Part shown: positions 1 to 64,000 of the stretch, in pieces | Position numbering within the stretch: the stretch's first letter is position 1 | How the letters are laid out: each line of letters begins with the position of its first letter | IMG/VR virus record: IMGVR_UViG_3300044971_004534 | Source: a virus | DNA: 64,000 nucleotides | Strand: one strand, 5' to 3' | The notes under the pieces: generated by a model | The model's database searches: none | Told to the model about the DNA's origin: nothing | The model's input: the letters and a program-made list of their open reading frames with translations, nothing else | Position numbers and translations under genes: made by a program

Positions 1-3000
1 GATCTTTGTTTAGTGCAGAGTATAGCACTTTGCAAGATGTGTTTAAAAAGAACAGTAATCTTACTATAAATAATATAGGTTTATTTTTGGCTTCTGCTCA
101 AGGCAAATTTTTTGCTTCTTTAGTTCCTCAAGCAAGAACTTGGATGAAATCAGAATCTATTACTACCACTATAAAAAGACTTAAAAATAAAAATCCTAAT
201 GACTATTGGATGTCTATAGCAGATTCTGAGATGATTAATGGAGATCCGAATGGAGCAGATTTTCATGATTATTCTCAAGCAAGTAACTTCTCTAACGACG
301 AAGGTTTGTCCAATATGAATTCTTCATCTATTCTTGATGCTCTTGAATTTGAAGAAGTAGATCAGGTTACTCAGCAGTTGCTGGGATATGTGGGAATTGA
401 GCAAGTTATTAGTTCTAATATTGTTGAGGAGATGGCCAAGGCAGATATAGATTTTGCACAATCTCCCACAAGAGGTTTGAAGTTAAATAAAAACAATGCT
501 TCTTTAGACACAGAAAGAGTTCCTGCGTATGTTGGTCTTCCCCCTGGTGTTCATGCAAGTTTTTATAAAGCAAATCCTATATTCCCTGGTGAAGATTTTA
601 CTTTTAGATTTCATAAAACTGCACAAAGTCATTCTAAAGCTATTGTTGAAGATCCGCAAGAAGAATTTAGATATGCTATGCAAAATAGTTATAAATATAT
701 AGATTCTGGGTGTACTTCTGCTGACAATGAAGACAACGGAACTTTAACTCCTAATTTTGGTGTTTGTCGCCCAACTTTTATCCAACAAAAAAATGGTAAA
801 TTTAACGTTAACAGAATAGTTAGTAAAAATGCTAAAGATTATTACTTAGCAGACCAAAGTTATGTGGTTTTAGAAATAGATGGTGGTATAGAAAATAGAT
901 ATTTTTTAATCATACCTGAGCGTAGTTCTGTTGTCATGTTGGAGGTAACTGCTGACGCAGAAATATGTGATGTTGTTGATAATGACGGTAATTTGGCTAA
1001 ATTTTTAGATTTTACAGGCATGCGTCATTCAAGATTGTTATTTGATTTTGGCATTAGCGGCTCAAGCTTGTTAAATCAAGAAAATTTTTCAATACATTTT
1101 CAGCATTTCCGTGGTTTATTAAAAGTAACTTTTGAATCTGGAACAACTCAGTCATTCACTGTTTCTAGACAGCGTTTTACTAAAGATGTTTATGGCTTAC
1201 GTGACAACATATTTCTTGTTAATGTTCTTGACGATAAAAATCCATTTAAAAACAATGGTACATTTTTAGATCATCCAGCATTAAAAGATAAATTAAATAG
1301 TGAAAAATTTCCTATTAAGCTATCTGGAAATGTTATTGTTCACATGGGTCACGTAAGAATGGCTTTTAATTTTTCACCAATTACATACCCAAACACAACG
1401 AGCTTAAATATATCATATCCTGTTGGTATTACTAACTTGGAGGGCAATGATGGCGCTGTCAATATATTACTTCGCTCAGCTGGAGGGTATGAGGAGGGCA
1501 GCTCTAGGAATGTTTCTTCAAACCTTATTGACAAGTATCTAATTAGAAATGAAAACGGCAAGGTAGTGCCTGGACAATCAAAGCCTCACTACACTCACTG
1601 TAGTAGTAGAATATCTGAAATTATTGGCGGATCTTTAGTTAACGTGGATTCTAGTCTTTTTTCTGCCAACCAAAAAATGTGCATTACTGGACCTCATCTG
1701 TATGGTGACAAAAATTGGCCGCCCTATTTAGGTCAATACGCTGATCCAAGCTCTATTGTTACATCTTATAGAATAACTGATAGAAAAGAATTTGTAAATA
1801 GAATACACCCTTCAGTAACCTTAAAATCTGGATCGATTACTCTTAAAGGCAGTAATGGTTCTTTATGGCTTTTGGAGGGAGCTACGCGTCCAATATGCGA
1901 TGGATTTAGCGTATTTGTTCCCGAGGGATCAAAGCCTCAATGGAAAGGTGTTGCTGCTGATGTTACCGTTAATGTGATGGAGTACAGCGATTCTTGGGAC
2001 AGATCGGATAGATCATTTATGCAGCATAGTGGTAACATAAAATTTTATTTAAATAAAGCTGATGCTCTTCCACTGATAGAAAACATAACTTCTGTTCAGA
2101 CAGACAAAGGCTCTTTGGTTGATGGGGTCAGGAAAGCAGAAAGAATAGATGTTGATGGCATGGCTCGCTATGGTGAATATCAGGGTGACCAAACTCCATT
2201 GCTTGCAAGTTTGCAAGATAAATATTTTTATATTGAAGTAAGAGCATGGAGAGATCCTTATAAAGTTAACACTTTTGGTGCTGGTTTAAACGCACAAAAT
2301 GTTAATAATGGACCTGCAAATATAACGGAAGCTTTTTATGCCACTCATGAAAATGAAGTTCCAGATGAAGAGAACACTTTATTATTTACTGGTTTTTGCA
2401 GGAGCAGCTCTTATGCAATTAAGGACACTCATATTGAGATGAGCTGTAAGCTTGAAGATTACTATAGTATTTTAAATAGTATGACATGGTTAAATGCTCC
2501 TTTTTATGACGCCATGCGCGACTATGATGCGGTATTTGATGTAATGCAAAGAGCTGGATTTTTTTATGAACGTAGCAGTAGAGATCCGGCACATCTCATA
2601 TATAAGTATGTAACTACTCCATCTGATAGTGATTATCACGAAGTTCCATATGATGGAGAAAACTATATTGCCAATGATTATGTTTTACCTGGAAGTTATG
2701 GCACTATGGATCAGCCAATTTATAAACCTAATACCGGTGATTCCTATGCTGATATTTTAAAGAAATTTGCTACTATATCTGGTAAGACAATCTATTTTGA
2801 TCGTCGTGGGGTAATGCATTTTGATATACCTACAGATGAAATGGAAATTATGCAGGTCACTAGCACTGACCCTTCTAGGGAAATATATAGAGCTCCACCA
2901 TCTCATATATTTTCTCACACATATAACAGTCCAGATAGAGATTTAGTTCCATGGTGGAATGTCATTACTGATACATACAATTTTACTAGAAAGGTTGAAG

Positions 3001-3449
3001 ACATCGTTAATGAGATAAGAGTGGTATCTTCAACCCCAAACGGCAGTCTTGTTTCTGCAGCGCATATGAATAGGGCGTCTCTTGCTGATATTGGACTGCC
3101 TGGATTCATTGGTTTTAGGAAAATGTTTATACAAAAAAGTGGATATTTTGGATCTGGAGAGGCGGTCAGAAAGCAAGTGGAAAGGTATACCACCATGTTT
3201 AATGCTCCTGTAACTGCTAATTTTTCCATTTTAGGAAGAGTGGGACTGCAATCTGGCCAAATTATTTTAATAGATGGTCCAGGATTGTCAGGTGCTTACA
3301 GGCTTTTATTAACAAATGTTAGTAATACAATATCACCTAGAGATAATTCTTGGGTAGCTAGTGTTTCTGGTAGATATTTCTTGCCAGGAGAAAAAATTAA
3401 ATTTACTGGTACTACGCTGACCTTGGGAACAGGCACTGGAGGAGGCTAA
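1..3449 (+). CDS. Tail/baseplate hub-like virion structural protein, 5'-truncated by the window edge
   Basis: This reading frame is open from nt 3 to the TAA at 3447-3449. The track starts it at a TTG at nt 6, but no stop precedes that, so the gene continues upstream. More than 1,147 open codons in stop-rich AT DNA is decisive for coding. The C-terminal third carries three collinear gpD/gp27/VgrG-type motifs (see the domain feature at 2378-3400). The product call is less certain (~0.5) than the CDS call. Confidence 0.88.
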   Translation, partial: SLFSAEYSTLQDVFKKNSNLTINNIGLFLASAQGKFFASLVPQARTWMKSESITTTIKRLKNKNPNDYWMSIADSEMINGDPNGADFHDYSQASNFSNDEGLSNMNSSSILDALEFEEVDQVTQQLLGYVGIEQVISSNIVEEMAKADIDFAQSPTRGLKLNKNNASLDTERVPAYVGLPPGVHASFYKANPIFPGEDFTFRFHKTAQSHSKAIVEDPQEEFRYAMQNSYKYIDSGCTSADNEDNGTLTPNFGVCRPTFIQQKNGKFNVNRIVSKNAKDYYLADQSYVVLEIDGGIENRYFLIIPERSSVVMLEVTADAEICDVVDNDGNLAKFLDFTGMRHSRLLFDFGISGSSLLNQENFSIHFQHFRGLLKVTFESGTTQSFTVSRQRFTKDVYGLRDNIFLVNVLDDKNPFKNNGTFLDHPALKDKLNSEKFPIKLSGNVIVHMGHVRMAFNFSPITYPNTTSLNISYPVGITNLEGNDGAVNILLRSAGGYEEGSSRNVSSNLIDKYLIRNENGKVVPGQSKPHYTHCSSRISEIIGGSLVNVDSSLFSANQKMCITGPHLYGDKNWPPYLGQYADPSSIVTSYRITDRKEFVNRIHPSVTLKSGSITLKGSNGSLWLLEGATRPICDGFSVFVPEGSKPQWKGVAADVTVNVMEYSDSWDRSDRSFMQHSGNIKFYLNKADALPLIENITSVQTDKGSLVDGVRKAERIDVDGMARYGEYQGDQTPLLASLQDKYFYIEVRAWRDPYKVNTFGAGLNAQNVNNGPANITEAFYATHENEVPDEENTLLFTGFCRSSSYAIKDTHIEMSCKLEDYYSILNSMTWLNAPFYDAMRDYDAVFDVMQRAGFFYERSSRDPAHLIYKYVTTPSDSDYHEVPYDGENYIANDYVLPGSYGTMDQPIYKPNTGDSYADILKKFATISGKTIYFDRRGVMHFDIPTDEMEIMQVTSTDPSREIYRAPPSHIFSHTYNSPDRDLVPWWNVITDTYNFTRKVEDIVNEIRVVSSTPNGSLVSAAHMNRASLADIGLPGFIGFRKMFIQKSGYFGSGEAVRKQVERYTTMFNAPVTANFSILGRVGLQSGQIILIDGPGLSGAYRLLLTNVSNTISPRDNSWVASVSGRYFLPGEKIKFTGTTLTLGTGTGGG
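2378..3400 (+). other. gpD/gp27/VgrG-like baseplate-hub module (C-terminal third of the first gene)
   Basis: Three motifs occur in the same order as in Phage_GPD/VgrG N-domains. The first is FTGFC...IEMSCKLEDYYSILNS...FYDAMRDYDAVFDVMQRAG (compare hG.V...y.l.l.P....L....riFq..s..dii..vl...G). The second is SYADILKKFATISGKTIYFDRRGVMHFD (compare sd.dFl.Rla.eeGi.yfF....g.h.l.f.D). The third is GLQSGQIILIDGPGLSGAYRLLLTNVSN (compare L.aG..f.L.gh.....y.vvsv.H). This is pattern recognition by eye, with no profile search. Confidence 0.5.
3441..3445 (+). promoter_or_regulatory. Shine-Dalgarno GGAGG for the 3451 gene, embedded in the terminal Gly codons of the upstream gene
   Basis: The sequence is ...ACT GGA GGA GGC TAA A ATG, with 5-nt spacing to the ATG. 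Confidence 0.55.
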
Positions 3450-3450
3450 A

Positions 3451-3666
3451 ATGGACAACATTCCTACACTTGGTAAACAATTAGCAGATAATATAAATTC
3501 ATTAATTGAGAAAAAGATAAATGAGAATTACACTAAGTTATATCATCAGCAAAATGTATTTGAAGGCGGCTTATATGGTGGAGCTAGAAGCTTGACAGAT
3601 GTCTCTACTAGTGAGGAAGAAGCTTATGGTCGCATTGGGATTAAAAGCGGAATTGTAGGAGCGTAA
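3451..3666 (+). CDS. Small hypothetical protein (71 aa), probably a virion or assembly component
   Basis: The ATG at 3451 is preceded by GGAGG (3441-3445), formed by the terminal Gly codons of the upstream gene. The ORF exactly fills the space between two large genes, and its TAA overlaps the next ATG (TAATG at 3664-3668). No recognisable domain. Confidence 0.7.
   Translation: MDNIPTLGKQLADNINSLIEKKINENYTKLYHQQNVFEGGLYGGARSLTDVSTSEEEAYGRIGIKSGIVGA
3657..3661 (+). promoter_or_regulatory. Shine-Dalgarno AGGAG for the 3666 gene
   Basis: The sequence is GTAGGAGCGTAATG, with 4-nt spacing to the ATG. Confidence 0.5.
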
Positions 3667-6600
3667 TGGCTGGAAAAACAAAACATTTTGGTTTAGGATA
3701 CTTTGATTTTAAAGATAGACTTGATACATCTGTATCTGTCAAGCTGGAGCGTGATCGTTTTCTTACTATAGATGATCAGCTTTTTGGTTTATATAGTGTA
3801 TTTGGTAATGGTATTGTTCGAGGATTTAGAGTCACAAGATCTCAGAACGAATCTGGAATAAAGACTCTTTCTATTGAGCCAGGTGTGCTATTTTGCAGAA
3901 ATAGAAGTTTTGAAAGTGTGGAAACTAAAAGCTTAGAGAATTTACCTCCTAATGGCGAATTTTATGTATTTGCAGATATTTTTTCAACATCTTCTGGAGA
4001 CAAAGACTTAGTACTATATTATAGTAGATCTGGTACAGACTTAAATGCCATAAGACTTGCTAGAATAGAAACATTCAATGGTGATGTATCAAAAATAGAC
4101 TATTCTTATAGGCATGAAATATCTTTTAGAAGAATTATTGAAAATGAAGTTGCCAAGCACAAGCATAATGGCACAGTATCAAAGATAGATCTTTTGAGAG
4201 AAGTTAAAAACACTTTGCCAGGTGCTAGAGTGGGATCTTTGGACGCAAGTAAGGTTCAATACGGAACTTTTAAAAGAGAGCGTATTCCTCAGATAAATCA
4301 CAACAACTTAAAGAACAAGGGAATAGTGAGTCATGCTGGCTTAGAAACTTTAGCACGCAGTTTGCAAAATGTTAATAGACAATTACTTGGAGAAATATCT
4401 TCTGTTAATATGATGAAGCATTCTTTAATGTTAAAGAGAAAGTATCCATCCGACTCTGATGGTTCCGTAAACATGATTACATTTATTCCTGGGTTAGTTT
4501 CAAACTCAGCAATAGACTTTTCCAATAGTAGTGTTAATATAAATTTAAATGAGGGATGCATATCTGGTCGTAGAACTGGCGGTGGAAGACAGGTATCTAT
4601 TTATTACAATAATATTGAAGCTCTAGAGTCCTATTCGTTTATTAATAACTGCTCAATTACTGATGCTTTTGTTTATTTAAATAGTACTGTTAGTTCTTCT
4701 ACTGTTCAATTTACCGATAGTTTTGAAAATGCAACTGGTGCTGATCGTCCTTATCCAGGAACGACCGCTCAAGCTGTGTCTGTTGAAAATAAAATAGCAG
4801 TGAGAAGTGATGTTTATAATGTTGTAAGTGGACTGTTCTCTGCTCGTTTCACTTCGGGTAAAAAAGACAAGTCAGTTTATAAAAGAGAAGTAACTACTCA
4901 AAAGAACTGGACTAGTTTTAATAGATTATTTTTGTCTGTGAAGTGTTCTCAGTCTCCGCATCCTCCAGTTTTCTTTTACATGGTCAATGCAAATGCAGAC
5001 AATACAATAACAGAAAGCGAAAAAATACAGCTTTTAGCAGAGGATGAGGTTACTTCAAACGCTGCATTGTCAAATTTTAAATCTATAGAAATTGACATAA
5101 CAGACTATACAAAAAACAACATTACAGAACTTGTTTTTGAAGTTGCTGATGCAGCAACAGAATTCGCTTTTTATGTTGATGACATTAAGACATCTTCAGT
5201 TTCTACGACTGATGTTACTTATGTAGACTCTGGCTCTGTGAGATACAGATATTTGGCTCCAACTCAGGTAATATTGGAATCAATATCGTTTGAAACAGAA
5301 GAACTAGACAATACCTCTGTGCAGTGCAGGTTTAGAACTGGAAGTAGTATTGTTGAGCTGTTGAACGCAACATTCTCATCTCCAATATCTTCAAATGATC
5401 AAATTACCGTTCCTTGCAATGCAGTTGAGGTTGAGTTTACTTTGCGTACTAATCCAGAAAAAAGTGCTTCTCCTAAATTAAATAATTTAGTATTAGTATT
5501 GCTGATACAGGGCGGAGAGAGACGAATTGAGGTAAATGCTCTTTCTGAATGGCAGCAGGGAACGCGTGCAAATATAGAAATATTTTCAGAATCTGGAGAC
5601 GCTGATTATGGAATTAGAATAAGAAGTCCATTGGAAACAAAACATATTATATATTCTTCTAACAATTATGTGCAGCAAATTAAAAATGCCTTACCTGATG
5701 TTCCTCCGGCAGAATCAAATATAAGTGTATTCGGTTTTAATGGTGCAAACTTATTACAAAGTCCTCAACAAATCATGTCATCTACTGCAGGGAATCCTGC
5801 TGTTGGTCTTGATCAGGCCAGTAGTGTTTTTAGAATGGATAATCGCAATTATTTAATTTGTGATACCTATAATAACAGAGTGTTGGAAATTAACAGAGAA
5901 GGTCAACTTGTAAGGGGCTACGGTGGTTCTTACATCATTGAAAATGGATTGCAGGGTGATTTTATTCCGCTTTGCGCCAACTTTAATTCTGACAATAGAC
6001 TTCTTCAGATTGTCTTTGATAAAGACATAGAAAATAGATCTGATATCAGCATACAGTATATTACATTAGTAATAGGTCAGACTCAGATCACTCTTGGAGA
6101 TGTTGATGTTAATGTAAATGACAATGCTCCTAAAAATTGCATACAAGTACGATTGTCTTTGCAAAAAACTCAAATACTTAAAGATACAAGTACACCTATT
6201 TTTGTTAAACTGACACCAGCAGTAATTAAAAAAGAAAAGTTTAATTCTGATTCTGAAATATTTAGCATTGCATACGGGATCAGCGGTTTGCGTTTAACAA
6301 AACAAAAATTTACTTACACTAAGCAAGTTTTTCATCCCATATCTGCTATTGCTTATGATGATAATAACTGGATTATCGCAAATAGTTTAATTAGCTTTGA
6401 CCGCATAAGAGCTGGATTAAGAGAAGATATAGATGAATTCTTTATTCCCGTAAATGTAGAGGAAGAGTTCTTTATCATAGCTGAAGTTCCTCAAGATCTT
6501 GGTGGAGATGTCCGTGTTACATTCCTTAACGATCAGGCTGCATCTTCCACTAACAATGAAACTTACGAACCAGTTATAATTTTAAATGGTAATAATATTG

Positions 6601-7331
6601 CTTTTGATGGGACCGTAGAGGTAGTAACTCAAAGTAATTTTAGTGCTAAAGTTAAAGTTAAGCCAAACGCTCCTATGTTAGGTTTAGACTTTAGCTTTAT
6701 ATTTAGAGTATCTGTAAAGGTTTTAGACACTATCACAAATACATATGTACCTGTTGAGGGCTCTCCTTATCGCATAGAGAAGAGAATCCACGTCATAAAT
6801 CAGGCTACTGCTGAAGGATCTGAGCAAGCTCCAGATATGCCTTCTGTGATAAGAATGAATATACTGGATGGTCAGGTTGACTTTGCTTTTGGCAAAGTAG
6901 ATCAATTTACTTTTAGTGATTTTACTCTTGGCGGTCTTTACAAGCTTGAAGACGGAAATATACTTATGGGTGGTATTAAAAAGTTGCCTGCTGATTTGCA
7001 ATTCGACACAAATCCCCCCAATGACGATGGTTTTAGAGCACAGGCTTTTAATTTATTAAAATCCTACAGAGGTCAAGTTATAAAAATAAACCCAGATGAT
7101 AGCGCGGTGTCTTTCAACTATGAGAGTCCAGATGGTCTCTATGTCAGTGATTGTTCAATGACATCAACTAATGAGATTTTAATTGCAGAATCTTCTATCA
7201 TACAAAATTCTGGTAGGACGATAAAAATTGACGGATTCGGAAACATAAGTTTTAATTTATCTAATGGACAATTCAGTATTATCAATCATGCAAGAGAATC
7301 TGGAGAAAACAGTATCATCATCAGTACATGA
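3666..7331 (+). CDS. Large tail-fibre/baseplate-attached structural protein (1,221 aa)
   Basis: Uninterrupted 1,221-codon ORF with AGGAG at 3657-3661 upstream of the ATG. Its N-terminal ~80 aa are paralogous to the N-terminus of the 34410 gene. It has an HKH motif followed by ...SLDASKVQYGTFKRERIP (nt ~4158-4290), which resembles the HxH ... G-T-L ... R-I-P signature I associate with phage tail-fibre shafts. No signal peptide. Confidence 0.85.
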   Translation: MAGKTKHFGLGYFDFKDRLDTSVSVKLERDRFLTIDDQLFGLYSVFGNGIVRGFRVTRSQNESGIKTLSIEPGVLFCRNRSFESVETKSLENLPPNGEFYVFADIFSTSSGDKDLVLYYSRSGTDLNAIRLARIETFNGDVSKIDYSYRHEISFRRIIENEVAKHKHNGTVSKIDLLREVKNTLPGARVGSLDASKVQYGTFKRERIPQINHNNLKNKGIVSHAGLETLARSLQNVNRQLLGEISSVNMMKHSLMLKRKYPSDSDGSVNMITFIPGLVSNSAIDFSNSSVNINLNEGCISGRRTGGGRQVSIYYNNIEALESYSFINNCSITDAFVYLNSTVSSSTVQFTDSFENATGADRPYPGTTAQAVSVENKIAVRSDVYNVVSGLFSARFTSGKKDKSVYKREVTTQKNWTSFNRLFLSVKCSQSPHPPVFFYMVNANADNTITESEKIQLLAEDEVTSNAALSNFKSIEIDITDYTKNNITELVFEVADAATEFAFYVDDIKTSSVSTTDVTYVDSGSVRYRYLAPTQVILESISFETEELDNTSVQCRFRTGSSIVELLNATFSSPISSNDQITVPCNAVEVEFTLRTNPEKSASPKLNNLVLVLLIQGGERRIEVNALSEWQQGTRANIEIFSESGDADYGIRIRSPLETKHIIYSSNNYVQQIKNALPDVPPAESNISVFGFNGANLLQSPQQIMSSTAGNPAVGLDQASSVFRMDNRNYLICDTYNNRVLEINREGQLVRGYGGSYIIENGLQGDFIPLCANFNSDNRLLQIVFDKDIENRSDISIQYITLVIGQTQITLGDVDVNVNDNAPKNCIQVRLSLQKTQILKDTSTPIFVKLTPAVIKKEKFNSDSEIFSIAYGISGLRLTKQKFTYTKQVFHPISAIAYDDNNWIIANSLISFDRIRAGLREDIDEFFIPVNVEEEFFIIAEVPQDLGGDVRVTFLNDQAASSTNNETYEPVIILNGNNIAFDGTVEVVTQSNFSAKVKVKPNAPMLGLDFSFIFRVSVKVLDTITNTYVPVEGSPYRIEKRIHVINQATAEGSEQAPDMPSVIRMNILDGQVDFAFGKVDQFTFSDFTLGGLYKLEDGNILMGGIKKLPADLQFDTNPPNDDGFRAQAFNLLKSYRGQVIKINPDDSAVSFNYESPDGLYVSDCSMTSTNEILIAESSIIQNSGRTIKIDGFGNISFNLSNGQFSIINHARESGENSIIIST

Positions 7332-8415
7332 TCATGTAGACTATCATTGTTTTTTGGCTCCTACTGGATATACTCAGGCTGCTATAGATAACATAAAATC
7401 TTTAGAGAAAGTCGGTATCAATGTATCACTTAAATGTGTGCATGGAAAAATGGTTGGTACAGGTTTCTCTAAAGAAGAAATTTATTGGTTGACAGAACTA
7501 TTAAAAAAACAAAATTATGCAGATTCTCCACAGTTATTGCACGCAATACCCCCACGTTGGAAAAGTATAAAATTAAAAAATAACAGAATAGCTTTATTCG
7601 TTTTTGAAAATTATGCTATGCCAAAAATGTGGCTTGATGATTTGAAAAAATGTAAAGCTGTTGTTGTTCCATCTAAATTTAATTACGATTCACTTGTTGC
7701 TAGTGGTCTCACTAATGTGCATCTTGTTCATCATTCTGTCGATTCAAGTATATGGAACTATGAAATGGTGACTCCAAGAAACGATGCCGCTGAATCTATC
7801 AAAATTATTACAATAGGAACGTGGCGTGAAAGAAAAAATTGGAAAAATATGCTTTTGGCCATTTCGTCTTTAGCGACATCTCATCCTAATTTAGTTTGGA
7901 CCTTGAAGGTTGACAAGACCGCAAGTGCATCCACTGATGTTAAAAAGTGGTTAAATGAAATTAATAAAATTAATTTATTTAATAAAAATATTATTATAGA
8001 TGGTCGTATATTGGACGAATACAGCATGGCTAGACTTGTGTGTGGAAATGACATACTATTAAGTGCTTCTTATGGGGAGGGTTTTGGTCTTCCAGCTTTG
8101 CAGGCATGTATGGCAGGTTTAGCAGTAGTTTGTCCGAATTATGGAGGTTATTGTGAGTTTTTTAATGAAAATTGTTATGTAGAGGTAAAGTCCAAGGGTC
8201 TTGCTAAAAGACTCGGCAAAATGGACGGTTTACCTCAATTTGATAATTTAGTATGGCCTTTATATGACAAGGATTCCATACTTGATGCCTTGTATTTATG
8301 TATAGGTAATTTGTCCAATCTTAAGGAATCTGCTCGTAAAGTGTCTAACGAATATTCTATAAAATTTAGTCACAACAATATTGGGCAATCTTTTTTAAAT
8401 GTTTTGAAAAAATAA
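7264..8415 (+). CDS. Glycosyltransferase, GT-B fold, group 1 (GT4-like)
   Basis: The segment LLSASYGEGFGLPALQACMAGLAVVCPNYGGYCEFF (nt ~8059-8165) matches the Glycos_transf_1 EX7E region (S..EGFGL..lEAma.G.PVv....GG..E), with the second E replaced by Q. The start is uncertain. The first ATG (7264) overlaps the upstream gene by 68 nt, and an in-frame ATG at 7288 is an alternative. Confidence 0.8.
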   Translation: MDNSVLSIMQENLEKTVSSSVHDHVDYHCFLAPTGYTQAAIDNIKSLEKVGINVSLKCVHGKMVGTGFSKEEIYWLTELLKKQNYADSPQLLHAIPPRWKSIKLKNNRIALFVFENYAMPKMWLDDLKKCKAVVVPSKFNYDSLVASGLTNVHLVHHSVDSSIWNYEMVTPRNDAAESIKIITIGTWRERKNWKNMLLAISSLATSHPNLVWTLKVDKTASASTDVKKWLNEINKINLFNKNIIIDGRILDEYSMARLVCGNDILLSASYGEGFGLPALQACMAGLAVVCPNYGGYCEFFNENCYVEVKSKGLAKRLGKMDGLPQFDNLVWPLYDKDSILDALYLCIGNLSNLKESARKVSNEYSIKFSHNNIGQSFLNVLKK

Positions 8416-8416
8416 G

Positions 8417-11400
8417 ATGCTATCACCAGTTATAAAAATAAACAAATTTGATTCTCACCTTAAGTCTATAGACGCTACACTGTCTAATCTTGACTATAAT
8501 AAGCGATATAAGATTGAATTTTCTAATCTTAATTTTGATAGTGTAAATGAAAGAGTTGAGATATCGTCTGGAACTTTTTCAGATATTAACAACGTTTCTG
8601 AAATCAAATTTTCTTATAAAATTAAATCTGACGAAGATAAATTTTTATATTGTCAAATATATGAATGGGACATTGATGGCTGGAAGTCTTCTCATATTGC
8701 AACGTCGGTCTTCAAAGAAGACGATGTTGTAGATAGTAAGTATATTACTGTTGATCCTATCTATGTTGGTCACAATGATAAAATTAACATATTAGTCAGT
8801 GCTAAACCTAATCATAAATATGACGTAATTGTTGGTAAAAATAGCTTTACAATTACTACTAATAATGTTGGTAAGTCTTCATTGCATATTAATGCAATCA
8901 ACGCAGTAGACTATAAAACATTCTCTCAAAAATTTGTTAAAAAGTATACTTGTAGTCTAATTGATTCTGAAAACAAGCAGTTGGTAGAGAACTCATTCTT
9001 TGAATTTGTTCCAGAGCATATGTACGCACTTGCTGCTACAAATGATCCAGACAGACCAAGTTGTGTAATCTTAGATCCAGATCCTGTAGCTGCTTTTTCA
9101 GTAGCGACTGAGCCTTTTGATTCTCCTTGTTTTGTGCAACCTTTAGTAGGTTCACTTTTTACTTCTGATGGAGCATCTTATGGCGATGTTTCTCGTCTTG
9201 ATCCAGATTATAAAAACTGTAATGACGGGTATGTTTCTTCGGCACTGTCTGTTGTAAATTCTTCTTGTAAAATATATAATAAGCCTAAATTTGTAAATTT
9301 AAATGTTTTTGACACAAACGCAAGAAAAAAGATAAAATCGCTTTATGCTTCCGGTGAAAATAAAATACCTGAAATTGTATTTTTTCATAGAAATATTGGA
9401 TTTGTTTACAGCGCTTGCGACGAGAATGCTTCTGATATAAATAACCCAATTGATCCTTGTTCTTTTTCTTCACAAGAAATTAAAAAAATACCAAGAATAT
9501 TTTTGGGGTGTACTACTGGCGCAAGCAAAATTAAAGTTCATAGTTTAGCAAGAGGTATTCTAAAAGCTCCGCCATCTTATTTTCATAGTGCTTTGATTGG
9601 AAAGAATGGAGCGGATGACGTAGAGATTTCTGATGGAGACATAGTAAATATAGTGTTTGACTTATCTAATGGTTCCAGGATATCTAAATCTTTAGAATAT
9701 AGTGACAGTACTCATGGCAATATATCTGCTTTCGTAGAAGCATTAGCTAGTGAAATATCCTCAGACTCAAATATAGTAAATGCAAATATTTCAGTGCGTC
9801 CTTATCCTGATCTCAAAAGAATTGACTTTACATCAGATACCAAGTTTATCATATTTGCTGGTCAGGTTAATTTTATAGATTCCAGCACTGGTGATTATAA
9901 AAAGAATAATAAAGTTTTAATTGTTAGAGATTCTAAATATACTTTTGATTTTGAAATTACAAACCCATCAGATTATGATGATATCAAAAATGTATTAAAT
10001 TCTGGTGGTACACATATGGTATTTTTGGATGGACAATTCAAGGGTTTAACTGTCTCTATTAACAAAACTGCAACTAGCGGGGTGATTACTCTAGACACAT
10101 GTCCTCGTGTTAGTGTTGAAAGGCGTGGATTGGGTGCTTTTATAGTGTCTGATGATATTTATTGTACTCATGTTGCTTTTATAAGTAAAGATAAATTAAT
10201 TGAAGACTCAAGTGGCACTGAATTTACTGCTTTACCATTTTTAAGAAATAATTTTAATGAAGTTATACCTTCATCTCACCCATGCATAACCGCTAACGGT
10301 CAAGTCTTGTGTCAAGGCTTGGTAGATGGTAAGTGGCAAATATTTGGATACTTTCCTGGCCTTACTGATTCTCCATGGCTGCAGCTTACTAGTAATGGAG
10401 AAAACAGAAATCCAAGTGCAGCATCTGATTCAGAAGGCAACATACACATTGCTTGGGAGACAGACAGGTTTGGCTACACCACAATTCAATATGGGTGTAT
10501 TGGCCCATCATCAAAATTAATCAATCGCTTAGCGCTGTCGGGATTGATTTCAAGACAAATTTCTGATGAATTGGTGTCAAAGATTTTTGATATTAATCCT
10601 ATTGGTGACGATGTAAATTTTATAGAATCTTCTTCTAATAATATAACTTTGTTACCAGAGATAGAGCTACGAAGTCTTGTCGCAGGAGCTGAAATTAGCG
10701 GTGGATCTTTCAGAATAGCTAGAGAGTTTACTGGTAATGTAAGAATAGATGATGATGAATTTTCTAATTTGGCACAGGTCCCAGCTTCATTCAATAAATT
10801 TGGAGCTATTAGATGGGCTGATGGCGCTCCTCCTGACTTTTACAACGGTTCTTATTGCACAAGTTATATAGTGCATTTTCAGCAAAACGGAACTGGTTCT
10901 GGCAGTACTGTATCAGCTAGCTTTTCTGCTTCTTTTAATGGGAAAATATTAAGAGTATTTTTAGGGCCTAATCAGATGTCTAGGTCTAATGAAGTATTTA
11001 GATCTACTGAAATAATATATCCTGCAGTTCAGTCTGGTGATCAAATCTCAAATTTTGTAATGAATGCAAGTGTTATTGATGGTGAAATAGAAATTTCTGG
11101 TGATGGAAAAACTTTAATATTCTCTATGAACTATAGGGATCTAGAACAAATAGGTCCTATGCAATTAAGAGTTTTGGTAGATGGTGTAAAGTCTCAAAAT
11201 TCAGTAGATCAGTCAAGTTGGAATCGAATATTTTCAAATAACGGAAAGGTTAGTGTTCCAGAAAATTCTCAGGTTTGTGTAGAGTGTTCTCCAAAATTTG
11301 ATTGCGCGATTGCTTCACTTTCTGTATATGAAAATGAAGCTGGAATACCTTTTGATGGACAGGAAAGGGAAATAAATCTTTCTGTGCATGCTGACTGCAG

Positions 11401-14400
11401 TATTGGCCCTCCAGGAAGCGACTATATAGTCCCTATTGGAGACACAACAAAGTCAATTTTTGAAAATCATATATCTCTTATAGAAAGAAGTGCTCCTCCT
11501 TTTGATTCTTTTAATGAGACAGTAATATGGTTAAAAGAATTTTCTGGAGAATCAGGTTTTTCGCAAGGTAAGCAATTTGCTTCAGAATATAGAAATTACA
11601 ATAATTATTTTATTGTAACTTTTGAAGATCAATCAAATAAATATTTTAATGGATTTACAAATACAGATCATATAACTTCTTTTACTTTGTCTTTATATTT
11701 TCAATCTGGCAGTTCTGCGTTGACTAAAGAAGTTGCTTTTGGCCAAGAGATTTTGTCCCTTTACGTATCACGGCTTGATTTGGAAAACACTGATATTACT
11801 TTAGGAAATGGAGCTGCTACTAGAGCTTACATTTTAGAAGATAGTGACATAAAAATACTCGTAAATAGTGCTAAAAATAAACTCACTTTCCAAATACCTC
11901 CAAATACTCAAGTAGACTTTACGGTGAGAGCTGTTGTGTCTTCTCAAAATTTTGTAAATCCATTTATAATAAAAGATCATAAAGAAATAGATTCATTATT
12001 TGTTAAATTTATCAATCAATTTACGCAACAAAATGATAATTCGTATTTATTTGATAACAATAAATTTTCAATTGGTAAAACTGAAAAAAGATATGACAAC
12101 CTCATTCCTTTGCTGGGAACTTTGAGATTTGATGATTTGAACATTAATGCTAATGCAATATCTGCAAATTTTGCTAATTTATCAACTATTCAGAATTCCG
12201 CAGAAGATATTGATTCGTTTTCGTGTGCAGATGTTTCTTCAATTAATACTTATGAGTTAATAGATCAGTTTAATATTGATGGAAGTGATAGTCATCTTGG
12301 TCATAGTTATGTGGGTATCATTCCTGAAAGAGTTTCTTTTATAGCAAAAAATAATGAGACATTAGATGAGTATTCAATAAGAACTGGATCTGTTGCTGGT
12401 TATAGAGAAGCCGTGATTAAGGATGTATACACGGGATATGCAAAAGCTTGTTTAATTATTAATGGAGCTTCTTCAGCGGGTAAGGCAACTTCTTTTGCTT
12501 TAGGAACAGTGTTTGTTATATCCGATTATGCCAACATTGACATATCGAGTAATTTTAAATTGCAGTTAGATGCTAATTATCTTCGTCTTGGCAAAACTGA
12601 TAAGCTTTTAATCAATAAATGGTCTCATATATCAAATGAAGCTTTTTATCAATCATCTGAATATAAATTAAATTATCATTTAATGTGTAACGTATTTGTT
12701 GATGATAGGCCGATATTGTCTCACAATGCTCAAGTAGATTTAAGTGATAAAAATAGACAATGGGATATTTGCTTTGGCTCTCCATTTGGTTCTTATCCTG
12801 TGTGCAGAAATGGAAACTCTAGTTTCTTAGATTTTATTTCTGCTACTAATTGGGAGCTTAACTTTAATAATATTAGAGTTGGCAGTCCACGCATGGTTAT
12901 AGCAAGTGGGGCTTCAGAAGTATCTTCCTACACATACTCTTCGCCTTCATTAGTAAAACCTGTTCCAAATTCTGATTCAAACACAAAAAATGAAATATTT
13001 TCAGAGTCGCTAATAGATCCTGGTGATTGGGTGTGTCTCGAAGATTCTAGTCTTCTTGTAGATCAGTGGTCTGCAGAGAGCGGTGGATGTGTCTATGTTG
13101 GAAGTTATGCTAAATCTGCTAGTGGATTTAGGTCTATATTGCTGGAGTCTTGTGTTCCATATAGTCAAGATATTATAAATCTTTCTTACAGGCTGTATCC
13201 GCAGATAAAAACAAGAAGAGGTAGAATATCGACTGGTAGTGGTGGAGGTCTGTCTCAAGTTACTGGAACCTTATATCCTAATGAGTCTCACAAAATTTAT
13301 ATTACAACAGGGCTAAGGCAGTTGCCTGAAAATTTGCCAAGACTAGTAAAAACCATACTTGTACAATGTGATGCAGATGTTTTTGCGTATAGACATCCTG
13401 TAGTTTCTGGAAGATTTGCAAGTTCTTTGTCTGCCCTAGATTACAAAACATTTAGATCCGATTTTATTCCGTCTTCCTCTAATTTTAACGTTAATATTAG
13501 AAACGTTTCAGATAATTTGAGTAGTTCTTTTGCTCACTTTTACATTAGTTACAACGGAACTGGATGGATAGATAATTTTACGGGTCCAATTGACCACACA
13601 AACGGAAGTACATATGGAGATTCAGTATTTTATATTGATCAAGATGGAGTTCTTGGTCTTTATAGAGGCTACAATTTAAGTGGAGGAATCAGTTCAGAAG
13701 CTAATCTGCTCAATCCTGATGATCCTTTGAAGATAGTTGCAGTTGATTCTTCTTTACATTTTAATACCACTGTAAATCAAAATGATTCTGCTATTGCTGT
13801 AACATCTGACGGCGATCTGGTCACTTTTACTTATGATGGTTCTGAAACTGATATACCTTCTTTTATGTATCAGGCCAACTTGCCAGCAGATTCTAATTAT
13901 GTTAATGTTTCAATTGGATGGACTCACGGTTGTGCATTAAAGAAAGATGGCACTGTTACATGCTGGGGTGATGACACTTATGGTCAGGTTAGCGGGCAGC
14001 CATCGGGTGTAAAATTTGTTCAAATAAAAGCTGGTAAATATTTTACTGTGGGCTTAAAAGAGAATGGAGAAATTGCTGTTTGGGGTAGAGATAATCATAA
14101 TCAAGTAACAAATAAGCCATCTGGAAAGTTCGTAAAGATAGATGCTGGTTCTGATCATGCAGTTGCAATAGGATTTGATGGCTATCCTGTGTCCTGGGGC
14201 AAGAATGTAGGTATTGCATATAGTGCTTCTATAAGGATTACAGATCCACAAACAAAATTAATTGACGTTGCTGCATGTGGTGGCGATGTTTATAATTTGA
14301 ACACATATGCATCTAGCACTCCTGGATCTTCTGTTTTAACTACTACAAATCCATTTAATGTTGGCATTGACGTTAATGGAAACGTCGTTGCTTGGGGGCC

Positions 14401-17400
14401 TTACGCGACTGCATTTACTCCAACAGGAAGAGAAGGCACTCATTCTTCTCCAAGCGTACCTTGTGTTGCTGTGAAAAAAGGTATAAAAAATGCATTACTA
14501 TTAGGTGTTGATGGCAAAATATATTCATATGGTATATCATATTGCCCGTCTGACCCCTCTGATGTAGATGCTCCATCAAATGTTTCATCAATATACAAAA
14601 CAGATTTAGATTTTATATCTGGTGGTTTGTTGGTAAGCGGTGTTGACGTATATCCAGTTTCAAATTTAGTGGAAGAAGAAGCTGATGTAGAAAACTTCAG
14701 ATTGTTGGGTATGACTTCTAATAATGAGTTGCTTACTTCATATGGACTTCCGTATCTTGCATCAATAAGTGGTGTACCAATTTCTTGGAATAATGGTGAT
14801 CTTCAGAAGTCTCCATCTTGCATAGTCGATAGATTTGATAAGTTAAGTATCGTTTGGGAGGACAATGGTAGGGGACCATGGGGTGTTGCATTAACATCAA
14901 ATATTTGGTTGAATAGATCTTTTACTGACAAAGTATATCTTTCAGAAAGATCATATTCCGGTATAAATCCAGCCGTTTCTTCTGACTCAAGCGGAAAAAG
15001 AATCGTAGTATGGGAGTCGATAAAAAATGAAAAGCATTTTATTGAATGTGCATCTCATGTCTTGCATCCTGACTATGTTTCTGAATGCGATATTGATAAA
15101 ATAGTTAAGTCCAGCAGAGAGCTCGGTATCGACCCAGATCCTTACGATCCATATAATGTTGAAAAGTCACTTATGTCATGTAAGGTCGAAGTCTCATTTA
15201 CTGCACCTGAATTTGGGAATTACTTTTTTAATATAAAGTTTAAGGATTATATTAATGAAAATATAATTTACAAAACCGCTTCTTCTAGATCTGAATCTGG
15301 CAAATGGTTTATTAATGGTAAAAATATGCCATTTAATGGTCAAGTAATCGCTCAGGGTGAAACTATAGCCTTGTCTTATGTTCCAGACGCAAATGATGAT
15401 GTGTTCAACAAAGTTCTTAAGGTTGATATAGGATATAGCATTGAAAATGAACAAGAAGAAGTGTTTATCACATATAAAGCTCCTAGTATTACTGAGGGGA
15501 GAGGCTATGGTTGGTGGGACATTCCTACTCGCTCATATCCCATAGAAATCAAATCTCCACCAGCGGTTGATTTTATAAATGAATTTTTAGTTTTTGATGA
15601 GGCTGCCATAAATGCTCCTGTTAGTGTTTCTGAGCAAAAAGCTAGTTATTTTGAGTCTATTGGTTCTTCAAAAGATACTAATTTTATATTCCCAACTGGG
15701 ATTGATAGTCTTCCTGGCTTCAGTGCTGGAGATTATGTAAAAAGCTTTTTACTTCTTCTTGGAGATGACGGACTGACTACCAATAACGTTGTTGAGGGAA
15801 CTTTAACATTCAGTGCTCCTATTGTTGCTGTTATAGTTGATTCTGCAAATCTCGCTGCAACTGACAATTATTTTAATGATGCTTCTAGGCCAATTGTTAT
15901 ACAAAGAAAAGGTTTGGTTTCTAATTTTCAATTTTATCAAGGTGAATATATAAGGCTAAGTGAAGATCGTAAGTCTTTGAGCCTGAGATTTAGGCAGCCA
16001 AGAAGAACTTCTTGGCCTTCAATTCCTGGTGGAGTAACCTCTACTAAGCCTGGCAGCGCTGTACTGACTACAGGCGATACTATTGTTTCAGTAGACGTAA
16101 AAGAAGTTAGTGTCAGTGGCCTTTTAGTCGCTCCTTCCGATGTTGGGGTTTTTGATAGAGTAGATGAAACTTTTGGAAGTGTAGGTCCTTTGGCTGCAGG
16201 TTTGAGCGCAAATGCAAGACCATACGGCAGTCTTAGAATAATAGTATCAAACACTGGAAGTGCAACTGGCCAAATAACGACAACCTATTTTTGTTCAAGT
16301 CCTATTATTAATTCTTGTAAGATAAATATGTCTTACAAGAACGATTCTACAGAAGTTAAGAATGTTCATTTTAAAGTTTCAGTATTTGCAGACTCTAACT
16401 ATACTGACTCTTTGATGGTATTTAGCTCCCTGTCTGATCCAAGAATGTGGTCAAGTGGTAATGATGTTTACCCAACTGCTGGATTAGGGATTGCTCCTAG
16501 TTCAAATATTGCTGTTAATTTTTCCCCACCTACTATAGACGTTCAGAATTTTCAAATTCCAGTTGATCAAAATTCAGTTAATGAGCAGTCAAGAGTAGCT
16601 GGCTATGGTAATTATTTTAACTTGTCAAGATCATCACTAATATGCGGAGTTAGATATTACATAATAGCTGAGTCTATAGTAGATGGTAATGCTTCAGAAA
16701 TCTTCCGAAGCTCTCTGCTATGTCCTTGCAGAGAAGAACTTTCATATAAAGAAGATGCTTTTGAGTGGCGTAGTCCGTTGAATGGTTCTAACAATACAAT
16801 TATCGCAATGTCTAATTACTACATAGGTCATCCAAGCGTGGTCGGCGGAAAAGATGGATTGTTTGCGATTGTTTGGGAAGACAGTAGAAGTTCTCAAAAC
16901 TCTTATGGTATCATCAATAAAAATATACAGCAAGTAGATTTATACTGCGGTTTCTTTGACACCAACAGAGACATTATTGAGTCTGCTTATCATGGTGGAA
17001 TTGACAGGCTTTTGGTGAATAATTCAAATGCTACTGATAAAAACATATTGGATTGCAGAATGCCTCATGTTGCTGCTGATGATTTTGGAAATTTCTCTAT
17101 TTTTGCTAATGTTGGTTATAATAAGATTATTAAAAGATACTTAAGTGTTGGATCAAAAATTACGCCAAACATTATAGAAGAATCCGCTAATACTAAAGCA
17201 TGCTCATTTACGTTGACCGATGTCACGAGGTATGCTACCGCTTTTGATGGCGGAGAATTTATGCAGGCTAGGGTTGCAGAGCGTTTTGTTAAATCGTACA
17301 AGTCTATTGCCTCATCTGATTCTGCTCCAGTAGTTAATGATTGTTTTATTGATTTAGAAGTAATAGGGATTCCTGGAGCGATGGCCTTTAGGATTAAAAA

Positions 17401-18283
17401 TGAATCAGAATCTGATTTTACTGATTGGATTCCAATAGGTATGGCAATCCAGCCATTAGATAGTGTTGGAAAAGAGATATCAGAAGATGCTTCTAAATTT
17501 AGAGAAGCGTTTAAGGGCAAATGGATAGCAAATGATATATTTATTGCCCCCTGGGTGCTTAGTAAGGGTGATGGAGTCAAAAGAGTTTGTCTTGAGGTTT
17601 TGACACAATTTGGAAAAACTCAACAATTCTGCTTAGACATTATTGCAGAATATTCATCTATGTCTTATGTGGTAGAAGTTTTCTACGTAGAATCTGGAAA
17701 GACTGAAAAGCTTTTCAAGCCAATTAAGTATAAGGGCATTCCTGTTGTGAACAGGAAAACATGGTATAAATCTGCTGAAAATAATCAAACAGCAATTACT
17801 TTATCTCTTGAAGATTTAAGAACTATTGATTTATCAGAATCCACAGAAGTAGATTTGTACGTGCAGGTAACTTTTGAAGACTCTCAGAGAATATCTAGAC
17901 TTAATGCACTTAATCAAATAGCCTCGTATGCTGATAGAAGAAAAGATTCTGGTTCTATGAAAGCTTATCTTTATCAGCAAGGTAGTCGCGTTTATCGTTC
18001 TGTGCTTAATCCTGTGGCAAACAGTGATGGCGTGTATTATGCAACTTTTAAAATAAAGAAAAATAATGGCGCAACAGATAAAGATGGATTAGGTTTTATA
18101 TTTATAGATGTGCCTTCAGAATGTTTGAATCCTTTTGTCAAAAAGTTTATAAATACGCTGAGGCTGTTAAGTGATCCAGGATTGGATCGCTCGTATGCCG
18201 AAGTAATTGATCAAAATGCATTTATTGAAAGGTACGTCAATACAGATAAGAGAAATGCATTTGGTTCTAGGAGATTATTCTAA
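8417..18283 (+). CDS. Giant structural protein (3,288 aa) with RCC1-like repeats and dispersed BNR/sialidase-like blades
   Basis: 9.9-kb uninterrupted ORF whose ATG lies 1 nt after the upstream stop. RCC1-like repeats sit at nt 13916-14206. Four blades of the type NP(A/S)xxSDxxGxxhhhWE lie at ~10409, 14966, 16829 and 17060. No signal peptide (MLSPVIKINKFDSHL...). Confidence 0.9.
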   Translation: MLSPVIKINKFDSHLKSIDATLSNLDYNKRYKIEFSNLNFDSVNERVEISSGTFSDINNVSEIKFSYKIKSDEDKFLYCQIYEWDIDGWKSSHIATSVFKEDDVVDSKYITVDPIYVGHNDKINILVSAKPNHKYDVIVGKNSFTITTNNVGKSSLHINAINAVDYKTFSQKFVKKYTCSLIDSENKQLVENSFFEFVPEHMYALAATNDPDRPSCVILDPDPVAAFSVATEPFDSPCFVQPLVGSLFTSDGASYGDVSRLDPDYKNCNDGYVSSALSVVNSSCKIYNKPKFVNLNVFDTNARKKIKSLYASGENKIPEIVFFHRNIGFVYSACDENASDINNPIDPCSFSSQEIKKIPRIFLGCTTGASKIKVHSLARGILKAPPSYFHSALIGKNGADDVEISDGDIVNIVFDLSNGSRISKSLEYSDSTHGNISAFVEALASEISSDSNIVNANISVRPYPDLKRIDFTSDTKFIIFAGQVNFIDSSTGDYKKNNKVLIVRDSKYTFDFEITNPSDYDDIKNVLNSGGTHMVFLDGQFKGLTVSINKTATSGVITLDTCPRVSVERRGLGAFIVSDDIYCTHVAFISKDKLIEDSSGTEFTALPFLRNNFNEVIPSSHPCITANGQVLCQGLVDGKWQIFGYFPGLTDSPWLQLTSNGENRNPSAASDSEGNIHIAWETDRFGYTTIQYGCIGPSSKLINRLALSGLISRQISDELVSKIFDINPIGDDVNFIESSSNNITLLPEIELRSLVAGAEISGGSFRIAREFTGNVRIDDDEFSNLAQVPASFNKFGAIRWADGAPPDFYNGSYCTSYIVHFQQNGTGSGSTVSASFSASFNGKILRVFLGPNQMSRSNEVFRSTEIIYPAVQSGDQISNFVMNASVIDGEIEISGDGKTLIFSMNYRDLEQIGPMQLRVLVDGVKSQNSVDQSSWNRIFSNNGKVSVPENSQVCVECSPKFDCAIASLSVYENEAGIPFDGQEREINLSVHADCSIGPPGSDYIVPIGDTTKSIFENHISLIERSAPPFDSFNETVIWLKEFSGESGFSQGKQFASEYRNYNNYFIVTFEDQSNKYFNGFTNTDHITSFTLSLYFQSGSSALTKEVAFGQEILSLYVSRLDLENTDITLGNGAATRAYILEDSDIKILVNSAKNKLTFQIPPNTQVDFTVRAVVSSQNFVNPFIIKDHKEIDSLFVKFINQFTQQNDNSYLFDNNKFSIGKTEKRYDNLIPLLGTLRFDDLNINANAISANFANLSTIQNSAEDIDSFSCADVSSINTYELIDQFNIDGSDSHLGHSYVGIIPERVSFIAKNNETLDEYSIRTGSVAGYREAVIKDVYTGYAKACLIINGASSAGKATSFALGTVFVISDYANIDISSNFKLQLDANYLRLGKTDKLLINKWSHISNEAFYQSSEYKLNYHLMCNVFVDDRPILSHNAQVDLSDKNRQWDICFGSPFGSYPVCRNGNSSFLDFISATNWELNFNNIRVGSPRMVIASGASEVSSYTYSSPSLVKPVPNSDSNTKNEIFSESLIDPGDWVCLEDSSLLVDQWSAESGGCVYVGSYAKSASGFRSILLESCVPYSQDIINLSYRLYPQIKTRRGRISTGSGGGLSQVTGTLYPNESHKIYITTGLRQLPENLPRLVKTILVQCDADVFAYRHPVVSGRFASSLSALDYKTFRSDFIPSSSNFNVNIRNVSDNLSSSFAHFYISYNGTGWIDNFTGPIDHTNGSTYGDSVFYIDQDGVLGLYRGYNLSGGISSEANLLNPDDPLKIVAVDSSLHFNTTVNQNDSAIAVTSDGDLVTFTYDGSETDIPSFMYQANLPADSNYVNVSIGWTHGCALKKDGTVTCWGDDTYGQVSGQPSGVKFVQIKAGKYFTVGLKENGEIAVWGRDNHNQVTNKPSGKFVKIDAGSDHAVAIGFDGYPVSWGKNVGIAYSASIRITDPQTKLIDVAACGGDVYNLNTYASSTPGSSVLTTTNPFNVGIDVNGNVVAWGPYATAFTPTGREGTHSSPSVPCVAVKKGIKNALLLGVDGKIYSYGISYCPSDPSDVDAPSNVSSIYKTDLDFISGGLLVSGVDVYPVSNLVEEEADVENFRLLGMTSNNELLTSYGLPYLASISGVPISWNNGDLQKSPSCIVDRFDKLSIVWEDNGRGPWGVALTSNIWLNRSFTDKVYLSERSYSGINPAVSSDSSGKRIVVWESIKNEKHFIECASHVLHPDYVSECDIDKIVKSSRELGIDPDPYDPYNVEKSLMSCKVEVSFTAPEFGNYFFNIKFKDYINENIIYKTASSRSESGKWFINGKNMPFNGQVIAQGETIALSYVPDANDDVFNKVLKVDIGYSIENEQEEVFITYKAPSITEGRGYGWWDIPTRSYPIEIKSPPAVDFINEFLVFDEAAINAPVSVSEQKASYFESIGSSKDTNFIFPTGIDSLPGFSAGDYVKSFLLLLGDDGLTTNNVVEGTLTFSAPIVAVIVDSANLAATDNYFNDASRPIVIQRKGLVSNFQFYQGEYIRLSEDRKSLSLRFRQPRRTSWPSIPGGVTSTKPGSAVLTTGDTIVSVDVKEVSVSGLLVAPSDVGVFDRVDETFGSVGPLAAGLSANARPYGSLRIIVSNTGSATGQITTTYFCSSPIINSCKINMSYKNDSTEVKNVHFKVSVFADSNYTDSLMVFSSLSDPRMWSSGNDVYPTAGLGIAPSSNIAVNFSPPTIDVQNFQIPVDQNSVNEQSRVAGYGNYFNLSRSSLICGVRYYIIAESIVDGNASEIFRSSLLCPCREELSYKEDAFEWRSPLNGSNNTIIAMSNYYIGHPSVVGGKDGLFAIVWEDSRSSQNSYGIINKNIQQVDLYCGFFDTNRDIIESAYHGGIDRLLVNNSNATDKNILDCRMPHVAADDFGNFSIFANVGYNKIIKRYLSVGSKITPNIIEESANTKACSFTLTDVTRYATAFDGGEFMQARVAERFVKSYKSIASSDSAPVVNDCFIDLEVIGIPGAMAFRIKNESESDFTDWIPIGMAIQPLDSVGKEISEDASKFREAFKGKWIANDIFIAPWVLSKGDGVKRVCLEVLTQFGKTQQFCLDIIAEYSSMSYVVEVFYVESGKTEKLFKPIKYKGIPVVNRKTWYKSAENNQTAITLSLEDLRTIDLSESTEVDLYVQVTFEDSQRISRLNALNQIASYADRRKDSGSMKAYLYQQGSRVYRSVLNPVANSDGVYYATFKIKKNNGATDKDGLGFIFIDVPSECLNPFVKKFINTLRLLSDPGLDRSYAEVIDQNAFIERYVNTDKRNAFGSRRLF
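13916..14206 (+). repeat. Three consecutive RCC1-like repeats; weaker flanking repeats extend to ~13790-14540
   Basis: The three repeats are GWTHGCALKKDGTVTCWGDDTYGQVSGQP / VQIKAGKYFTVGLKENGEIAVWGRDNHNQVTNKP / VKIDAGSDHAVAIGFDGYPVSWGKN. They fit the RCC1 signature G.xH.xAL...G.V..WG.N..GQ. Downstream lie NVGIDVNGNVVAWGPYA and ALLLGVDGKIYSYG. Confidence 0.7.
18269..18273 (+). promoter_or_regulatory. Shine-Dalgarno AGGAG for the 18283 gene
   Basis: The sequence is TCTAGGAGATTATTCTAATG, with 9-nt spacing to the ATG. Confidence 0.5.
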
Positions 18284-19788
18284 TGTCATTGCCAGGAATT
18301 CCAGTTATTGAATATCCATTGGGATCTGAAAAAATATCTACAAAAATTGTAGAAGTTAAGTGGAAATCTCCTAATGTTACTATCGGTCAATTTGATCCTG
18401 TTTACTATTATGAAATTTACTATAGAACATCAGACGTTATATCTTATTCTACAAAAGATTGGAAAAGAATTTCCAGAGTCCCATCTTCTGTTAATAAATA
18501 CAATTGGGTAATACCAGAGTATTTATTTGGGGCAGAAATTTTTATTGGTATTAGATCTGTAAATCAAAGCGGACAGTATTCTGAATACTCTGCAAGTGGA
18601 GTGTTTTCCATTCTGCCAAAACCTTTGCCAAAAATATCTATATCTAATCCTGTGTCTGGTAAAATATATGGATCTCAAATAGATATACAGCTGCAAAACT
18701 CTATGATATCTGAAGATTCTTTAAAGCTTAACCGATATAGAATTAATTTGTATTATTCTAGTCAGTCAAATGATATTTCATATGCACCTATAGTGGAAAG
18801 GGTATCTGGCTCTACCTCTCAGGTGATATGGAATACTTCCCAACTAAATCCTGGACAAGACTATTTTATATACGGATTTTATAGTGATGATTTTGGAAGA
18901 AAAGGGCCACAAACTTCTATTGGACCTTTTGCGGTTGAAAATCAGGGATATGTTATTATCGATACTGATGGACCAGAAGTAGCTTTAAAAATAAGTTCTA
19001 ATAATGGTTTTGTCAGAGATAGAACCGTTGGTTTAGAATTATTCGCTTACGACGACGTGTCTGGCATACATGGTTTTAAACTTATTGAAAATATAAGAAA
19101 AAATGATGGTAGTTTGGAAGAAAAATCTGATAGTGAACCTAGATTTTATCAAAAAAACAACTTTTTACAACTTTCTGACCAAGATGCAAGATTTGTCATA
19201 ACAAGCCTTGTAGAAGACATAGCTGGAAATAGAGCTAATGACGCAGATGCAAGTTTAATTAAAGTTGGTAATAAATTTAGAAAATTTTATAATAGAAACG
19301 GTTTTAAAATTACTTCTTGGGCAAAAACACAAGACACGTTGTACGTCTGTATTTATGATGGTCAATTTACTCAAGTTTTAAAGATATTAGATGGCAAAAT
19401 TAATTTTGTAAGTTCTTTTGTAGGTTTAATCAATGTATTATCATATGTTGGTGGTAAACTATATGGTAGTAAGTTCAATCAGAATAGACTATTGGAATTA
19501 GTAGCAATTGAGTCTAATGGCTTGGTTCCTGTAGTGAGTCTTTTATCCCCAGATACTGAGATATCTGCCATGATAGATTCTGAAGACGGAGGCATTCTAT
19601 TGGGATGCATTAATGGAGAAATTTACAGATTATTTAATCAGTCTCTGCAACTAATATCTAATGTTAACATTTCAATTTTAGGTTTTTCAAAAGGTCAATT
19701 TAATTCTGTTTTTATATTAACAAATAGTTCCGAAAAAGTATTTATATACAAAGATCAAAATATTAATACTGTAGAAATAACCATTTAA
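18283..19788 (+). CDS. Structural protein (501 aa) with FN3-like and bacterial Ig-like domains
   Basis: TAATG overlap with the upstream gene, and AGGAG at 18269-18273. The N-terminus is FN3-like (VEVKWKSP...YYYEIYYR...IGIRSVNQSGQYSEYS). An Ig-like module DTDGPEV...FAYDDVSGIHGF...VEDIAGN lies at nt ~18955-19245. Confidence 0.85.
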   Translation: MSLPGIPVIEYPLGSEKISTKIVEVKWKSPNVTIGQFDPVYYYEIYYRTSDVISYSTKDWKRISRVPSSVNKYNWVIPEYLFGAEIFIGIRSVNQSGQYSEYSASGVFSILPKPLPKISISNPVSGKIYGSQIDIQLQNSMISEDSLKLNRYRINLYYSSQSNDISYAPIVERVSGSTSQVIWNTSQLNPGQDYFIYGFYSDDFGRKGPQTSIGPFAVENQGYVIIDTDGPEVALKISSNNGFVRDRTVGLELFAYDDVSGIHGFKLIENIRKNDGSLEEKSDSEPRFYQKNNFLQLSDQDARFVITSLVEDIAGNRANDADASLIKVGNKFRKFYNRNGFKITSWAKTQDTLYVCIYDGQFTQVLKILDGKINFVSSFVGLINVLSYVGGKLYGSKFNQNRLLELVAIESNGLVPVVSLLSPDTEISAMIDSEDGGILLGCINGEIYRLFNQSLQLISNVNISILGFSKGQFNSVFILTNSSEKVFIYKDQNINTVEITI

Positions 19789-19791
19789 AAT

Positions 19792-22700
19792 ATGCCAATA
19801 GTAAAATCACTATTTAGAATAGATCGTCGTCCTATAGCTCGTATAGTTTGCGATCCTATGTCTTTTGTTACTGTAAATTCTTTAGAATACGTGCCGTGTC
19901 CAGATTTGAATAGAGATGGTGTAGTGGACAATGCTGATTTAGCTATAGTTCAAAGCAACTGGGGTGAAAATCCTGGTCATCCTGCAGATTTAAATCTTGA
20001 CGGAAAAGTAGATGGCTTAGATATAAACATAGTATTGTCAAATATGGGGGTTGCAAATTGTGTAGATAATGTAGAAGATCTTTGTAATATTGCACGAGGA
20101 AGATGTTTAGGATCTGCTTTTTATGGAGCTAATGGTTTTTACAAATTTTTTAATATTTATTTAACTAAATTATATGATGCTGGTTTTAGAAGATTTTCTA
20201 TACAATCTCCATCAGGATGCTATTTAGATCCATCTACCGGGAATTTATCAAGTAATATCAGAAACACTTTTGATAATTTGCAGTCTTATTATTTTATTAC
20301 ACGCCGAGAGGAAGCCGGGGTTTGTGAAGAACGTAATTTACCTTTTGACGCAAGTAATCTCAGGCTTGATGATCAGTTGTATACGAGTTTTTTTGAAGCA
20401 TTTGTTGGACATCTTTCTTATTGGATTAGAAGTCGTCATGAGTCTGTTGATGTTCATATTGAGATGGGTTCCAAAGTAATATATACTAGTGGTTCTGTAA
20501 ATACTGATGTGCTAAATTTGCCTGTAAATGAGTTTGTAAATGTAGAGCAAGATTTTAATATTGATATTCCAGAACATAGAAGATGGTTTGAATACAACTG
20601 TGGAAATTATTTGAGTAGTGGCGTGTCTGGTATAGGGTTGAGCAATTGCAAACTATCATTATTGAATAATCTAGTAAATTTTACAAATATCAATAAGGCT
20701 ATGTGGAAATTGTATGAATCTTATTTTATGCATGTCAATGTGCCAAATATAAATGGAGATTTATTGAATAGTGAAGAATACTCAAGGTTCAAAATTATTT
20801 CCAATTTTACCAACCCTGTTGGATTCGGCAGTACAAATCTGTTTAGATTATTTAGCGGTCTTCGCATGTTTGACAAAGGGTCCGAGATACACGGCTCATT
20901 TAAGTCTGAAGAATTAAATTCATATTCATCTGATTTATTAAGAGAATATGTAGATGACACTGGAATTATTCCTGGAATTGAACTGTCTTATTCTGTTGAC
21001 GGTAGCTCTTTAAATGTTGAATCAATTTCTAATCAGTTTTCAAAAATAAATCAAGCTATTGAATATGCAGAAAATCAGTCAAACGTCAGAAGTTTTGGTC
21101 AATCTATGTTCTTTTTTAGTGAATCTGCAGGAGAGACAAGAAATTCAAATGGTGCAGTAAGTACTTCAAACGCATATTTAAGGTCTTCTGCAAAAGAAGA
21201 TCCAGCAATTGTTCCTGTTATAAAAGTGAATTGCTCAAAGAGTATAAAAAGTTTAGATGAAAGTGTCATTCGTTCTTACATCCCTTCTTGGTGGTTTACT
21301 GATCGTTCAGGGGAATGCATAGATATTTCTATGATTGACGCAGTTTTAAATAGTTGGACTGTGCAAAACTCAGCAGACATAGTTAAAGTAAATTCTTCTA
21401 GTCCTTATGGGACGTATGGTCCAGAAAAATGCGCAGATGCTGCTTTTGATTTGATATTGCAATATCAGTCCTCTTATACAGGAGTGGATCGTGCAAGCAT
21501 TAATTTTCAAAACACAAAAAATATAGCAATTAAATTGGAAAACTGGGGTGATCTTTTTGATCACGAGTGTACAAAAGATGATCTTAATGATGTTTTGGCT
21601 GAAGGTTGGTGCAGGCTATTTACAAACTCCCTTGATCAGATCAGGCCTTATTTTGATAGGGAACTTGAATTAGAGCGTTCGCCTATTAATAGACTTAAAA
21701 ATTTGTATGCAAAAAATGGAACTTTCGAATGTTCTCTTTGGGTAAAAAGATTTATTCAAAGATTCAAATATAGACAGCACAACAGGAGAGTAGATAGCTC
21801 TTTGAGCGTTGTTCCTAATCCTAGAATTATATACATAGATGAACCTAATGTATTGGCTGTACATGATTTTATTGATTATGCTTATTTGGATAGTGGTTCA
21901 TCTTCTGTATGTCTGAATAATGGTCATAATTTTGGATCATGGCATCATCATGTCAATGATCCAAGATTTTCTGATAAAGAAGTTGGATTTAAATGGCGAG
22001 ATGTTAGTAACTTAAAAGACGCTTACATGATTGCAGATCAATCTTCAGAATTTAAAGTTAAGCGTGCCTCTAGCGACTCAGATAATTTGCTTGGTGATAT
22101 TTTAATTTCTGACTATAGCAAAAAAATAGAGTCTTATGCTTATTCTGATCAGTCCAACGCGGCAATAGAAAAATGGTTGCAAATTTTAATAGACGAAGTA
22201 GTAAGTCGTAGAGTTTACGAGAGCATGGGTATGCATGTGGAAAATGCATTTTCTTTAGGAAGATATGCGCAACGAGGATTTACTTGTGGCATTAGTGATA
22301 GTTTATCCGCGTGTAATATACAAGCTCCATTTTATTATTTTGTTAATAGATGGCAGTACTACAACGGTAAGCATAATTTTAATATTCCAAAATCCACTAG
22401 CGTTCAAGTGCATCATATTTGTCCTACTTCTGTTGCCGTTGACGATGGTATAAATCAGGCAGCTTTTGACTGGTCTCCTGATTTTAAAAACACAAAAGTT
22501 AGATTTGAAAGTTTAGAATACATTTTAACATATGATAACAACCAGCCTGAGCATGGTAATTTTGGATGGCGTCCCATGTATAGCAAGGACCCTGACGGAA
22601 GAGGAATTTTTTCTTATGGATCAGGCCCTATTGACGGCAACCCAGAAGATGGAATTATTTATGGAGATGTGCATAGGTCAAATATGCAAATGCTCTTACA

Positions 22701-24918
22701 GAAAAATCACGCAAAATATCTATCTTACTTGTTAAGTACAATTTACACCCTCAACTCATCAGCTTCATTTTATCAAAAAACAAAAGTTGTATTTACTCAT
22801 GGAATAAACAATAATTCTTTAAATGTTTCTTTGGCGGCAAATATTAAATCTTTAGGAAATCTTCAAACAGGTGCTTTGACTGCTTCTGCAGACAAAATAT
22901 TTGATATAGAATTTTTAGATGGATATTCATTTGATTTTAGATCTTTTGTGTCTTCGTGGTATCGTATACTTCAAAAAATATCTCGCGAAAATATATACGA
23001 TCAATTTATTTTTATACACAAACATAGGCAGCAAGGCGTATCAGATTGGCAAGATCTATCTACTGGCATACAAAATGCACTAGTTTATCAGGAACCTCCT
23101 GGATCATCGTCCAGTTCTAGCAGTTCTAGTTTCATGATGGGAGACTGGGATTTAGATGGTGTTATTGGCGGTAGTGATCTAGGACCGTTGCTAGGCTGCT
23201 TTGGCACTTCTGATCCACAATGTCTGCGTGTATTTGATTTTGATGGAGACGGTGTTATTGGCGGAAATGATCTAGGAGTTTTGTTAGGAATGTGGACGGT
23301 GGCATCTAGTTCTAGCAGTTCTAGTTTCATGATGGGAGACTGGGATTTAAACGGGATTATTAATGGTAGTGATCTGGGACCGTTGCTAGGCTGCTTTGGT
23401 TCTTCTGATCCACAATGTCTGCGTGTATTTGATTTTGATGGAGACGGTGTGATTGGCGGAAATGATTTAGGAGTTTTATTAGGCATGTGGACTGTAACAT
23501 CTAGTTCTAGTAGTTCTAGTAGTTCTAGTAGTTCGATTAATCTTGACGACTACACTGGAGTTATGGCAGTTCGTGTAAATGAAAACGGCATTTACAACAT
23601 TACTGGATCAGCTTTAAACAATTTTAACTGGAAAATTTATGTCTCTGTTAGAGACAATAATAGTTATTTGCATTGTGTTTTATTAGATAGTAGTGGTGGC
23701 GTTCAAAGTGTTTTGTTTGATATTTTAATAAATAATAAGTTTGTAGGCGATATTGTAAAAGAAATAGACGGAATAGCAGGGTTTCATGCAGAAGTTTTAA
23801 ATAATGCTGATCTGTCTATTAGTGATGGCATTTATTTTGACCCAATGAAAGTGTATACAGAAAATGATTTTGCAATAGGTTACCTAGAAAACCCAACAAC
23901 TAATTTTACAGGTTTTGACAATCCATTTTTGCTACTTTCTCTAGAAGGTACTACTAACGATTACGCATTGATAGGTTCTCAAGTAAAGCAAAACTTTGGT
24001 AAATACCCATCTTACAAAGCTATTGTTCCATCTGCAAAATTATCTAGCGTAATTGGTGGGTCTTCTGGATTTTTGACAGTTGAAGATCCTCTCAACATTC
24101 TAGCTACATTTAATCATGTTTCTATAGATGGAGAAATTATAAAAATTAATGAATGGAACAATGGTGTTGCAGAAATTGTTGAAAGGTCTGTTGGTGGAAC
24201 TGTAAAAAGATTTCACCCCAGTGGATCAAGTGTGTTTGGAGTTGGAGACAATGATGTATTTGATAATAACTTCTACTTAGATAGTAATGGCAAGTATATC
24301 TATCAGTATAGGTGTTTGGCTATTAGAAATATATACAAAAATCTATCCATAGTTAACCCATCGATTGTTATGGAAAATAATTACAATCCAGGTTTAACAA
24401 ACTTAAGTTTTGGTTTCGAAATACCTGCGCATAAATATGTAGTGCTAAGTAGTTCGGTGGGATCTGGCACAAGAGTTGTTAATATAGAAACAGAAAATCT
24501 ACAGAATTATTCATACAATGGTAATTTGAGTAGCTACACTGACTCATTAATGAGATTTTCTAATTCATCTGGTTCTGTGTATTATAGAAAAATTGTTTCT
24601 ATAAATAGTAATTTTATTGAACTGGATAAAGACCTTCCATCTCCAGTAAATCAATTTGTTAGTGTAGAGATCTTACCAGGTCAAGCATCTAATAGTCATC
24701 AAGGTAAAATGTCTCCTGTTGTGTCTTCAAGATTCAGCGGATTTTATAATGTTGGAGAATTAAATAATTTATCAGTACCTCTTGTAGGAAATAATCTAAC
24801 TAGGTCTATTTCTTATAATAATATAATATATCTATGGATAAAAAGAGAAGTGCCAAAAGACGTAAGAATGAATTTACAAAACACTTTACCAATTAAATTT
24901 AAATTTACAATTAAATGA
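19792..24918 (+). CDS. Large structural protein (1,708 aa) carrying three dockerin-like Ca-binding modules
   Basis: Uninterrupted ORF. The N-terminal dockerin-like pair is DLNRDGVVDNADLAIVQSNWG / DLNLDGKVDGLDINIVLSNMG (19903-20049). Two tandem copies of a 65-aa module (GDWDLDGVIGGSDL...FDFDGDGVIGGNDLGVLLGMW) bracketed by poly-Ser lie at 23101-23535. Confidence 0.88.
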   Translation: MPIVKSLFRIDRRPIARIVCDPMSFVTVNSLEYVPCPDLNRDGVVDNADLAIVQSNWGENPGHPADLNLDGKVDGLDINIVLSNMGVANCVDNVEDLCNIARGRCLGSAFYGANGFYKFFNIYLTKLYDAGFRRFSIQSPSGCYLDPSTGNLSSNIRNTFDNLQSYYFITRREEAGVCEERNLPFDASNLRLDDQLYTSFFEAFVGHLSYWIRSRHESVDVHIEMGSKVIYTSGSVNTDVLNLPVNEFVNVEQDFNIDIPEHRRWFEYNCGNYLSSGVSGIGLSNCKLSLLNNLVNFTNINKAMWKLYESYFMHVNVPNINGDLLNSEEYSRFKIISNFTNPVGFGSTNLFRLFSGLRMFDKGSEIHGSFKSEELNSYSSDLLREYVDDTGIIPGIELSYSVDGSSLNVESISNQFSKINQAIEYAENQSNVRSFGQSMFFFSESAGETRNSNGAVSTSNAYLRSSAKEDPAIVPVIKVNCSKSIKSLDESVIRSYIPSWWFTDRSGECIDISMIDAVLNSWTVQNSADIVKVNSSSPYGTYGPEKCADAAFDLILQYQSSYTGVDRASINFQNTKNIAIKLENWGDLFDHECTKDDLNDVLAEGWCRLFTNSLDQIRPYFDRELELERSPINRLKNLYAKNGTFECSLWVKRFIQRFKYRQHNRRVDSSLSVVPNPRIIYIDEPNVLAVHDFIDYAYLDSGSSSVCLNNGHNFGSWHHHVNDPRFSDKEVGFKWRDVSNLKDAYMIADQSSEFKVKRASSDSDNLLGDILISDYSKKIESYAYSDQSNAAIEKWLQILIDEVVSRRVYESMGMHVENAFSLGRYAQRGFTCGISDSLSACNIQAPFYYFVNRWQYYNGKHNFNIPKSTSVQVHHICPTSVAVDDGINQAAFDWSPDFKNTKVRFESLEYILTYDNNQPEHGNFGWRPMYSKDPDGRGIFSYGSGPIDGNPEDGIIYGDVHRSNMQMLLQKNHAKYLSYLLSTIYTLNSSASFYQKTKVVFTHGINNNSLNVSLAANIKSLGNLQTGALTASADKIFDIEFLDGYSFDFRSFVSSWYRILQKISRENIYDQFIFIHKHRQQGVSDWQDLSTGIQNALVYQEPPGSSSSSSSSSFMMGDWDLDGVIGGSDLGPLLGCFGTSDPQCLRVFDFDGDGVIGGNDLGVLLGMWTVASSSSSSSFMMGDWDLNGIINGSDLGPLLGCFGSSDPQCLRVFDFDGDGVIGGNDLGVLLGMWTVTSSSSSSSSSSSSINLDDYTGVMAVRVNENGIYNITGSALNNFNWKIYVSVRDNNSYLHCVLLDSSGGVQSVLFDILINNKFVGDIVKEIDGIAGFHAEVLNNADLSISDGIYFDPMKVYTENDFAIGYLENPTTNFTGFDNPFLLLSLEGTTNDYALIGSQVKQNFGKYPSYKAIVPSAKLSSVIGGSSGFLTVEDPLNILATFNHVSIDGEIIKINEWNNGVAEIVERSVGGTVKRFHPSGSSVFGVGDNDVFDNNFYLDSNGKYIYQYRCLAIRNIYKNLSIVNPSIVMENNYNPGLTNLSFGFEIPAHKYVVLSSSVGSGTRVVNIETENLQNYSYNGNLSSYTDSLMRFSNSSGSVYYRKIVSINSNFIELDKDLPSPVNQFVSVEILPGQASNSHQGKMSPVVSSRFSGFYNVGELNNLSVPLVGNNLTRSISYNNIIYLWIKREVPKDVRMNLQNTLPIKFKFTIK
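19903..20049 (+). other. N-terminal dockerin-like double EF-hand module
   Basis: The segments DLNRDGVVDNADL-AIVQSNWG and DLNLDGKVDGLDI-NIVLSNMG are two DxNxDGxVDxxD loops, each followed by a helix ending N(W/M)G. That is the type-I dockerin architecture. Confidence 0.7.
23101..23535 (+). repeat. Tandem 195-bp (65-codon) duplication encoding two dockerin-like modules, bracketed and separated by poly-Ser tracts
   Basis: Copy 1 starts ~23113 and copy 2 ~23308; the FMMGDWDL ATGs at 23134 and 23329 give a period of exactly 195 nt. By my hand alignment ~17-18 mismatches in 195 nt (~91% identity), clustered in the first Ca-binding loop (DLDGVIGG vs DLNGIING). Each copy has two DxDxDGxIxGxD loops. 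Confidence 0.9.
23500..23535 (+). repeat. Coding Ser microsatellite (TCT/AGT units, 12 consecutive Ser codons)
   Basis: The run is TCT AGT TCT AGT AGT TCT AGT AGT TCT AGT AGT TCG. Related AGT/TCT/AGC runs lie at 23104-23130 and 23305-23325. Confidence 0.9.
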
Positions 24919-25985
24919 GCACACTAAGTATAGAAAAATATTTGCATTTTAACTTTGATCAGTTTCCGGTTGTGGAAACTGGTACTTTAGATAATCTAAT
25001 TTTCAATGGCAATGGTAGTGTGGATATCGTTCCAGGTGTATTTTCTTCTGGTCTTTTATTAAATGATGATGGGTATTTTTCAATGCCTATATCATCTGTT
25101 AGATATCAAAATTTGCGTTCAGAATTTTCTGTAGGATTTTGGTTAAACTCTGTTTCTTTATCTGATAAAATTTATGATGACGTTGTAATAGTGCCATCTA
25201 TGCCTATATTGTCTGTTGGTAATGCTACGTTATTGAATGGTTCTTACGTTTTTTCTGATGGTCTATTTATGTTATATGAAAAATCTGTCTTTGCCAATTA
25301 TAATAAAATGTATTTGATTATAATGACATCTGGTGGTGAAAAGCTAGAATTTGAAAGTGAAATATACGAAACTGGTATCTTTAATCATTTTATGTTTTCT
25401 GTAAATTCAGAAACAAGTCAAATAAAACTCTATATTAATGGAGTAGAAAGTATACTATCTTCTAATACAGCCGTTCTTCCTCCATCCTTTGGTCTTTCTT
25501 CAGTTCCAGAGCTGTATATTAATAAAAATATAGAAGGTGATAATAGAAGTTTAGAAAAAAATAAGGGTGTAATAGATGATCTGTTTATAATAGCTGATGC
25601 AATTATTGAAAATTATAAAATATCTAAAATAATAGCTGACGGATTTTCATCTTATATTGCAGAAGTTTCTGGCAATATATCAGAAAGAGTTTTTGATGCA
25701 AAAATTAGTTTTTTGCAAAAAACGTCTGTAGCTCCTCCAATATCTGCCGTAGACATGTCTAGTGGAGATATTGTGGCTGGAACTCAAGATGGTGTCGTTT
25801 TAAAAGGAGACTCGGGGTATTGGAATAAGAAATACAGTTTAACGAATCAGCAATCCTTAAGTGATTTTACTGTTGTTTATTCTACTCAAAACAGCTCTGG
25901 TTCTAATGAAAATTCTGCAAATGATGGTAAGATAATATCTGGAGAGGGTCTTATCTTATTTAAAAATGGTATTATAATAAACTAA
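24915..25985 (+). CDS. LamG (concanavalin-A-like lectin) domain protein (356 aa)
   Basis: ATGA overlap with the upstream gene. The Laminin_G_3-like pattern reads LHFNFDQ...GNGSVDIVPGVFSSGLLLNDDGYFSMP...EFSVGFWLNS...FNHFMFSVNSETSQIKLYINGVE...GVIDDLFIIADAI. Confidence 0.8.
   Translation: MSTLSIEKYLHFNFDQFPVVETGTLDNLIFNGNGSVDIVPGVFSSGLLLNDDGYFSMPISSVRYQNLRSEFSVGFWLNSVSLSDKIYDDVVIVPSMPILSVGNATLLNGSYVFSDGLFMLYEKSVFANYNKMYLIIMTSGGEKLEFESEIYETGIFNHFMFSVNSETSQIKLYINGVESILSSNTAVLPPSFGLSSVPELYINKNIEGDNRSLEKNKGVIDDLFIIADAIIENYKISKIIADGFSSYIAEVSGNISERVFDAKISFLQKTSVAPPISAVDMSSGDIVAGTQDGVVLKGDSGYWNKKYSLTNQQSLSDFTVVYSTQNSSGSNENSANDGKIISGEGLILFKNGIIIN
24945..25640 (+). other. LamG / concanavalin-A-like lectin domain
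   Basis: See the CDS at 24915-25985. The pattern is typical Laminin_G_3: FxVGFWLxx ... hFhFSV.....hKLYINGV ... DDLFI. Confidence 0.6.
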
Positions 25986-25986
25986 A

Positions 25987-28900
25987 ATGATAGAATCTAT
26001 TAACGTAAAAATAAATGGAAAAGAGTTTTTGGGAAATCCGCTAAAGGTTTTGCCTAAAGGTTTTATTGTATCTTGGCAGTTTGGTCCTTCGCAGGTATCT
26101 CAAACAAATTTTGAAATAAGAATAGGGGCAGATGCTTTTGGATTAGGTACAGACTTGTTTGTTGGTAGTATATTTGAATATTCTGGCATAAACAAAACTC
26201 GACAAGATTACGCATTTTTTCCAAGCGCTATTCTTTCAAGAAGTTCTGAACTTTATGGTCAGCTAAGAATCGTTGATCAATTTGGTAATAATTCTTTTTG
26301 GAAAACATTTTCAGTTTATGTTAATGACGTTCCTCACCTAATAGATTCTTATTTTTTGCCTGGATATGGAATTGAATCTGGAATATCTCTAGGTGTTGTC
26401 AAGCCTAGTGATGATGTATTGGTTAAAACTAGATGGTTTCAAAATGGTAAACTGCAATCTTATTTAGATGATTCTTATTCAGTTCCATCTAGAAATATAG
26501 AATATGGAGATGTTTGGAGTGCTCAAGTTATTCCTTATAATGAGTTAGAGTCTGGATTAACTTTTGACGTAAGCCCTGTTTCTATTCTACCACCAATTAT
26601 TTCAGTTAGTAATATATCTATTATACCTTCAAATCCAAATCCAGATGATATATTTGAAGTATCTTATAGCTTATATAAAAATAATTTATTAGAAAATATA
26701 GGTGATGAATCTATAGTCAGATGGTATGTGAATGATATAGAAGTCTCTGGAAATGTTAATTCAAAATTTGCAAGGTTAAATGTAAAACCTAAAGATCATG
26801 TTTATGCCAGAATAGATTCTAATTGGAGTGGTTTTGCTGGTACAAGCTTGGTTAGTAATCCTGTAATTGTTGGAGAATACAATCTGCAATTATCAAATTG
26901 CGTTATTAACGGAGTTTCTGATAAAAATTTTGTTTCTTATGACGCAGTGAATATTCTTTGGAATGTTGCTGATAATATTAAAGAAAAAATATCGCAATAC
27001 AATATAAAGTTAGGTCATTCTGAGGGTGGATCTAATCTTCTGAATACGCATGTTGGCCCTAATGTATTTAGCTTTTTTATACCACCATCTGCTCTTAAAA
27101 AAGGGATGGACTATTATGTTTCAGTTGGTCCAGTAGACGTAAATGGTAATGCTGGAAAATATGAGACCGTATATTTTAAGACTTTTGGTAATACTTGGGG
27201 TGACAATGTATCTGCCGACAATGGGTATACTATTTTCATCAAATTAAAATGTGAGATTGCTAGTGGAGAGAGTTCTCCAGAAGATGTTCTTTCGCTTAAC
27301 GTTTCTGACGGACTGCAGTCATATGTGGTAGATTTTCATAAAAGTTTCGTCAGAATTAATATAGATACAAATACAAAAGTTAAAGCTGATGTTGATAATT
27401 CTATATTTAGAGAGTATATATTGTCAGTAAAAAACAATGACATTAATTTGTTCGTTGATGGCAATTTAATAGCCAAATATAGTCAACAAACTCAGCGTTC
27501 AGGTGAAAAGTATTTAAATTTGATACCACGCGGAGGTAAGGGCGACTTAAAGTCTACAATTTCTTCAATTAGAATAAGTGTAAGTAATCCATATCATTTA
27601 GATTCTACTGGCATATCTGAGTTAACAAGTTTTTCTGAAGTAATTGATTTACCGAATATCGTAATAAATGATGTTGAGTCAACCCCGGGCGGTGTTTTAC
27701 TAGCTGCTAAAAATATTTCTGATGAATATTCAAGAATATATAAATATGACTCTTCTAAAAACAATTTTAAATTTGATGTAGAAAGTTTGTCAAGCTCAGT
27801 ATTTACTGTTAGTCATGTGGATGTTTCTCCTGGGTATGAAGCTTTTACTGTGTCTAGTAATAAGGGCGTTTCTTTGTTCAAAGGCGACCCGGTTGCTGGA
27901 TGGGATTCTTCTGTGGAATTTAGATCTTTAAATGACTTATACAACAATAAGTGGAGTGTTATTTCTTCTTCAGGAGACTCTGGAATATCAATTAATTCTG
28001 ATGGGTTGTTAATATCAAATAGTTTTGCTACAGTTGGTAGAACTTCAACAATAAAAAGATCTAATGAATTACAATATCCTGCCGTTGCTGTTAAAAGCCT
28101 GTTCTTGAGTAATTTTAGTTTTTCTGTATCTAATAATATTATGTCTATCTTGAACAATGGAGATACATCTCTTCTTCAACACTCAATAGACATTACACAG
28201 TTTACTTCTATAGGCAATTTGTTTGCTTATATAAAAGATCTTTTTGCTACTGCTGATAATGGATCGTACATCAAAGATTTTTTCTCATTTTATATCTTGA
28301 ATGGAGCAAATGACTTATCGACTAGTTTACTTTCAGATTATAATTCTGCATCTCAACAAATAGAGTATATATTTTATGTTGATAATGTTGCTGACTCTAT
28401 AGATCCGTATGCAGATGCTTCTCAAACTTCTTTTTCTGGTGGTAGAGCATTTATATCTCACGACAGTCCAGGGTCTCCATGGTTTGATAGTGCAAATAGT
28501 GAATCTGGATATTCTATAGAGTTAGATTGCAAAGTTGATTCGTTAGAAGACAGTTTACGTCCGGTTAGTTTTTCTGACAAAAACTTCTTGGGTATGTATA
28601 TAAATGATGGAGAGTATGAGCAAGAAATATCTTTGAGCAGTAGCGCAATTAGAATCCCTAAAATTGGGAAAAACATACCAATCAATTTGTCTGAATTTAC
28701 AAAATTAAGATTTAATAGCTTAGACGGTAAAGTAAATTTGTGGAAAAAATCATCGGCAGATAGAGACTATGTATTATTAGACAGTTTTATTTTAAATTCT
28801 GTATCAAACATATCTAGAAATGTCATTCAACACAAGGTGTTTAATAGTGATTCAAAAACATACATCATGTGGGTGGAAGAAGACGGTGATTATAGCGTCA

Positions 28901-31900
28901 TAAGATACTCGGAATCAGAAGATAATGGGAAATGGTCAACTCCGTACTCAGTACCGATATATAGATCTTCTATAAAATCATTTGATTTTGTAGTTGACAA
29001 TGCTGGCGTCATTTATGTGTCTTATGAAACATATGCCTATGATCACTCAGATATTATTGTTCTTGCAAAAAATCAAGTTGGCTGGAGTACCCAGTTTAAC
29101 ATAAGTAATGACAGAGGATCTTCTGTACAGCCAGTGATGGCTTTAGATGAAAATGGTGGGGTTCACATCATATGGTCTGACTCAAGGGCAGGTACTTATG
29201 AAATAATGCACGCTTATTTTGACGTGTTTACTAGAACCTGGATTGGCTCTGGGCAAGATGCTCGCATAATTAGCTCAAGCGGATATGCAGCATATAATCC
29301 TGCTGTGTCTAGTAGAATGAATAGTCTTTATGTGACATGGACAGAATTAAGTCCAAATGGAAATAGTCAAATTAAAATAGCTAAATATAACATAGCCTTA
29401 CAATCATGGATGAGTGAAAATAATTTAGAAATAGGAAAATTAGTAAGCGATCCAGGTATTTCAAAATCAGACTTTTCAGATATTGTGGCAGATAAAGATG
29501 GAAACATACATATTGTTTACCATGATATTGTAAATGATAAATATAAGATATTTTACAGACAGTGTTCTCAAGATTTAAATTTTTATAATCTTCCAACTCC
29601 CATTGTTGCTGTTGATGAAGAATCAGATTCTTTTGAGCCTAATTTGTCTATAGTCGATGCTTCTGGAGATTTAATAGTTAATTGGAAAAAGTCAAATGAA
29701 TATGCTCCCTCTAATGTTCGTTCTGGTACATTTGATTTTACAGACCCTTATGCTCCAGCATTGTTGCTACCTCCCAGATCTACAACATCGGCTACAAACG
29801 GTTATTACTTTGCAAGATGGAGTAGGGTATATAGGTCTTGGCTATCTTCTGGAAGCTCTATAGTTAATGATTCTGGAGCTGTAGAGGGTGGATATGATTC
29901 TAGGCTTGATATTGGAAAATTGGGAGGCGACAGTAGTGTTACTGCTCCAAAAAGAATAGTTTCCAATAATAACATAAGTGTTTTGTTATACGATGATTTT
30001 TCAGATGCAAATACAAGAGTTTATGTTTATGAGTTAGACAGTATGCTTTCTTCTTCTATATTAAGTTTTAATAATGAAGATCCTTACGATTACTCTCTGA
30101 TTGCCATCAGTGATGCTGGAAGTAAGAAAAGTTTACTTATAGGTGATGCTAGTAACTATGTTTCTGCTGGAATTTACATCAAGTCAATAAATTACTCAAT
30201 ATCTGGAGTAAGGCGACCTTTCTCTTATAGAAAGATTGGATATTTGACGCATGTCATGCCATATGACCCCATTATCAAGTCTTTTGTTTCTGATGACGGA
30301 GATACTTGGATGATAGGTCAAAATGGCTTATACTATTATGATTATTTAGGAGATCAAGTTTTAAATTCTTGGGATTCTACATTGTGGGATAATAACAATT
30401 TAAATTCTATTATTGGAAATAATTCTTATTCCATACACGATGCCTTTATTGACCCATTAGGTAATATGTTTGTATTTGTTTTGATTGGTTCTGACAAAAA
30501 GCTTTTAGTTTCAAATGATCACTTTAGATGGTTTGAGGTTTCCATCACCGACTTTACATTCGATGTAGATAAAAATATAAAAATTGCTTTTAATAATTTT
30601 GGAGGCATGGTAGTAAGTAAAATTGGTAAAACGTGTTTAGTAAAAAACTATATTTTAGAAATCAGAAATCAAATACCAAACAAGACTACTTCATCTGGTC
30701 AGGATGGAAACACTCAGCGTCCAAAATTGCAGCTTGTATGCGGTGCTTCCTCCAGTAGTCCATCTCTTTCTAATATTTCAAATATTAATGATATTGCTTT
30801 AGATGATAGTGAAAATATACTAATATCAACTAACTTAGGATTGTTCTTTGGTAAAATTAGTAATATCACTTATTACGGTATTGAAGATGGCTTGCCAGGC
30901 AGTGTAATTAAGTCTGTTCATGTAAAAGACGCATATACTAGAATATGTACTTTTGAAAATAAAATATCATATATGAATGGTTCTGTCTTTGAAGAAATAC
31001 CACTTATATCAAATTATCCTATTTCTACATATTTGGGAATAAGTTCATCTAATCAGACTAGTCAAAGATTTGATTCTGGTAAGTTAATTAATTCTAAAGA
31101 GTATGGTAATTATATACTAGTATCTGGTCAAAATGGTTTAGTTATTATTCTTAATAGTGATCCTGTGCTGATGAGAAAGCTACCTGTAAGTGTTTTCTTT
31201 GGATCTGAATTACTAGATGTGATATCTCCTGGAGATGCCAGATCGATAGTTAATAAAGAACTAAAGTTTAATTTACCAGAAAATATATTAAATGATGCAA
31301 ACGTAAATAAATTTGTTGTTGAAGTATTTATAAATGGCAATAAAGTCAATCGTGGTTATGAATTTAGTGCAAAAGAACAAGTTATAAACTTTTTAACTTC
31401 GTTGTTACCAAACGACAAGGTTACATTTAATTTAAGATCAGACATTATATTAGAAAATGACTTTTCTCAAAATGGAGCAGAAAAATCTGCATTTGGAATA
31501 GAAACTAGAAACGTTAAGAGTATACTTTTTAATAATAATCAATCATACGCAGTAGTTCAGGGAACTTCTGATTATATCGCAGTGAGTGACAGCTCAATAT
31601 CGCTCCCATATGATGAAGTCATCTTGGATAGGACGCCACCTAATGGACGTGTAAAGTTTATTGCTCAAACTGGTCCAGATTCTATATACGTAGGTATAGA
31701 TCCTCCGAACAGTGACACTCCTTACGATGCAGTAAGTGGTATAGCATCTATGGTAATTTCTAATTATGATAATTTTACTTCTGACGGCGTGACTCCAATA
31801 GATCCTATCCCTTTTAGGCCAACTATAGGTCATAACTTAATATCAGCATTAAGCAACAACGCTGAAATATTTGAAACAGATACAGACTATTTCAGTAAAC

Positions 31901-34410
31901 TTTTTACGTTTACTCGACCTAGCTCAGTCCAAAAACTGTATGTTGCTACTTCTTCTCCTATTAAAATATATGAACGCGCTACCTCTGGAGATTTTTTAGA
32001 TACACCTGTTGCTATTTTAGAAAATGGGAATGATGATTTCGCTGTTGGTTTTGTTCATAAATTTGGTTCATCTTTAATAATAGGAACAAGATCAATAAGT
32101 GGAATAAATTCAGGTAAAGTTTTTAAGACAACAGATATGCAAACTTTCACTGAGATTGCGGTGTTGCCTGGTTCTGGAGCTACCTGTGCGTTCTTGTCAG
32201 CATTCGATCAGAATCTGTATATTGGCACAGATGCATCTTTGTCTTCAGATCCTAATGGTTCTATAGTTGTGTACAACGGAGAATCTGTTTCTGCATTCAA
32301 GAACAGGCTAGATAAAGCAATAATTTCTTTGTCTGGGTTTGAGCGCTTCTTGTTTGCTGGCACTTATGACTCTGGCTATGTTTATAGAATAGATATAGCT
32401 TCTGGAGTCGTAGAAATAATTCATGCTGACGCATCAGACACGATACTATCCTTGACCTCATTAGGGACTGCTATATTTGGGGGAACTTCTGGTAGGGGCG
32501 TAATCATAAGAGCTAAAGATAATGATGCAGGTTTTATCGATTCGTTTAGAACCGTTCCATCTGATGTTAAAGTCATGAAAACATTACAACTTGCAGATGA
32601 TTCATTTAGAATATACGCAGGTGTTGGAAATAAGCTTTACAGTTTTAGGAATACGTGGACTTTAGAAGGTACTGCGGAATCTGACATAAATGATTTTATA
32701 GTTGACGAAAATGATAGACTTATTTTCTGTTCTAACAGGCAGGTCAAATCTGTGCAGCCAGAAGGCTCTCAAGAAAGAAAGGTATTTGTCAAGCTTATAG
32801 ATAATGCAGGCAATGAGACAGATATCAGATCCTCTCCTGACGCTATTAGTCCTCCTGACGGCTATAATGATAATTTAACCTTAACTTTGACTTCTGAAGA
32901 ATTATCTGCAACTTATTTGCAATCAAAGATGTTAGAGGTAAATGGTGATGGCAATATCACTTATTCTATAAATGGAGATGCTCCATTCTATTCTGCAGAA
33001 AGAATAATGAAAGAGACTGGTGTTTATACAAGTGAAATTTTCAATGGCACCACTGGACATGTTTCATGGGGCAGATTTTCATGGGATGGATTTGCTCCAA
33101 ATGGAACAGATATAAGATTCTATATTAGAGTTTCTAATTCTAGAAGTGAAATTGCAAATCAGCCATATACGCTTGAGATAAATCAAAATCAAAATAATAT
33201 AGATATATCTTTCTTGAATGGCCAGTATTTGCAGGTAAAAGTAGTAATGAGATCTTTGGTGGACATAAGCCCATACGTATCTAAAATTGTTATTACCAAT
33301 AACGCAGGCTCTGCAAGTCATTTCTTTACAAATACATTCCCACTACCTGCTAATGTTAAAAGAGGTATAATAACACTAGAAAAAGACTTACCCATCGGAT
33401 CAGATATTATTGTTGGAGTGTCTGGTAAAGATGCAACTGATTTTTCTCAGTATCAAATTATCCCTGAAAACAGAATATTTAGTTTTAATAATGATAATCA
33501 GGGTAAGTCTTTGAGGGTTGGATTTAGATTTGTATCTCCTCAAAACGTATCTGATGTACCTGCTGGAAGTGATTTGGGAAGTCTGCAAGGTTTGGGTAGC
33601 ATATTGTCCAATTCAGTATATTTTGATTTTGAAAACATAACAGGCAATACAAGACTTGTTGATTTTAAAGTTGATATTTTTGAAGATCAGAATATGGAGA
33701 TTTTAAATTCATCTTTTGACTCTTTGTCTTCTCCTCAGTTATTTCGAGTAAACGGCAATCCATTCCCTGGCGGTGGTGGAGTAAATGTTCCATCTGGATT
33801 TAAATACAGGTTCCATTTTATACCGTTTGGTGCAGAATTGTCTTGTGATACAAACTACTTTGTTAAAGTTTCTGTAATAGAAGGTACTGGTGTAAGTCAG
33901 TATGGTAGTTTAATACCATTTAGAAAAGTATGCGGAGTTAACTTTGTAAATGATATTACTTTTAATTATATTAATCAACAAAGTAATGTTCAAAATTTGC
34001 ATTTTGAAGTAGCTTTTTATGAGGATGAATTAAGACAAAGTTTGGTAAAATCTTATTCTACTCTTTATCCAGCAGCTAATTTTACTTATTTGGCAGACTT
34101 TTTTCAGTACCCACTTTCTGGACTTACACTAGAGCCGAATCAGTCTTCTGTAATTTCTTTGAGTTTTATTAATCAAGAAATATCAAAATTTGATCCAACA
34201 AAAACATATTATGTTACTGTTAGTTATTTTGATATAAATCAATCTGATACTGCAAGAAGTGTGGAATCTATGAACTACACTTTCCGTGTTGTTTATGTTG
34301 ATTCTAGTATAGCATGCGGATCTTCTTCTGGAGTGCCCATCTTAAGAGGATTTGCTTTTATGTTTGAATTAGAGGATGGGCGATTAATTAAATTTAACTA
34401 CTTATCATAA
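25987..34410 (+). CDS. Giant structural protein (2,807 aa) with Ig/FN3-like repeats, a LamG-like module, a BNR/sialidase-like propeller and further propeller-like repeats
   Basis: 8.4-kb uninterrupted ORF. A contiguous run of blades (VDNAGVIYVSYE, LDENGGVHIIWSDSRAG, NPAVSSRMNSLYVTWTE, ADKDGNIHIVYHD, DASGDLIVNWKK) lies at nt ~28830-29700. A LamG-like segment ...REYILSVKNNDINLFVDGNLIAKY lies at ~27200-27560. An Ig-like signature is seen as DRTPPNG...YDAVSGIASM (~31618-31800) and LIDNAGNETD (~32800). Confidence 0.9.
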   Translation: MIESINVKINGKEFLGNPLKVLPKGFIVSWQFGPSQVSQTNFEIRIGADAFGLGTDLFVGSIFEYSGINKTRQDYAFFPSAILSRSSELYGQLRIVDQFGNNSFWKTFSVYVNDVPHLIDSYFLPGYGIESGISLGVVKPSDDVLVKTRWFQNGKLQSYLDDSYSVPSRNIEYGDVWSAQVIPYNELESGLTFDVSPVSILPPIISVSNISIIPSNPNPDDIFEVSYSLYKNNLLENIGDESIVRWYVNDIEVSGNVNSKFARLNVKPKDHVYARIDSNWSGFAGTSLVSNPVIVGEYNLQLSNCVINGVSDKNFVSYDAVNILWNVADNIKEKISQYNIKLGHSEGGSNLLNTHVGPNVFSFFIPPSALKKGMDYYVSVGPVDVNGNAGKYETVYFKTFGNTWGDNVSADNGYTIFIKLKCEIASGESSPEDVLSLNVSDGLQSYVVDFHKSFVRINIDTNTKVKADVDNSIFREYILSVKNNDINLFVDGNLIAKYSQQTQRSGEKYLNLIPRGGKGDLKSTISSIRISVSNPYHLDSTGISELTSFSEVIDLPNIVINDVESTPGGVLLAAKNISDEYSRIYKYDSSKNNFKFDVESLSSSVFTVSHVDVSPGYEAFTVSSNKGVSLFKGDPVAGWDSSVEFRSLNDLYNNKWSVISSSGDSGISINSDGLLISNSFATVGRTSTIKRSNELQYPAVAVKSLFLSNFSFSVSNNIMSILNNGDTSLLQHSIDITQFTSIGNLFAYIKDLFATADNGSYIKDFFSFYILNGANDLSTSLLSDYNSASQQIEYIFYVDNVADSIDPYADASQTSFSGGRAFISHDSPGSPWFDSANSESGYSIELDCKVDSLEDSLRPVSFSDKNFLGMYINDGEYEQEISLSSSAIRIPKIGKNIPINLSEFTKLRFNSLDGKVNLWKKSSADRDYVLLDSFILNSVSNISRNVIQHKVFNSDSKTYIMWVEEDGDYSVIRYSESEDNGKWSTPYSVPIYRSSIKSFDFVVDNAGVIYVSYETYAYDHSDIIVLAKNQVGWSTQFNISNDRGSSVQPVMALDENGGVHIIWSDSRAGTYEIMHAYFDVFTRTWIGSGQDARIISSSGYAAYNPAVSSRMNSLYVTWTELSPNGNSQIKIAKYNIALQSWMSENNLEIGKLVSDPGISKSDFSDIVADKDGNIHIVYHDIVNDKYKIFYRQCSQDLNFYNLPTPIVAVDEESDSFEPNLSIVDASGDLIVNWKKSNEYAPSNVRSGTFDFTDPYAPALLLPPRSTTSATNGYYFARWSRVYRSWLSSGSSIVNDSGAVEGGYDSRLDIGKLGGDSSVTAPKRIVSNNNISVLLYDDFSDANTRVYVYELDSMLSSSILSFNNEDPYDYSLIAISDAGSKKSLLIGDASNYVSAGIYIKSINYSISGVRRPFSYRKIGYLTHVMPYDPIIKSFVSDDGDTWMIGQNGLYYYDYLGDQVLNSWDSTLWDNNNLNSIIGNNSYSIHDAFIDPLGNMFVFVLIGSDKKLLVSNDHFRWFEVSITDFTFDVDKNIKIAFNNFGGMVVSKIGKTCLVKNYILEIRNQIPNKTTSSGQDGNTQRPKLQLVCGASSSSPSLSNISNINDIALDDSENILISTNLGLFFGKISNITYYGIEDGLPGSVIKSVHVKDAYTRICTFENKISYMNGSVFEEIPLISNYPISTYLGISSSNQTSQRFDSGKLINSKEYGNYILVSGQNGLVIILNSDPVLMRKLPVSVFFGSELLDVISPGDARSIVNKELKFNLPENILNDANVNKFVVEVFINGNKVNRGYEFSAKEQVINFLTSLLPNDKVTFNLRSDIILENDFSQNGAEKSAFGIETRNVKSILFNNNQSYAVVQGTSDYIAVSDSSISLPYDEVILDRTPPNGRVKFIAQTGPDSIYVGIDPPNSDTPYDAVSGIASMVISNYDNFTSDGVTPIDPIPFRPTIGHNLISALSNNAEIFETDTDYFSKLFTFTRPSSVQKLYVATSSPIKIYERATSGDFLDTPVAILENGNDDFAVGFVHKFGSSLIIGTRSISGINSGKVFKTTDMQTFTEIAVLPGSGATCAFLSAFDQNLYIGTDASLSSDPNGSIVVYNGESVSAFKNRLDKAIISLSGFERFLFAGTYDSGYVYRIDIASGVVEIIHADASDTILSLTSLGTAIFGGTSGRGVIIRAKDNDAGFIDSFRTVPSDVKVMKTLQLADDSFRIYAGVGNKLYSFRNTWTLEGTAESDINDFIVDENDRLIFCSNRQVKSVQPEGSQERKVFVKLIDNAGNETDIRSSPDAISPPDGYNDNLTLTLTSEELSATYLQSKMLEVNGDGNITYSINGDAPFYSAERIMKETGVYTSEIFNGTTGHVSWGRFSWDGFAPNGTDIRFYIRVSNSRSEIANQPYTLEINQNQNNIDISFLNGQYLQVKVVMRSLVDISPYVSKIVITNNAGSASHFFTNTFPLPANVKRGIITLEKDLPIGSDIIVGVSGKDATDFSQYQIIPENRIFSFNNDNQGKSLRVGFRFVSPQNVSDVPAGSDLGSLQGLGSILSNSVYFDFENITGNTRLVDFKVDIFEDQNMEILNSSFDSLSSPQLFRVNGNPFPGGGGVNVPSGFKYRFHFIPFGAELSCDTNYFVKVSVIEGTGVSQYGSLIPFRKVCGVNFVNDITFNYINQQSNVQNLHFEVAFYEDELRQSLVKSYSTLYPAANFTYLADFFQYPLSGLTLEPNQSSVISLSFINQEISKFDPTKTYYVTVSYFDINQSDTARSVESMNYTFRVVYVDSSIACGSSSGVPILRGFAFMFELEDGRLIKFNYLS
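28830..29700 (+). repeat. Contiguous BNR/sialidase-like beta-propeller blades (5-6 units)
   Basis: Repeats of the form D-x-x-G-x-h-H/Y-h-h-W/Y-x-(D/E) recur every ~45-60 aa, with Asp-box-like SEDNGKWSTP and NQVGWSTQ elements. Confidence 0.6.
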
Positions 34411-37400
34411 TGCCATTTTATACTGAAAAATTTAATTTGCCATTTTTTTCTCGAGGAGAGATATACTCTGCATCTAAAGACAGAAAAAGATTTGAAATTA
34501 TTGATGAAGAGTTGTCATATTTATCTTCATTGATAGGTTCTGGAGTGGTAAATGGTTTAGAGGTTATAAAAATTTCGAATAGTCAAGTCCAGGTCAAATC
34601 AGGATTATTTTGCATAGACGGGAAAATGTATAGCAATTCAGTTGACCAAATACTTGAAGTTGGATCTGTGGGTTCTAATTATGTAAGAATAAATAATGGC
34701 TCTTCAAATGCCTTAATATTTGGAAGATCAAGTAATATCGCAGAAATTAGTTATACAGATACAGGAATAGATGCACTAATAGAAAATGTTGAATTTGAAT
34801 CAATCACTCCATACAGTGTAAAAATTAACATTATTTCTTTACTACCTGCTGATTCTAAAAAAATAAGAGCATACAGGTCTATTGATAATAGTTTTAACTC
34901 TGCTGTACCTATTGCCGCCATCGATTATCCATCTGTTGAATTTAATGATGAAGAAATTAATGCTGGTACAAATTATTACTATTGGTTTACAATAGAAGAT
35001 ATAAATGGTTTTGTATCAGAAGTTTCAAGTTCTTTTTTGTACACTAGTCCTTCTGATCTATCCATCCCAGACGTACCTTCTTCTTTAAAATGTTTTCCTG
35101 CTCATAGAAGTATTTGTGTAAATTGGAAGCATTCTTTTAGTAAAAATATTGATTATTACTATTTGACCCTAGTTCAGTCTGGTATTGTACAGGAAAGAGT
35201 AGTTCCAAAAAACATAAATCATGTTATATTTTCTAACTTAAAAAATGGTATTGCTTGCAATATTTCTATAAAAGCCATTAGTGCTTTTGGCATTGAGTCA
35301 TCTGAGGCTACTATTAGTGCTGTTCCAAGCTTTCATCCAGGAGCTAGGGATGCAGATTCTATTTACGGTGTGTTTTCTCCTGCGGTAGTAGAAAATACAG
35401 TGCGTTCTTTTATAGACATAACTTGGTCAGATCCGGTTATTGATCCTTCTTTGCAAGATCTTTCTGTTGGAGAGTTAAAAGAGCTTGAAGGCTTTGTTGT
35501 AAGTGTGCGTTATCAGGTCTGGGAATTAAGAGTTAATGGTACTTTTTCAATACAAGGAGAGCCTACGGAGGCTTTTATTCCTAATCAGATTAGATTTTCA
35601 AGTTATACAAGAAAGAACTCTCAAAATCAAATTGTTAACGAACCGCTTAAAGATAACACGAGTTATTTAATAAAGTTAACACGCGTTGTTAACGGCATGG
35701 AAAGTGTTGGAAGATATATAACTGTTGGAACTGGAGATGTTACGCCTCCATCAAAAGCTTTCAATATTTCTGGATCTTTACAAAACGATAGTACTATACT
35801 TTTTACGTGGTCTGTTGATAAAATATCTGAAATATTAAAACAAAAAGTTATAGTAAAAAGCGCACCTATAATTAGTACAACTTATAATTATGCTGGGTCT
35901 ACTTCAACTGGTATTAGATTTGAATCCATCACAAGCACTGGTGCTCAATCTGGAACTGCTATATCTGCTATATTTGAAGAAGATCCACCTTTTAAAATAG
36001 GATTTACTGGATCTTATATTACATGCAAAATAGATAAAGAAAGGATTCAGTCACTAAATAATAGTGCTTCTGTAGCTGGTTTTTCTAGTGTGTCTATTGA
36101 CATATTATCTGCATCAGAAGATATTTTAATATCTACAGAAAACAAAAATCTTGTTGACGTGATTGAGGAATTTAACTCAATACCTGCTGTGTTAAAGATA
36201 ACTTTTATTCCAGGATCTGGCTTTTCTAAATCTTTACTTGTTACGCCTGCACAATGTTTTGAGATACAAAATGCATCTTCATATTCTGATGAAGAAATAT
36301 TATTTGATAGACTACTGCCATCTGAACCCGCAAATTTCACGCCTGGAGTTGCTGAAGGGTATGGAGACGCTATTTCATATACAAGAGAATTGCTTTTGCT
36401 AAACAGTGGACTTTCTATATCTGATATACAGAAAAATGTCACCGTTGGCGAATATCAGCTCCAAATTTCTGAAGAAATAGGAAATAGTACTTCTTATGTT
36501 TTGCCTTATAGCTATGTTGTTCCAGATCGGCGCTATCATATAGCTGTTTCTTTGTATGATTTTTCTGGTAACGAAAGTGCAATTGCCGAGTATTATTTTG
36601 ATACTCCAAGTCCTTGGCAAATAGATCCAGAAACATCTCCTATGATGCAGGTAGTTTCAGCGCAGGACGGTTTCTTAAAAGTATCTTGGATTCCTTCGCC
36701 CTCTCAATATGTGTCTCAATATAAAGTATATAGAATTAATATTGGGCTAACGGACTCTTTAAGCTTCCAAAATGAAAGAAATGCTATCTGGGACTACGTT
36801 GGGCATGTTGATTCTTCAGATCATGAATTTATAGATTACTCTGTTATCCCTGGAAATTACTATATTTATAGGGTAGTTACGGTCGGTCTTTTAGGTCAGG
36901 TGTCTCCTATATTTTTTGGATTAATGGAAAACGATTCAACTACATCAGTCAAGAGGGCTAATAAATTAACTGGTGAAGAATTTACTCCTTCAATATCTAT
37001 AGCACAAAATAATAATGACATCCTCGTAAGCGTAAATACTCAAAGCGGAGATTTTGACGGATTTCAAATATATAGAAGTTTTAATATGGAAGAATTTAAG
37101 TTGATTGGATCTTTGTCAACTGGTGAATATCAATTTTTAGATCGCGGAGCTTTGCTGAAAAGTGGCTCTTATAGGTACCTCGCTATACCAGTTACCACTC
37201 AATCTTCTTTGATAATTACAAATGATGAAAATATATCAGACGGTATACTGTTGGCAGAAGTTGTTTTAGGCTTGAATTCATTAGATATTATTGACAGAAG
37301 ATCTTCTGTATTGCTTGGCTCTTCTGCCGTAACTCCTGAACTTAACAAGAAAATATCTGACCATAGGCATTTTGCATATTCTGAAGATGTTGATATGCGT

Positions 37401-39956
37401 GTATCTTTAAGCGATGAATATGTATTCACTTCATTTAATTCTGATAACTATCAAAGATTTTTTATTATTGATCGCATTCCAAAATTGCCAAATAATTTTG
37501 AAGTCGTAGTTCTTTTAAATAGTGAAGTGTCTTCTATTAATTATGAGTTTTTGCCGGATAGAAAATTGTTAAAATTTGCATCTCAATTAGCGCCTTTAGA
37601 AGGTCAGGAAAAAACTACTCAATTATTTGATTCTCTTCCCGACATTAAATTGATTATATATTGTGATGGAGAAGTAGGCGGAGATCTTTCTAAGGACAGA
37701 CTGAGTTCAGTTTTTGCTCAGCAAATTTCTTCAGGTAAAATAAAGCCAAATAGTATTCCAGATATCAATCACTCTGGTATATACGGAGAAAAAATGTCAG
37801 CTTTAGATTGTATTGCGGAGTCGGTAGATGGTTTTAAATTTTTAGTGACCAGAAATGAGAATAGAAATTACTTGCTATTTAATCAGCAAAATAATACTTT
37901 GTCTGAAATGTCAGATTTTGAATTTAATGACTTAGAACTATCAGATGGATTTTTGTCTAAAGTTGGTTTTCCTCTAAACAAGACAAGGCACTATCTTGTT
38001 TATGACGCATTTAATATACCTGGAACTGAAAATTTTATATTTTCAACAAGTCGTGGCGTTTACTACTATTGGCAAAATGGAGATTCATTTTCTACAAGTC
38101 TTATAGTTTCTTCTGAACCACCACAAGATTCTGGCCCATGTCATAAGATTGTGTATATGCCAATATCTAAATCTATATATTGCCTAAATTTTAGAAGTTT
38201 TGACATTTTAAAAGTTTCTGCAAATGGAGGGATTGCGTTAACATATGCTCAGCAAGCATTAAACTTTAACGCGCATGTGTTTAGAGATGCGGTTGAATTA
38301 AATGATGGCACTGTATTTATAAGCTCTGACATAGGTGTTTTTAGAGTGAAAACATCTGACAATGTAAATTATCAAAGTAACAACGAGTCATTTTTTGGTG
38401 ATGTTGCAAATATTAAAATAGATCAAATTGGTTTTTTCTCAGGATCTAGTACTGAAATATATGGAATGTGGACAGATGATTCTGGTTCTGTTGTTTATAT
38501 TAGTACGGAATTCGGAATATTTTATTCTACAGATAAGGGGGATCTTTTTGTAAAAGATACTGCATTAAGAAAAACTCCTATTCTATATCACATAATAAAG
38601 TATCAAAGTGTGCTATTTGCAGTTGGAGAAAGTGGTATTTATAGAAAAAGAACAAATGAAAATGAGTTTAAGAGAATATTTTATGATGATACATTTTCTT
38701 TCAAAAGAATAGTAGTCAAATATGGAAAATTACTGGTTACCACAAACGATGGTGTTTATGCAAGTGAAAGTTTAGTTAAATGTAAATATAACGAATCTGT
38801 AAGCTTGTATCCCATAGATTTGGAAAATGCAGAGAGTGGATTGCGTAAGCTCGTTTATTCGTTAGTCCCATTTGGTCCCTATCTTGTAGCATGTTTAGAG
38901 GGGAAAACAAAAATTATATATAATCTGGACAGATACGCAGATCACGTTGATTTTTCATCTACAATTACTATATTTGGTCACGACGATTTCCCGACTGTTA
39001 CTGTTAACGGTAAGCCAGAAAATATTCATGTGTATTTTCAATATAATTCAGACGGTACAAAAAATGATTGTTTGTTTTTTGACAAATTTATAGATCAAGA
39101 AAAGTCTGTTCGTGTAATACGACAGTATGCTTCTTTTAAACTTCCCTCTGGGGGTTGGGCTAGAAGAGATTTTGCTGCGACTTGCATACTGTATAAAAAC
39201 AATTCTGATCTTAATGAGGGAAGTAGGGCGCATAAGCCATTTAACCAGCTTGCATATTATGCTGACATATCTCATGCCTTAAATGATAAGGTAGCCAACA
39301 TAGTATCTGTGGAGTCTGGCATAGAGGATGTAAAATCTCATGCCCTTTACATGATGACTAACACTGTAGATAATGATGGAAATATTACTGAATTGGGAGT
39401 TCATCGTTTTACTAGAAATAATATTAGAATCATGATTGACAAGATTGATCAGGTGAATGCAAACATTTATGACGATACTGATGCTTCTAACATGGGTATT
39501 TTGAGTTCTTTGAGATTGCCTTACATGAATTTGCAGGTTGATTTTATATCTAATGTGTTGCCAAGTCCATATGGGGTATCAGTGGAACGTCTTAACGAAT
39601 TAGGAATTATTTCTCAGTCTTATTCAGAGCCTTCATATACAGGAACTCTTGGGACATATGACCCAGAAGACCCAAATTATTTGTTGCCTAATATTCCATT
39701 GACAACTCCTATAGATGGCACTGATGAGCCTAATTACGAGATAAGCGATGAGGATGCATTCTCTGACAGTCTAGAAGTTCCATATAGTGGATATTATGGC
39801 AGTAATAACGCTGGCGTAGCTGGATTCTCTTGGATTGGTGGTCGCAATAGACCATCTGGCACCGTAGAGCCTCCAGAGGGTGGAGACTTTGGATGTCGTT
39901 ATAATTGTGACGATGATTCTGGCGGAAGCGGTCCTGGTGGTGGAGGGTTAGGATAA
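34410..39956 (+). CDS. Giant fibre-like structural protein (1,848 aa) with FN3 domains and a C-terminal propeller-like region
   Basis: TAATG overlap with the upstream gene. The N-terminus is paralogous to the 3666 gene. It has several FN3-like units (for example PDVPSSLKCFPAHRSICVNWKHS...YYYLTL...ISIKAISAFGIESSEA at nt ~35068-35328, and YKVYRI...NYYIYRVVTVGLLGQVS). An HRH motif lies at 37362-37370. Repeated G(V/I)(Y/F) blades (SRGVYYY, DIGVFRV, EFGIFYSTDKGDLF, ESGIYRK, NDGVYAS) lie at ~38030-38775. The C-terminus is Gly-rich. Confidence 0.9.
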   Translation: MPFYTEKFNLPFFSRGEIYSASKDRKRFEIIDEELSYLSSLIGSGVVNGLEVIKISNSQVQVKSGLFCIDGKMYSNSVDQILEVGSVGSNYVRINNGSSNALIFGRSSNIAEISYTDTGIDALIENVEFESITPYSVKINIISLLPADSKKIRAYRSIDNSFNSAVPIAAIDYPSVEFNDEEINAGTNYYYWFTIEDINGFVSEVSSSFLYTSPSDLSIPDVPSSLKCFPAHRSICVNWKHSFSKNIDYYYLTLVQSGIVQERVVPKNINHVIFSNLKNGIACNISIKAISAFGIESSEATISAVPSFHPGARDADSIYGVFSPAVVENTVRSFIDITWSDPVIDPSLQDLSVGELKELEGFVVSVRYQVWELRVNGTFSIQGEPTEAFIPNQIRFSSYTRKNSQNQIVNEPLKDNTSYLIKLTRVVNGMESVGRYITVGTGDVTPPSKAFNISGSLQNDSTILFTWSVDKISEILKQKVIVKSAPIISTTYNYAGSTSTGIRFESITSTGAQSGTAISAIFEEDPPFKIGFTGSYITCKIDKERIQSLNNSASVAGFSSVSIDILSASEDILISTENKNLVDVIEEFNSIPAVLKITFIPGSGFSKSLLVTPAQCFEIQNASSYSDEEILFDRLLPSEPANFTPGVAEGYGDAISYTRELLLLNSGLSISDIQKNVTVGEYQLQISEEIGNSTSYVLPYSYVVPDRRYHIAVSLYDFSGNESAIAEYYFDTPSPWQIDPETSPMMQVVSAQDGFLKVSWIPSPSQYVSQYKVYRINIGLTDSLSFQNERNAIWDYVGHVDSSDHEFIDYSVIPGNYYIYRVVTVGLLGQVSPIFFGLMENDSTTSVKRANKLTGEEFTPSISIAQNNNDILVSVNTQSGDFDGFQIYRSFNMEEFKLIGSLSTGEYQFLDRGALLKSGSYRYLAIPVTTQSSLIITNDENISDGILLAEVVLGLNSLDIIDRRSSVLLGSSAVTPELNKKISDHRHFAYSEDVDMRVSLSDEYVFTSFNSDNYQRFFIIDRIPKLPNNFEVVVLLNSEVSSINYEFLPDRKLLKFASQLAPLEGQEKTTQLFDSLPDIKLIIYCDGEVGGDLSKDRLSSVFAQQISSGKIKPNSIPDINHSGIYGEKMSALDCIAESVDGFKFLVTRNENRNYLLFNQQNNTLSEMSDFEFNDLELSDGFLSKVGFPLNKTRHYLVYDAFNIPGTENFIFSTSRGVYYYWQNGDSFSTSLIVSSEPPQDSGPCHKIVYMPISKSIYCLNFRSFDILKVSANGGIALTYAQQALNFNAHVFRDAVELNDGTVFISSDIGVFRVKTSDNVNYQSNNESFFGDVANIKIDQIGFFSGSSTEIYGMWTDDSGSVVYISTEFGIFYSTDKGDLFVKDTALRKTPILYHIIKYQSVLFAVGESGIYRKRTNENEFKRIFYDDTFSFKRIVVKYGKLLVTTNDGVYASESLVKCKYNESVSLYPIDLENAESGLRKLVYSLVPFGPYLVACLEGKTKIIYNLDRYADHVDFSSTITIFGHDDFPTVTVNGKPENIHVYFQYNSDGTKNDCLFFDKFIDQEKSVRVIRQYASFKLPSGGWARRDFAATCILYKNNSDLNEGSRAHKPFNQLAYYADISHALNDKVANIVSVESGIEDVKSHALYMMTNTVDNDGNITELGVHRFTRNNIRIMIDKIDQVNANIYDDTDASNMGILSSLRLPYMNLQVDFISNVLPSPYGVSVERLNELGIISQSYSEPSYTGTLGTYDPEDPNYLLPNIPLTTPIDGTDEPNYEISDEDAFSDSLEVPYSGYYGSNNAGVAGFSWIGGRNRPSGTVEPPEGGDFGCRYNCDDDSGGSGPGGGGLG
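35068..35328 (+). other. Fibronectin type III-like domain (one of several in this gene)
   Basis: The sequence PDVPSSLKCFPAHRSICVNWKHSFSKNIDYYYLTLVQ...HVIFSNLKNGIACNISIKAISAFGIESSEATISAVP fits the P..P..L......i.v.W....... Y.Y.l ... L..g..Y.h.h.A.n..G.S pattern. Confidence 0.55.
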
Positions 39957-40597
39957 TGCCTGGTCCTGGAGGAGGTTCCAATACCGGTGGCGGAGGAGGT
40001 CAGGATGCTGGCTTTGGAGGATTTACGTCCTATCAAGCACTTGTAGATGCTGTAGTAAGCTGGACTCCAAAGTTGACAAGAATATTTCTTTCTAGATATC
40101 AGGGAAAGTATAGGGCTTGGGATTCTGCTTCTGCATTAGCAGCTGGCGCTCCTCAGCTACCCTCTAGTAGTACTTCTTCTGAGCAGTCTATACTTCAACA
40201 GTGGTCTGCTTTGACCGAAAAGCAAAGAATATCAATACTTCAATTTATTTTATCTTTTAGGGTTGGAGGTAGAGGTTGCACTAGGAAATACAATAGGCCA
40301 TATGTAGAGTGTGAAAAAGTAGTGACATATCAGGGAAAAAGTATATGTACAAGATACAAAACTGGACAAAATAAAGATATTTGTGATCAAGCTTCAGCTC
40401 CTGCTATTTGTAAAAAAGTAATAGCTACTTGGCAAGAAGTCGCTACTTGTGAATCTTTTTCTGATGAAGCAACGGATCAGTTTTTTGCCTGGTTATCATC
40501 TAAGTTTTCTAATGATTCTTACGCTAAAATAGCTCAAAAAAGTTTAGATGATCTTTATCTTAATGGGGTGCCGAGAAAAAGGAAAGACATACAATGA
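39956..40597 (+). CDS. Hypothetical protein (213 aa) with a Gly-rich N-terminus and a Cys-rich C-terminal half
   Basis: TAATG overlap with the upstream gene. The N-terminus is MPGPGGGSNTGGGGGQDAGFGGF. Six Cys fall within ~60 aa (GCTRKYNRPYVECEK...SICTRYKTGQNKDICDQASAPAICKK...ATCESF). It fills the space exactly up to the next ATGA-coupled gene. Confidence 0.75.
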   Translation: MPGPGGGSNTGGGGGQDAGFGGFTSYQALVDAVVSWTPKLTRIFLSRYQGKYRAWDSASALAAGAPQLPSSSTSSEQSILQQWSALTEKQRISILQFILSFRVGGRGCTRKYNRPYVECEKVVTYQGKSICTRYKTGQNKDICDQASAPAICKKVIATWQEVATCESFSDEATDQFFAWLSSKFSNDSYAKIAQKSLDDLYLNGVPRKRKDIQ

Positions 40598-42219
40598 ATT
40601 ATCCTATTGATGAAAGACCAATATATGGAGCTACTGCCATGTCCAGTAATAGGGTTTATCATGCTATTGCATCTTTAGATAAAAACGGATTTAATGTTGC
40701 TGGAAGAAAAAATAGCGATGCTTTTTATCAGGTTGGCAAAGGTGGATCTTTATCTGTATTGTTTTCTAATTACAAATCCGATTGCGGTATACACTATGTA
40801 AATTTTGAAGGAACAGTACCAATCTTTTTAGATCTACAGCGTCTTCATCATTCTTATAATGAAGTTACCAATTCTGACTTAGCTATCAATGGTATTGCAA
40901 CTAGCGTTAGTTACTTGATCTCTGGCAATTCTTATTGTTTAAGATATCCAAAAAGCTTTGGTAAAATATTATTTGAAAAAAATAATAATTATTTTTATAT
41001 TGACGAACTTTTAGAAAAAGATAATTATTACGAAATTATCATTCATCCAAGATCTGTCGCTAAATTTACATTTACAGTATCATTTCAAAATTTACCATTA
41101 GTATCTTTAAGATTTAATATATTTAAGCCGAAGCAGATAGATTCTGAAACATTAACATTAAAGCATTACTTAAATTTTTATAATTTTACATTAGAAAATG
41201 ATAAGTGGTTGTTGGATTCACCTTCAAAAATGGTGGTGACATTAAATGAAAAGAGTCAATACTCTTATTTTAAAACAAGTGGAGACAAAAATTGTTTTTA
41301 TATTAATGGATATAATTCTCCCATAGTGATTTTTGCTTATGATAAGCAGTATGTAATAGAAAATCAAAATAAAAAAGATAGTCCTTTTTATTTTGATTTC
41401 TATTCAGAGGGCATGTATAAAAAACCATATAATGATTTTGACAATGATATAAACACTGACAGATTAAATTTATTTTTTGTTTTTAAAAGTATGACAGATG
41501 CCTTTAGTCGTAGTTATGAAAATTTAGATATAGATCCATACATAGATTTAGATTTTGATAGAGCTGTAGCTTATGATCCAGATAATATGTATTATGCGTG
41601 TTCAAACAAGCGTTATGCTGGTAATAAAATTTATATAGGGAAAAAAAGTATATCTTATATTACTGGAATGTATGGCATGGTTGCTCCAGATTCTAAAAAA
41701 ATTACATTTGCTGATTCTGGTTCATATATTGTTTATGACTATTTTGAACACGTGTGTGGCAAAGTTATGAATGTAGAAGTTATTGATTATTCAACAAGAG
41801 TAATTACGTCTCAAGATGAAATATCTTCTATTGCTCTATCTAGTAAAGATTTTGTTTTTGTTGATCAAAAATCTAGTAATTTGTATTTGTCTTTAATAGG
41901 AGACATGTTTTCGAGTATAGATGAATTTGCAGCTTATGTAGTTTCTGGTGGTATTCCACCAGGGTTGCCACAGAGTGGCAATGTAACGATTAAGATTAAT
42001 ACTGCTTATTTTGAAGCAAATAAAAGCAGTTCTAGTCTTTTTGCTTATAACTATATGAAATATAAAACAGATTTATCAAATTTAAGTGATAATGATTTTT
42101 ATAATTATATGTATTCAGATATTGATATTTACATTAAAAAAATAGTATCTGTATTAAAGTCTTATAGAGTGTTTGAAGTTAATGTGGAATTCGAGAAAAC
42201 AAGTACTGCAAAAAGGTGA
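40594..42219 (+). CDS. Hypothetical protein (541 aa), extremely AT-rich ORFan
   Basis: ATGA overlap with the upstream gene, and 541 uninterrupted codons even though local G+C is very low (15% and 22% in two spot-counted 60-nt lines at 40981 and 41341). At that composition a chance ORF of this length is implausible. It is rich in N/K/Y/F/I and has no recognisable motif. Confidence 0.8.
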   Translation: MNYPIDERPIYGATAMSSNRVYHAIASLDKNGFNVAGRKNSDAFYQVGKGGSLSVLFSNYKSDCGIHYVNFEGTVPIFLDLQRLHHSYNEVTNSDLAINGIATSVSYLISGNSYCLRYPKSFGKILFEKNNNYFYIDELLEKDNYYEIIIHPRSVAKFTFTVSFQNLPLVSLRFNIFKPKQIDSETLTLKHYLNFYNFTLENDKWLLDSPSKMVVTLNEKSQYSYFKTSGDKNCFYINGYNSPIVIFAYDKQYVIENQNKKDSPFYFDFYSEGMYKKPYNDFDNDINTDRLNLFFVFKSMTDAFSRSYENLDIDPYIDLDFDRAVAYDPDNMYYACSNKRYAGNKIYIGKKSISYITGMYGMVAPDSKKITFADSGSYIVYDYFEHVCGKVMNVEVIDYSTRVITSQDEISSIALSSKDFVFVDQKSSNLYLSLIGDMFSSIDEFAAYVVSGGIPPGLPQSGNVTIKINTAYFEANKSSSSLFAYNYMKYKTDLSNLSDNDFYNYMYSDIDIYIKKIVSVLKSYRVFEVNVEFEKTSTAKR

Positions 42220-42227
42220 TTTTATAC

Positions 42228-43130
42228 ATGCATATATTGAACATATCAAAAAATTTTGACTATATTTACTTAGATGCAAAATCAAGTTCTGTAAATATAC
42301 ATGATATAAACAAACTTGTTGAGAACTCGTACATACAAAAAGTAGTTATAAAAAATTGGAACAAAAATTATATTGCCGCAAACTATAGAGCATTATATCA
42401 ATTAAAAAGTAATGCAACTTTGCAGTTCTCTATGATCAATGCATCTTCTGTTGATATCATGGCAATGCAGGCTTTTTTGGCACAAGAAGAAATTCCAAAA
42501 GAAGTGTCAGCATTTGACGTAAGCAGATCAATTTTTGTACCGCAGTGGATAAATAGAATAAATAACATTCTTGTGTGGGACCAAAATTTATTTTACAATA
42601 ACAGTTTTTCTTTTACGGTATCTAAGTACGTAAATCAGTATCCCTCAGCCGTCAAAAAAGTAGTAATATTCCCTAACAATTTATCATCTCTAGATCAAGC
42701 TAGTCTTTCGACTTTGATGAATATGAATGGCATGGAGCAAAGTTTCGTATCTTCTTATGCTGGTTCTGTTGTTTCAAAGTACGGTGTTGACACAATTTGG
42801 CCCATATCTGTTAGTTCTTACAGTGACATAGATAATTTGGCTGCTTCTTTACGAAGCTATCTTGATGCTTTTAACATATTAAGTGTAATGATCATTTTTA
42901 GCGATAATATTAACAAGTCAAGTCTTTCTCTTGAGGAATATTACAGTATATCTAATTTGGAGAATTACGTGAACGTATACCTGTATGGATTACCAGTTGA
43001 CAAGGCTGGCAAGGCTTCTAGAGATCTAGACAGGTTTAAATGGATATCTGATGTAAAATATAGTAATTATTTTAAATCGGGCGTTAACGTCTATAATAAA
43101 AATAATATTAATTTTATTTTGCTAAAATGA
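42228..43130 (+). CDS. Hypothetical protein (~300 aa)
   Basis: The track starts this ORF at a GTG at 42216 (GTGA overlap). I prefer the in-frame ATG at 42228 because AAGGTGAT (42213-42220) is a good Shine-Dalgarno sequence 7 nt upstream of it. No recognisable domain. Confidence 0.75.
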   Translation: MHILNISKNFDYIYLDAKSSSVNIHDINKLVENSYIQKVVIKNWNKNYIAANYRALYQLKSNATLQFSMINASSVDIMAMQAFLAQEEIPKEVSAFDVSRSIFVPQWINRINNILVWDQNLFYNNSFSFTVSKYVNQYPSAVKKVVIFPNNLSSLDQASLSTLMNMNGMEQSFVSSYAGSVVSKYGVDTIWPISVSSYSDIDNLAASLRSYLDAFNILSVMIIFSDNINKSSLSLEEYYSISNLENYVNVYLYGLPVDKAGKASRDLDRFKWISDVKYSNYFKSGVNVYNKNNINFILLK

Positions 43131-43137
43131 CAATACT

Positions 43138-46100
43138 ATGCCTATAAAAGGAATCTCTAAATATTCAGTTTCTTTACAATTTTCCGAAGTTGGTGGAGAT
43201 CCACGTCCAGGTTCAGTTGTTTCCTATATGGACGAGTCTGGTCACGAACATCATTTTGTTGTCACTTTTTATGCAGCGGGTATTAAGTCATTCGGCATAA
43301 AACCCATATCTGGAATTGGTAAAATAAATCCTGGAATATTGCCTGGTTCTTATCTGAGATCTTTAGATAAAAGTTTTTATATAAAAGTTGGCAATAATTC
43401 TGTTACGCTTTCAGATGGATCAAAAATACACCAACTTGCTGAGGTAACAGATGTCAGAGAATCTTTTATTTCAAATCGTCATAGTTTAATTATTGATGAC
43501 GCTAGAGGTATAAGGTGGAACCAGGCCTTTATGGATGGCTCAGACTTTGCCTACTCTGCATGTGATTTAAGTTTTTTGAGTGTGGTTTTTCCATATGAGA
43601 AAGAAGTAATCAGTGGGATATCTAATCATAGACCTAGTCCAGTAATTGCTTTAAGCAAGCAGTTTGGCATTATGCAAAGTAGCGATGTAAAACATTATAA
43701 AAATTATCCTGTATTATTTTTAGATAGAAACGCAAACGATTTTTATAAAGTTCAAGTTTCTGAATTTGTAAATCTTGGTGATTTTGCAGTCAATAATCTT
43801 TCTTACGCTGTAAAAGATGAATCATTTTTGCGTGAATTGCAAGATTATACTTTGTGTGTTTTTGCTAGCAATGACTATTTAAATAATAAAAATGTATTTG
43901 CAAGCTTTGCAGCTAATATTGGCGCTTTTAATTCTAAAGACGTAGTAAATGATTTACTTTCTTTAAATACTATATTATCTTGTGGTTTAGTAAGAGCCAA
44001 AACCTTAGCTAATGGAAGTGGTTATGAGTTTATAAAAAATGTAAATTCCATAGACAACACTATATCTAATGGATGTTTTGATGGAGACTATATAAATGAA
44101 TTTATTCCAACAGATGATTTGTCTTTATTGTTTTTAAAATACGACGGCAAATATTATTGTGTTGGAAACTTTACCTATGAAAACACTGAATACGTATCTG
44201 GTTGCAATATGATTAATGGCAGATATGTTTCAGAAGGTCGAAATTCATTTGGAGAATTCTCTAAATCACTCATTGACAGTGAAAATTATTGCTCAATCAA
44301 TAAAGTAAAAATGTTTTTTGACCAAAAGTTTTTTGATGTTGTAAATGCAATTGTTGCTCTTTATGGGGTAGAGCAATTTGTTCATGAGCCAATAGGTATT
44401 GTTAGCAAGACAATAGACGGCAATGACATCAATAGGGACTATCAGTCGTATGACCCTGTTGTATGCTTGCATAACTATATTGTTGGAGACACTGTGCCAT
44501 CTTACCTAGATGGAAAGTATAGGCTAAACGATCTGTGTGACAACTATGTTCCTGGAAGTGCATTTTTAGATCGTGACATTAGACCTTTAACAAAAAATAT
44601 CAACTCAAAAGGTTTAGCAGAAAAAAGTACTGGGGTAGCTTTTAGGCCTAGCTATGCATACAAGAAAAATCAAAATAAATCTTTTTCTATTGCTGTATCT
44701 GGTTTTTCTGATTTGCTAATACCTTTTAAAAATACAATTAAAGACATTTTAGTAGATTATAATTTTACTTCATTAGAATCTGTTGACTTGGGTCTTAAGA
44801 TTGTTGGGGATATTGAAAGTTCTCAAATTAAAAATTTATATATTTCTGGAGTTTCTTGCATAGAAGATAATAGCGTATTATCTGGTTCTGATGGCGTGCT
44901 TAAGTACATGAGAAAAGACGGCTCTGTCAGTAATGTTGTTCGCCATAATGATGCTTTGCTGTTATTAAGTTTATCTTTACAATTTTTATCTTTTTTAAAT
45001 AATAACAATTACTCAAAGAACATGTCCTCAAGGCCAAGTTTAGTATTTGAGTTTGGTAAAAGCGGTAGAAGTAAGGCTGTAAAGCTTGCGTTTGCTTTAT
45101 ATTGCAATAATAAAAATATATATCAACTCAATGAAAATGATAATATTTACTATGTCCATAGTCATGATAGGGATTTGGCAATTATTGAAATTAAAAGACT
45201 TATAAAAAGTTTAAGAAATTTTTATGGATCATTTTCCAATTCTGTTTATCAAGATCTTTTAAAGTTAATTAATTTTTATGATATGAAATATAAAAATTCA
45301 GCGATCTCTTCTATGAAAGATAAGATTGTAGATGCCGCTCATTTGCTTACAAAATTTGATTTTTACGTCAAGGGCCTTGGAGATCCTTTAGTAGATGTTT
45401 TTGGAATCTCTGAAAATTCAAGTGGTAAAGTGAATATTGAAAAAATATCTGGACTGTCATTAAACAACAAAGATCTTAAAAATTATATTCCATCTAATGT
45501 CAGTAAGCGCGTGTCAGGATATTCTGTTAGTAAATCTATGTCTCATGTTAGCATTTCTCCTATTTGGTCTGGTGCTGTGCTTTTTTCTGGCACTATAAGC
45601 AGCCCATATTCACCATCAGGTCAATATGCAGTTTATGATGATGTCAATAACGCTTTAGAGTCTATTATTTTAAGATGGATAAGCGGAATAGACTCTTTGA
45701 AAAATGAATGTGAAGGCTACATAATAGAATCAAAAGATGATGTTGGCATTGTTGATGAGAACGAAATAAGTGCACGTAATTTTATTTTAGTATCTTCCTT
45801 AAAAAACAAATCCGATGTATTGTTAAAAGACAATTTTAAAATAGGTATTTCTTATGCTTGCATCACTGATGTAGAATTCAGGGGTAAGAGTACGGTTCAT
45901 TTTAATAATGGTTATATTTTGCATAACAGAAGGATATTTAGCGCTATTGTTAAGCCTTCTATAGACGCTGGTGCTAGGGTAATTTTGCAAGAGCAAAACG
46001 TTGATCAATTAATTATAGATTATTTTTCTAACATTGATAGCGCTATTAATGGATCTGCAAGTAAAAAATCAGAAGATGCTTTATGTTTTTTTGAAAATGT

Positions 46101-46887
46101 ATATAATCCAGATTATGTTGAAAGAACTGCAATAACAGATATAGGCGGACAAGAAGTGGCTGTTTTTGAAGGAGTAAAGTTTAGCTTTTTTAGTCAAAAT
46201 GCTTTTGCAAATTATGATACTTACAAGGGAGAATATTATTTTGATTCTCGTATTGCTTACAAAGAATCTTACGCACCACAGGGTGCTGACATCGTAGATT
46301 TAAATGTTGACTTAGACAGGCTTAATGACAGAAAAAGATCTTTGTATGTTGCTCAAAATTTAATATCGGAACAAATATCTTCAGTTATAGATCAAATATC
46401 TTCTTATGAAATTACTCAAAACGTTAATAAAAGTTTACTTATATATGGATTAAGATCTTCAGCATTAAATGCGCCTAAAAGATTGACTGCAAATCTTTTT
46501 GGTCATAACTTTTTTAACTTTGTTATGGTTAAATTGGGTGAAGAAGTTCAAGACTCTTATTTTACTCACAATACTTTCCTGTCTCCATATGCTGGCCTTA
46601 AAGCAAATAGGATTCACGCGTTTACGACAGACGACAATTTTGTTATGAAAAAGATCTTTGATAGATCTTCAAGTGTCAAAGATTGTTACGTTGAAAGGTC
46701 TATTCTTGCTGATTGGGGTAAATTAAAGAACTTGTATCCAATTCCGCCCAATGAATATGCTACAGCTGATGGCATAAATATTAATAAGGGCGAAGGCTCT
46801 AATAATAATGATGACGATATAATATATAGATTTAAAATAAGTAATTTGCCTAATATAAAAAGTTACACAATTAATGGTATAATTTAA
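43138..46887 (+). CDS. Large hypothetical structural protein (1,249 aa), ORFan
   Basis: Uninterrupted 1,249-codon ORF, 7 nt after the upstream stop. Its stop overlaps the next ATG (TAATG). I can recognise no motif, signal peptide or TM segment. Confidence 0.85.
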   Translation: MPIKGISKYSVSLQFSEVGGDPRPGSVVSYMDESGHEHHFVVTFYAAGIKSFGIKPISGIGKINPGILPGSYLRSLDKSFYIKVGNNSVTLSDGSKIHQLAEVTDVRESFISNRHSLIIDDARGIRWNQAFMDGSDFAYSACDLSFLSVVFPYEKEVISGISNHRPSPVIALSKQFGIMQSSDVKHYKNYPVLFLDRNANDFYKVQVSEFVNLGDFAVNNLSYAVKDESFLRELQDYTLCVFASNDYLNNKNVFASFAANIGAFNSKDVVNDLLSLNTILSCGLVRAKTLANGSGYEFIKNVNSIDNTISNGCFDGDYINEFIPTDDLSLLFLKYDGKYYCVGNFTYENTEYVSGCNMINGRYVSEGRNSFGEFSKSLIDSENYCSINKVKMFFDQKFFDVVNAIVALYGVEQFVHEPIGIVSKTIDGNDINRDYQSYDPVVCLHNYIVGDTVPSYLDGKYRLNDLCDNYVPGSAFLDRDIRPLTKNINSKGLAEKSTGVAFRPSYAYKKNQNKSFSIAVSGFSDLLIPFKNTIKDILVDYNFTSLESVDLGLKIVGDIESSQIKNLYISGVSCIEDNSVLSGSDGVLKYMRKDGSVSNVVRHNDALLLLSLSLQFLSFLNNNNYSKNMSSRPSLVFEFGKSGRSKAVKLAFALYCNNKNIYQLNENDNIYYVHSHDRDLAIIEIKRLIKSLRNFYGSFSNSVYQDLLKLINFYDMKYKNSAISSMKDKIVDAAHLLTKFDFYVKGLGDPLVDVFGISENSSGKVNIEKISGLSLNNKDLKNYIPSNVSKRVSGYSVSKSMSHVSISPIWSGAVLFSGTISSPYSPSGQYAVYDDVNNALESIILRWISGIDSLKNECEGYIIESKDDVGIVDENEISARNFILVSSLKNKSDVLLKDNFKIGISYACITDVEFRGKSTVHFNNGYILHNRRIFSAIVKPSIDAGARVILQEQNVDQLIIDYFSNIDSAINGSASKKSEDALCFFENVYNPDYVERTAITDIGGQEVAVFEGVKFSFFSQNAFANYDTYKGEYYFDSRIAYKESYAPQGADIVDLNVDLDRLNDRKRSLYVAQNLISEQISSVIDQISSYEITQNVNKSLLIYGLRSSALNAPKRLTANLFGHNFFNFVMVKLGEEVQDSYFTHNTFLSPYAGLKANRIHAFTTDDNFVMKKIFDRSSSVKDCYVERSILADWGKLKNLYPIPPNEYATADGININKGEGSNNNDDDIIYRFKISNLPNIKSYTINGII

Positions 46888-49800
46888 TGGCACAATATAT
46901 TAATACATCACTTATTGCTGACAATGAATTTTGGGACGCATCTACTTGGAGAAGAATGTGTAGAGAGTTGGCTGGACTTCGTGGATTGGCTCCTGCTGTA
47001 CATTTTAGGAACACTGTTAACGACAGTGATTCTTCTCAAAACGTTGATGACGATAGAATTTTTCATACTCATACACACCAAAAAATTTACGTTTGGGGCG
47101 TTGAGATGTGTTCTGGAGGTTATGACACTTTAAAAATATACTGGAGAGCCCCCAGTAATCCGCCAGATGCTCAGTGGACTTTAGATAGTGGGTGGACTCT
47201 TATAAAGGGAGCTGGAGCTAAGACTAATGGAGGAAGCGGTACTGGTGCTGGTCAAACAAATCCGAACAATACCGCCAATATTCAGCCTGGGCCCAGCCCC
47301 TTTGGAAATATAGGAACTTCTGAAGCTACATTGGGTGGCACTGGTACTGGTTTACATTTCCCTCGCAGCAATCCGCTTCCTGACGGTTCTACTAATAACG
47401 TAGAATACTTTTATAATCAGTGGCTTTTAGAGATGAAACATAGTGGTGCGATTTATACTATGGCTGGTCCATCTCCAATCTATGATCAGGGTCAGGCTTA
47501 TACAACTCTTACTTCAAATTTTTTAAGAACTTTTTTACTAATGAAAGAAGGGTATTGGAAATTTGTATTAGATGAAACGGCGTCTCCTTGGTATAATCAA
47601 TCTTTAGGTTTGCCAACTACAAATTGGGATTCTGGATTAAAAACAGATTGGTTTAACTCAAAGGGTCGTTTATCTCCTGTTGATTATGCAACAAATCCTA
47701 CTCTTTATCAATCTTTGCCTGGTCATGTAGATGCTTCTAAAAATAGTCAAGTAGCTTCTACGGGAGTGAGATATAGGTCAAGGTTTACTAGATCTCTTAA
47801 TGTAAGAGCTTTTTTTCCTGAAAAAGATTTAGTTACTGGTTCTTTAATGACAAAAGTTTTTAAGACAATGACTCCTGGCGTAGCTACTAATGATTACCAG
47901 GTAGATGCTCCATATACAAAAGTTGTAGGTTACGGCGCTGAATGGGGTAGTTCTTTGCAGACTGCATCCAGTGCTCAATGGACAAAGTTTGTTAAAACAC
48001 GAAATTCTTCTGGGCAAGATGGAACTTCAGGATTCCCTCACACTACAGAAATTACATCAAATGAAAGATTTAGTAATGTAGAATGGAGGTATACTCCATT
48101 ATTTAAAAAGAGAGTTATTAATCGAAGACACTTGTTCATTGATGGAGTTACCATAAATGGTGGCGACAAGTTTGTAGACGGATATTACAGCGTTCAGGGG
48201 CTATGGGAGGAAGACCCAATTTACGTCAGGCCAGATGCGCCTGCAGCTCCTGGTACTTCTTTTCCATCTGGAGATGGGCAAGTCAAAGGATGGTTTGTTG
48301 ACTTTAGGGGTAGTGTATTTAGAAATTGCACTTTTAAAAATATTTTTATTGGCGGCAGGGACGAATCTTGTTGGTCTGGAGTATCTTTTGTAAACTGCAA
48401 ATTTATTAATTGTGCAGTAAATACAAATGGAGATTCTATTCTTTTTCATGAATGTTCTTTCATTGGTGGTTATAAAAATACCGCCATGTTTACGCCGACT
48501 ACATTTCATTCAAGTGCATTTATTAGTTGTCAGTTCTTAAATAATGATAGAGTGTTTATATTCTCTTCTGCCAAGGGGCCAGTTAGCGATAATCTTTGGT
48601 GGCGTAACATTTTTGATTATCAAGTTAATCAAAATGGTGGCGGCAGTGAAATATTTTGTACAGAATTTCCAAGCTTTATGAGATTCAGTGCTCAAACTTA
48701 TGCGTTTGATGCAACAGGTACTAGCATAACTTCCCATATAGTGCAGCAGCATGAATTCTCAAGAAATTTATTTATTAATAATCGTTTGCATAGTGGTCTT
48801 GGTGGTATAGTTTCATCATATGAGACTTTTAGTAGAGCTAATCTTTTCTATATGAATACCTTTAATGATACCATTAAGATATACGCGCATACTCCTGCTG
48901 GACTTAGCGAAGACAAGTGCCTGTATGAGTCTTGGGCGCATAACTTCATGCATAAGCTTTCTATTTCTCTAGATGGAAAAACTTATCATCATAGATTTAT
49001 ATGCAACGCTGTTTCTGAGCCTCAGTTTAGTAGTTTCAAGAGTATAGATAGTCACTATAGTCCCTATTCTCTTGGGACAGGAGTATGCGTCAATGCAGGT
49101 GGAGTTGAGGGCGACTCAAGCGCTCCATCTGGCCAATGGTATTGCGTTAATACAACTGCTATGGCTAATAAGGCTATAAGTAACGTCTTTTTAAACTGGG
49201 GCAATTACTTTATGGACAACCACTTGGGTCCATGTTCTATATTTAACGGATTTCATCATGTATATGATCCAAATTTTGATATTAATAAAAGTATAGATAA
49301 TTATTGGAGTCAAAATAATTTGTGGAAATACGTAAATGTTGCTCATAGAAATAAATTTAATTTGCCTTTTCCTGGTAAAAAATATGGTTGGCATGATGGT
49401 CTTATTGGTCGCTTAAATCCTGATGGAACCGAATGGTCTCCTCAGCATCACAACTCAAGTGGAGCAAGAAGTTTTTCTCCTTTGCCTTTAGAATGGAAGC
49501 TAGAGCATTACGACAATGGATGGAAAGTTTGGGATACATCTTACGGTGGACCTTCTGGTGGTTTTTATTGTTCACAAGATTCTTCTCATATTGCATCAAG
49601 AAATGAATGCCGTTCTATTTATGTTAAAAATTTAAGCAGTAATGTTTGGGAGAAGAAGAATAGCGGTGTTTTGTACAGTAATGAGGCTGTTTTGTCTTCT
49701 AGACAAGGTTGGGGTCAACAGATATTCAGAAATGATGTTATAACTGATGGTCTAATATTGGCTTTGAATGCGAGTGTCGTTAGCTCTTTCAACTATGGAA

Positions 49801-50543
49801 GTGGTAGCTCTTTTGATATAGGAAATAATACACAATGGAAAAATATGATGAGCAATGGATTCCATGGTTCTATTCAAAATTCTCCAAGATTTGCTGGTAC
49901 AACTTTGACTGCTCCTCCGGCAAATTGCACAAATACCAATAATGACGGCAGCGGAGGTTCTATTAGGTTTAATTGTACAGATACCGATGATTTTGTAAAC
50001 ATTTCTAATATCAATTCTTCTGGAGCTACAGTCTCAAATACTTTTAGTGCAAAAACTGATGGTTTTATCACTATTCAAACCTGGGTTCGTTTAAGAAGTG
50101 TTGCAAATCAAATGTTTTTTGGTAAAGGAACAAACAGTACTTCTGGCAATTGGGACGGCTATTCTGTAGGTACTGGTTCTTCTGGTGGGCTTTTGATAGT
50201 TACAAATGGTGCTTCAGTTTATAAAGAAAATAGTACTTCTGGATCTGGACTCATACTATCTGCAGATGTTTGGTATTTTATTACTGCTGTCATTAAGATT
50301 GGTGGCACAAGTGGAGACGTTAAGGGCTACGTTAATAATGTAAGATATATTAATGGTTCTCACGGCTCAGAAACATCCTATGATGACACTGTTAATCCGC
50401 TCGTGTTGGCTAAAGGCTTTAAAAATAGTACTTCTAATTTTCCATTTACTGGATGGATGGGAGAGTTTTATTTTTACAATCGTGAATTGACTGCTTCCGA
50501 GGTAGAAATAAATTATCAAGCTACTAGAGGAAGATTCTTATAA
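46887..50543 (+). CDS. Paralog 1 of a triplicated beta-helix fibre family (1,218 aa), with a Gly-rich insert and a C-terminal LamG lectin domain
   Basis: Shares three signatures with the next two genes. The N-terminal one is LAGLRGLAPAVHF...IYVWGVEMCSGGYDTLKIYW. The mid motif is EGYWKFVLDET. The Cys-ladder beta-helix rungs read VDFRGSVFRNCTFKNIFIGG...FVNCKFINC...FHECSFIGG...FISCQFLNN. The C-terminal LamG module lies at 49748-50540. Confidence 0.88.
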   Translation: MAQYINTSLIADNEFWDASTWRRMCRELAGLRGLAPAVHFRNTVNDSDSSQNVDDDRIFHTHTHQKIYVWGVEMCSGGYDTLKIYWRAPSNPPDAQWTLDSGWTLIKGAGAKTNGGSGTGAGQTNPNNTANIQPGPSPFGNIGTSEATLGGTGTGLHFPRSNPLPDGSTNNVEYFYNQWLLEMKHSGAIYTMAGPSPIYDQGQAYTTLTSNFLRTFLLMKEGYWKFVLDETASPWYNQSLGLPTTNWDSGLKTDWFNSKGRLSPVDYATNPTLYQSLPGHVDASKNSQVASTGVRYRSRFTRSLNVRAFFPEKDLVTGSLMTKVFKTMTPGVATNDYQVDAPYTKVVGYGAEWGSSLQTASSAQWTKFVKTRNSSGQDGTSGFPHTTEITSNERFSNVEWRYTPLFKKRVINRRHLFIDGVTINGGDKFVDGYYSVQGLWEEDPIYVRPDAPAAPGTSFPSGDGQVKGWFVDFRGSVFRNCTFKNIFIGGRDESCWSGVSFVNCKFINCAVNTNGDSILFHECSFIGGYKNTAMFTPTTFHSSAFISCQFLNNDRVFIFSSAKGPVSDNLWWRNIFDYQVNQNGGGSEIFCTEFPSFMRFSAQTYAFDATGTSITSHIVQQHEFSRNLFINNRLHSGLGGIVSSYETFSRANLFYMNTFNDTIKIYAHTPAGLSEDKCLYESWAHNFMHKLSISLDGKTYHHRFICNAVSEPQFSSFKSIDSHYSPYSLGTGVCVNAGGVEGDSSAPSGQWYCVNTTAMANKAISNVFLNWGNYFMDNHLGPCSIFNGFHHVYDPNFDINKSIDNYWSQNNLWKYVNVAHRNKFNLPFPGKKYGWHDGLIGRLNPDGTEWSPQHHNSSGARSFSPLPLEWKLEHYDNGWKVWDTSYGGPSGGFYCSQDSSHIASRNECRSIYVKNLSSNVWEKKNSGVLYSNEAVLSSRQGWGQQIFRNDVITDGLILALNASVVSSFNYGSGSSFDIGNNTQWKNMMSNGFHGSIQNSPRFAGTTLTAPPANCTNTNNDGSGGSIRFNCTDTDDFVNISNINSSGATVSNTFSAKTDGFITIQTWVRLRSVANQMFFGKGTNSTSGNWDGYSVGTGSSGGLLIVTNGASVYKENSTSGSGLILSADVWYFITAVIKIGGTSGDVKGYVNNVRYINGSHGSETSYDDTVNPLVLAKGFKNSTSNFPFTGWMGEFYFYNRELTASEVEINYQATRGRFL
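49748..50540 (+). other. C-terminal LamG / concanavalin-A-like lectin domain of paralog 1
   Basis: The sequence reads GLILALNAS...FHGSIQNSPRF...FTIQTWVRLRSVANQMFFGKG...WDGYSVGTGSSGGLLIVTNG...ADVWYFITAVIKIGGTSGDVKGYVNNV...FTGWMGEFYFYNRELTASEVEINYQATRGRF. The terminal h.hY.R.LtasEh..NY motif is characteristic of Laminin_G_3 modules. Confidence 0.75.
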
Positions 50544-50549
50544 AGAAGG
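50544..50549 (+). promoter_or_regulatory. Shine-Dalgarno-like AGAAGG for the 50556 gene
   Basis: The sequence is TAA AGAAGG TTTATT ATG, inside a 12-nt intergenic gap. Confidence 0.5.
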
Positions 50550-50555
50550 TTTATT

Positions 50556-53138
50556 ATGTTTCAAGCTTATGATTCTCAATCTGCATTACGCGAAATGGTC
50601 GGCATAAGAGGCGCTGCACCTTCTATTCGTTTTAAAGAGTCTGTTCCTGGGCTCTCTGTTGAAAAAGAGGTCTTACATGTCCCAGCTAATGAGAGTGTTT
50701 ATGTTTGGGGAGTTGAGCTATTTAGTGGTGGTTTTGATTGTTTAAAAGTAACACATTATCCAGATGGGCAGCCGCCTGTGCTTATAAAAAATGGTGGCAA
50801 TGAAATATCTTTATTGAATAACAGGAAACAAATTAGTTACTTTTCAAACGGTGTAAAAATTGTTGAAACATTACCTTTTGATGATTTTTGGAACGAACCA
50901 TTTTTAGTTAATAAAAACGATGAAAAAATAGTAAAGAGTAATTTTTTTAGGTGTTTTATATTTGAGTCTGAGGGTTATTATAAATTTGAGATTGATGAGA
51001 CTTTTAATCCTAAATATTTAAGTCCTGATTTTTTACCTATCGATTATGCATCTGATCAGATCTATAGCTCTGGCAGTGGCAATAGGCAGGGAAACAGGGC
51101 TGCTACTTGGTCTGTCACAAAGTCAAAAAGCTCGACACCAGAAGATTACGCAAGATCTAACAGTTCATTAAAAAGAGAAATTTATTTAAGAGTTATATCT
51201 AGAGATAAAGACATAGTAAATGGCAGCACTATATCTAGAAATGTTTTCAATCTTTCTCCAGGTTTAGTGAAGTACGAAAATTTGCCTCCATGGACGGGTA
51301 CTAATCGTGATGCAAACGGAAATCCTCTCAGAGTTAATACGTTGGGTCCGTGGTATGTAGCTGGCAATAATGCTTACTACAATGTTGACGCCTATTATAA
51401 TAGCAACACTACCACTTCAGGTGCGCCTACTATAGACTTAAATCACGGCTGGCTGGGAAGGAACGCTGTATTTGCTCCGCAGTACACAATACAGGGCTTG
51501 ATGAATAATCTACTAGAAAATTCTTATAGACCATATTCAGACTATTTTAGGCAAGGCTGCCGGTATTACAATATGAGAAATGGTGTTATTGAAAACGTTA
51601 ATTTTTATGGGTCAGATTTTTCAGTAGTTCATCAATTTTTTATATTACCATATAGCTATTATAACGACTCTTTAAATGTTGCTTCTTCTGATGCAAATGT
51701 ATTTTTAAATACTACTAGATATTTACCATCAGGATCATCTCTGACTTCAGTTAGTATAGCTTCTGGCTCTCCTGCGATATTAACGTCAGCCAATCATGGC
51801 TTGACGGCTGGCACTCCCATTATGTTTAGTGGTGGCTCTTTGCCAGTTGGTATAAGTGCAAATACAATTTATTTTGTCACAAGTTCAAATTTAACGGCTA
51901 CTACTTTTACAATTAGTGCAACTTCTGGTGGTGCTCCAATAAATACTACTGGAGCTACGGCATCATCTTTTTATTACAGAGATTTTGTAAATATAGATTC
52001 AATTGATAATCTTGTAAGCTATTTAAACAATGGAGCAACTTTTCCAATATCGAGTCAAAACGCTTTGTCCACTCCTGATCAATATCAAAATAATGTTTTA
52101 GTAGATATGAGAGGTGCTGTTTTTAAGAATTGTACTTTTGATAAATATCAAATGAATTTAACACATAAATCTATGATGCTAGATGGTGCAGTATTTGAAA
52201 ATTGCACTTTTATTGGTTGTGGATCTGGCTATAACAATAGTGGTGGAATATTATACAAAAATTGTCATTTTGAAGAAATTAGTACGCAGGGTGATTTGAG
52301 TTTAACATGGGAGGCCGGTGGTTCTTGCTGCGTCATGGGATGTACTCAAAAATATACTGAAAGAGGCACTTTATTTTCTTTTCATAAAGGTGGCTTTAAT
52401 GATAGTATTTGGATAAGGCATTCATATCACGGCATAGACAGGTTTCAGATAGCAAATGAGCATTGGGTAATGGAATCTTGTTGTTGTGGAGATTGTGCTA
52501 CTTCAAATCGTTTTGACAATAATATGTTTATAATGAACAGAGGCTCTAAGGGGCCTTGCAGTATAGGTCTCTATAGAGCAAATTGTAAACTAAATTTAAT
52601 CGCATTTAATTCTTTTGAAGTTTATTCTGGAGGATCTAATTACTTTTTAGTCAATGATCCGGGTCGAGTTTTTGACTTAGAATGCAATGTTTTTCTGTAT
52701 AATGATTCAGTTGGGTGCGGTATTAGTATGCAATATTGGTCCCATAATAATAGGTTTATTAATTGTACATTTAGAAAAATTCAAAATTTTGCCAACCCAT
52801 GGGGTGGATATAATTGGGTAAGTCAGGATGAAGTGGATGGAAGAAATTTTTACACTTCTTATGGTTTTCTCAATTTACTTGGTACAGGTTCAGATGCTCC
52901 AACCAGTAATCTTATAATCAATTGTTCAATGATCGACTATCAAGATGATACCTATACTTGGGGCGCAGGTTATAGTTCAGATAATCTTTTTAGAATTAGT
53001 AATATTAATCCAGCCGTAAATGATTCTGAAATACTGTCAGGTAAAAATATTATTTATAATTTAAGAAGAATAATAGAAAACAGTGCAGATAGGACTCATC
53101 CTATAAGCAGTAGTAATCCTAATATAAGTAATTTGTAA
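50556..53138 (+). CDS. Paralog 2 of the triplicated beta-helix fibre family (860 aa), with an inserted small beta-domain
   Basis: AGAAGG (50544-50549) lies 6 nt upstream of the ATG. The N-terminal signature is MVGIRGAAPSIRF...VYVWGVELFSGGFDCLKV, followed by EGYYKFEIDET. The rungs read VDMRGAVFKNCTFDKY...FENCTFIGC...YKNCHFEE. An extra module SANHGLTAGTPIMFSGGSLPVGISANTIYFV...TFTISATSGGAPI lies at ~51750-51960. Confidence 0.88.
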   Translation: MFQAYDSQSALREMVGIRGAAPSIRFKESVPGLSVEKEVLHVPANESVYVWGVELFSGGFDCLKVTHYPDGQPPVLIKNGGNEISLLNNRKQISYFSNGVKIVETLPFDDFWNEPFLVNKNDEKIVKSNFFRCFIFESEGYYKFEIDETFNPKYLSPDFLPIDYASDQIYSSGSGNRQGNRAATWSVTKSKSSTPEDYARSNSSLKREIYLRVISRDKDIVNGSTISRNVFNLSPGLVKYENLPPWTGTNRDANGNPLRVNTLGPWYVAGNNAYYNVDAYYNSNTTTSGAPTIDLNHGWLGRNAVFAPQYTIQGLMNNLLENSYRPYSDYFRQGCRYYNMRNGVIENVNFYGSDFSVVHQFFILPYSYYNDSLNVASSDANVFLNTTRYLPSGSSLTSVSIASGSPAILTSANHGLTAGTPIMFSGGSLPVGISANTIYFVTSSNLTATTFTISATSGGAPINTTGATASSFYYRDFVNIDSIDNLVSYLNNGATFPISSQNALSTPDQYQNNVLVDMRGAVFKNCTFDKYQMNLTHKSMMLDGAVFENCTFIGCGSGYNNSGGILYKNCHFEEISTQGDLSLTWEAGGSCCVMGCTQKYTERGTLFSFHKGGFNDSIWIRHSYHGIDRFQIANEHWVMESCCCGDCATSNRFDNNMFIMNRGSKGPCSIGLYRANCKLNLIAFNSFEVYSGGSNYFLVNDPGRVFDLECNVFLYNDSVGCGISMQYWSHNNRFINCTFRKIQNFANPWGGYNWVSQDEVDGRNFYTSYGFLNLLGTGSDAPTSNLIINCSMIDYQDDTYTWGAGYSSDNLFRISNINPAVNDSEILSGKNIIYNLRRIIENSADRTHPISSSNPNISNL
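51750..51960 (+). other. Inserted small beta-domain (HGL-x-x-G ... LP-x-G-h ... YFV ... TF-x-h-S-x-T-x-GG-x-x-I) present only in paralog 2
   Basis: The sequence is SVSIASGSPAILTSANHGLTAGTPIMFSGGSLPVGISANTIYFVTSSNLTATTFTISATSGGAPINTTG. I have seen this pattern recurrently in phage tail and structural proteins but cannot name the family. Local G+C is higher than background (spot counts 42%, 50%, 32% and 42% for the four lines 51721-51960). Confidence 0.5.
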
Positions 53139-53139
53139 T

Positions 53140-54837
53140 ATGGGATACACAGATCTTAGTTTTTATCTTGGCTTACGTAGATTGGCTGGTATTAGATCAG
53201 CTGCTCCTGCGGTAATTGTTATTGATCAAAATTTAGGACAAGAAGTTTATGTGGTAAGGAAGAATGAAATTATCACATTATGGGGTTGTGAAATGATGCC
53301 TCTGCAATCAGATTGCATTCGTATAAGTTACAAATCCACTGCATCTTCTTCTTGGACTGTTTTAAAAGACTATTTAGCTCAGACATCATTGGGAATATTT
53401 GGAAGTAATGTTTCAACAGATCCTAATTTATTTTTATCTGGTTCTCCATCTCTGGCGGATAATTATGAGTTGAATGATCCTGTCTATAAGGACGGTTTTA
53501 AAATTAGTGGAGTGACTTATTGTAGAGAACATGATAGTCCTTTTAAAACAGTTGGGTATTCTGGATCATGGATATATAGGCAAGAACAGCAGATTCATGC
53601 CAAAGTTTCATACAACAATTTTGGACGAGGTTTTAGATTTTTTCAAGACGGATATTATAAGTTTGATTATGATGAATCAAAATCAGCATTGTACAAAAAA
53701 ACAACAGGTTCAGCTAATCCAGTAGATCCTGATGCTGCTGATTATAATACATTCAAATACAATGGTTCTGTGCCGTGGACCCCAGTAGATAGAAGCCTGT
53801 ATGAGCATGGCGATGTTTTATTAAGATCCATTATAATTAGATGTGCAACTAATTTTGATGCAGTTGCAAATGCAAGTTATAGCGATAGCGACTTGTCTTC
53901 TTTAAATCCAACAGTAAGTTCTTTGCCTATCAACACTAGTCAAAACATATGCAGAAAAATAGGGTTGCAAGTAAAGTCAAAATCTTATGATGTTTCTGGA
54001 GGTTCAAAGCCAACGTGTTCTGCTAATGGTTTTTTGATAGACATTTCATCTGCTGGAGTTGCATCGACTACTATTAATCAATTTGATACAAATATTTCGT
54101 TTACTAGTGGTACTATAGTTAAAAATATTAGAAATAGGACTTTTGACACTGTCAATTTTGTGGGTCCTGGCGATTTTGTTCAGCATATATCTCCAATTCC
54201 TGGTTCAGACTATTGTGCTCAGCCAGTTGATATGCGTAATTCTAGATTTTATAATTGCACATTTAAAAATGTTATTTTTGGATCTCCTGGAAAATCTCAA
54301 TTGATATTAGATGGTTCGATATTTTTTCAATGTAACTTTGAAAGTTGTAAGCTTTATTTAAATCCTAAAAACATATTATTTAAGAACTGTACTGTTAATA
54401 ATAGTTCAGTGTCTGAAGGATTTTTAATTATGAATGGATCTTTTGGTAATATGTTTACAGATCTTATTGTAAAAGACACTAACAGGCCATTTGTTTTTGT
54501 TAATAATGAAAATAGCAATAATAGTAATTTTATTATAATGAGTAATTTTAGTCAAGGTGGAGATGTGGAGCTAGGTAGCTGTCCATTTGTAAATGTAGTT
54601 CCTGGTTCTAATTCTGCTCATTCTTCTTCATTTTCTGGCAATATTATTATGCGTAATTATATTGATGATGGATCTGGAGATCCTGTCAGAATAGAAAAAA
54701 CTTCAGCTCATGGTAATTTTTTTGGTGGAAATTACATGATTTCCCATGGAAATCTATCTTTAGCAGAAGACTTGAAACAGAAGCAAAAAAATAAGGATTT
54801 TATTAGATATCCCAGTATTAAGCCCTATACTTCGTAA
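53140..54837 (+). CDS. Paralog 3 of the triplicated beta-helix fibre family (565 aa), minimal version
   Basis: The ATG lies 1 nt after the upstream stop. The N-terminal signature is LAGIRSAAPAVIV...ITLWGCEMMPLQSDCIRISY, followed by DGYYKFDYDES. The rungs read VDMRNSRFYNCTFKNVIFGS...FFQCNFESC...FKNCTVNN. Confidence 0.88.
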   Translation: MGYTDLSFYLGLRRLAGIRSAAPAVIVIDQNLGQEVYVVRKNEIITLWGCEMMPLQSDCIRISYKSTASSSWTVLKDYLAQTSLGIFGSNVSTDPNLFLSGSPSLADNYELNDPVYKDGFKISGVTYCREHDSPFKTVGYSGSWIYRQEQQIHAKVSYNNFGRGFRFFQDGYYKFDYDESKSALYKKTTGSANPVDPDAADYNTFKYNGSVPWTPVDRSLYEHGDVLLRSIIIRCATNFDAVANASYSDSDLSSLNPTVSSLPINTSQNICRKIGLQVKSKSYDVSGGSKPTCSANGFLIDISSAGVASTTINQFDTNISFTSGTIVKNIRNRTFDTVNFVGPGDFVQHISPIPGSDYCAQPVDMRNSRFYNCTFKNVIFGSPGKSQLILDGSIFFQCNFESCKLYLNPKNILFKNCTVNNSSVSEGFLIMNGSFGNMFTDLIVKDTNRPFVFVNNENSNNSNFIIMSNFSQGGDVELGSCPFVNVVPGSNSAHSSSFSGNIIMRNYIDDGSGDPVRIEKTSAHGNFFGGNYMISHGNLSLAEDLKQKQKNKDFIRYPSIKPYTS

Positions 54838-54894
54838 AATATAATTTTTATTTATACGAAATAATAAGTATAGTCAATATTATTGGTAATTTAA
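54838..54894 (+). promoter_or_regulatory. The only substantial intergenic spacer; candidate internal promoter and translation-initiation region for the last giant gene
   Basis: This is a 57-nt AT-rich gap (aatataatttttatttatacgaaataataagtatagtcaatattattggtaatttaa). TATAAT lies at 54840-54845. I see no convincing -35 element and no exact T4-late TATAAATA. There is no stem-loop terminator. Confidence 0.3.
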
Positions 54895-57800
54895 ATGACC
54901 TGGCCAGTTATTTCTTCAAGCAATCCTTTTGCTCAAACCATAAATCTCAGTTCTGATTCTGATTTACCACCTATAGCTAGATGGTCTAGCGTGCCCATGC
55001 AATGGGTTCACGATGGAGAATCGATAAGAGCATCTGTGGTAGCGTATCACTCTGCTGGTATACAAAGAGTTGATTTTATTTGCGACGGCGGAGAGTACGA
55101 GTCTGGTGGTCATATTATTAGCGTTATTAATCCTGTAGCGGACGCAGTTTCAAAGCAGGATGAGTATGCCTGTAGTATTGATATAGATAGTACTTGGCCT
55201 GAAGGAATTCATACAATCAGGGCTATTGTTTATTCTAATGCTGGCACTCAAAGAGTATTGCAGGGAACTTGGTTGCCAAAGTTTTCGTCCTCTTCAGACG
55301 AATATTCTTATGCATCGAATGGAGAGGTTGATTTTACTTTTATAGTTAATCGTGGATCTTATGACGGCATTACAGTTTATGTAGATTCTGTAAATGGCAA
55401 TGACGCTAATTCGGGTACTTTTGGCTCACCATTAAAAAATCTATGGAGCGCAATAGTTAAGATTCATGCAAGCCATACAGAAGGCTCTATTAGAGAAGAC
55501 GTTATTGTCTGTAAGGCTGGAGAGTATAGAATAAGCCCACTTGTCCAAAGCGATTATCCCGGCGGAGTGATTTCAGATGCACCATTGGGGTCTGGAAGAA
55601 TTGGTTGGTTGAAAATAAAGTCGATGGATGGTGTGAATAAAAAAGATGTGGTTATCACCAACCGTTCCATTAATTTTGGCAGTGTTGGATCTCCTTCAAG
55701 TTATACAGTACTTTCTAATTCTTTAGAATCTCGTTTTACTAATTTTGAAAATTTAACTTTAGAAAACTTTTATGATAGCAGTACAAATGTATCTGGAGAA
55801 AAGAATTTTATTATTAAAACTGGCGCGAATGTAGATAGCAGAGGAGTGTGGTTGAATGGCTGCAGTATTAGGGGAAAAGTAGGGGTATCTGTTGATACGT
55901 TAGTGTCTAGTTTAAATAGTCAGTCAAATATTTCTTTTAAAGCTTATCCTGGCATATCAGAGAATATAGTTGGGTTTGCTACTAATTGTTCAGTCAATGG
56001 CTTGTATAGAGGTTTTAAAGATTTTGCTTTAGTGAAGCAGTGTGGAATAGGCAGTGTCGTAGAGTACGCAGCAAAAAACTGTGCTGCTTTGATGTCGTGC
56101 AACATATCCAGTGTCGGGAATGTGGGAGCTGTATCTGGATCTGCAGTGATCAGCTTTACTGAAGATTCAGGAATAAAGAAAAATATTATTATATCTAAAA
56201 ATAATATTAATAAATCTGCTATTGCTCATTTTAGTTTTGATGCTAATGGAGCAACATTCAGTCCTAATGATTTTTACGAGAGTATAGCAATAGTCTCAAA
56301 TTATTTTACTAGATTTTCTGGTGGTCCAGGTAAGTCTTATATTTTTAATGGGATCAAGCAAGCATTTATTGTTCACAATAGTATGCTTGACAGTCTATCC
56401 TTTCATGATACACCAAATGGAGCGTGGACTAACCCAGCCAATGTGAGCAGCATATATTGCAGATACAATTTATTAAATGGAATTATAGTTGATTCAACAT
56501 CTGGCTCAACAGCTTCATTAGGTGCTGGTTTATCAAAGTTAAATACTTCTTTAACAAATTCAAATTCTGATATATCTGCAAATATATTTTTATTACCATC
56601 GGTTTCTTCTAACCCGCTTTTCTTATCTCTAATAGTAGCTAATCAGAACACGCAGGTAAATACAAGTTCACACAAAGTTGTCAAAAATTATTCTGAAGGA
56701 AATCTTGCTCTTTTGTGTGTTTCTCTTAATGGGGTTTCTAATCCAGCAAAAGGTTTAGAAAGTTCATCTATTTTGAATACTGACATTTTGGGTAATTCAT
56801 ATGAGAATTCTAAGGGAGATTGTGGTGCGAGACAGGATTGCACTGAAGAGGTTTCTCCAGATATTATAGAGACAACTGAAATTAAAACAGTTCCTATATC
56901 TGGATTTCCAATACTTGGAGCTAATCAAGTAGACTTCTTTCAGTCTTCTACTTTTGCTTTACAGTATCAGTTTAGCGCTTTTGATATGGTTCTTTGGTAT
57001 GATCAAAACGTAAGAAATTTTCCTGCTTCTGCTACAGAGACGGGATCACCTTACTACCCAGGTGGCTCTTATCAAGAGTGTCAGATTTGCACTTTGGGCC
57101 CAGGATTGTGCACAAGTACAGTTGATGGTGGCGCAAATTGGTTTAAGAGATGGAGTCTGCCTTCGAGTTTGACATTTGAGCTTTCTACTCTTCCTGCTTG
57201 TGACAGTGGGAATACTTCTAAGATAGCTGGTACTCGTGCTGCGTTTAGAGAGTATTTCGATGTTGATGGTATGGTGCGCGGAATGTCAAGGTATAACCCA
57301 GACTGGGCATTAGTATTTCTGCATGGTGGGTCAGAGCCATTGTGGTGGGATACTCAGATACCTGGAATGAGCCAATGGGCTTTGCTTAAAGATGATGGAG
57401 AAGAAAGCACTTCTATGGGTCTTGGAATGGACGTAGTGCAGGCCTACAAAGATGCATCAAATAAGTATAAGCAAAAATTGATGGCTTACTTTTTTCCATT
57501 TGCTTGGATTGAGTTAGATTCTTCTGTTTATCCTTATGCATTAGATATTTTTGGAAATCATGTTACTGAGGGCAGACATGGACCAACTATAAGCTATAGA
57601 TCTTCTTTTAATGATGCATTTGTTGACCTGCTATGCCAGATACATGTTGAGATGGCTCGCAAGTGTTTTGATATAGAAACAGGCTATGGATTCGCTGGGT
57701 GTATGTGGGATGCAGCTCCGATGTTGTATACACTTGACTTTAGTCCTGACGCAATTGCTGCATCTGGAATAGATGCTACTAAAGATTTTCCTTGGCCACT

Positions 57801-60800
57801 TAATAATCCGGCAGATGGTTCCAACACTGCTTTATTGACAGCATTTGTAAGTGAAGTTACCGCTAATGCGAATCCAGGTTCTCTCTTATTAAGAGATCCA
57901 AATCCCGCTAGAGGCTGGACACAGGATATTAAGGATAAGTTGCAGGCATATGTATATGCATTAAATAATCTTCAACCAGACATCATGCGCCGCATAAGAG
58001 AAGCTGTAGATGAAGCTGGATATTCTGATTTCGTGATCCTTCATGCTGTTGCAAACTCTCAGCCATCTTTTGAGTGGCCAGGCAATGCTGAAGATGTTGC
58101 ACTATATTCTTCTGGTGTCAAAACAGAAATAGGTGCAGAAGGCTATCTGAGAAGAAGGCAGGCTTCAAACGTTACTAGCAAAACTGGATCTAAAGCAGCT
58201 CCAGATTTATGGCTTGCCATGCATACAGATTTTTTAATGTCTCAGTCTAGAACTGGAAAAAGAGCTTATGGATGGCAAATTGGTCAATGGATTATACCAA
58301 ATTGGATAAGTGGTAGTGAATGTGACGCTACATTTAAATCTTGCTTAACAACTTTTGACGGTAATTATTCCAATAAAGTAGAGTTTAAAAACAATCTTCT
58401 TCCAAGAGATATAGCAGTACGTGGTTGGTTGGAAAACCAATCTTTATTAGCTCTGGCTTCTCACGTTACCCCAGAGTTTATGTATGGGTTTTATGATTGG
58501 TATAAATATGATCAAGTAGAAGACTTGTCAGGATTTGAGAATGCTGCAGACGCCTTTGCAATACAGCATCTTCCTTATATGAGAAGAATTTCTTCCATAC
58601 TTGGATCTGTTAGTGATGCAAACGTCAAGTTGCACAATAGATCAAATGTTGCATGGTGTGTTATATTGCATCGTCCAGAGCTGGGCTGGAAGACAAGTTT
58701 GTATATTAATACTGGTGTTAATGAATCATTCTCTGGCCCTGGTTTTGCTTACTACTGGCCAATATTTGGAGCTGTACAGACATGTGTTGAGCATGGCATT
58801 GCTCACGTTATTGCTCAGGATGATGCTTTTACTGCAAGTAATTTTGCAAATTCTGGAGTAGTTATAGTTCCTTTTGACAAAAATCTTTTGTCTGCTTCTG
58901 TGAGAAATGAGCTTGAATTATTTGATGGACTTGTCATATATGTGCAAGACGCCATAGCAAACGGTGAGCTTGATGATAATTTCCATAATACCCAGTCAGT
59001 TGGAAATAAAACAAGAGCTCAAGTTTCTAGAGATCAGTTGTGGAATTTGATGCAAAGAACTAATAAAAATTTAGTATTGCAAACAGAGTTTTCTTATCCT
59101 CAAAATTTGCCTGAATCTCCAATTCCGATGGTTGGTTATGAAATAGGAACTGATGTTTATGAAAATCAATCTCTACTTGTGACCTTAGTTGCAGATGCTG
59201 CTTGGCACGATGGTAGAAAATATGGATTCTTTGGTCTTACCGTCAATAACTATCCAGTAAATGGAGTTTGTGGTAGACAAAATTTGTTACTTGCATCTCC
59301 TAACGATCCAGAAAATGATCTTGTTAATTCTTTAAATTTAAGGAAAATATTAGATGTATGTAGTTGCACTTATACTGACACATTTACTACAATTAATACT
59401 ATAGCTGGTAGAGATTGCTATTATGTTAATCATTCTGCTGCTGGAGTAATACCGGTAGAGGTATTGCCAGCAAGAGGCAAGCTTAACTATTATGCTGGAT
59501 ATCCTCCAGTTTGGAATAGTAATAGAAGCGCAAGAATAACATTCAATGCTTCTCAAAAGCCTTATAGACTTAGACAGTTATTGTTAAATAAAGATGATGG
59601 AGTTTTTGGTCCAGTTGACATGTTTGTTAACAATGACTTTGTTGATGTTGTTCCGTTTGAAATTGGATCTTTTGTACAGGTTCAATTATCAGATGCTGAC
59701 ATTATCCCGCATGTTGGAATGTGTGTATCTGAAGATTTACTAAAAGTCGCCAGTGTTGATGATCTAATTTCTTTACTAAGTTTTTTAAGAGATCAGCCAG
59801 CATCATTCAACGTTATAAAAGTTAGATTGTCATGCGGTTCTTCAATGGTCGAAGGCGACGTAGTTGCTAATACTTTATTCACAGAAATCATTTCACATGC
59901 ACAGTCTAATCAAAATGCATATTCTTGGCTTGTAAATAATGTTGGGGAAATAGGAAGTCCTACTATTCACACTTTATTTGGCCTACTTAGATCTACGTCA
60001 CAAAATCCATGTGGAGATGGATCTTTCTCTGTTGGTGGAGTTTTAATACAAAATGAAGGTATCTGCAAAATTGCATCAGCGTTAACTTCACTATCTACTA
60101 TGTATAATCGTTTAACTAGCGATAGTCAATGTTACTGTGAATCTTCAGATACCTATAAGCTATACTCATCTAAGGTAAATTTAGACAGATCTTTAAGTCC
60201 TTCCGATGGCTCTAGCTGGGCTGCGACGGTAGAAGATGAAATCTCTGCCATATCAGACGCTAGCGATGGTTTAATGATGTACATTAGGCCTGTAAGTGAT
60301 ATTTCAAGTGATTACTACAATATTGACGTGAATGGTTTGCCAATTATAGATGGAATTGTTAAATATGTTTCTGATGTTAATGACGCAATACTTTCACATA
60401 CTGCTAACGTACAAGATGCTTCAGATTATTATGCAGGAGTCGTATTAGACTTTGAGCATCTTTTTAATATAAATAGCCCTCTTGCTACCTTGCACGCAGA
60501 CGCATGTTCTTACCCATTCTTTATAAATTCTCAGGGCTCAGATTCTTTTGACAATGTCAGGAGATCAATTGCTTATGTAAATGGCAGATTAATATCTGTG
60601 CTAAGTGCTATTAAATTTATAAATCCAAAACTACAGGTTTCTATAAGGGGTCTCGGAAGAATAGATGATGCTTTTGGCTTTGAGGAAAGTAAAGACTCTA
60701 GTGCAGTACATACGGCAGCAAATTGCACTCCAAAAGCACGTGAAGAGTTGTATAAAAGAGTATCAGAATTTTATGGTCCACTTTTAGAAGCTTGTGATTT

Positions 60801-63800
60801 CGTATACCTTTGGAATGCAAATGAATCTGAAGATGCAGATCTTTCTGGTATTATTCCTAGTATAGCCAAGGCTAATTTAAGACTTTCCTCTTTATCTAAG
60901 CACTTTGAATATAGACAAGCTAATCAGCCATTAATATTTGTTGAAATAAATGGAACATATTTGTCTTCTAATGGCAATTCGCCTAGTGATTACTGTGAAG
61001 TTTCAAGTGCAGAAATTCTCGCAGAGTCACTTGATCCGTTTATTCGTAATAGTATAGATGGATTTGTGTATTATGCTGGTCAAGAAAATATAGAAAAGTC
61101 TATTTTTGAAAATTGCCCAACTTCTATTTCTAATTCAGCAATTGCCGCAGCAGTATCTTCTTGCTGGGATGTTGCTATATCTAATTGCTCTAGTGAAAGC
61201 GGCGTAATATCTGCATTTGAATCTTCAATATTAAATCATATTGAGTTAATATCATCACATATTGGTGGAAGCACTACAGAATCTTATATTCCATTTATTA
61301 TTATGATGGGAGAGTCTAATGCTGGAGGTTTGGCAAAGAATTCAGAAGCTTTAGCTTCTGAATTAGGAACAAGAGATGAAGTTAAAATTTTAAATAATTA
61401 TACTTTAAATTTTGAAACTTTAAATATTAGTGCTACAGGTAATAATATTTTAGATCACCGTAACCCAAACGGTATACCAGATGTTACAGATTCTATATGG
61501 AATTCTAATGGTGGGCCTCCTCATGGCTGGGAGCTTGGTTTAGCTAATGCTGTAAGAGATGGAAAATTTGCAACAGATTTTGTCTATCTTCTAAAAACAG
61601 GTCATGGTGGTTCTAAGATTGGAGACAATGCTATTGATGGTGACTGGGACACCTCTGATACTTATTGGAATTTATTTGTCAATAGATTTAATGTCGCTAA
61701 ATCTGCTATTATTGCTGATGGATATACTCCACAGGTATATTTATGGTATGAAATAGGAATTAATGATTGCATATCTAATGTAAATCCATCTCAGTGGAAA
61801 ACAAAATTAGTACAAAAGTTTATAAATGTAAGATCTGCTGTAGGTGCAAATATACCAATATTCATAGTATTATTGCCAGATGTTGATATGTCCGGTGGCT
61901 CTATTGATAACATATCTGATTTCAATAATGCTATTTTAGAAATTTGTGCAGAAAATAACTTAATATATTGGGTTAAATCAGAAGATGCTCCATTAAAGTC
62001 TGGTGATATTTATCACTGGAATTATTATGGCATGAAAAATCTTGCTGATAAAATGTCGTACTTGACTGCAGATGTTATTGGTCAAGGCATAAATTATATT
62101 GCAAATATCGCAGTGGCTCCTAATCAGCCAGACTACAACAATTTTTCCCCAGTTATTGGATTTATACCTTACAGTAATTCATCAGATCCAGCTTTAGAGT
62201 TTGTTTATCCGTCATTCGAGGTTAGGGGTAGACTTTCTGGTAATGCCATAAATGACGAGCCAGGATCTGGTCCTTATCCAAGTAGTGATGGGTCTCCTTC
62301 GCAAGCTATATCTTTCTTTAATTCTAAGGGTATACCAGCAGCAAGAAGATCAGTATTCTATTTTAATATTGGATCATCAACATTTGATGGGGTATTTTCT
62401 GATCCTATATACAATAGAACTTATGAACAACTATATAATTCATCAGACAGTTGTATAGATGCAAATGGAGATATAGTAAGACAAGACACGTTAGATCCAA
62501 GAGAGGCTCAAAATCCTACTTATAGAGGAAGTCTAGCTTTTGTTTCTCCGTGGACATTAGGAGCAAATACAAGACTTGAACAATTTACTCGTCAATGGGT
62601 TGGAGAATATAAAAATTTAAATGGAAAGATTTATGGCTTTATATCTGATAATGAATCCCTCAACCCAACTGGCTTTTGGGCTGTCCCATCTTTAAGGTAT
62701 GACAACAATAACACTTCTCGCATTCCGCACTTCCAAAAAATAATTAATGATCCAAGATCCTTGCTTACTAATGAAAGTGCTGGATACGCTTTTGAAATTG
62801 GTAAAAACCTGAAAGACCAATTAAGGCTGAATGATTTTTACAACATAAACGATTTTGACTCCGTTGATTTTAGAACTATTGATGACCCGCAGTTCAGGGG
62901 AGGCTACCTGCACTGGGATTATGTGATGTATAGGCATGCCATATGGTATGCTCAAAAGCACTGGTACGATGCCATTAGTGATTATTTTCCAAATCATAAT
63001 TCAACACATGTTTGGACATTCTATATTCCCAAAGAAGATCATTTTAATGATATGAATGGTCATATTACTTACAGAGATATGCTTTGTGGTAATACTGCAA
63101 ATCCTTTATTGTTTGGAGAATGTGGTGGAATTGGAATCAACAGTGAAATAGATCCAAACAATAAAACACGAACAAGATTCTTATCTCAATACAATCCTGG
63201 TGGAACTCCTTTTGGCTCTAGGGCTTGGAATAGCTTGTTGTTGCAGCAACAGGAAATAAAGGCAATACGTAGACATCCAGAAAATCAAAAATTTATACCA
63301 TGGATAGGAAGTAGAAATCTTATTTTGAATAACGCTTTTGGTGGTGGATCAGATGTGAATCATGATTCTCTGTGGGCTGAGGGAGTATATCACTTAGCTT
63401 TACACAATCCAGAAGCTATATACATGTTCTACCCCAGAAATCCAGATGGAGCTGGGGACACTGCTTGGTATATTGAGAATGGTCTAGTTTCTTATCAATT
63501 ATTAAATTCTATATTGAAAGAAGTGAATGAAAGAACTGGAAATAAAATTGTTTCTCTTGTTGAAAGTTCTATACAAAGAATAAACCTTGATAGTAAAGTT
63601 TTAATAACTGGTTGCAAAACTATTAAAAATAAACATCTATGGAGAATAACGGCAGATGTTTTACATGTTAATTCTTTGAATATAGATGGTTCTGTTTTTG
63701 CAGTACAGTCTAGCAGTCCTGCCATATGGTATGAAACTGGAACAAATGTTGCAGCAATCAATATTCTTTCTTATGATCCAGTTACTAAGACTTTAAATCT

Positions 63801-64000
63801 TGTGTCTTCATCTGCAGAAGCTCCTTTGTGTAAGTCTTGTATGTCTGCATTCATTTCTCCAGCTATTACTGCTTCAGAGTTTAATGTTGATAAAAATTCA
63901 TTCCCTCAAAACATTTTCTCTATGATAGAAATTAGTGATCGTGTTTTGTCAAGAGATACTTATGATCCTAATGGCGCGTGTGCAGCCAATGCTTCCGCAA
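54895..64000 (+). CDS. Giant multi-domain protein (>=3,035 aa, 3' end beyond the window) with an Ig-like N-terminus, a pectate-lyase-type beta-helix and an SGNH/SASA-type esterase domain
   Basis: Not in the supplied ORF track. I translated frame 1 from the ATG at 54895 (MTWPVISSSNPFAQ...). I then checked it codon by codon over 54895-55500, 58561-58740 and 61261-64000, and no stop occurs. The track also lists no frame-1 ORF fragments anywhere in 54.9-64 kb, consistent with one frame open to the window end (last codons ...NGACAANASA). Domain evidence is given in separate features. Confidence 0.9.
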   Translation, partial: MTWPVISSSNPFAQTINLSSDSDLPPIARWSSVPMQWVHDGESIRASVVAYHSAGIQRVDFICDGGEYESGGHIISVINPVADAVSKQDEYACSIDIDSTWPEGIHTIRAIVYSNAGTQRVLQGTWLPKFSSSSDEYSYASNGEVDFTFIVNRGSYDGITVYVDSVNGNDANSGTFGSPLKNLWSAIVKIHASHTEGSIREDVIVCKAGEYRISPLVQSDYPGGVISDAPLGSGRIGWLKIKSMDGVNKKDVVITNRSINFGSVGSPSSYTVLSNSLESRFTNFENLTLENFYDSSTNVSGEKNFIIKTGANVDSRGVWLNGCSIRGKVGVSVDTLVSSLNSQSNISFKAYPGISENIVGFATNCSVNGLYRGFKDFALVKQCGIGSVVEYAAKNCAALMSCNISSVGNVGAVSGSAVISFTEDSGIKKNIIISKNNINKSAIAHFSFDANGATFSPNDFYESIAIVSNYFTRFSGGPGKSYIFNGIKQAFIVHNSMLDSLSFHDTPNGAWTNPANVSSIYCRYNLLNGIIVDSTSGSTASLGAGLSKLNTSLTNSNSDISANIFLLPSVSSNPLFLSLIVANQNTQVNTSSHKVVKNYSEGNLALLCVSLNGVSNPAKGLESSSILNTDILGNSYENSKGDCGARQDCTEEVSPDIIETTEIKTVPISGFPILGANQVDFFQSSTFALQYQFSAFDMVLWYDQNVRNFPASATETGSPYYPGGSYQECQICTLGPGLCTSTVDGGANWFKRWSLPSSLTFELSTLPACDSGNTSKIAGTRAAFREYFDVDGMVRGMSRYNPDWALVFLHGGSEPLWWDTQIPGMSQWALLKDDGEESTSMGLGMDVVQAYKDASNKYKQKLMAYFFPFAWIELDSSVYPYALDIFGNHVTEGRHGPTISYRSSFNDAFVDLLCQIHVEMARKCFDIETGYGFAGCMWDAAPMLYTLDFSPDAIAASGIDATKDFPWPLNNPADGSNTALLTAFVSEVTANANPGSLLLRDPNPARGWTQDIKDKLQAYVYALNNLQPDIMRRIREAVDEAGYSDFVILHAVANSQPSFEWPGNAEDVALYSSGVKTEIGAEGYLRRRQASNVTSKTGSKAAPDLWLAMHTDFLMSQSRTGKRAYGWQIGQWIIPNWISGSECDATFKSCLTTFDGNYSNKVEFKNNLLPRDIAVRGWLENQSLLALASHVTPEFMYGFYDWYKYDQVEDLSGFENAADAFAIQHLPYMRRISSILGSVSDANVKLHNRSNVAWCVILHRPELGWKTSLYINTGVNESFSGPGFAYYWPIFGAVQTCVEHGIAHVIAQDDAFTASNFANSGVVIVPFDKNLLSASVRNELELFDGLVIYVQDAIANGELDDNFHNTQSVGNKTRAQVSRDQLWNLMQRTNKNLVLQTEFSYPQNLPESPIPMVGYEIGTDVYENQSLLVTLVADAAWHDGRKYGFFGLTVNNYPVNGVCGRQNLLLASPNDPENDLVNSLNLRKILDVCSCTYTDTFTTINTIAGRDCYYVNHSAAGVIPVEVLPARGKLNYYAGYPPVWNSNRSARITFNASQKPYRLRQLLLNKDDGVFGPVDMFVNNDFVDVVPFEIGSFVQVQLSDADIIPHVGMCVSEDLLKVASVDDLISLLSFLRDQPASFNVIKVRLSCGSSMVEGDVVANTLFTEIISHAQSNQNAYSWLVNNVGEIGSPTIHTLFGLLRSTSQNPCGDGSFSVGGVLIQNEGICKIASALTSLSTMYNRLTSDSQCYCESSDTYKLYSSKVNLDRSLSPSDGSSWAATVEDEISAISDASDGLMMYIRPVSDISSDYYNIDVNGLPIIDGIVKYVSDVNDAILSHTANVQDASDYYAGVVLDFEHLFNINSPLATLHADACSYPFFINSQGSDSFDNVRRSIAYVNGRLISVLSAIKFINPKLQVSIRGLGRIDDAFGFEESKDSSAVHTAANCTPKAREELYKRVSEFYGPLLEACDFVYLWNANESEDADLSGIIPSIAKANLRLSSLSKHFEYRQANQPLIFVEINGTYLSSNGNSPSDYCEVSSAEILAESLDPFIRNSIDGFVYYAGQENIEKSIFENCPTSISNSAIAAAVSSCWDVAISNCSSESGVISAFESSILNHIELISSHIGGSTTESYIPFIIMMGESNAGGLAKNSEALASELGTRDEVKILNNYTLNFETLNISATGNNILDHRNPNGIPDVTDSIWNSNGGPPHGWELGLANAVRDGKFATDFVYLLKTGHGGSKIGDNAIDGDWDTSDTYWNLFVNRFNVAKSAIIADGYTPQVYLWYEIGINDCISNVNPSQWKTKLVQKFINVRSAVGANIPIFIVLLPDVDMSGGSIDNISDFNNAILEICAENNLIYWVKSEDAPLKSGDIYHWNYYGMKNLADKMSYLTADVIGQGINYIANIAVAPNQPDYNNFSPVIGFIPYSNSSDPALEFVYPSFEVRGRLSGNAINDEPGSGPYPSSDGSPSQAISFFNSKGIPAARRSVFYFNIGSSTFDGVFSDPIYNRTYEQLYNSSDSCIDANGDIVRQDTLDPREAQNPTYRGSLAFVSPWTLGANTRLEQFTRQWVGEYKNLNGKIYGFISDNESLNPTGFWAVPSLRYDNNNTSRIPHFQKIINDPRSLLTNESAGYAFEIGKNLKDQLRLNDFYNINDFDSVDFRTIDDPQFRGGYLHWDYVMYRHAIWYAQKHWYDAISDYFPNHNSTHVWTFYIPKEDHFNDMNGHITYRDMLCGNTANPLLFGECGGIGINSEIDPNNKTRTRFLSQYNPGGTPFGSRAWNSLLLQQQEIKAIRRHPENQKFIPWIGSRNLILNNAFGGGSDVNHDSLWAEGVYHLALHNPEAIYMFYPRNPDGAGDTAWYIENGLVSYQLLNSILKEVNERTGNKIVSLVESSIQRINLDSKVLITGCKTIKNKHLWRITADVLHVNSLNIDGSVFAVQSSSPAIWYETGTNVAAINILSYDPVTKTLNLVSSSAEAPLCKSCMSAFISPAITASEFNVDKNSFPQNIFSMIEISDRVLSRDTYDPNGACAANASA
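55372..55450 (+). other. N-terminal cap signature of a right-handed parallel beta-helix (pectate-lyase fold / DUF1565-like)
   Basis: The segment ITVYVDSVNGNDANSGTFGSPLKNLWSAIVKI matches the common hYVd..G.D.N.GT...P.kth..A motif that precedes pectin-lyase-fold helices in polysaccharide depolymerases and tailspikes. Downstream to ~56700 the sequence is rich in short N/G/S-containing repeats consistent with helix rungs. Confidence 0.55.
61291..62040 (+). other. SGNH-hydrolase (SASA / carbohydrate O-acetylesterase-like) domain with all four catalytic blocks
   Basis: Block I is PFIIMMGESNAGG (GxSN, compare GQSNM of SASA) at 61291. Block II is LLKTGHGGSKIG at ~61591. Block III is VYLWYEIGINDC (GxND) at ~61735. 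Block V is SGDIYHWNYYG (DxxH) at ~61999. Their order and spacing (about 95, 45 and 90 aa) are as in SGNH/SASA esterases. Confidence 0.7.

Follow-up and report, generated by a model that had tools for sequence, protein, structure and literature searches.

Carbohydrate esterases of the SGNH/SASA deacetylase type are known components of phage tailspikes, as in coliphage G7C and in the acetyl esterase tailspikes that act on the Vi antigen. Jumbo phages can carry branched multi-tailspike or multi-fibre systems, in which separate proteins of ~0.5-1.5 kaa dock on one another. To our knowledge, huge phages are known almost solely from metagenomes, and how they recognise their hosts is not understood.

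The last 9.1 kb of the 64-kb stretch of DNA analysed here (the window) is the first 39% of a single gene of ~23.4 kb (23,397 bp according to the gene calls on public contigs). Its product is probably a modular fibre on the virion surface of a huge phage, which recognises the host and modifies its glycans, and which arose by the fusion of adjacent fibre genes. It resembles the G7C and Vi-antigen tailspikes in its predicted carbohydrate esterase, which is of the SGNH fold and has the Ser/His/Asp triad and the oxyanion residues intact, and in its modular build with exchangeable N-terminal anchors, and it would probably recognise its receptor by removing O-acetyl groups from surface polysaccharide. 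It differs from these tailspikes in being about ten times longer, and in that the esterase sits mid-chain, flanked by the large unnamed families A and C, rather than in a ~1 kb protein. Features shared with jumbo-phage multi-fibre systems are the large share of the genome given to host-recognition proteins, the varied enzymatic heads and the co-directional gene block, but here several units lie in one reading frame, and the block extends over at least 85 kb with genes of 1-8 kaa. Other very long multi-domain phage genes have likewise been built by domain joining, although those of the eukaryote-directed toxin/ankyrin type differ from this 23,397-bp gene, whose domains are glycan-directed.

Computational translation of the window finds no stop codon in frame 1 between positions 54895 and 64000 (+ strand), a run of 3,035 codons, in agreement with the preliminary description of this DNA, which had held the frame to be open to the end of the window. 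The remaining five frames of the same interval contain 138-346 stops each, and at the local base composition an open frame this long would arise by chance with a probability of ~1e-98. The ORF cannot start earlier than the ATG at 54895, because an in-frame TAA lies immediately 5' of it at 54892. Comparison of codon usage with the neighbouring genes, which had been proposed as a check, gave r=0.96 against the 16 upstream genes (0.19-0.65 for the other frames), and the GC content by codon position (0.44/0.42/0.23) is also like that of the neighbours. The giant ORF is confirmed as a real coding gene. In the ORF list for the window, 54895-64000 holds four short ORFs only (68-88 aa). The giant ORF is absent from this list because it has no stop in the window and ORFs running off the source are unlisted, which is the explanation that the preliminary description had offered. 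ORF tracks that drop stop-less frames can thus hide the largest genes.

A length of at least 3,035 codons had been given previously; this minimum stands, but it understates a gene of which the window holds little more than a third. L001, a public contig that reaches beyond the end of the window, carries the open frame on for another 279 codons, which brings the readable total to 3,314 codons. Public contigs with an identical locus come from four independent assemblies; on them the gene is called at 7,798, 7,798 and 7,788 aa (the last in a fourth assembly), or is cut by the contig end at ~4,320 aa. The public records of the locus include JBFDSL010005901.1 (bases ~118,894-142,300), IMG Ga0334988_0000001 and a Lake Mendota contig of 240 kb. 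The length of 7,798 aa and the fusion junction discussed below are therefore based on the gene-call table and the orthologue, with direct reading to aa 3,314. A scan of viral and metagenome contigs with the last 399 known residues, for the rest of the gene, gave no match.

Searches of the giant ORF against Pfam, PHROGs and NCBIfam returned nothing significant (zero matches in PHROGs), and BLAST detected no internal repeats in the first 3,314 aa. Word-index homology searches gave 1, 3 and 0 matches, compared with 540 by exhaustive HMMER. Among 50,697 phage records, megablast and tblastn found no match for the ORF, for a 1,221-aa neighbour or for the relative P0166 described below. The best PDB sequence match of the whole ORF was Sonic hedgehog (E=0.14), which is at chance level and was rejected. 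The features of the locus are given in Table 1.

Table 1. Coordinates of the giant ORF, its parts and its upstream neighbourhood in the 64-kb window
Feature	Position	Strand	Basis
565-aa gene, probable partner/anchor of the giant protein	53140..54837	+	paralogy, orthologue, fusions
AT-rich 57-nt spacer	54838..54894	+	longest intergenic non-coding gap of the window
Giant ORF, first 3,035 codons	54895..64000	+	translation, gene calls, codon statistics
N region, aa 1-667	54895..56895	+	common to direct orthologues only
Module A, aa 668-2091, ~1,420 aa, conserved	56896..61167	+	homology to relatives
Predicted SASA-type SGNH carbohydrate esterase domain, aa 2125-2395	61267..62079	+	HMMER homologues, catalytic blocks
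Module C, aa 2425-2972, helix-rich, ends in small beta-sandwich	62167..63810	+	homologues
Start of next unit, aa 2979 onward	63829..64000	+	separate gene in L010

The N region is 71% identical to that of the direct orthologue in the related contig L013 and 47% identical to that of P0001, a direct orthologue in the more distant relative L010. Its first ~150 residues, the stretch previously labelled Ig-like, had no match in Pfam at E up to 1 or in a PDB sequence search (aa 1-150), and the Ig-like label thus finds no confirmation at the level of sequence. They are followed at aa 158-186 by the right-handed beta-helix N-cap motif ITVYVDSVNGNDANSGTFGSPLKNLWSAI, which weakly matches a beta-helix enzyme, lacto-N-biosidase 6kqs (PDB profile E=0.27). 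The beta-helix of the preliminary description has support at the level of this motif, and the N region as a whole has no match in Pfam. In the orthologue, the downstream gene has a significant match to Pect-lyase_RHGA_epim (E 1e-11); the corresponding part of the giant gene lies outside the window.

Esterase homologues number ~400 by HMMER. Stand-alone homologues, which the ORF matches at E ~1e-39, hit the Pfam family SASA (PF03629) at E 1e-12 to 7e-16, and P0014, P0017, P0018 and P0025 exceed the threshold of this family (40-59 bits against a cut-off of 24.8). The direct Pfam match of the ORF is to Lipase_GDSL_2 (E=0.018, with 16 bits where the cut-off is 32.9), so that its membership of SASA is transitive, since it is the homologues and not the ORF itself that pass the threshold. 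All four SGNH blocks (G-x-S-N, Gly, G-x-N-D and D-x-x-H) are intact and align with those of the SASA-positive homologues. The catalytic residues are Ser2141 (GESNAGG), a Gly block HGGS from residue 2237, Asn2290 (GINDC), and Asp2371 with His2374 (DIYHW). The domain looks active and is predicted to be an O-acetyl esterase of the SASA/SGNH type. An esterase had been placed here in the preliminary description, and both the assignment and its coordinates were right.

The stretches on either side of the esterase, which had been left as unassigned, are still unnamed, but they are not featureless, as they hold the conserved modules A and C, which account for most of the protein, and the start of a further unit. 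Module A is 43-47% identical to its counterparts in P0001, P0019 and P0044. Its core (~aa 755-1570) recurs further down the protein in copies that are 22-24% identical, and paralogous copies are seen at aa 3775-4561 and 4866-5593 of the giant protein of L013 and, in L010, in the gene that follows P0001. The single lead to its nature is a 70-residue profile match to the GH5 cellulase 8bn7 (E=0.014). Assignment to GH5 was rejected, as the His of the 'DWH' motif is aligned to Tyr (DWYKYD) and there is no Asn-Glu motif, and the match is a lead for the fold only. AlphaFold2 was run on alignments of just 4-5 sequences, giving a model of module A that is unusable (pLDDT 32.9) and a poor one of modules E+C, that is the esterase and module C together (pLDDT 39.5).

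Module C stands at the extreme C-terminus in most of the related proteins, eleven in number (P0003, P0004, P0005, P0007, P0008, P0009, P0013, P0024, P0044, P0089 and P0166), and is read through in P0002, P0006, P0020, P0126, L013 and the giant ORF. P0013 consists of the T4 neck protein gp14 joined to module C. Its gp14 part matches PDB 9mkb (E 1.4e-33) and is 40.6% identical to T4 gp14, and its C-terminal 520 aa match module C of the ORF with 26% identity over ~545 aa (E 5e-47). The likeness of the giant protein to this fusion, and to neck/collar fibres, lies in the homologous module C, whereas the gp14 domain is absent from the giant ORF. The fusion provides a handle on the position of the module in the particle. 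P0166 (42% identical), composed of an anchor, the esterase and module C, is encoded on a T4-like contig of cyanophage type, with phrog_36119 (E 1.6e-84), speD and a gp31/GroES-like gene; the gene beside it has many fn3 and tail-fibre-J-like domains. Among relatives, modules E+C thus carry exchangeable N-terminal anchors. A second metagenome scan with the module alignments gave no match.

The boundaries of the gene vary between relatives. In L010 it is broken where module C ends, and aa 2979-3314 of the giant protein are 34% identical to aa 66-399 of an ORF whose start lies 1 nt beyond the P0001 stop codon. In L013 and L014 the locus comprises two genes, of 5,596 and 2,587 aa, with a 63-nt spacer between them. 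A 380-aa unit is, like the 565-type unit described below, fused to giant-gene modules in other phages, and (5,596-380)+2,587 comes to 7,803, near the 7,798 aa of the giant gene. An origin by fusion is suggested because relatives hold the same modules as two or three genes with different N-terminal anchors, and the fusion junction would lie beyond aa 3,314, near aa 5,216, with an in-frame linker in place of the spacer. Gene boundaries in this block are fluid: among relatives with identities of 43-72%, the same modules are spread over one, two or three genes.

Immediately upstream is a 565-aa gene, one of three paralogues together with 46887-50543 and 50556-53138. Its orthologue in L013 is 67% identical, and a PDB search with it gave no match. 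The same unit, of ~550 aa, is found N-terminally in P0005, P0019 and P0020, joined there to modules A and/or C, and by this Rosetta-stone argument the 565-aa protein is linked to the giant protein. It is likely to be an adaptor that ties the giant protein to the particle. Neighbouring genes have weak 'central tail fiber J' matches, and RCC1, dockerin, fn3 and LamG domains are found among the neighbours and in the orthologue. NCBIfam matches of neighbours to HalA and TafC were rejected, being far under the cut-offs. The giant-gene block has glycosyltransferases embedded in it and adjoining it, and overlaps of 1-4 nt are seen across more than 100 kb of co-directional genes.

The genomic context comes in large part from the orthologue on IMG/VR contig IMGVR_UViG_3300042326_002445 (223.6 kb), which is 72% identical to the giant protein over aa 3-3314. 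There, the two-gene locus is followed by more giant genes, and downstream of this array are three glycosyltransferases. The same stretch encodes an exonuclease (phrog_284, E 2e-44), two helicases (phrog_16, E 9e-93, and the DnaB-like phrog_19, E 2e-56) and a DNA polymerase III alpha that is split (PDB 2hpi, E 2e-85 and 1e-64), and the contig also has DnaG-like and RecA-like genes. Since this IMG/VR contig encodes replication proteins of PHROG families along with Pol III alpha, the orthologous locus belongs to a phage genome. Genes for capsid, portal, sheath or baseplate were not found beside the array in the stretches read of this genome or its relative. Because no hallmark structural gene adjoins the array, the site on the particle may be the tail, head or neck. 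The phage contig is at least 401 kb long, and one of the source assemblies is a Lake Mendota co-assembly (PMC11374980). Identity with the gut 'Jug' phages (360-402 kb, PMC12363816) was rejected, as these have a GC content of 27-30% and ~500 genes of ordinary size, and as the present element comes from lake water. The 'Moraphages' reach just 307 kb (PMC12619734), and no link between them and the giant gene was found.

Taken together, we favour as the source a huge phage of fresh water, uncultivated and with a replisome of bacterial type, and a product that would be a very long modular fibre or decoration, probably displayed on the virion, with carbohydrate-binding and carbohydrate-modifying modules. 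These would run from a beta-helix-like region through the repeated module A and the SASA/SGNH O-acetyl esterase to module C. To judge by the orthologue, the part further downstream may add a beta-helix of the pectate-lyase type, an RCC1 propeller and calcium-binding segments that resemble dockerin. The protein would most likely bind the surface polysaccharide of the host in the manner of a tailspike or of an enzyme-carrying tail fibre. The putative substrate of the esterase is this polysaccharide in its O-acetylated form, and removal of the O-acetyl groups could allow the phage to move through the glycan layer or to commit to it. The gene itself may have arisen by in-frame fusion of neighbouring fibre genes. 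If so, the locus is a case in which a huge phage devotes tens of kilobases to giant modular surface proteins. It offers for testing an intact SASA-type esterase and, for structural work, two large virus-restricted families.

A phage protein that is not a fibre has also to be considered, either a packaged and injected internal protein of the 'polyvalent' kind or a soluble enzyme complex that is set free at lysis to break down polysaccharide of the host envelope or capsule. In its favour, the protein is giant and multi-domain, matches no recognised tail-fibre family and has no hallmark tail gene beside it in the stretches read, and glycosyltransferases lie within and beside the array. We consider it unlikely, since the domain set (SASA esterase, beta-helix motif, RCC1, dockerin, fn3 and LamG) is extracellular and glycan-directed, unlike the sets usual in polyvalent proteins, which serve counter-defence or are directed at nucleic acids. 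The fusion of module C to an external neck protein in P0013, and the tailspike-like swapping of N-terminal anchors on modules E+C, also point to a fibre. The extreme length could in turn be an artefact, whether of a chimeric assembly or of a gene call that skips stops and joins two or three genes, or the fused gene could be a decaying pseudogene. Relatives do have stops at two module junctions, and 3,314 codons of this genome are read directly. Against this, the same length is found in independent NCBI, JGI and Lake Mendota co-assembly contigs, Logan contigs are open to their ends (~4,320 aa), and at aa 2972/2979, where the gene is split in L010, the frame runs through both here and in L013. 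Purifying selection is further indicated by the codon usage and by the 72% identity to the orthologue along the readable length, and an artefact or a pseudogene is very unlikely.

Giant-gene arrays are known in some bacteria, and a contig of this size with no phage hallmark genes in the window might be taken for cellular DNA mis-sorted as viral, with the ORF encoding a giant adhesin or surface protein of a bacterium that has a small genome, or of a prophage-free symbiont. This is highly improbable given that signal peptides and transmembrane segments are absent from all 17 window proteins, that pattern scans of 185,579 GTDB species genomes found no relative of module A or of modules E+C, and that the window has zero tRNAs, rRNAs and Rfam families. 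The PHROG replication genes of the orthologous IMG/VR contig and the T4-like phage contexts of the module relatives argue in the same direction. The Lake Mendota co-assembly has been searched for giant viruses, of which assemblies from this lake contain many, and the NCBI assembly (more than 5,900 contigs) could represent a eukaryotic bin. Together with the low GC content and the glycosyltransferases this would suit a giant virus of a eukaryote (Nucleocytoviricota), with the gene encoding, for example, surface fibrils. The long run of co-directional genes with overlaps of 1-4 nt speaks against such a virus, as do the links of the modules to T4-like phages and the replication set of the orthologous contig, with DnaB, DnaG-like, RecA-like and Pol III alpha genes in place of a family B polymerase and D5 helicase, and we regard this origin as extremely improbable.

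Returning to the phage fibre, a bolder form of this reading can be put forward tentatively, and we doubt it more than we believe it. The 7,798-aa product might be a 'super-fibre' or polyprotein of one chain, in which three or more ancestral fibre genes have been fused, in a giant-gene block of at least 85 kb and with A and C as virus-only families. It would then be perhaps the longest phage-encoded protein described, and of a genome of 400 kb the block would occupy roughly one fifth, if not more. Post-translational cleavage at the old gene boundaries would be possible. Were this true, the host-recognition apparatus would be far more elaborate than that of any studied phage.

The giant ORF had also been described as preceded by a real intergenic spacer, and this is indeed so, the 57 nt being the largest gap in the window. 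Scans for sigma-70-type promoters and terminators around the start of the ORF gave nothing usefully above background. The spacer may be a promoter. It contains the motif TTTATACGAAATA at 54851-54863, and TACGAAATA, which occurs once on the + strand of the window, is present in the relative L013 at 2488 and 19384, in both of the spacers that flank its giant genes.

In frame 1, the stretch 54895-64000 is 3,035 sense codons long and free of stops, so that the giant ORF runs open to the last base, as the preliminary description had it. Across these 9.1 kb the five remaining frames contain 138-346 stops, and with such a base composition an open frame this long would arise by chance with a probability of about 1e-98. 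An in-frame TAA at 54892 abuts the ATG, and the giant frame therefore has no possible earlier start. The mechanical ORF list for the region holds only four short ORFs (68-88 aa); the giant frame is missing from it, as the list leaves out any ORF extending past the end of the source, which had been the explanation proposed. Codon usage, compared with that of neighbouring genes as a check on the earlier claim, correlates at r=0.96 with the 16 upstream genes pooled (wrong frames, 0.19-0.65), and GC at codon positions 1/2/3 is 0.44/0.42/0.23, as in the neighbours.

In NCBI contig JBFDSL010005901.1 (179,655 bp), the window occupies bases 64,001-128,000. On this contig and on JGI Ga0334988_0000001 (401,021 bp) the giant gene is called at 7,798 aa, a length taken from gene-call tables of independent assemblies, with translated sequence covering the first 3,314 residues. 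The window thus contains about 39% of the gene. A call of 7,788 aa is found on a 240-kb contig of IMG 3300059473, which is a 20-year Lake Mendota co-assembly (PMC11374980); the element is thus a freshwater one. The frame is open up to the contig end in three Logan contigs (about 4,320 aa), and the readable total of 3,314 residues includes 279 open codons beyond the window, translated from public-contig DNA. The protein encoded directly upstream (565 aa) is residue-for-residue identical on 15 public contigs. An assembly or gene-call artefact behind the giant gene is not the explanation we favour.

Searched exhaustively with HMMER, aa 1836-3035 yielded 540 relatives, and pairwise comparisons divide the readable residues into five parts (see table). 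The esterase that had been proposed is present at the coordinates first given for it: its homologues (E about 1e-39) include stand-alone proteins of about 260 aa above the Pfam SASA threshold (PF03629), and all SGNH blocks are intact, namely GESNAGG (Ser2141), HGGS, GINDC (Asn2290) and DIYHW (Asp2371, His2374). The proposed beta-helix is a candidate by virtue of a classic N-cap motif (aa 158-186) with a weak match to the beta-helix enzyme 6kqs (E=0.27); the proposed Ig-like domain had no Pfam match and no PDB sequence match. Modules A and C matched no Pfam, PHROG or NCBIfam family. Module A gave one weak GH5-like profile match, lacking the catalytic signature, and its core (about aa 755-1570) has 22-24% identical copies later in orthologous proteins. 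AlphaFold2 models from shallow alignments were unusable, with pLDDT of 39.5 for the esterase plus module C and 32.9 for module A.

Features of the window, the giant protein and the gene order of IMG/VR relative IMGVR_UViG_3300042326_002445 (L014 and L015 are stretches of the relative; P-numbers are relatives from the protein search)
Feature	Position	Remark
GT4 glycosyltransferase	7264-8415	inside giant-gene block
3,288-aa gene	8417-18283	RCC1 repeats
1,708-aa gene	19792-24918	dockerin-like
2,807-aa gene	25987-34410	
1,848-aa gene	34410-39956	
Motif TTTATACGAAATA	54851-54863	in 57-nt spacer before giant gene
N region	aa 1-667	common only to direct orthologues
Module A	aa 668-2091	43-47% identical to parts of P0001, P0019, P0044
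Esterase	aa 2125-2395	E about 1e-39 to SASA-positive stand-alone proteins
Module C	aa 2425-2972	from pairwise comparisons
Further unit	from aa 2979	from pairwise comparisons
Relative, 1: 568-aa gene		67% identical to the window's 565-aa gene
Relative, 2: complete giant ORF		5,596 aa
Relative, 3: spacer		63 nt
Relative, 4: 2,587-aa gene	L014 8003-15766	pectate-lyase-type beta-helix, RCC1 propeller (E 1.5e-52), dockerin segment
Relative, 5: 497-aa gene		
Relative, 6: 3,965-aa gene	L015 7253-19150	
Relative, 7: three glycosyltransferases		GT2, GT4, GT2; directly 5' of replication module
Relative, 8: replication module		

An IMG/VR scan with an alignment of the esterase and module C led to contig IMGVR_UViG_3300042326_002445 (223,646 bp), which carries an orthologue with 72% identity across giant-ORF residues 3-3314. 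Comparison with this and other relatives points to fusion and fission of genes. In the locus of a more distant relative, the orthologue P0001 ends at 3,285 aa and the next gene begins 1 base on; residues 66-399 of that gene match giant-ORF residues 2979-3314, and the junction split there is in frame both in the window genome and in the IMG/VR relative. The relative's giant protein without its 380 extra N-terminal residues, together with the product of its following gene, comes to (5,596 - 380) + 2,587 = 7,803 residues. This is close to the 7,798 called here, and the summed lengths suggest that the giant gene of the window genome has also absorbed the next gene, which is split off in the relative. 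The 380 residues themselves (L013 2564-3703 on the relative), absent from the window's ORF, resemble the N-terminal ends of P0035 and P0042 at 44-48% identity, and both of those proteins end in SASA esterase domains; judged by sequence, this unit is another module fusion. P0005, P0019 and P0020 each open with a unit of the 565-aa type and then run on into modules A or C. Such Rosetta-stone fusions suggest a joint function for the 565-aa and giant proteins, the former perhaps being the adaptor and the latter the fibre. The 565-aa gene is also one of three adjacent paralogues (46887-50543, 50556-53138 and 53140-54837) that share an 'LAGIRSAAP'-type N-terminal region and a weak pentapeptide-repeat-like stretch.

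Several relatives suggest that these modules belong on the virion surface. P0013 (783 aa) joins a T4 neck protein gp14 domain (aa 3-159; PDB 9mkb at E 1.4e-33, 40.6% identity to T4 gp14) to module C (aa 260-783), a fusion absent from isolated phages in a 50,697-record collection. In P0166 (986 aa), which is 42% identical to the giant ORF, the esterase and module C come after an anchor of 150 aa; its gene adjoins one rich in fn3 and tail-fibre-J-like domains, and the contig also bears genes typical of T4-like cyanophages (phrog_36119 at E 1.6e-84, speD and a gp31/GroES-like gene). At least four N-terminal units precede these modules (the gp14 domain, the 'MKHPNQSFIDNF' anchor, the 565-type unit and a 364-aa unit), and in 11 of the 17 lineages seen the protein ends with module C. 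Exchangeable anchors preceding enzyme-bearing heads characterise the evolution of tailspikes and fibres. As a reading of the giant protein, an enzyme that is internal or released at lysis is less favoured than a virion fibre. In P0166 (L011 463-3423), the closest small relative with both esterase and module C, the catalytic His is replaced by Asn (DIYNW), and this esterase may be inactive with a binding-only role.

The source is a huge phage, uncultivated and deeply divergent, and neither a bacterium nor a eukaryotic giant virus. The replication module of the IMG/VR relative includes a phrog_284 exonuclease, a phrog_16 helicase (E 9e-93), a phrog_19 DnaB-like helicase, and RecA-like and primase-like genes recognised by eye. 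Its DNA polymerase III alpha (PDB 2hpi, E 2e-85 and 1e-64) is split into two overlapping ORFs, L021 11120-12472 (PHP and N-terminal part) and 12465-14417 (polymerase core). The nearest isolates by helicase are Bacillus phages, including phage G, at no more than 37% identity. An origin in a eukaryotic giant virus is not favoured. Nor do we favour a cellular adhesin: pattern scans covering a single genome for each GTDB species detected no relatives of module A or module C, and none of the 17 window proteins has a signal peptide or hydrophobic segment.

We consider it fairly probable that the giant protein forms a modular virion fibre or decoration of great length, which binds and deacetylates glycans and arose from fused fibre genes. 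Displayed on the virion, it would bind a host surface glycan and its esterase would strip O-acetyl groups from it, while the remaining modules, possibly glycosidase-like or lectin-like, would bind or cut further structures. Several specificities would be held on one chain because neighbouring fibre genes have fused. In the relative, which has glycosyltransferases of its own, the fibre proteins may themselves be glycosylated.

SGNH deacetylases on phage fibres and spikes are well known, and this is a familiar kind of system. What is unusual is the presence of several fibre units in a single frame, a giant-gene block of at least 85 kb, and two large domain families of no known fold found only in viral sequences. 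The scale is unusual too: by public gene calls the giant gene reaches 23.4 kb, and in 2016 a gene of 14,256 bp in phage WO was ranked second in size among phage genes (10.1101/049049).

The block, which includes the giant gene, comprises 17 genes in the window, all co-directional and mostly overlapping by 1-4 nt, with products of 213 to 3,288 aa that are all Ser- and Asn-rich; the same gene pattern occupies 6 kb more upstream (public contig L006, 1-6335). The only Pfam matches of the window proteins are a GT4 glycosyltransferase, RCC1 repeats, a dockerin-like segment, and weak fn3 and LamG; in PHROGs, two neighbour genes matched 'central tail fiber J' weakly and nothing else matched, and the window held no tRNAs or Rfam families. 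Its largest non-coding gap is the 57 nt 5' of the giant-gene ATG. The core TACGAAATA of the motif found there recurs in both spacers bounding the relative's giant genes (L013 2488-2496 and 19384-19392) and occurs just once on the + strand of the 64-kb window; the sites are few, and 7 of 100 shuffles attained two one-mismatch matches. The motif is a candidate promoter or regulatory site of the giant genes. An apparent gap of 216 nt between the first two long ORFs (3451-3666) is probably coding, since a 71-aa gene is called there on public contigs (L006 9786-10001).

What the first reader, a model, noticed from the sequence alone, without database searches (positions are those of the whole stretch)
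61291..62040. Complete SGNH/SASA esterase catalytic signature embedded deep in the giant fibre-like protein
All four SGNH blocks are present in canonical order: GESN (nucleophile Ser), GHGGS, GINDC (GxND) and DIYH (DxxH). SASA/CE-type SGNH esterases remove O-acetyl groups from sialic acids and other surface polysaccharides. Receptor-destroying or receptor-editing esterases are known in some viral attachment proteins and phage tailspikes. Here the domain sits ~2,130 aa into a protein of more than 3,000 aa that also carries a pectate-lyase-type beta-helix. That suggests a dual-activity enzymatic fibre combining depolymerase and deacetylase functions.
Basis: partly seen in the sequence, partly recalled or inferred. 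Interest (0 to 1): 0.75.

Follow-up and report, generated by a model that had tools for sequence, protein, structure and literature searches.

The report
Esterase domain inside a giant protein
A real and probably active sugar-deacetylating esterase domain (SGNH fold, SASA family) sits about 2,130 residues into a 7,798-residue protein of an uncultivated, probably viral genome of about 400 kb; such esterases are already well known in phage host-recognition proteins, so the domain is ordinary, although the protein carrying it is very large and otherwise unrecognisable.

Summary
The four SGNH blocks (GESN, GHGGS, GINDC, DIYH) occur once, in order, at aa 2139-2374 of an ORF starting at 54895 (0 of 500 shuffles). 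The excised domain passes Pfam SASA's threshold. It has 540 cluster-representative homologues in which the Ser, Asn, Asp and His are 83-100% conserved. Its AlphaFold model (pLDDT 87.8) matches the SASA/CE6-type structures 2apj and 1zmb best, and phage tailspike esterases in the viral library.

The "pectate-lyase beta-helix" has no profile support beyond a 30-40-residue cap motif. "Fibre" and "phage" are inferred, not shown.

New facts:
- The full gene encodes 7,798 aa, on contigs of 401-406 kb.
- The esterase is the head of an 850-aa cassette (aa 2132-2981) that also occurs at the start of a 2,096-aa protein and as the C-terminal body of a 1,000-aa protein.
- The only homologue of the N-terminal 2,096 aa lacks the cassette.
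- Stand-alone relatives lie in phage structural regions.

SGNH deacetylases in phage receptor-binding proteins are established, including a dual depolymerase-esterase tailspike (epsilon15 gp20). This is a new member of a known kind.

The parts
54895..64000 (+). First 3,035 codons of a giant ORF. The full gene is called at 7,798 aa on longer contigs that are identical to the window over the 20,861 nt compared.
61285..62079 (+). SGNH-fold, SASA-family esterase domain (aa ~2131-2395)
   Evidence: Pfam SASA above threshold; AlphaFold pLDDT 87.8, structured elements at residues 9-273 of the 280-aa query; Foldseek best matches 2apj and 1zmb; family HMM score 309 bits
61309..61320 (+). Block I, GESN. 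Ser2141 (nt 61315-61317) is the predicted nucleophile.
   Evidence: G/E/S/N 98-99% conserved in 145 homologous domains. A weak, individually non-significant sub-alignment places it on SGQSN of 2apj.
61600..61614 (+). Block II, GHGGS, carrying the oxyanion glycine. The family consensus is GQGGS.
61756..61770 (+). Block III, GINDC (GxND). Asn2290 is at nt 61762-61764.
   Evidence: N 100% and D 94% conserved; aligned to QGESD of 2apj and 1zmb
62005..62016 (+). Block V, DIYH. Asp2371 and His2374 complete the predicted triad.
   Evidence: D 83%, H 99% and the following W 97% conserved; aligned to D235/H238 of 2apj
61183..61284 (+). Poorly conserved linker (aa 2097-2130) at the point where homology to P0001 ends and homology to P0002/P0003 begins
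   Evidence: BLAST boundaries; 40% identity to the orthologue over aa 2097-2131, against 65-82% in the flanking modules
62080..63837 (+). Module of unknown fold (aa 2396-2981) that always travels with the esterase. Together they form the 850-aa cassette aa 2132-2981.
   Evidence: 55% identity to P0002 residues 10-857 and 39% to P0003 residues 159-996; conserved motifs SPWT, GF(I/L)SDNES, WDYV, AFGG; AlphaFold failed and the PDB profile search found nothing
55369..55467 (+). Motif YVDSVNGNDANSGTFGSPLKNLW (aa ~159-191), the only sequence support for a beta-helix in the N-terminal region
   Evidence: Weak matches to 6kqs lacto-N-biosidase (E 0.39), phrog_30606 (E 0.0018) and NCBIfam LIC10774 (20.7 bits against a cut-off of 380)
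57157..59598 (+). Module aa 755-1568 of unknown function. It recurs twice more (23-24% identity) in the C-terminal part of the orthologous giant ORF in L005.

Best explanation
Residues ~2131-2395 of the giant protein form a catalytically competent SGNH esterase of the SASA (Pfam PF03629, CE6-like) family. Ser2141 (GESN) would be the nucleophile. Its backbone NH, Gly2238 (GHGGS) and Asn2290 (GIND) would form the oxyanion hole, and Asp2371/His2374 (DIYH) would complete the triad. The domain most likely removes O-acetyl groups from a surface polysaccharide (capsule, O-antigen or another cell-wall glycan) of an unknown host. It is the leading domain of a mobile 850-aa cassette (esterase plus a ~590-aa partner of unknown fold). 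That cassette elsewhere forms the business end of a 1,000-aa protein with a short N-terminal region, the layout of a phage receptor-binding protein. Here it has been joined, through a poorly conserved linker, behind a 2,096-aa N-terminal portion and in front of about 4,800 further residues. I read the whole protein as a virion-associated string of several host-surface-processing modules, encoded by a ~400-kb uncultivated phage. Shown: the domain's identity, conserved catalytic residues, fold, purifying selection and cassette boundaries. Inferred: enzymatic activity, a polysaccharide substrate, virion association and the phage nature of the replicon. The confidence given is for the whole statement. 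For the parts I estimate: real SGNH/SASA-type domain about 0.97, catalytically active about 0.8, phage-borne about 0.65.
For: Domain identity:
- The motifs are present and ordered, with 0 of 500 shuffles matching.
- Pfam SASA scores 34-35 bits against a 24.8 cut-off, and 43 of 44 short homologues also hit SASA.
- There are 540 homologous cluster representatives, with catalytic S/N/D/H conserved at 99/100/83/99%.
- The AlphaFold model has pLDDT 87.8 and pTM 0.89.
- The best PDB fold matches are 2apj (E 5.5e-11, TM 0.69/0.78) and 1zmb, followed by GDSL and carbohydrate esterases.
- A sequence profile hits 2apj at E 1.2e-11 with blocks II, III and V aligned.

Selection: the orthologue in L005 keeps all four blocks, with pN 0.19 against pS 0.69.

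Cassette: P0002 and P0003 share aa 2132-2981, whereas P0001 shares only aa 1-2096.

Phage link:
- BFVD matches include Klebsiella KP8 and Salmonella Vi06 and ViI tailspike-type proteins.
- Stand-alone relatives lie beside portal, prohead protease and DUF6712 genes.
- A 74%-identical giant ORF lies on an IMG/VR contig of 223,646 bp.
- Contigs carrying the window's proteins top out at 401,021 and 406,100 bp.
- None of the 17 window ORFs has a signal peptide or membrane segment.
- Consecutive ORFs share N-terminal domains, as sets of tail fibres do.
- There are weak PHROG tail hits.
- The ORF after the giant in L005 carries a pectate-lyase-like domain typical of tailspikes.

Precedent: SGNH receptor-binding proteins are proven esterases (PMC13123978; epsilon15 gp20 preprint).
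Against: - No activity data exist, and I could not inspect model coordinates, so the catalytic geometry is unverified.
- The Pfam hit is partial (profile 61-220) and was lost in the full-length scan.
- PHROGs and NCBIfam have no match for the domain.
- Seven queries from the window (one DNA, six protein) found nothing in 50,697 GenBank phage records.
- No capsid, portal or terminase gene was seen on the replicon itself.
- No virion-anchor, trimerisation or chaperone domain was recognised in the giant protein.
- An enzyme 2,130 residues into a 7,798-aa chain does not resemble any characterised tail fibre.
- The substrate cannot be predicted from sequence.
Confidence: 0.55

Rival explanations
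1. The replicon is cellular or a non-viral element (for example a fragment of a small or predatory bacterial genome). On this reading the giant protein is a secreted or surface enzyme array, and the esterase deacetylates prey or environmental polysaccharide or peptidoglycan rather than serving phage adsorption.
For: No phage hallmark gene was seen on the replicon, and GenBank phages gave no hits. Giant genes with cell-wall-degrading domains are described in bacteria such as Omnitrophota (10.1101/2023.11.21.568195). Dockerin-like, RCC1 and glycosyltransferase domains in the window are common in cellular proteins. Some family members are bacterial-type multidomain proteins (P0091: Ig_7, Reg_prop, Beta_helix).
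Against: None of the 17 ORFs has a signal peptide or membrane anchor. An exact-match scan of 185,579 GTDB species genomes found nothing, though that is an exact match against representative genomes only. A close relative is filed in IMG/VR. Contig lengths plateau near 401-406 kb in independent assemblies. The nearest stand-alone esterases are in phage structural modules. The window has no tRNA or Rfam hit.
Confidence: 0.17
2. The domain is an esterase, but its target is not a receptor polysaccharide. It could be peptidoglycan O-acetyl groups (an Ape-like role that helps cell-wall penetration or lysis) or a lipid or small-molecule ester.
For: Fold matches include the peptidoglycan O-acetylesterase Ape1 and GDSL lipolytic enzymes, but with much weaker scores (E 1e-3 to 1e-5, TM 0.4-0.5). 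The Lipase_GDSL_2 profile gives a weak hit.
Against: The best sequence and fold matches are to the SASA/CE6 carbohydrate esterase branch. The best viral matches are tailspike-type proteins.
Confidence: 0.12
3. The domain serves as a glycan-binding (lectin-like) or O-acetyl-transferring module rather than a hydrolase.
For: SGNH folds also include O-acetyltransferases. The family profile weakly hits the chains deposited as 'Acetyltransferase', 6vjp and 6wn9 (E 0.0025-0.0034, C-terminal third only). Inactive enzyme folds are sometimes reused for binding in receptor-binding proteins (general knowledge).
Against: Every catalytic and oxyanion residue is intact and conserved across 145 homologues and in the orthologue. 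An extracellular virion protein has no acetyl donor. The closest relatives are hydrolases.
Confidence: 0.06

Closest known systems
Pfam SASA (PF03629) / CAZy CE6-type SGNH carbohydrate esterases, represented by the structures 2apj (Arabidopsis At4g34215) and 1zmb (Clostridium acetobutylicum acetylxylan-esterase-related enzyme)
   Same: The Pfam score is above the gathering score, and 43 of 44 homologues hit the same model. These are the best fold matches (TM 0.67-0.78). A sequence profile gives E 1.2e-11 and 4.9e-8, with blocks II, III and V aligned residue for residue and block I aligned only weakly.
   Different: Block I reads GESN, not GQSN. Block III reads GIND, not QGESD. The family has extra invariant residues (N2149, N2183, H2210-G-x-E2213, W2251, R2264, W2375). 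The query has two insertions of its own, after aa ~2185 and after block II. Sequence identity to the solved structures is only 16-18%. No PHROGs or NCBIfam model covers it.
SGNH esterase receptor-binding proteins of phages: E. coli phage G7C gp63.1, Klebsiella prophage SGNH tail fibres, and the Salmonella Vi06 and ViI proteins E1XUC0 and E1XTI0
   Same: It has the same fold and the same proposed job, deacetylating a surface polysaccharide without cutting it. Vi06, ViI and KP8 proteins are among the best viral structure matches (E 5e-8 to 5e-10, TM ~0.65). Activity of G7C gp63.1 and of two Klebsiella prophage proteins is reported in PMC13123978.
   Different: Those proteins are 550-850 aa, with a recognisable N-terminal anchor and the esterase at or near the C-terminal end. 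Here the domain is internal to a 7,798-aa chain. Sequence identity is 13-17%, and tblastn of the domain against GenBank phages finds nothing.
Salmonella phage epsilon15 tailspike gp20 (beta-helix endorhamnosidase plus a protruding SGNH esterase domain)
   Different: In gp20 the beta-helix is established by crystallography. Here the beta-helix is unproven, and the esterase's fixed neighbour is a module of unknown fold.
Haemagglutinin-esterases of influenza C, toroviruses and coronaviruses, and mammalian sialate O-acetylesterase SIAE
   Same: They use the SGNH fold as a receptor-destroying enzyme (own knowledge). SIAE structures appear among the fold matches (E ~8e-4, TM ~0.5).
   Different: The similarity is much weaker than to the CE6-type proteins. 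Nothing points to a sialic-acid substrate.

Membership tests
SGNH hydrolase superfamily | Conserved blocks I, II, III and V carrying Ser, Gly, Asn and His (with Asp three residues before His), in that order | tested here: met
   GESN 2139-2142, GHGGS 2236-2240, GIND 2288-2291 and DIYH 2371-2374, conserved at 83-100% in 145 homologous domains
SGNH hydrolase superfamily | Three-layer alpha/beta/alpha (flavodoxin-like) fold with a central parallel sheet | tested here: met
   AlphaFold model with pLDDT 87.8 and pTM 0.89, with alternating strands and helices. Nearly all significant PDB matches are SGNH/GDSL or carbohydrate esterases.
SGNH hydrolase superfamily | Ser-His-Asp triad and oxyanion hole in catalytic geometry | not testable with these tools
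   Model coordinates cannot be inspected. The only support is the alignment of D/H to D235/H238 of 2apj, plus a weak sub-alignment of Ser to S31.
SGNH hydrolase superfamily | Ester hydrolysis that depends on the block I serine | not testable with these tools
   Needs a recombinant protein assay.
Pfam SASA PF03629 (CE6-like carbohydrate esterases) | Score at or above the family's gathering score | tested here: met
   34.4 and 35.1 bits against 24.8 for the excised domain. The match is partial (profile 61-220 of 226) and was not reported in the 3,035-aa scan. 43 of 44 homologues match, and several multidomain members match the profile nearly end to end.
Pfam SASA PF03629 (CE6-like carbohydrate esterases) | Family-typical motifs GQSN (block I) and QGE(S)D (block III) | tested here: inconclusive
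   Here the motifs are GESN and GIND. The catalytic Ser and the acidic/Asn positions are kept, but the motif variants define a separate subfamily.
Pfam SASA PF03629 (CE6-like carbohydrate esterases) | Closest solved structures belong to the family | tested here: met
   2apj and 1zmb are the top matches both by fold and by sequence profile. That they belong to PF03629 is my own knowledge.
Phage tail fibre / tailspike (receptor-binding protein) | Encoded in the structural or tail module of a phage genome | tested here: inconclusive
   An IMG/VR relative exists. There are weak PHROG tail hits in neighbouring ORFs and shared N-terminal domains among neighbouring ORFs. No hallmark gene was seen and GenBank phages gave no match.
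Phage tail fibre / tailspike (receptor-binding protein) | Recognisable virion-anchor domain and trimeric fibre, beta-helix or chaperone elements | tested here: not met
   No Pfam, PHROGs or NCBIfam hit of that kind anywhere in aa 1-3035.
Pectate-lyase-like right-handed beta-helix depolymerase | Profile match to the beta-helix families (Beta_helix, Pect-lyase_RHGA_epim, Pectate_lyase and others) | tested here: not met
   No hit at E<=0.1 in overlapping 400-aa segments. hhalign against the Beta_helix-bearing protein P0091 was negative. Only the cap motif at aa ~151-193 matches weakly.
Pectate-lyase-like right-handed beta-helix depolymerase | Predicted beta-helix fold | not tested

The most novel reading that the evidence does not exclude
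The 7,798-aa protein is a single-chain concatenation of several otherwise independent receptor-binding or glycan-processing cassettes: the N-terminal module, the thrice-repeated 800-aa module and the SGNH cassette. It would be carried by a ~400-kb phage whose genome devotes more than 70 kb to such giant proteins. That would make it a 'polyvalent' attachment organelle built by fusing genes rather than by branching fibres, and one of the largest virus-encoded proteins.
Probability: 0.3. Interest if true: 0.6.

Novelty: new member of a known kind. Interest (0 to 1): 0.35.

Why it matters
The esterase is the only part of about 25,000 residues of giant, otherwise unannotatable proteins in this window with a clear, testable biochemical function. 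That makes it the practical entry point for experiments: expression, a p-nitrophenyl-acetate assay, glycan arrays and host identification through O-acetylated polysaccharides. It also documents a large, mostly phage-borne SASA subfamily (GESN/GIND motifs, 540 cluster representatives) that PHROGs and NCBIfam do not cover. And it gives a clear case of cassette exchange between receptor-binding-type proteins of very different sizes. It does not reveal a new mechanism, because deacetylating tail proteins, including dual-activity ones, are already established.

Tried and rejected
- **Single-sequence PDB search of the domain:** only chance hits. It was superseded by the profile search.
- **Partner module aa 2383-2992:** the AlphaFold model from a 3-sequence alignment had pLDDT 35.6 and was unusable, so I ran no fold search on it. 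The word-index homologue search found nothing, and the PDB profile search found nothing. My idea that it is a clan GH-A glycosidase (the 'DNES' and 'GECGG' motifs) is dropped, because the second glutamate is not conserved in P0002 or P0003.
- **N-terminal beta-helix:** Pfam, PHROGs, NCBIfam, the PDB profile search and hhalign were all negative except for the cap motif.
- **Rest of the gene and the organism's name:** exact-pattern scans of genome, viral and metagenome collections found nothing. A relative search in metagenome contigs also found nothing. Residues 3315-7798 of this exact protein were therefore never seen, and I used the 74%-identical orthologue in L005 instead.
- **GenBank phage searches:** seven queries, no match.
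- **C-terminal part of P0001,** which replaces the cassette: no Pfam domain.
- **Second SGNH copy:** none in the window or the related loci.
Full report
**1. The observation**

Window 61291-62040 translated in frame 1 reads PFIIMMGESN...GHGGS...GINDC...DIYH. The frame is part of an ORF that begins at ATG 54895 and is still open at the window's end, giving at least 3,035 codons with no stop. The four blocks lie at aa 2139-2142, 2236-2240, 2288-2292 and 2371-2374, and each string occurs once in the protein. A regular expression for the ordered blocks matches once in the six-frame translation of the window and in none of 500 shuffles.

**2. Is it an SGNH/SASA domain?**

Sequence evidence:
- Pfam on the excised region gives SASA (PF03629) at E 2.3e-8 and 34.4 bits, against a gathering score of 24.8, plus a weak Lipase_GDSL_2 hit (repeated).
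- Two caveats apply. The match covers only profile positions 61-220 of 226, and the SASA hit vanished when the whole 3,035 aa were scanned.
- An exhaustive HMMER search of 1.84 billion cluster representatives settled the matter. It found 540 proteins at E<=1e-3, 419 at <=1e-10 and 40 at <=1e-30, and nearly all of the 150 best listed cover almost the whole domain.
- In an alignment of 145 of these domains, G-E-S-N is 98-99% conserved. Block II is G(Q/H)GGS. In GxND, N is 100% and D 94% conserved. In DxxHW, D is 83%, H 99% and W 97% conserved.
- 43 of 44 short family members hit Pfam SASA on their own.

Structure evidence:
- An AlphaFold model built on the 44-sequence alignment has mean pLDDT 87.8 and pTM 0.89. 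The low-confidence parts are two loops that are longer in this protein than in its short relatives.
- Foldseek against the PDB puts 2apj (Arabidopsis At4g34215; E 5.5e-11, TM 0.69/0.78) and 1zmb (Clostridium acetobutylicum acetylxylan-esterase-related enzyme) first. GDSL esterases, CE2/CE3 esterases and mammalian SIAE follow at far weaker scores.
- A sequence profile of the family also finds 2apj (E 1.2e-11) and 1zmb (E 4.9e-8). The alignment puts GQGGS on ASGGT/AEGGS, QGIND on QGESD, and D..HW on D235..H238 of 2apj. A weak sub-alignment puts GESN on SGQS31N.

The domain is a divergent subfamily of SASA/CE6-type esterases. PHROGs and NCBIfam contain no model that recognises it.

**3. Is it maintained?**

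A 74%-identical orthologue of the giant ORF lies on IMG/VR contig UViG_3300042326_002445 (L005). Across the esterase domain the two are 69% identical, with all four blocks kept. Non-synonymous differences are 0.19 per site against a saturated 0.69 for synonymous sites, a ratio of roughly 0.1. The ratio is approximate because synonymous sites are saturated. The segments bracketing the cassette (aa 2097-2131 and 2982-3035) are only 40-44% identical, as expected of linkers.

**4. The carrier protein**

Longer contigs that are identical to the window over the 20,861 nt compared call the gene at 7,798 aa (7,788 on one contig). They include a 401,021-bp JGI contig and a 179,655-bp NCBI record. The longest contig holding the window's proteins is 406,100 bp.

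The word-index search with the whole 3,035 aa found a single homologue among 5.8 billion clusters. This is P0001 (3,285 aa), which is 43% identical over aa 1-2096 and then unrelated, and it has no esterase.

The esterase and the ~590 residues after it (aa 2132-2981) match two other proteins:
- They are 55% identical to residues 10-857 of P0002, a complete 2,096-aa ORF.
- They are 39% identical to residues 159-996 of P0003, a complete 1,000-aa ORF that ends with the cassette.

The esterase is therefore the first domain of a mobile 850-aa cassette. In P0003 the cassette follows a 158-aa N-terminal region, the layout of an ordinary phage receptor-binding protein.

The partner module has conserved motifs (SPWT, GF(I/L)SDNES, WDYV, AFGG), but its fold stayed out of reach. 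AlphaFold gave pLDDT 35.6 from three sequences, and the PDB profile and homologue searches were empty.

Another module, aa 755-1568, recurs twice more in the C-terminal part of the L005 orthologue at 23-24% identity. The protein thus looks like a string of modules.

**5. The beta-helix claim**

Pfam found nothing of the kind on the whole protein or on overlapping 400-aa segments, and neither did PHROGs or NCBIfam. The only signal is the stretch YVDSVNGNDANSGTFGSPLKNLW (aa ~159-191). It weakly matches the corresponding stretch of three entries:
- 6kqs, a lacto-N-biosidase (E 0.39);
- phrog_30606 (E 0.0018);
- the Leptospira LIC10774 surface-protein model (20.7 bits against a cut-off of 380).

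A profile comparison with P0091, a protein that carries a Pfam Beta_helix domain, was negative. A beta-helix is plausible but not demonstrated.

In the L005 relative, the ORF after the giant gene does carry a Pect-lyase_RHGA_epim domain (E 5e-13). Depolymerase-type proteins therefore exist in this gene neighbourhood.

**6. What kind of genome is it?**

The window holds 17 tightly packed ORFs, all on the + strand. GC content is 31-37% with positive GC skew throughout. There is no tRNA and no Rfam family.

Pfam recognises almost nothing. The hits are a GT4 glycosyltransferase, RCC1 repeats in a 3,288-aa protein and a dockerin-like motif.

For a phage:
- a relative is filed in IMG/VR;
- contig length plateaus near 401-406 kb in separate assemblies;
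- weak PHROG hits to tail proteins;
- no signal peptide or membrane segment in any of the 17 proteins;
- three consecutive ORFs (46887, 50556, 53140) share a ~100-aa N-terminal domain, and ORFs 3666 and 34410 share another, as sets of tail fibres do;
- the stand-alone esterase relatives P0152, P0088 and P0154 lie next to portal, prohead-protease and DUF6712 genes or among small phage-like ORFs.

Against: no hallmark gene was seen on this replicon, and seven queries found nothing in GenBank phages. I put the phage reading at roughly two in three.

**7. Mechanism**

By analogy with the SGNH superfamily, Ser2141 attacks the acetyl ester. The tetrahedral intermediate is stabilised by the Ser backbone NH, the block II glycine and Asn2290. 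His2374, oriented by Asp2371, acts as the general base.

The most likely substrate is an O-acetylated surface polysaccharide of the host, and the effect is receptor editing that lets the particle bind or move through the glycan layer. This mechanism and role are inferred. What is shown is the domain family, the conserved residues, the fold, the selection and the cassette structure.

**8. Comparison with what is known**

SGNH esterases in phage receptor-binding proteins are well documented:
- G7C gp63.1 removes an O-acetyl group from LPS.
- SGNH hydrolases are among the commonest enzymatic domains in Klebsiella prophage receptor-binding proteins, and two of them were shown to be active (PMC13123978).
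- The epsilon15 tailspike gp20 combines a beta-helix endorhamnosidase with an SGNH esterase domain and is proposed to both deacetylate and cleave the O-antigen (bioRxiv 10.64898/2026.07.31.742079).

What differs here is the branch of the superfamily (a SASA-type GESN/GIND subfamily), the internal position in a 7,798-aa chain, and the unknown partner module.

**9. Verdict**

The domain is a new member of a known kind. Interest is moderate to low for the esterase itself. The carrier protein and the surrounding array of giant ORFs are the more unusual objects, but they lie outside this finding and remain uncharacterised.

Noticed in passing
window 54895-64000 and beyond (L002, L004): The ORF holding the esterase is called at 7,798 aa on contigs identical to the window. 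Contigs carrying the window's proteins reach 401,021 and 406,100 bp in different samples, which may be the full size of the replicon.
   Followed up: partly
window 1-64000: All 17 ORFs of at least 150 aa that are plausibly genes lie on the + strand, are tightly packed or overlap by a few bases, and include proteins of 3,288, 2,807, 1,848 and 1,708 aa. Almost none has a Pfam or PHROGs match, none has a signal peptide or membrane segment, and the window has no tRNA or Rfam hit.
   Followed up: partly
window 46887-47306, 50556-50975, 53140-53559: Three consecutive ORFs (1,218, 860 and 565 aa) share an N-terminal domain of about 100 aa (32-34% identity, motif L-x-G-I-R-G-A-A-P) and then diverge. 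This is the pattern of tail fibres that share one attachment site.
   Followed up: partly
window 3666-4025 and 34410-34769: The 1,221-aa and 1,848-aa ORFs share an N-terminal domain (31% identity, motif F-x-L-x-x-F ... R-x-R-F-x-x-I-D).
   Followed up: no
window 57157-59598 (aa 755-1568); L005 ORF aa 3776-4562 and 4983-5592: An ~800-aa module of unknown function in the giant protein recurs twice more, at 23-24% identity, in the C-terminal part of the orthologous giant ORF.
   Followed up: partly
L005 953-2104: In the IMG/VR relative the giant ORF carries an extra 384-aa N-terminal region, joined through a poly-serine linker to the residues that correspond to this window's start codon (MPISSDNPF against MTWPVISSSNPF). 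This is either a gene fusion or a different start.
   Followed up: no
L005 17774-18973: The ORF after the giant gene in the relative has a Pect-lyase_RHGA_epim (PF12708) domain (E 5e-13), typical of tailspike depolymerases. A dockerin-like calcium-binding motif lies in the relative's giant ORF (L005 14750-16102).
   Followed up: no
window 7264-8415: A GT4-type glycosyltransferase (Pfam Glycos_transf_1 E 7e-10; phrog_2170 E 1e-26) sits between the giant ORFs. Its longest reading overlaps the preceding ORF by 68 nt, and other assemblies call it at 375 aa.
   Followed up: no
window 8417-18283 and 19792-24918: The 3,288-aa protein has RCC1 repeats (E 5e-18, around aa 1829-2039), and the 1,708-aa protein has a dockerin type I motif near its N-terminus (E 4e-7).
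   Followed up: no
L001 10001-19858 (P0001): The only homologue of the giant protein's first 2,096 aa continues with 1,200 unrelated residues that have no Pfam domain, in place of the esterase cassette. The exchange point coincides with the poorly conserved linker at aa 2097-2131.
   Followed up: yes
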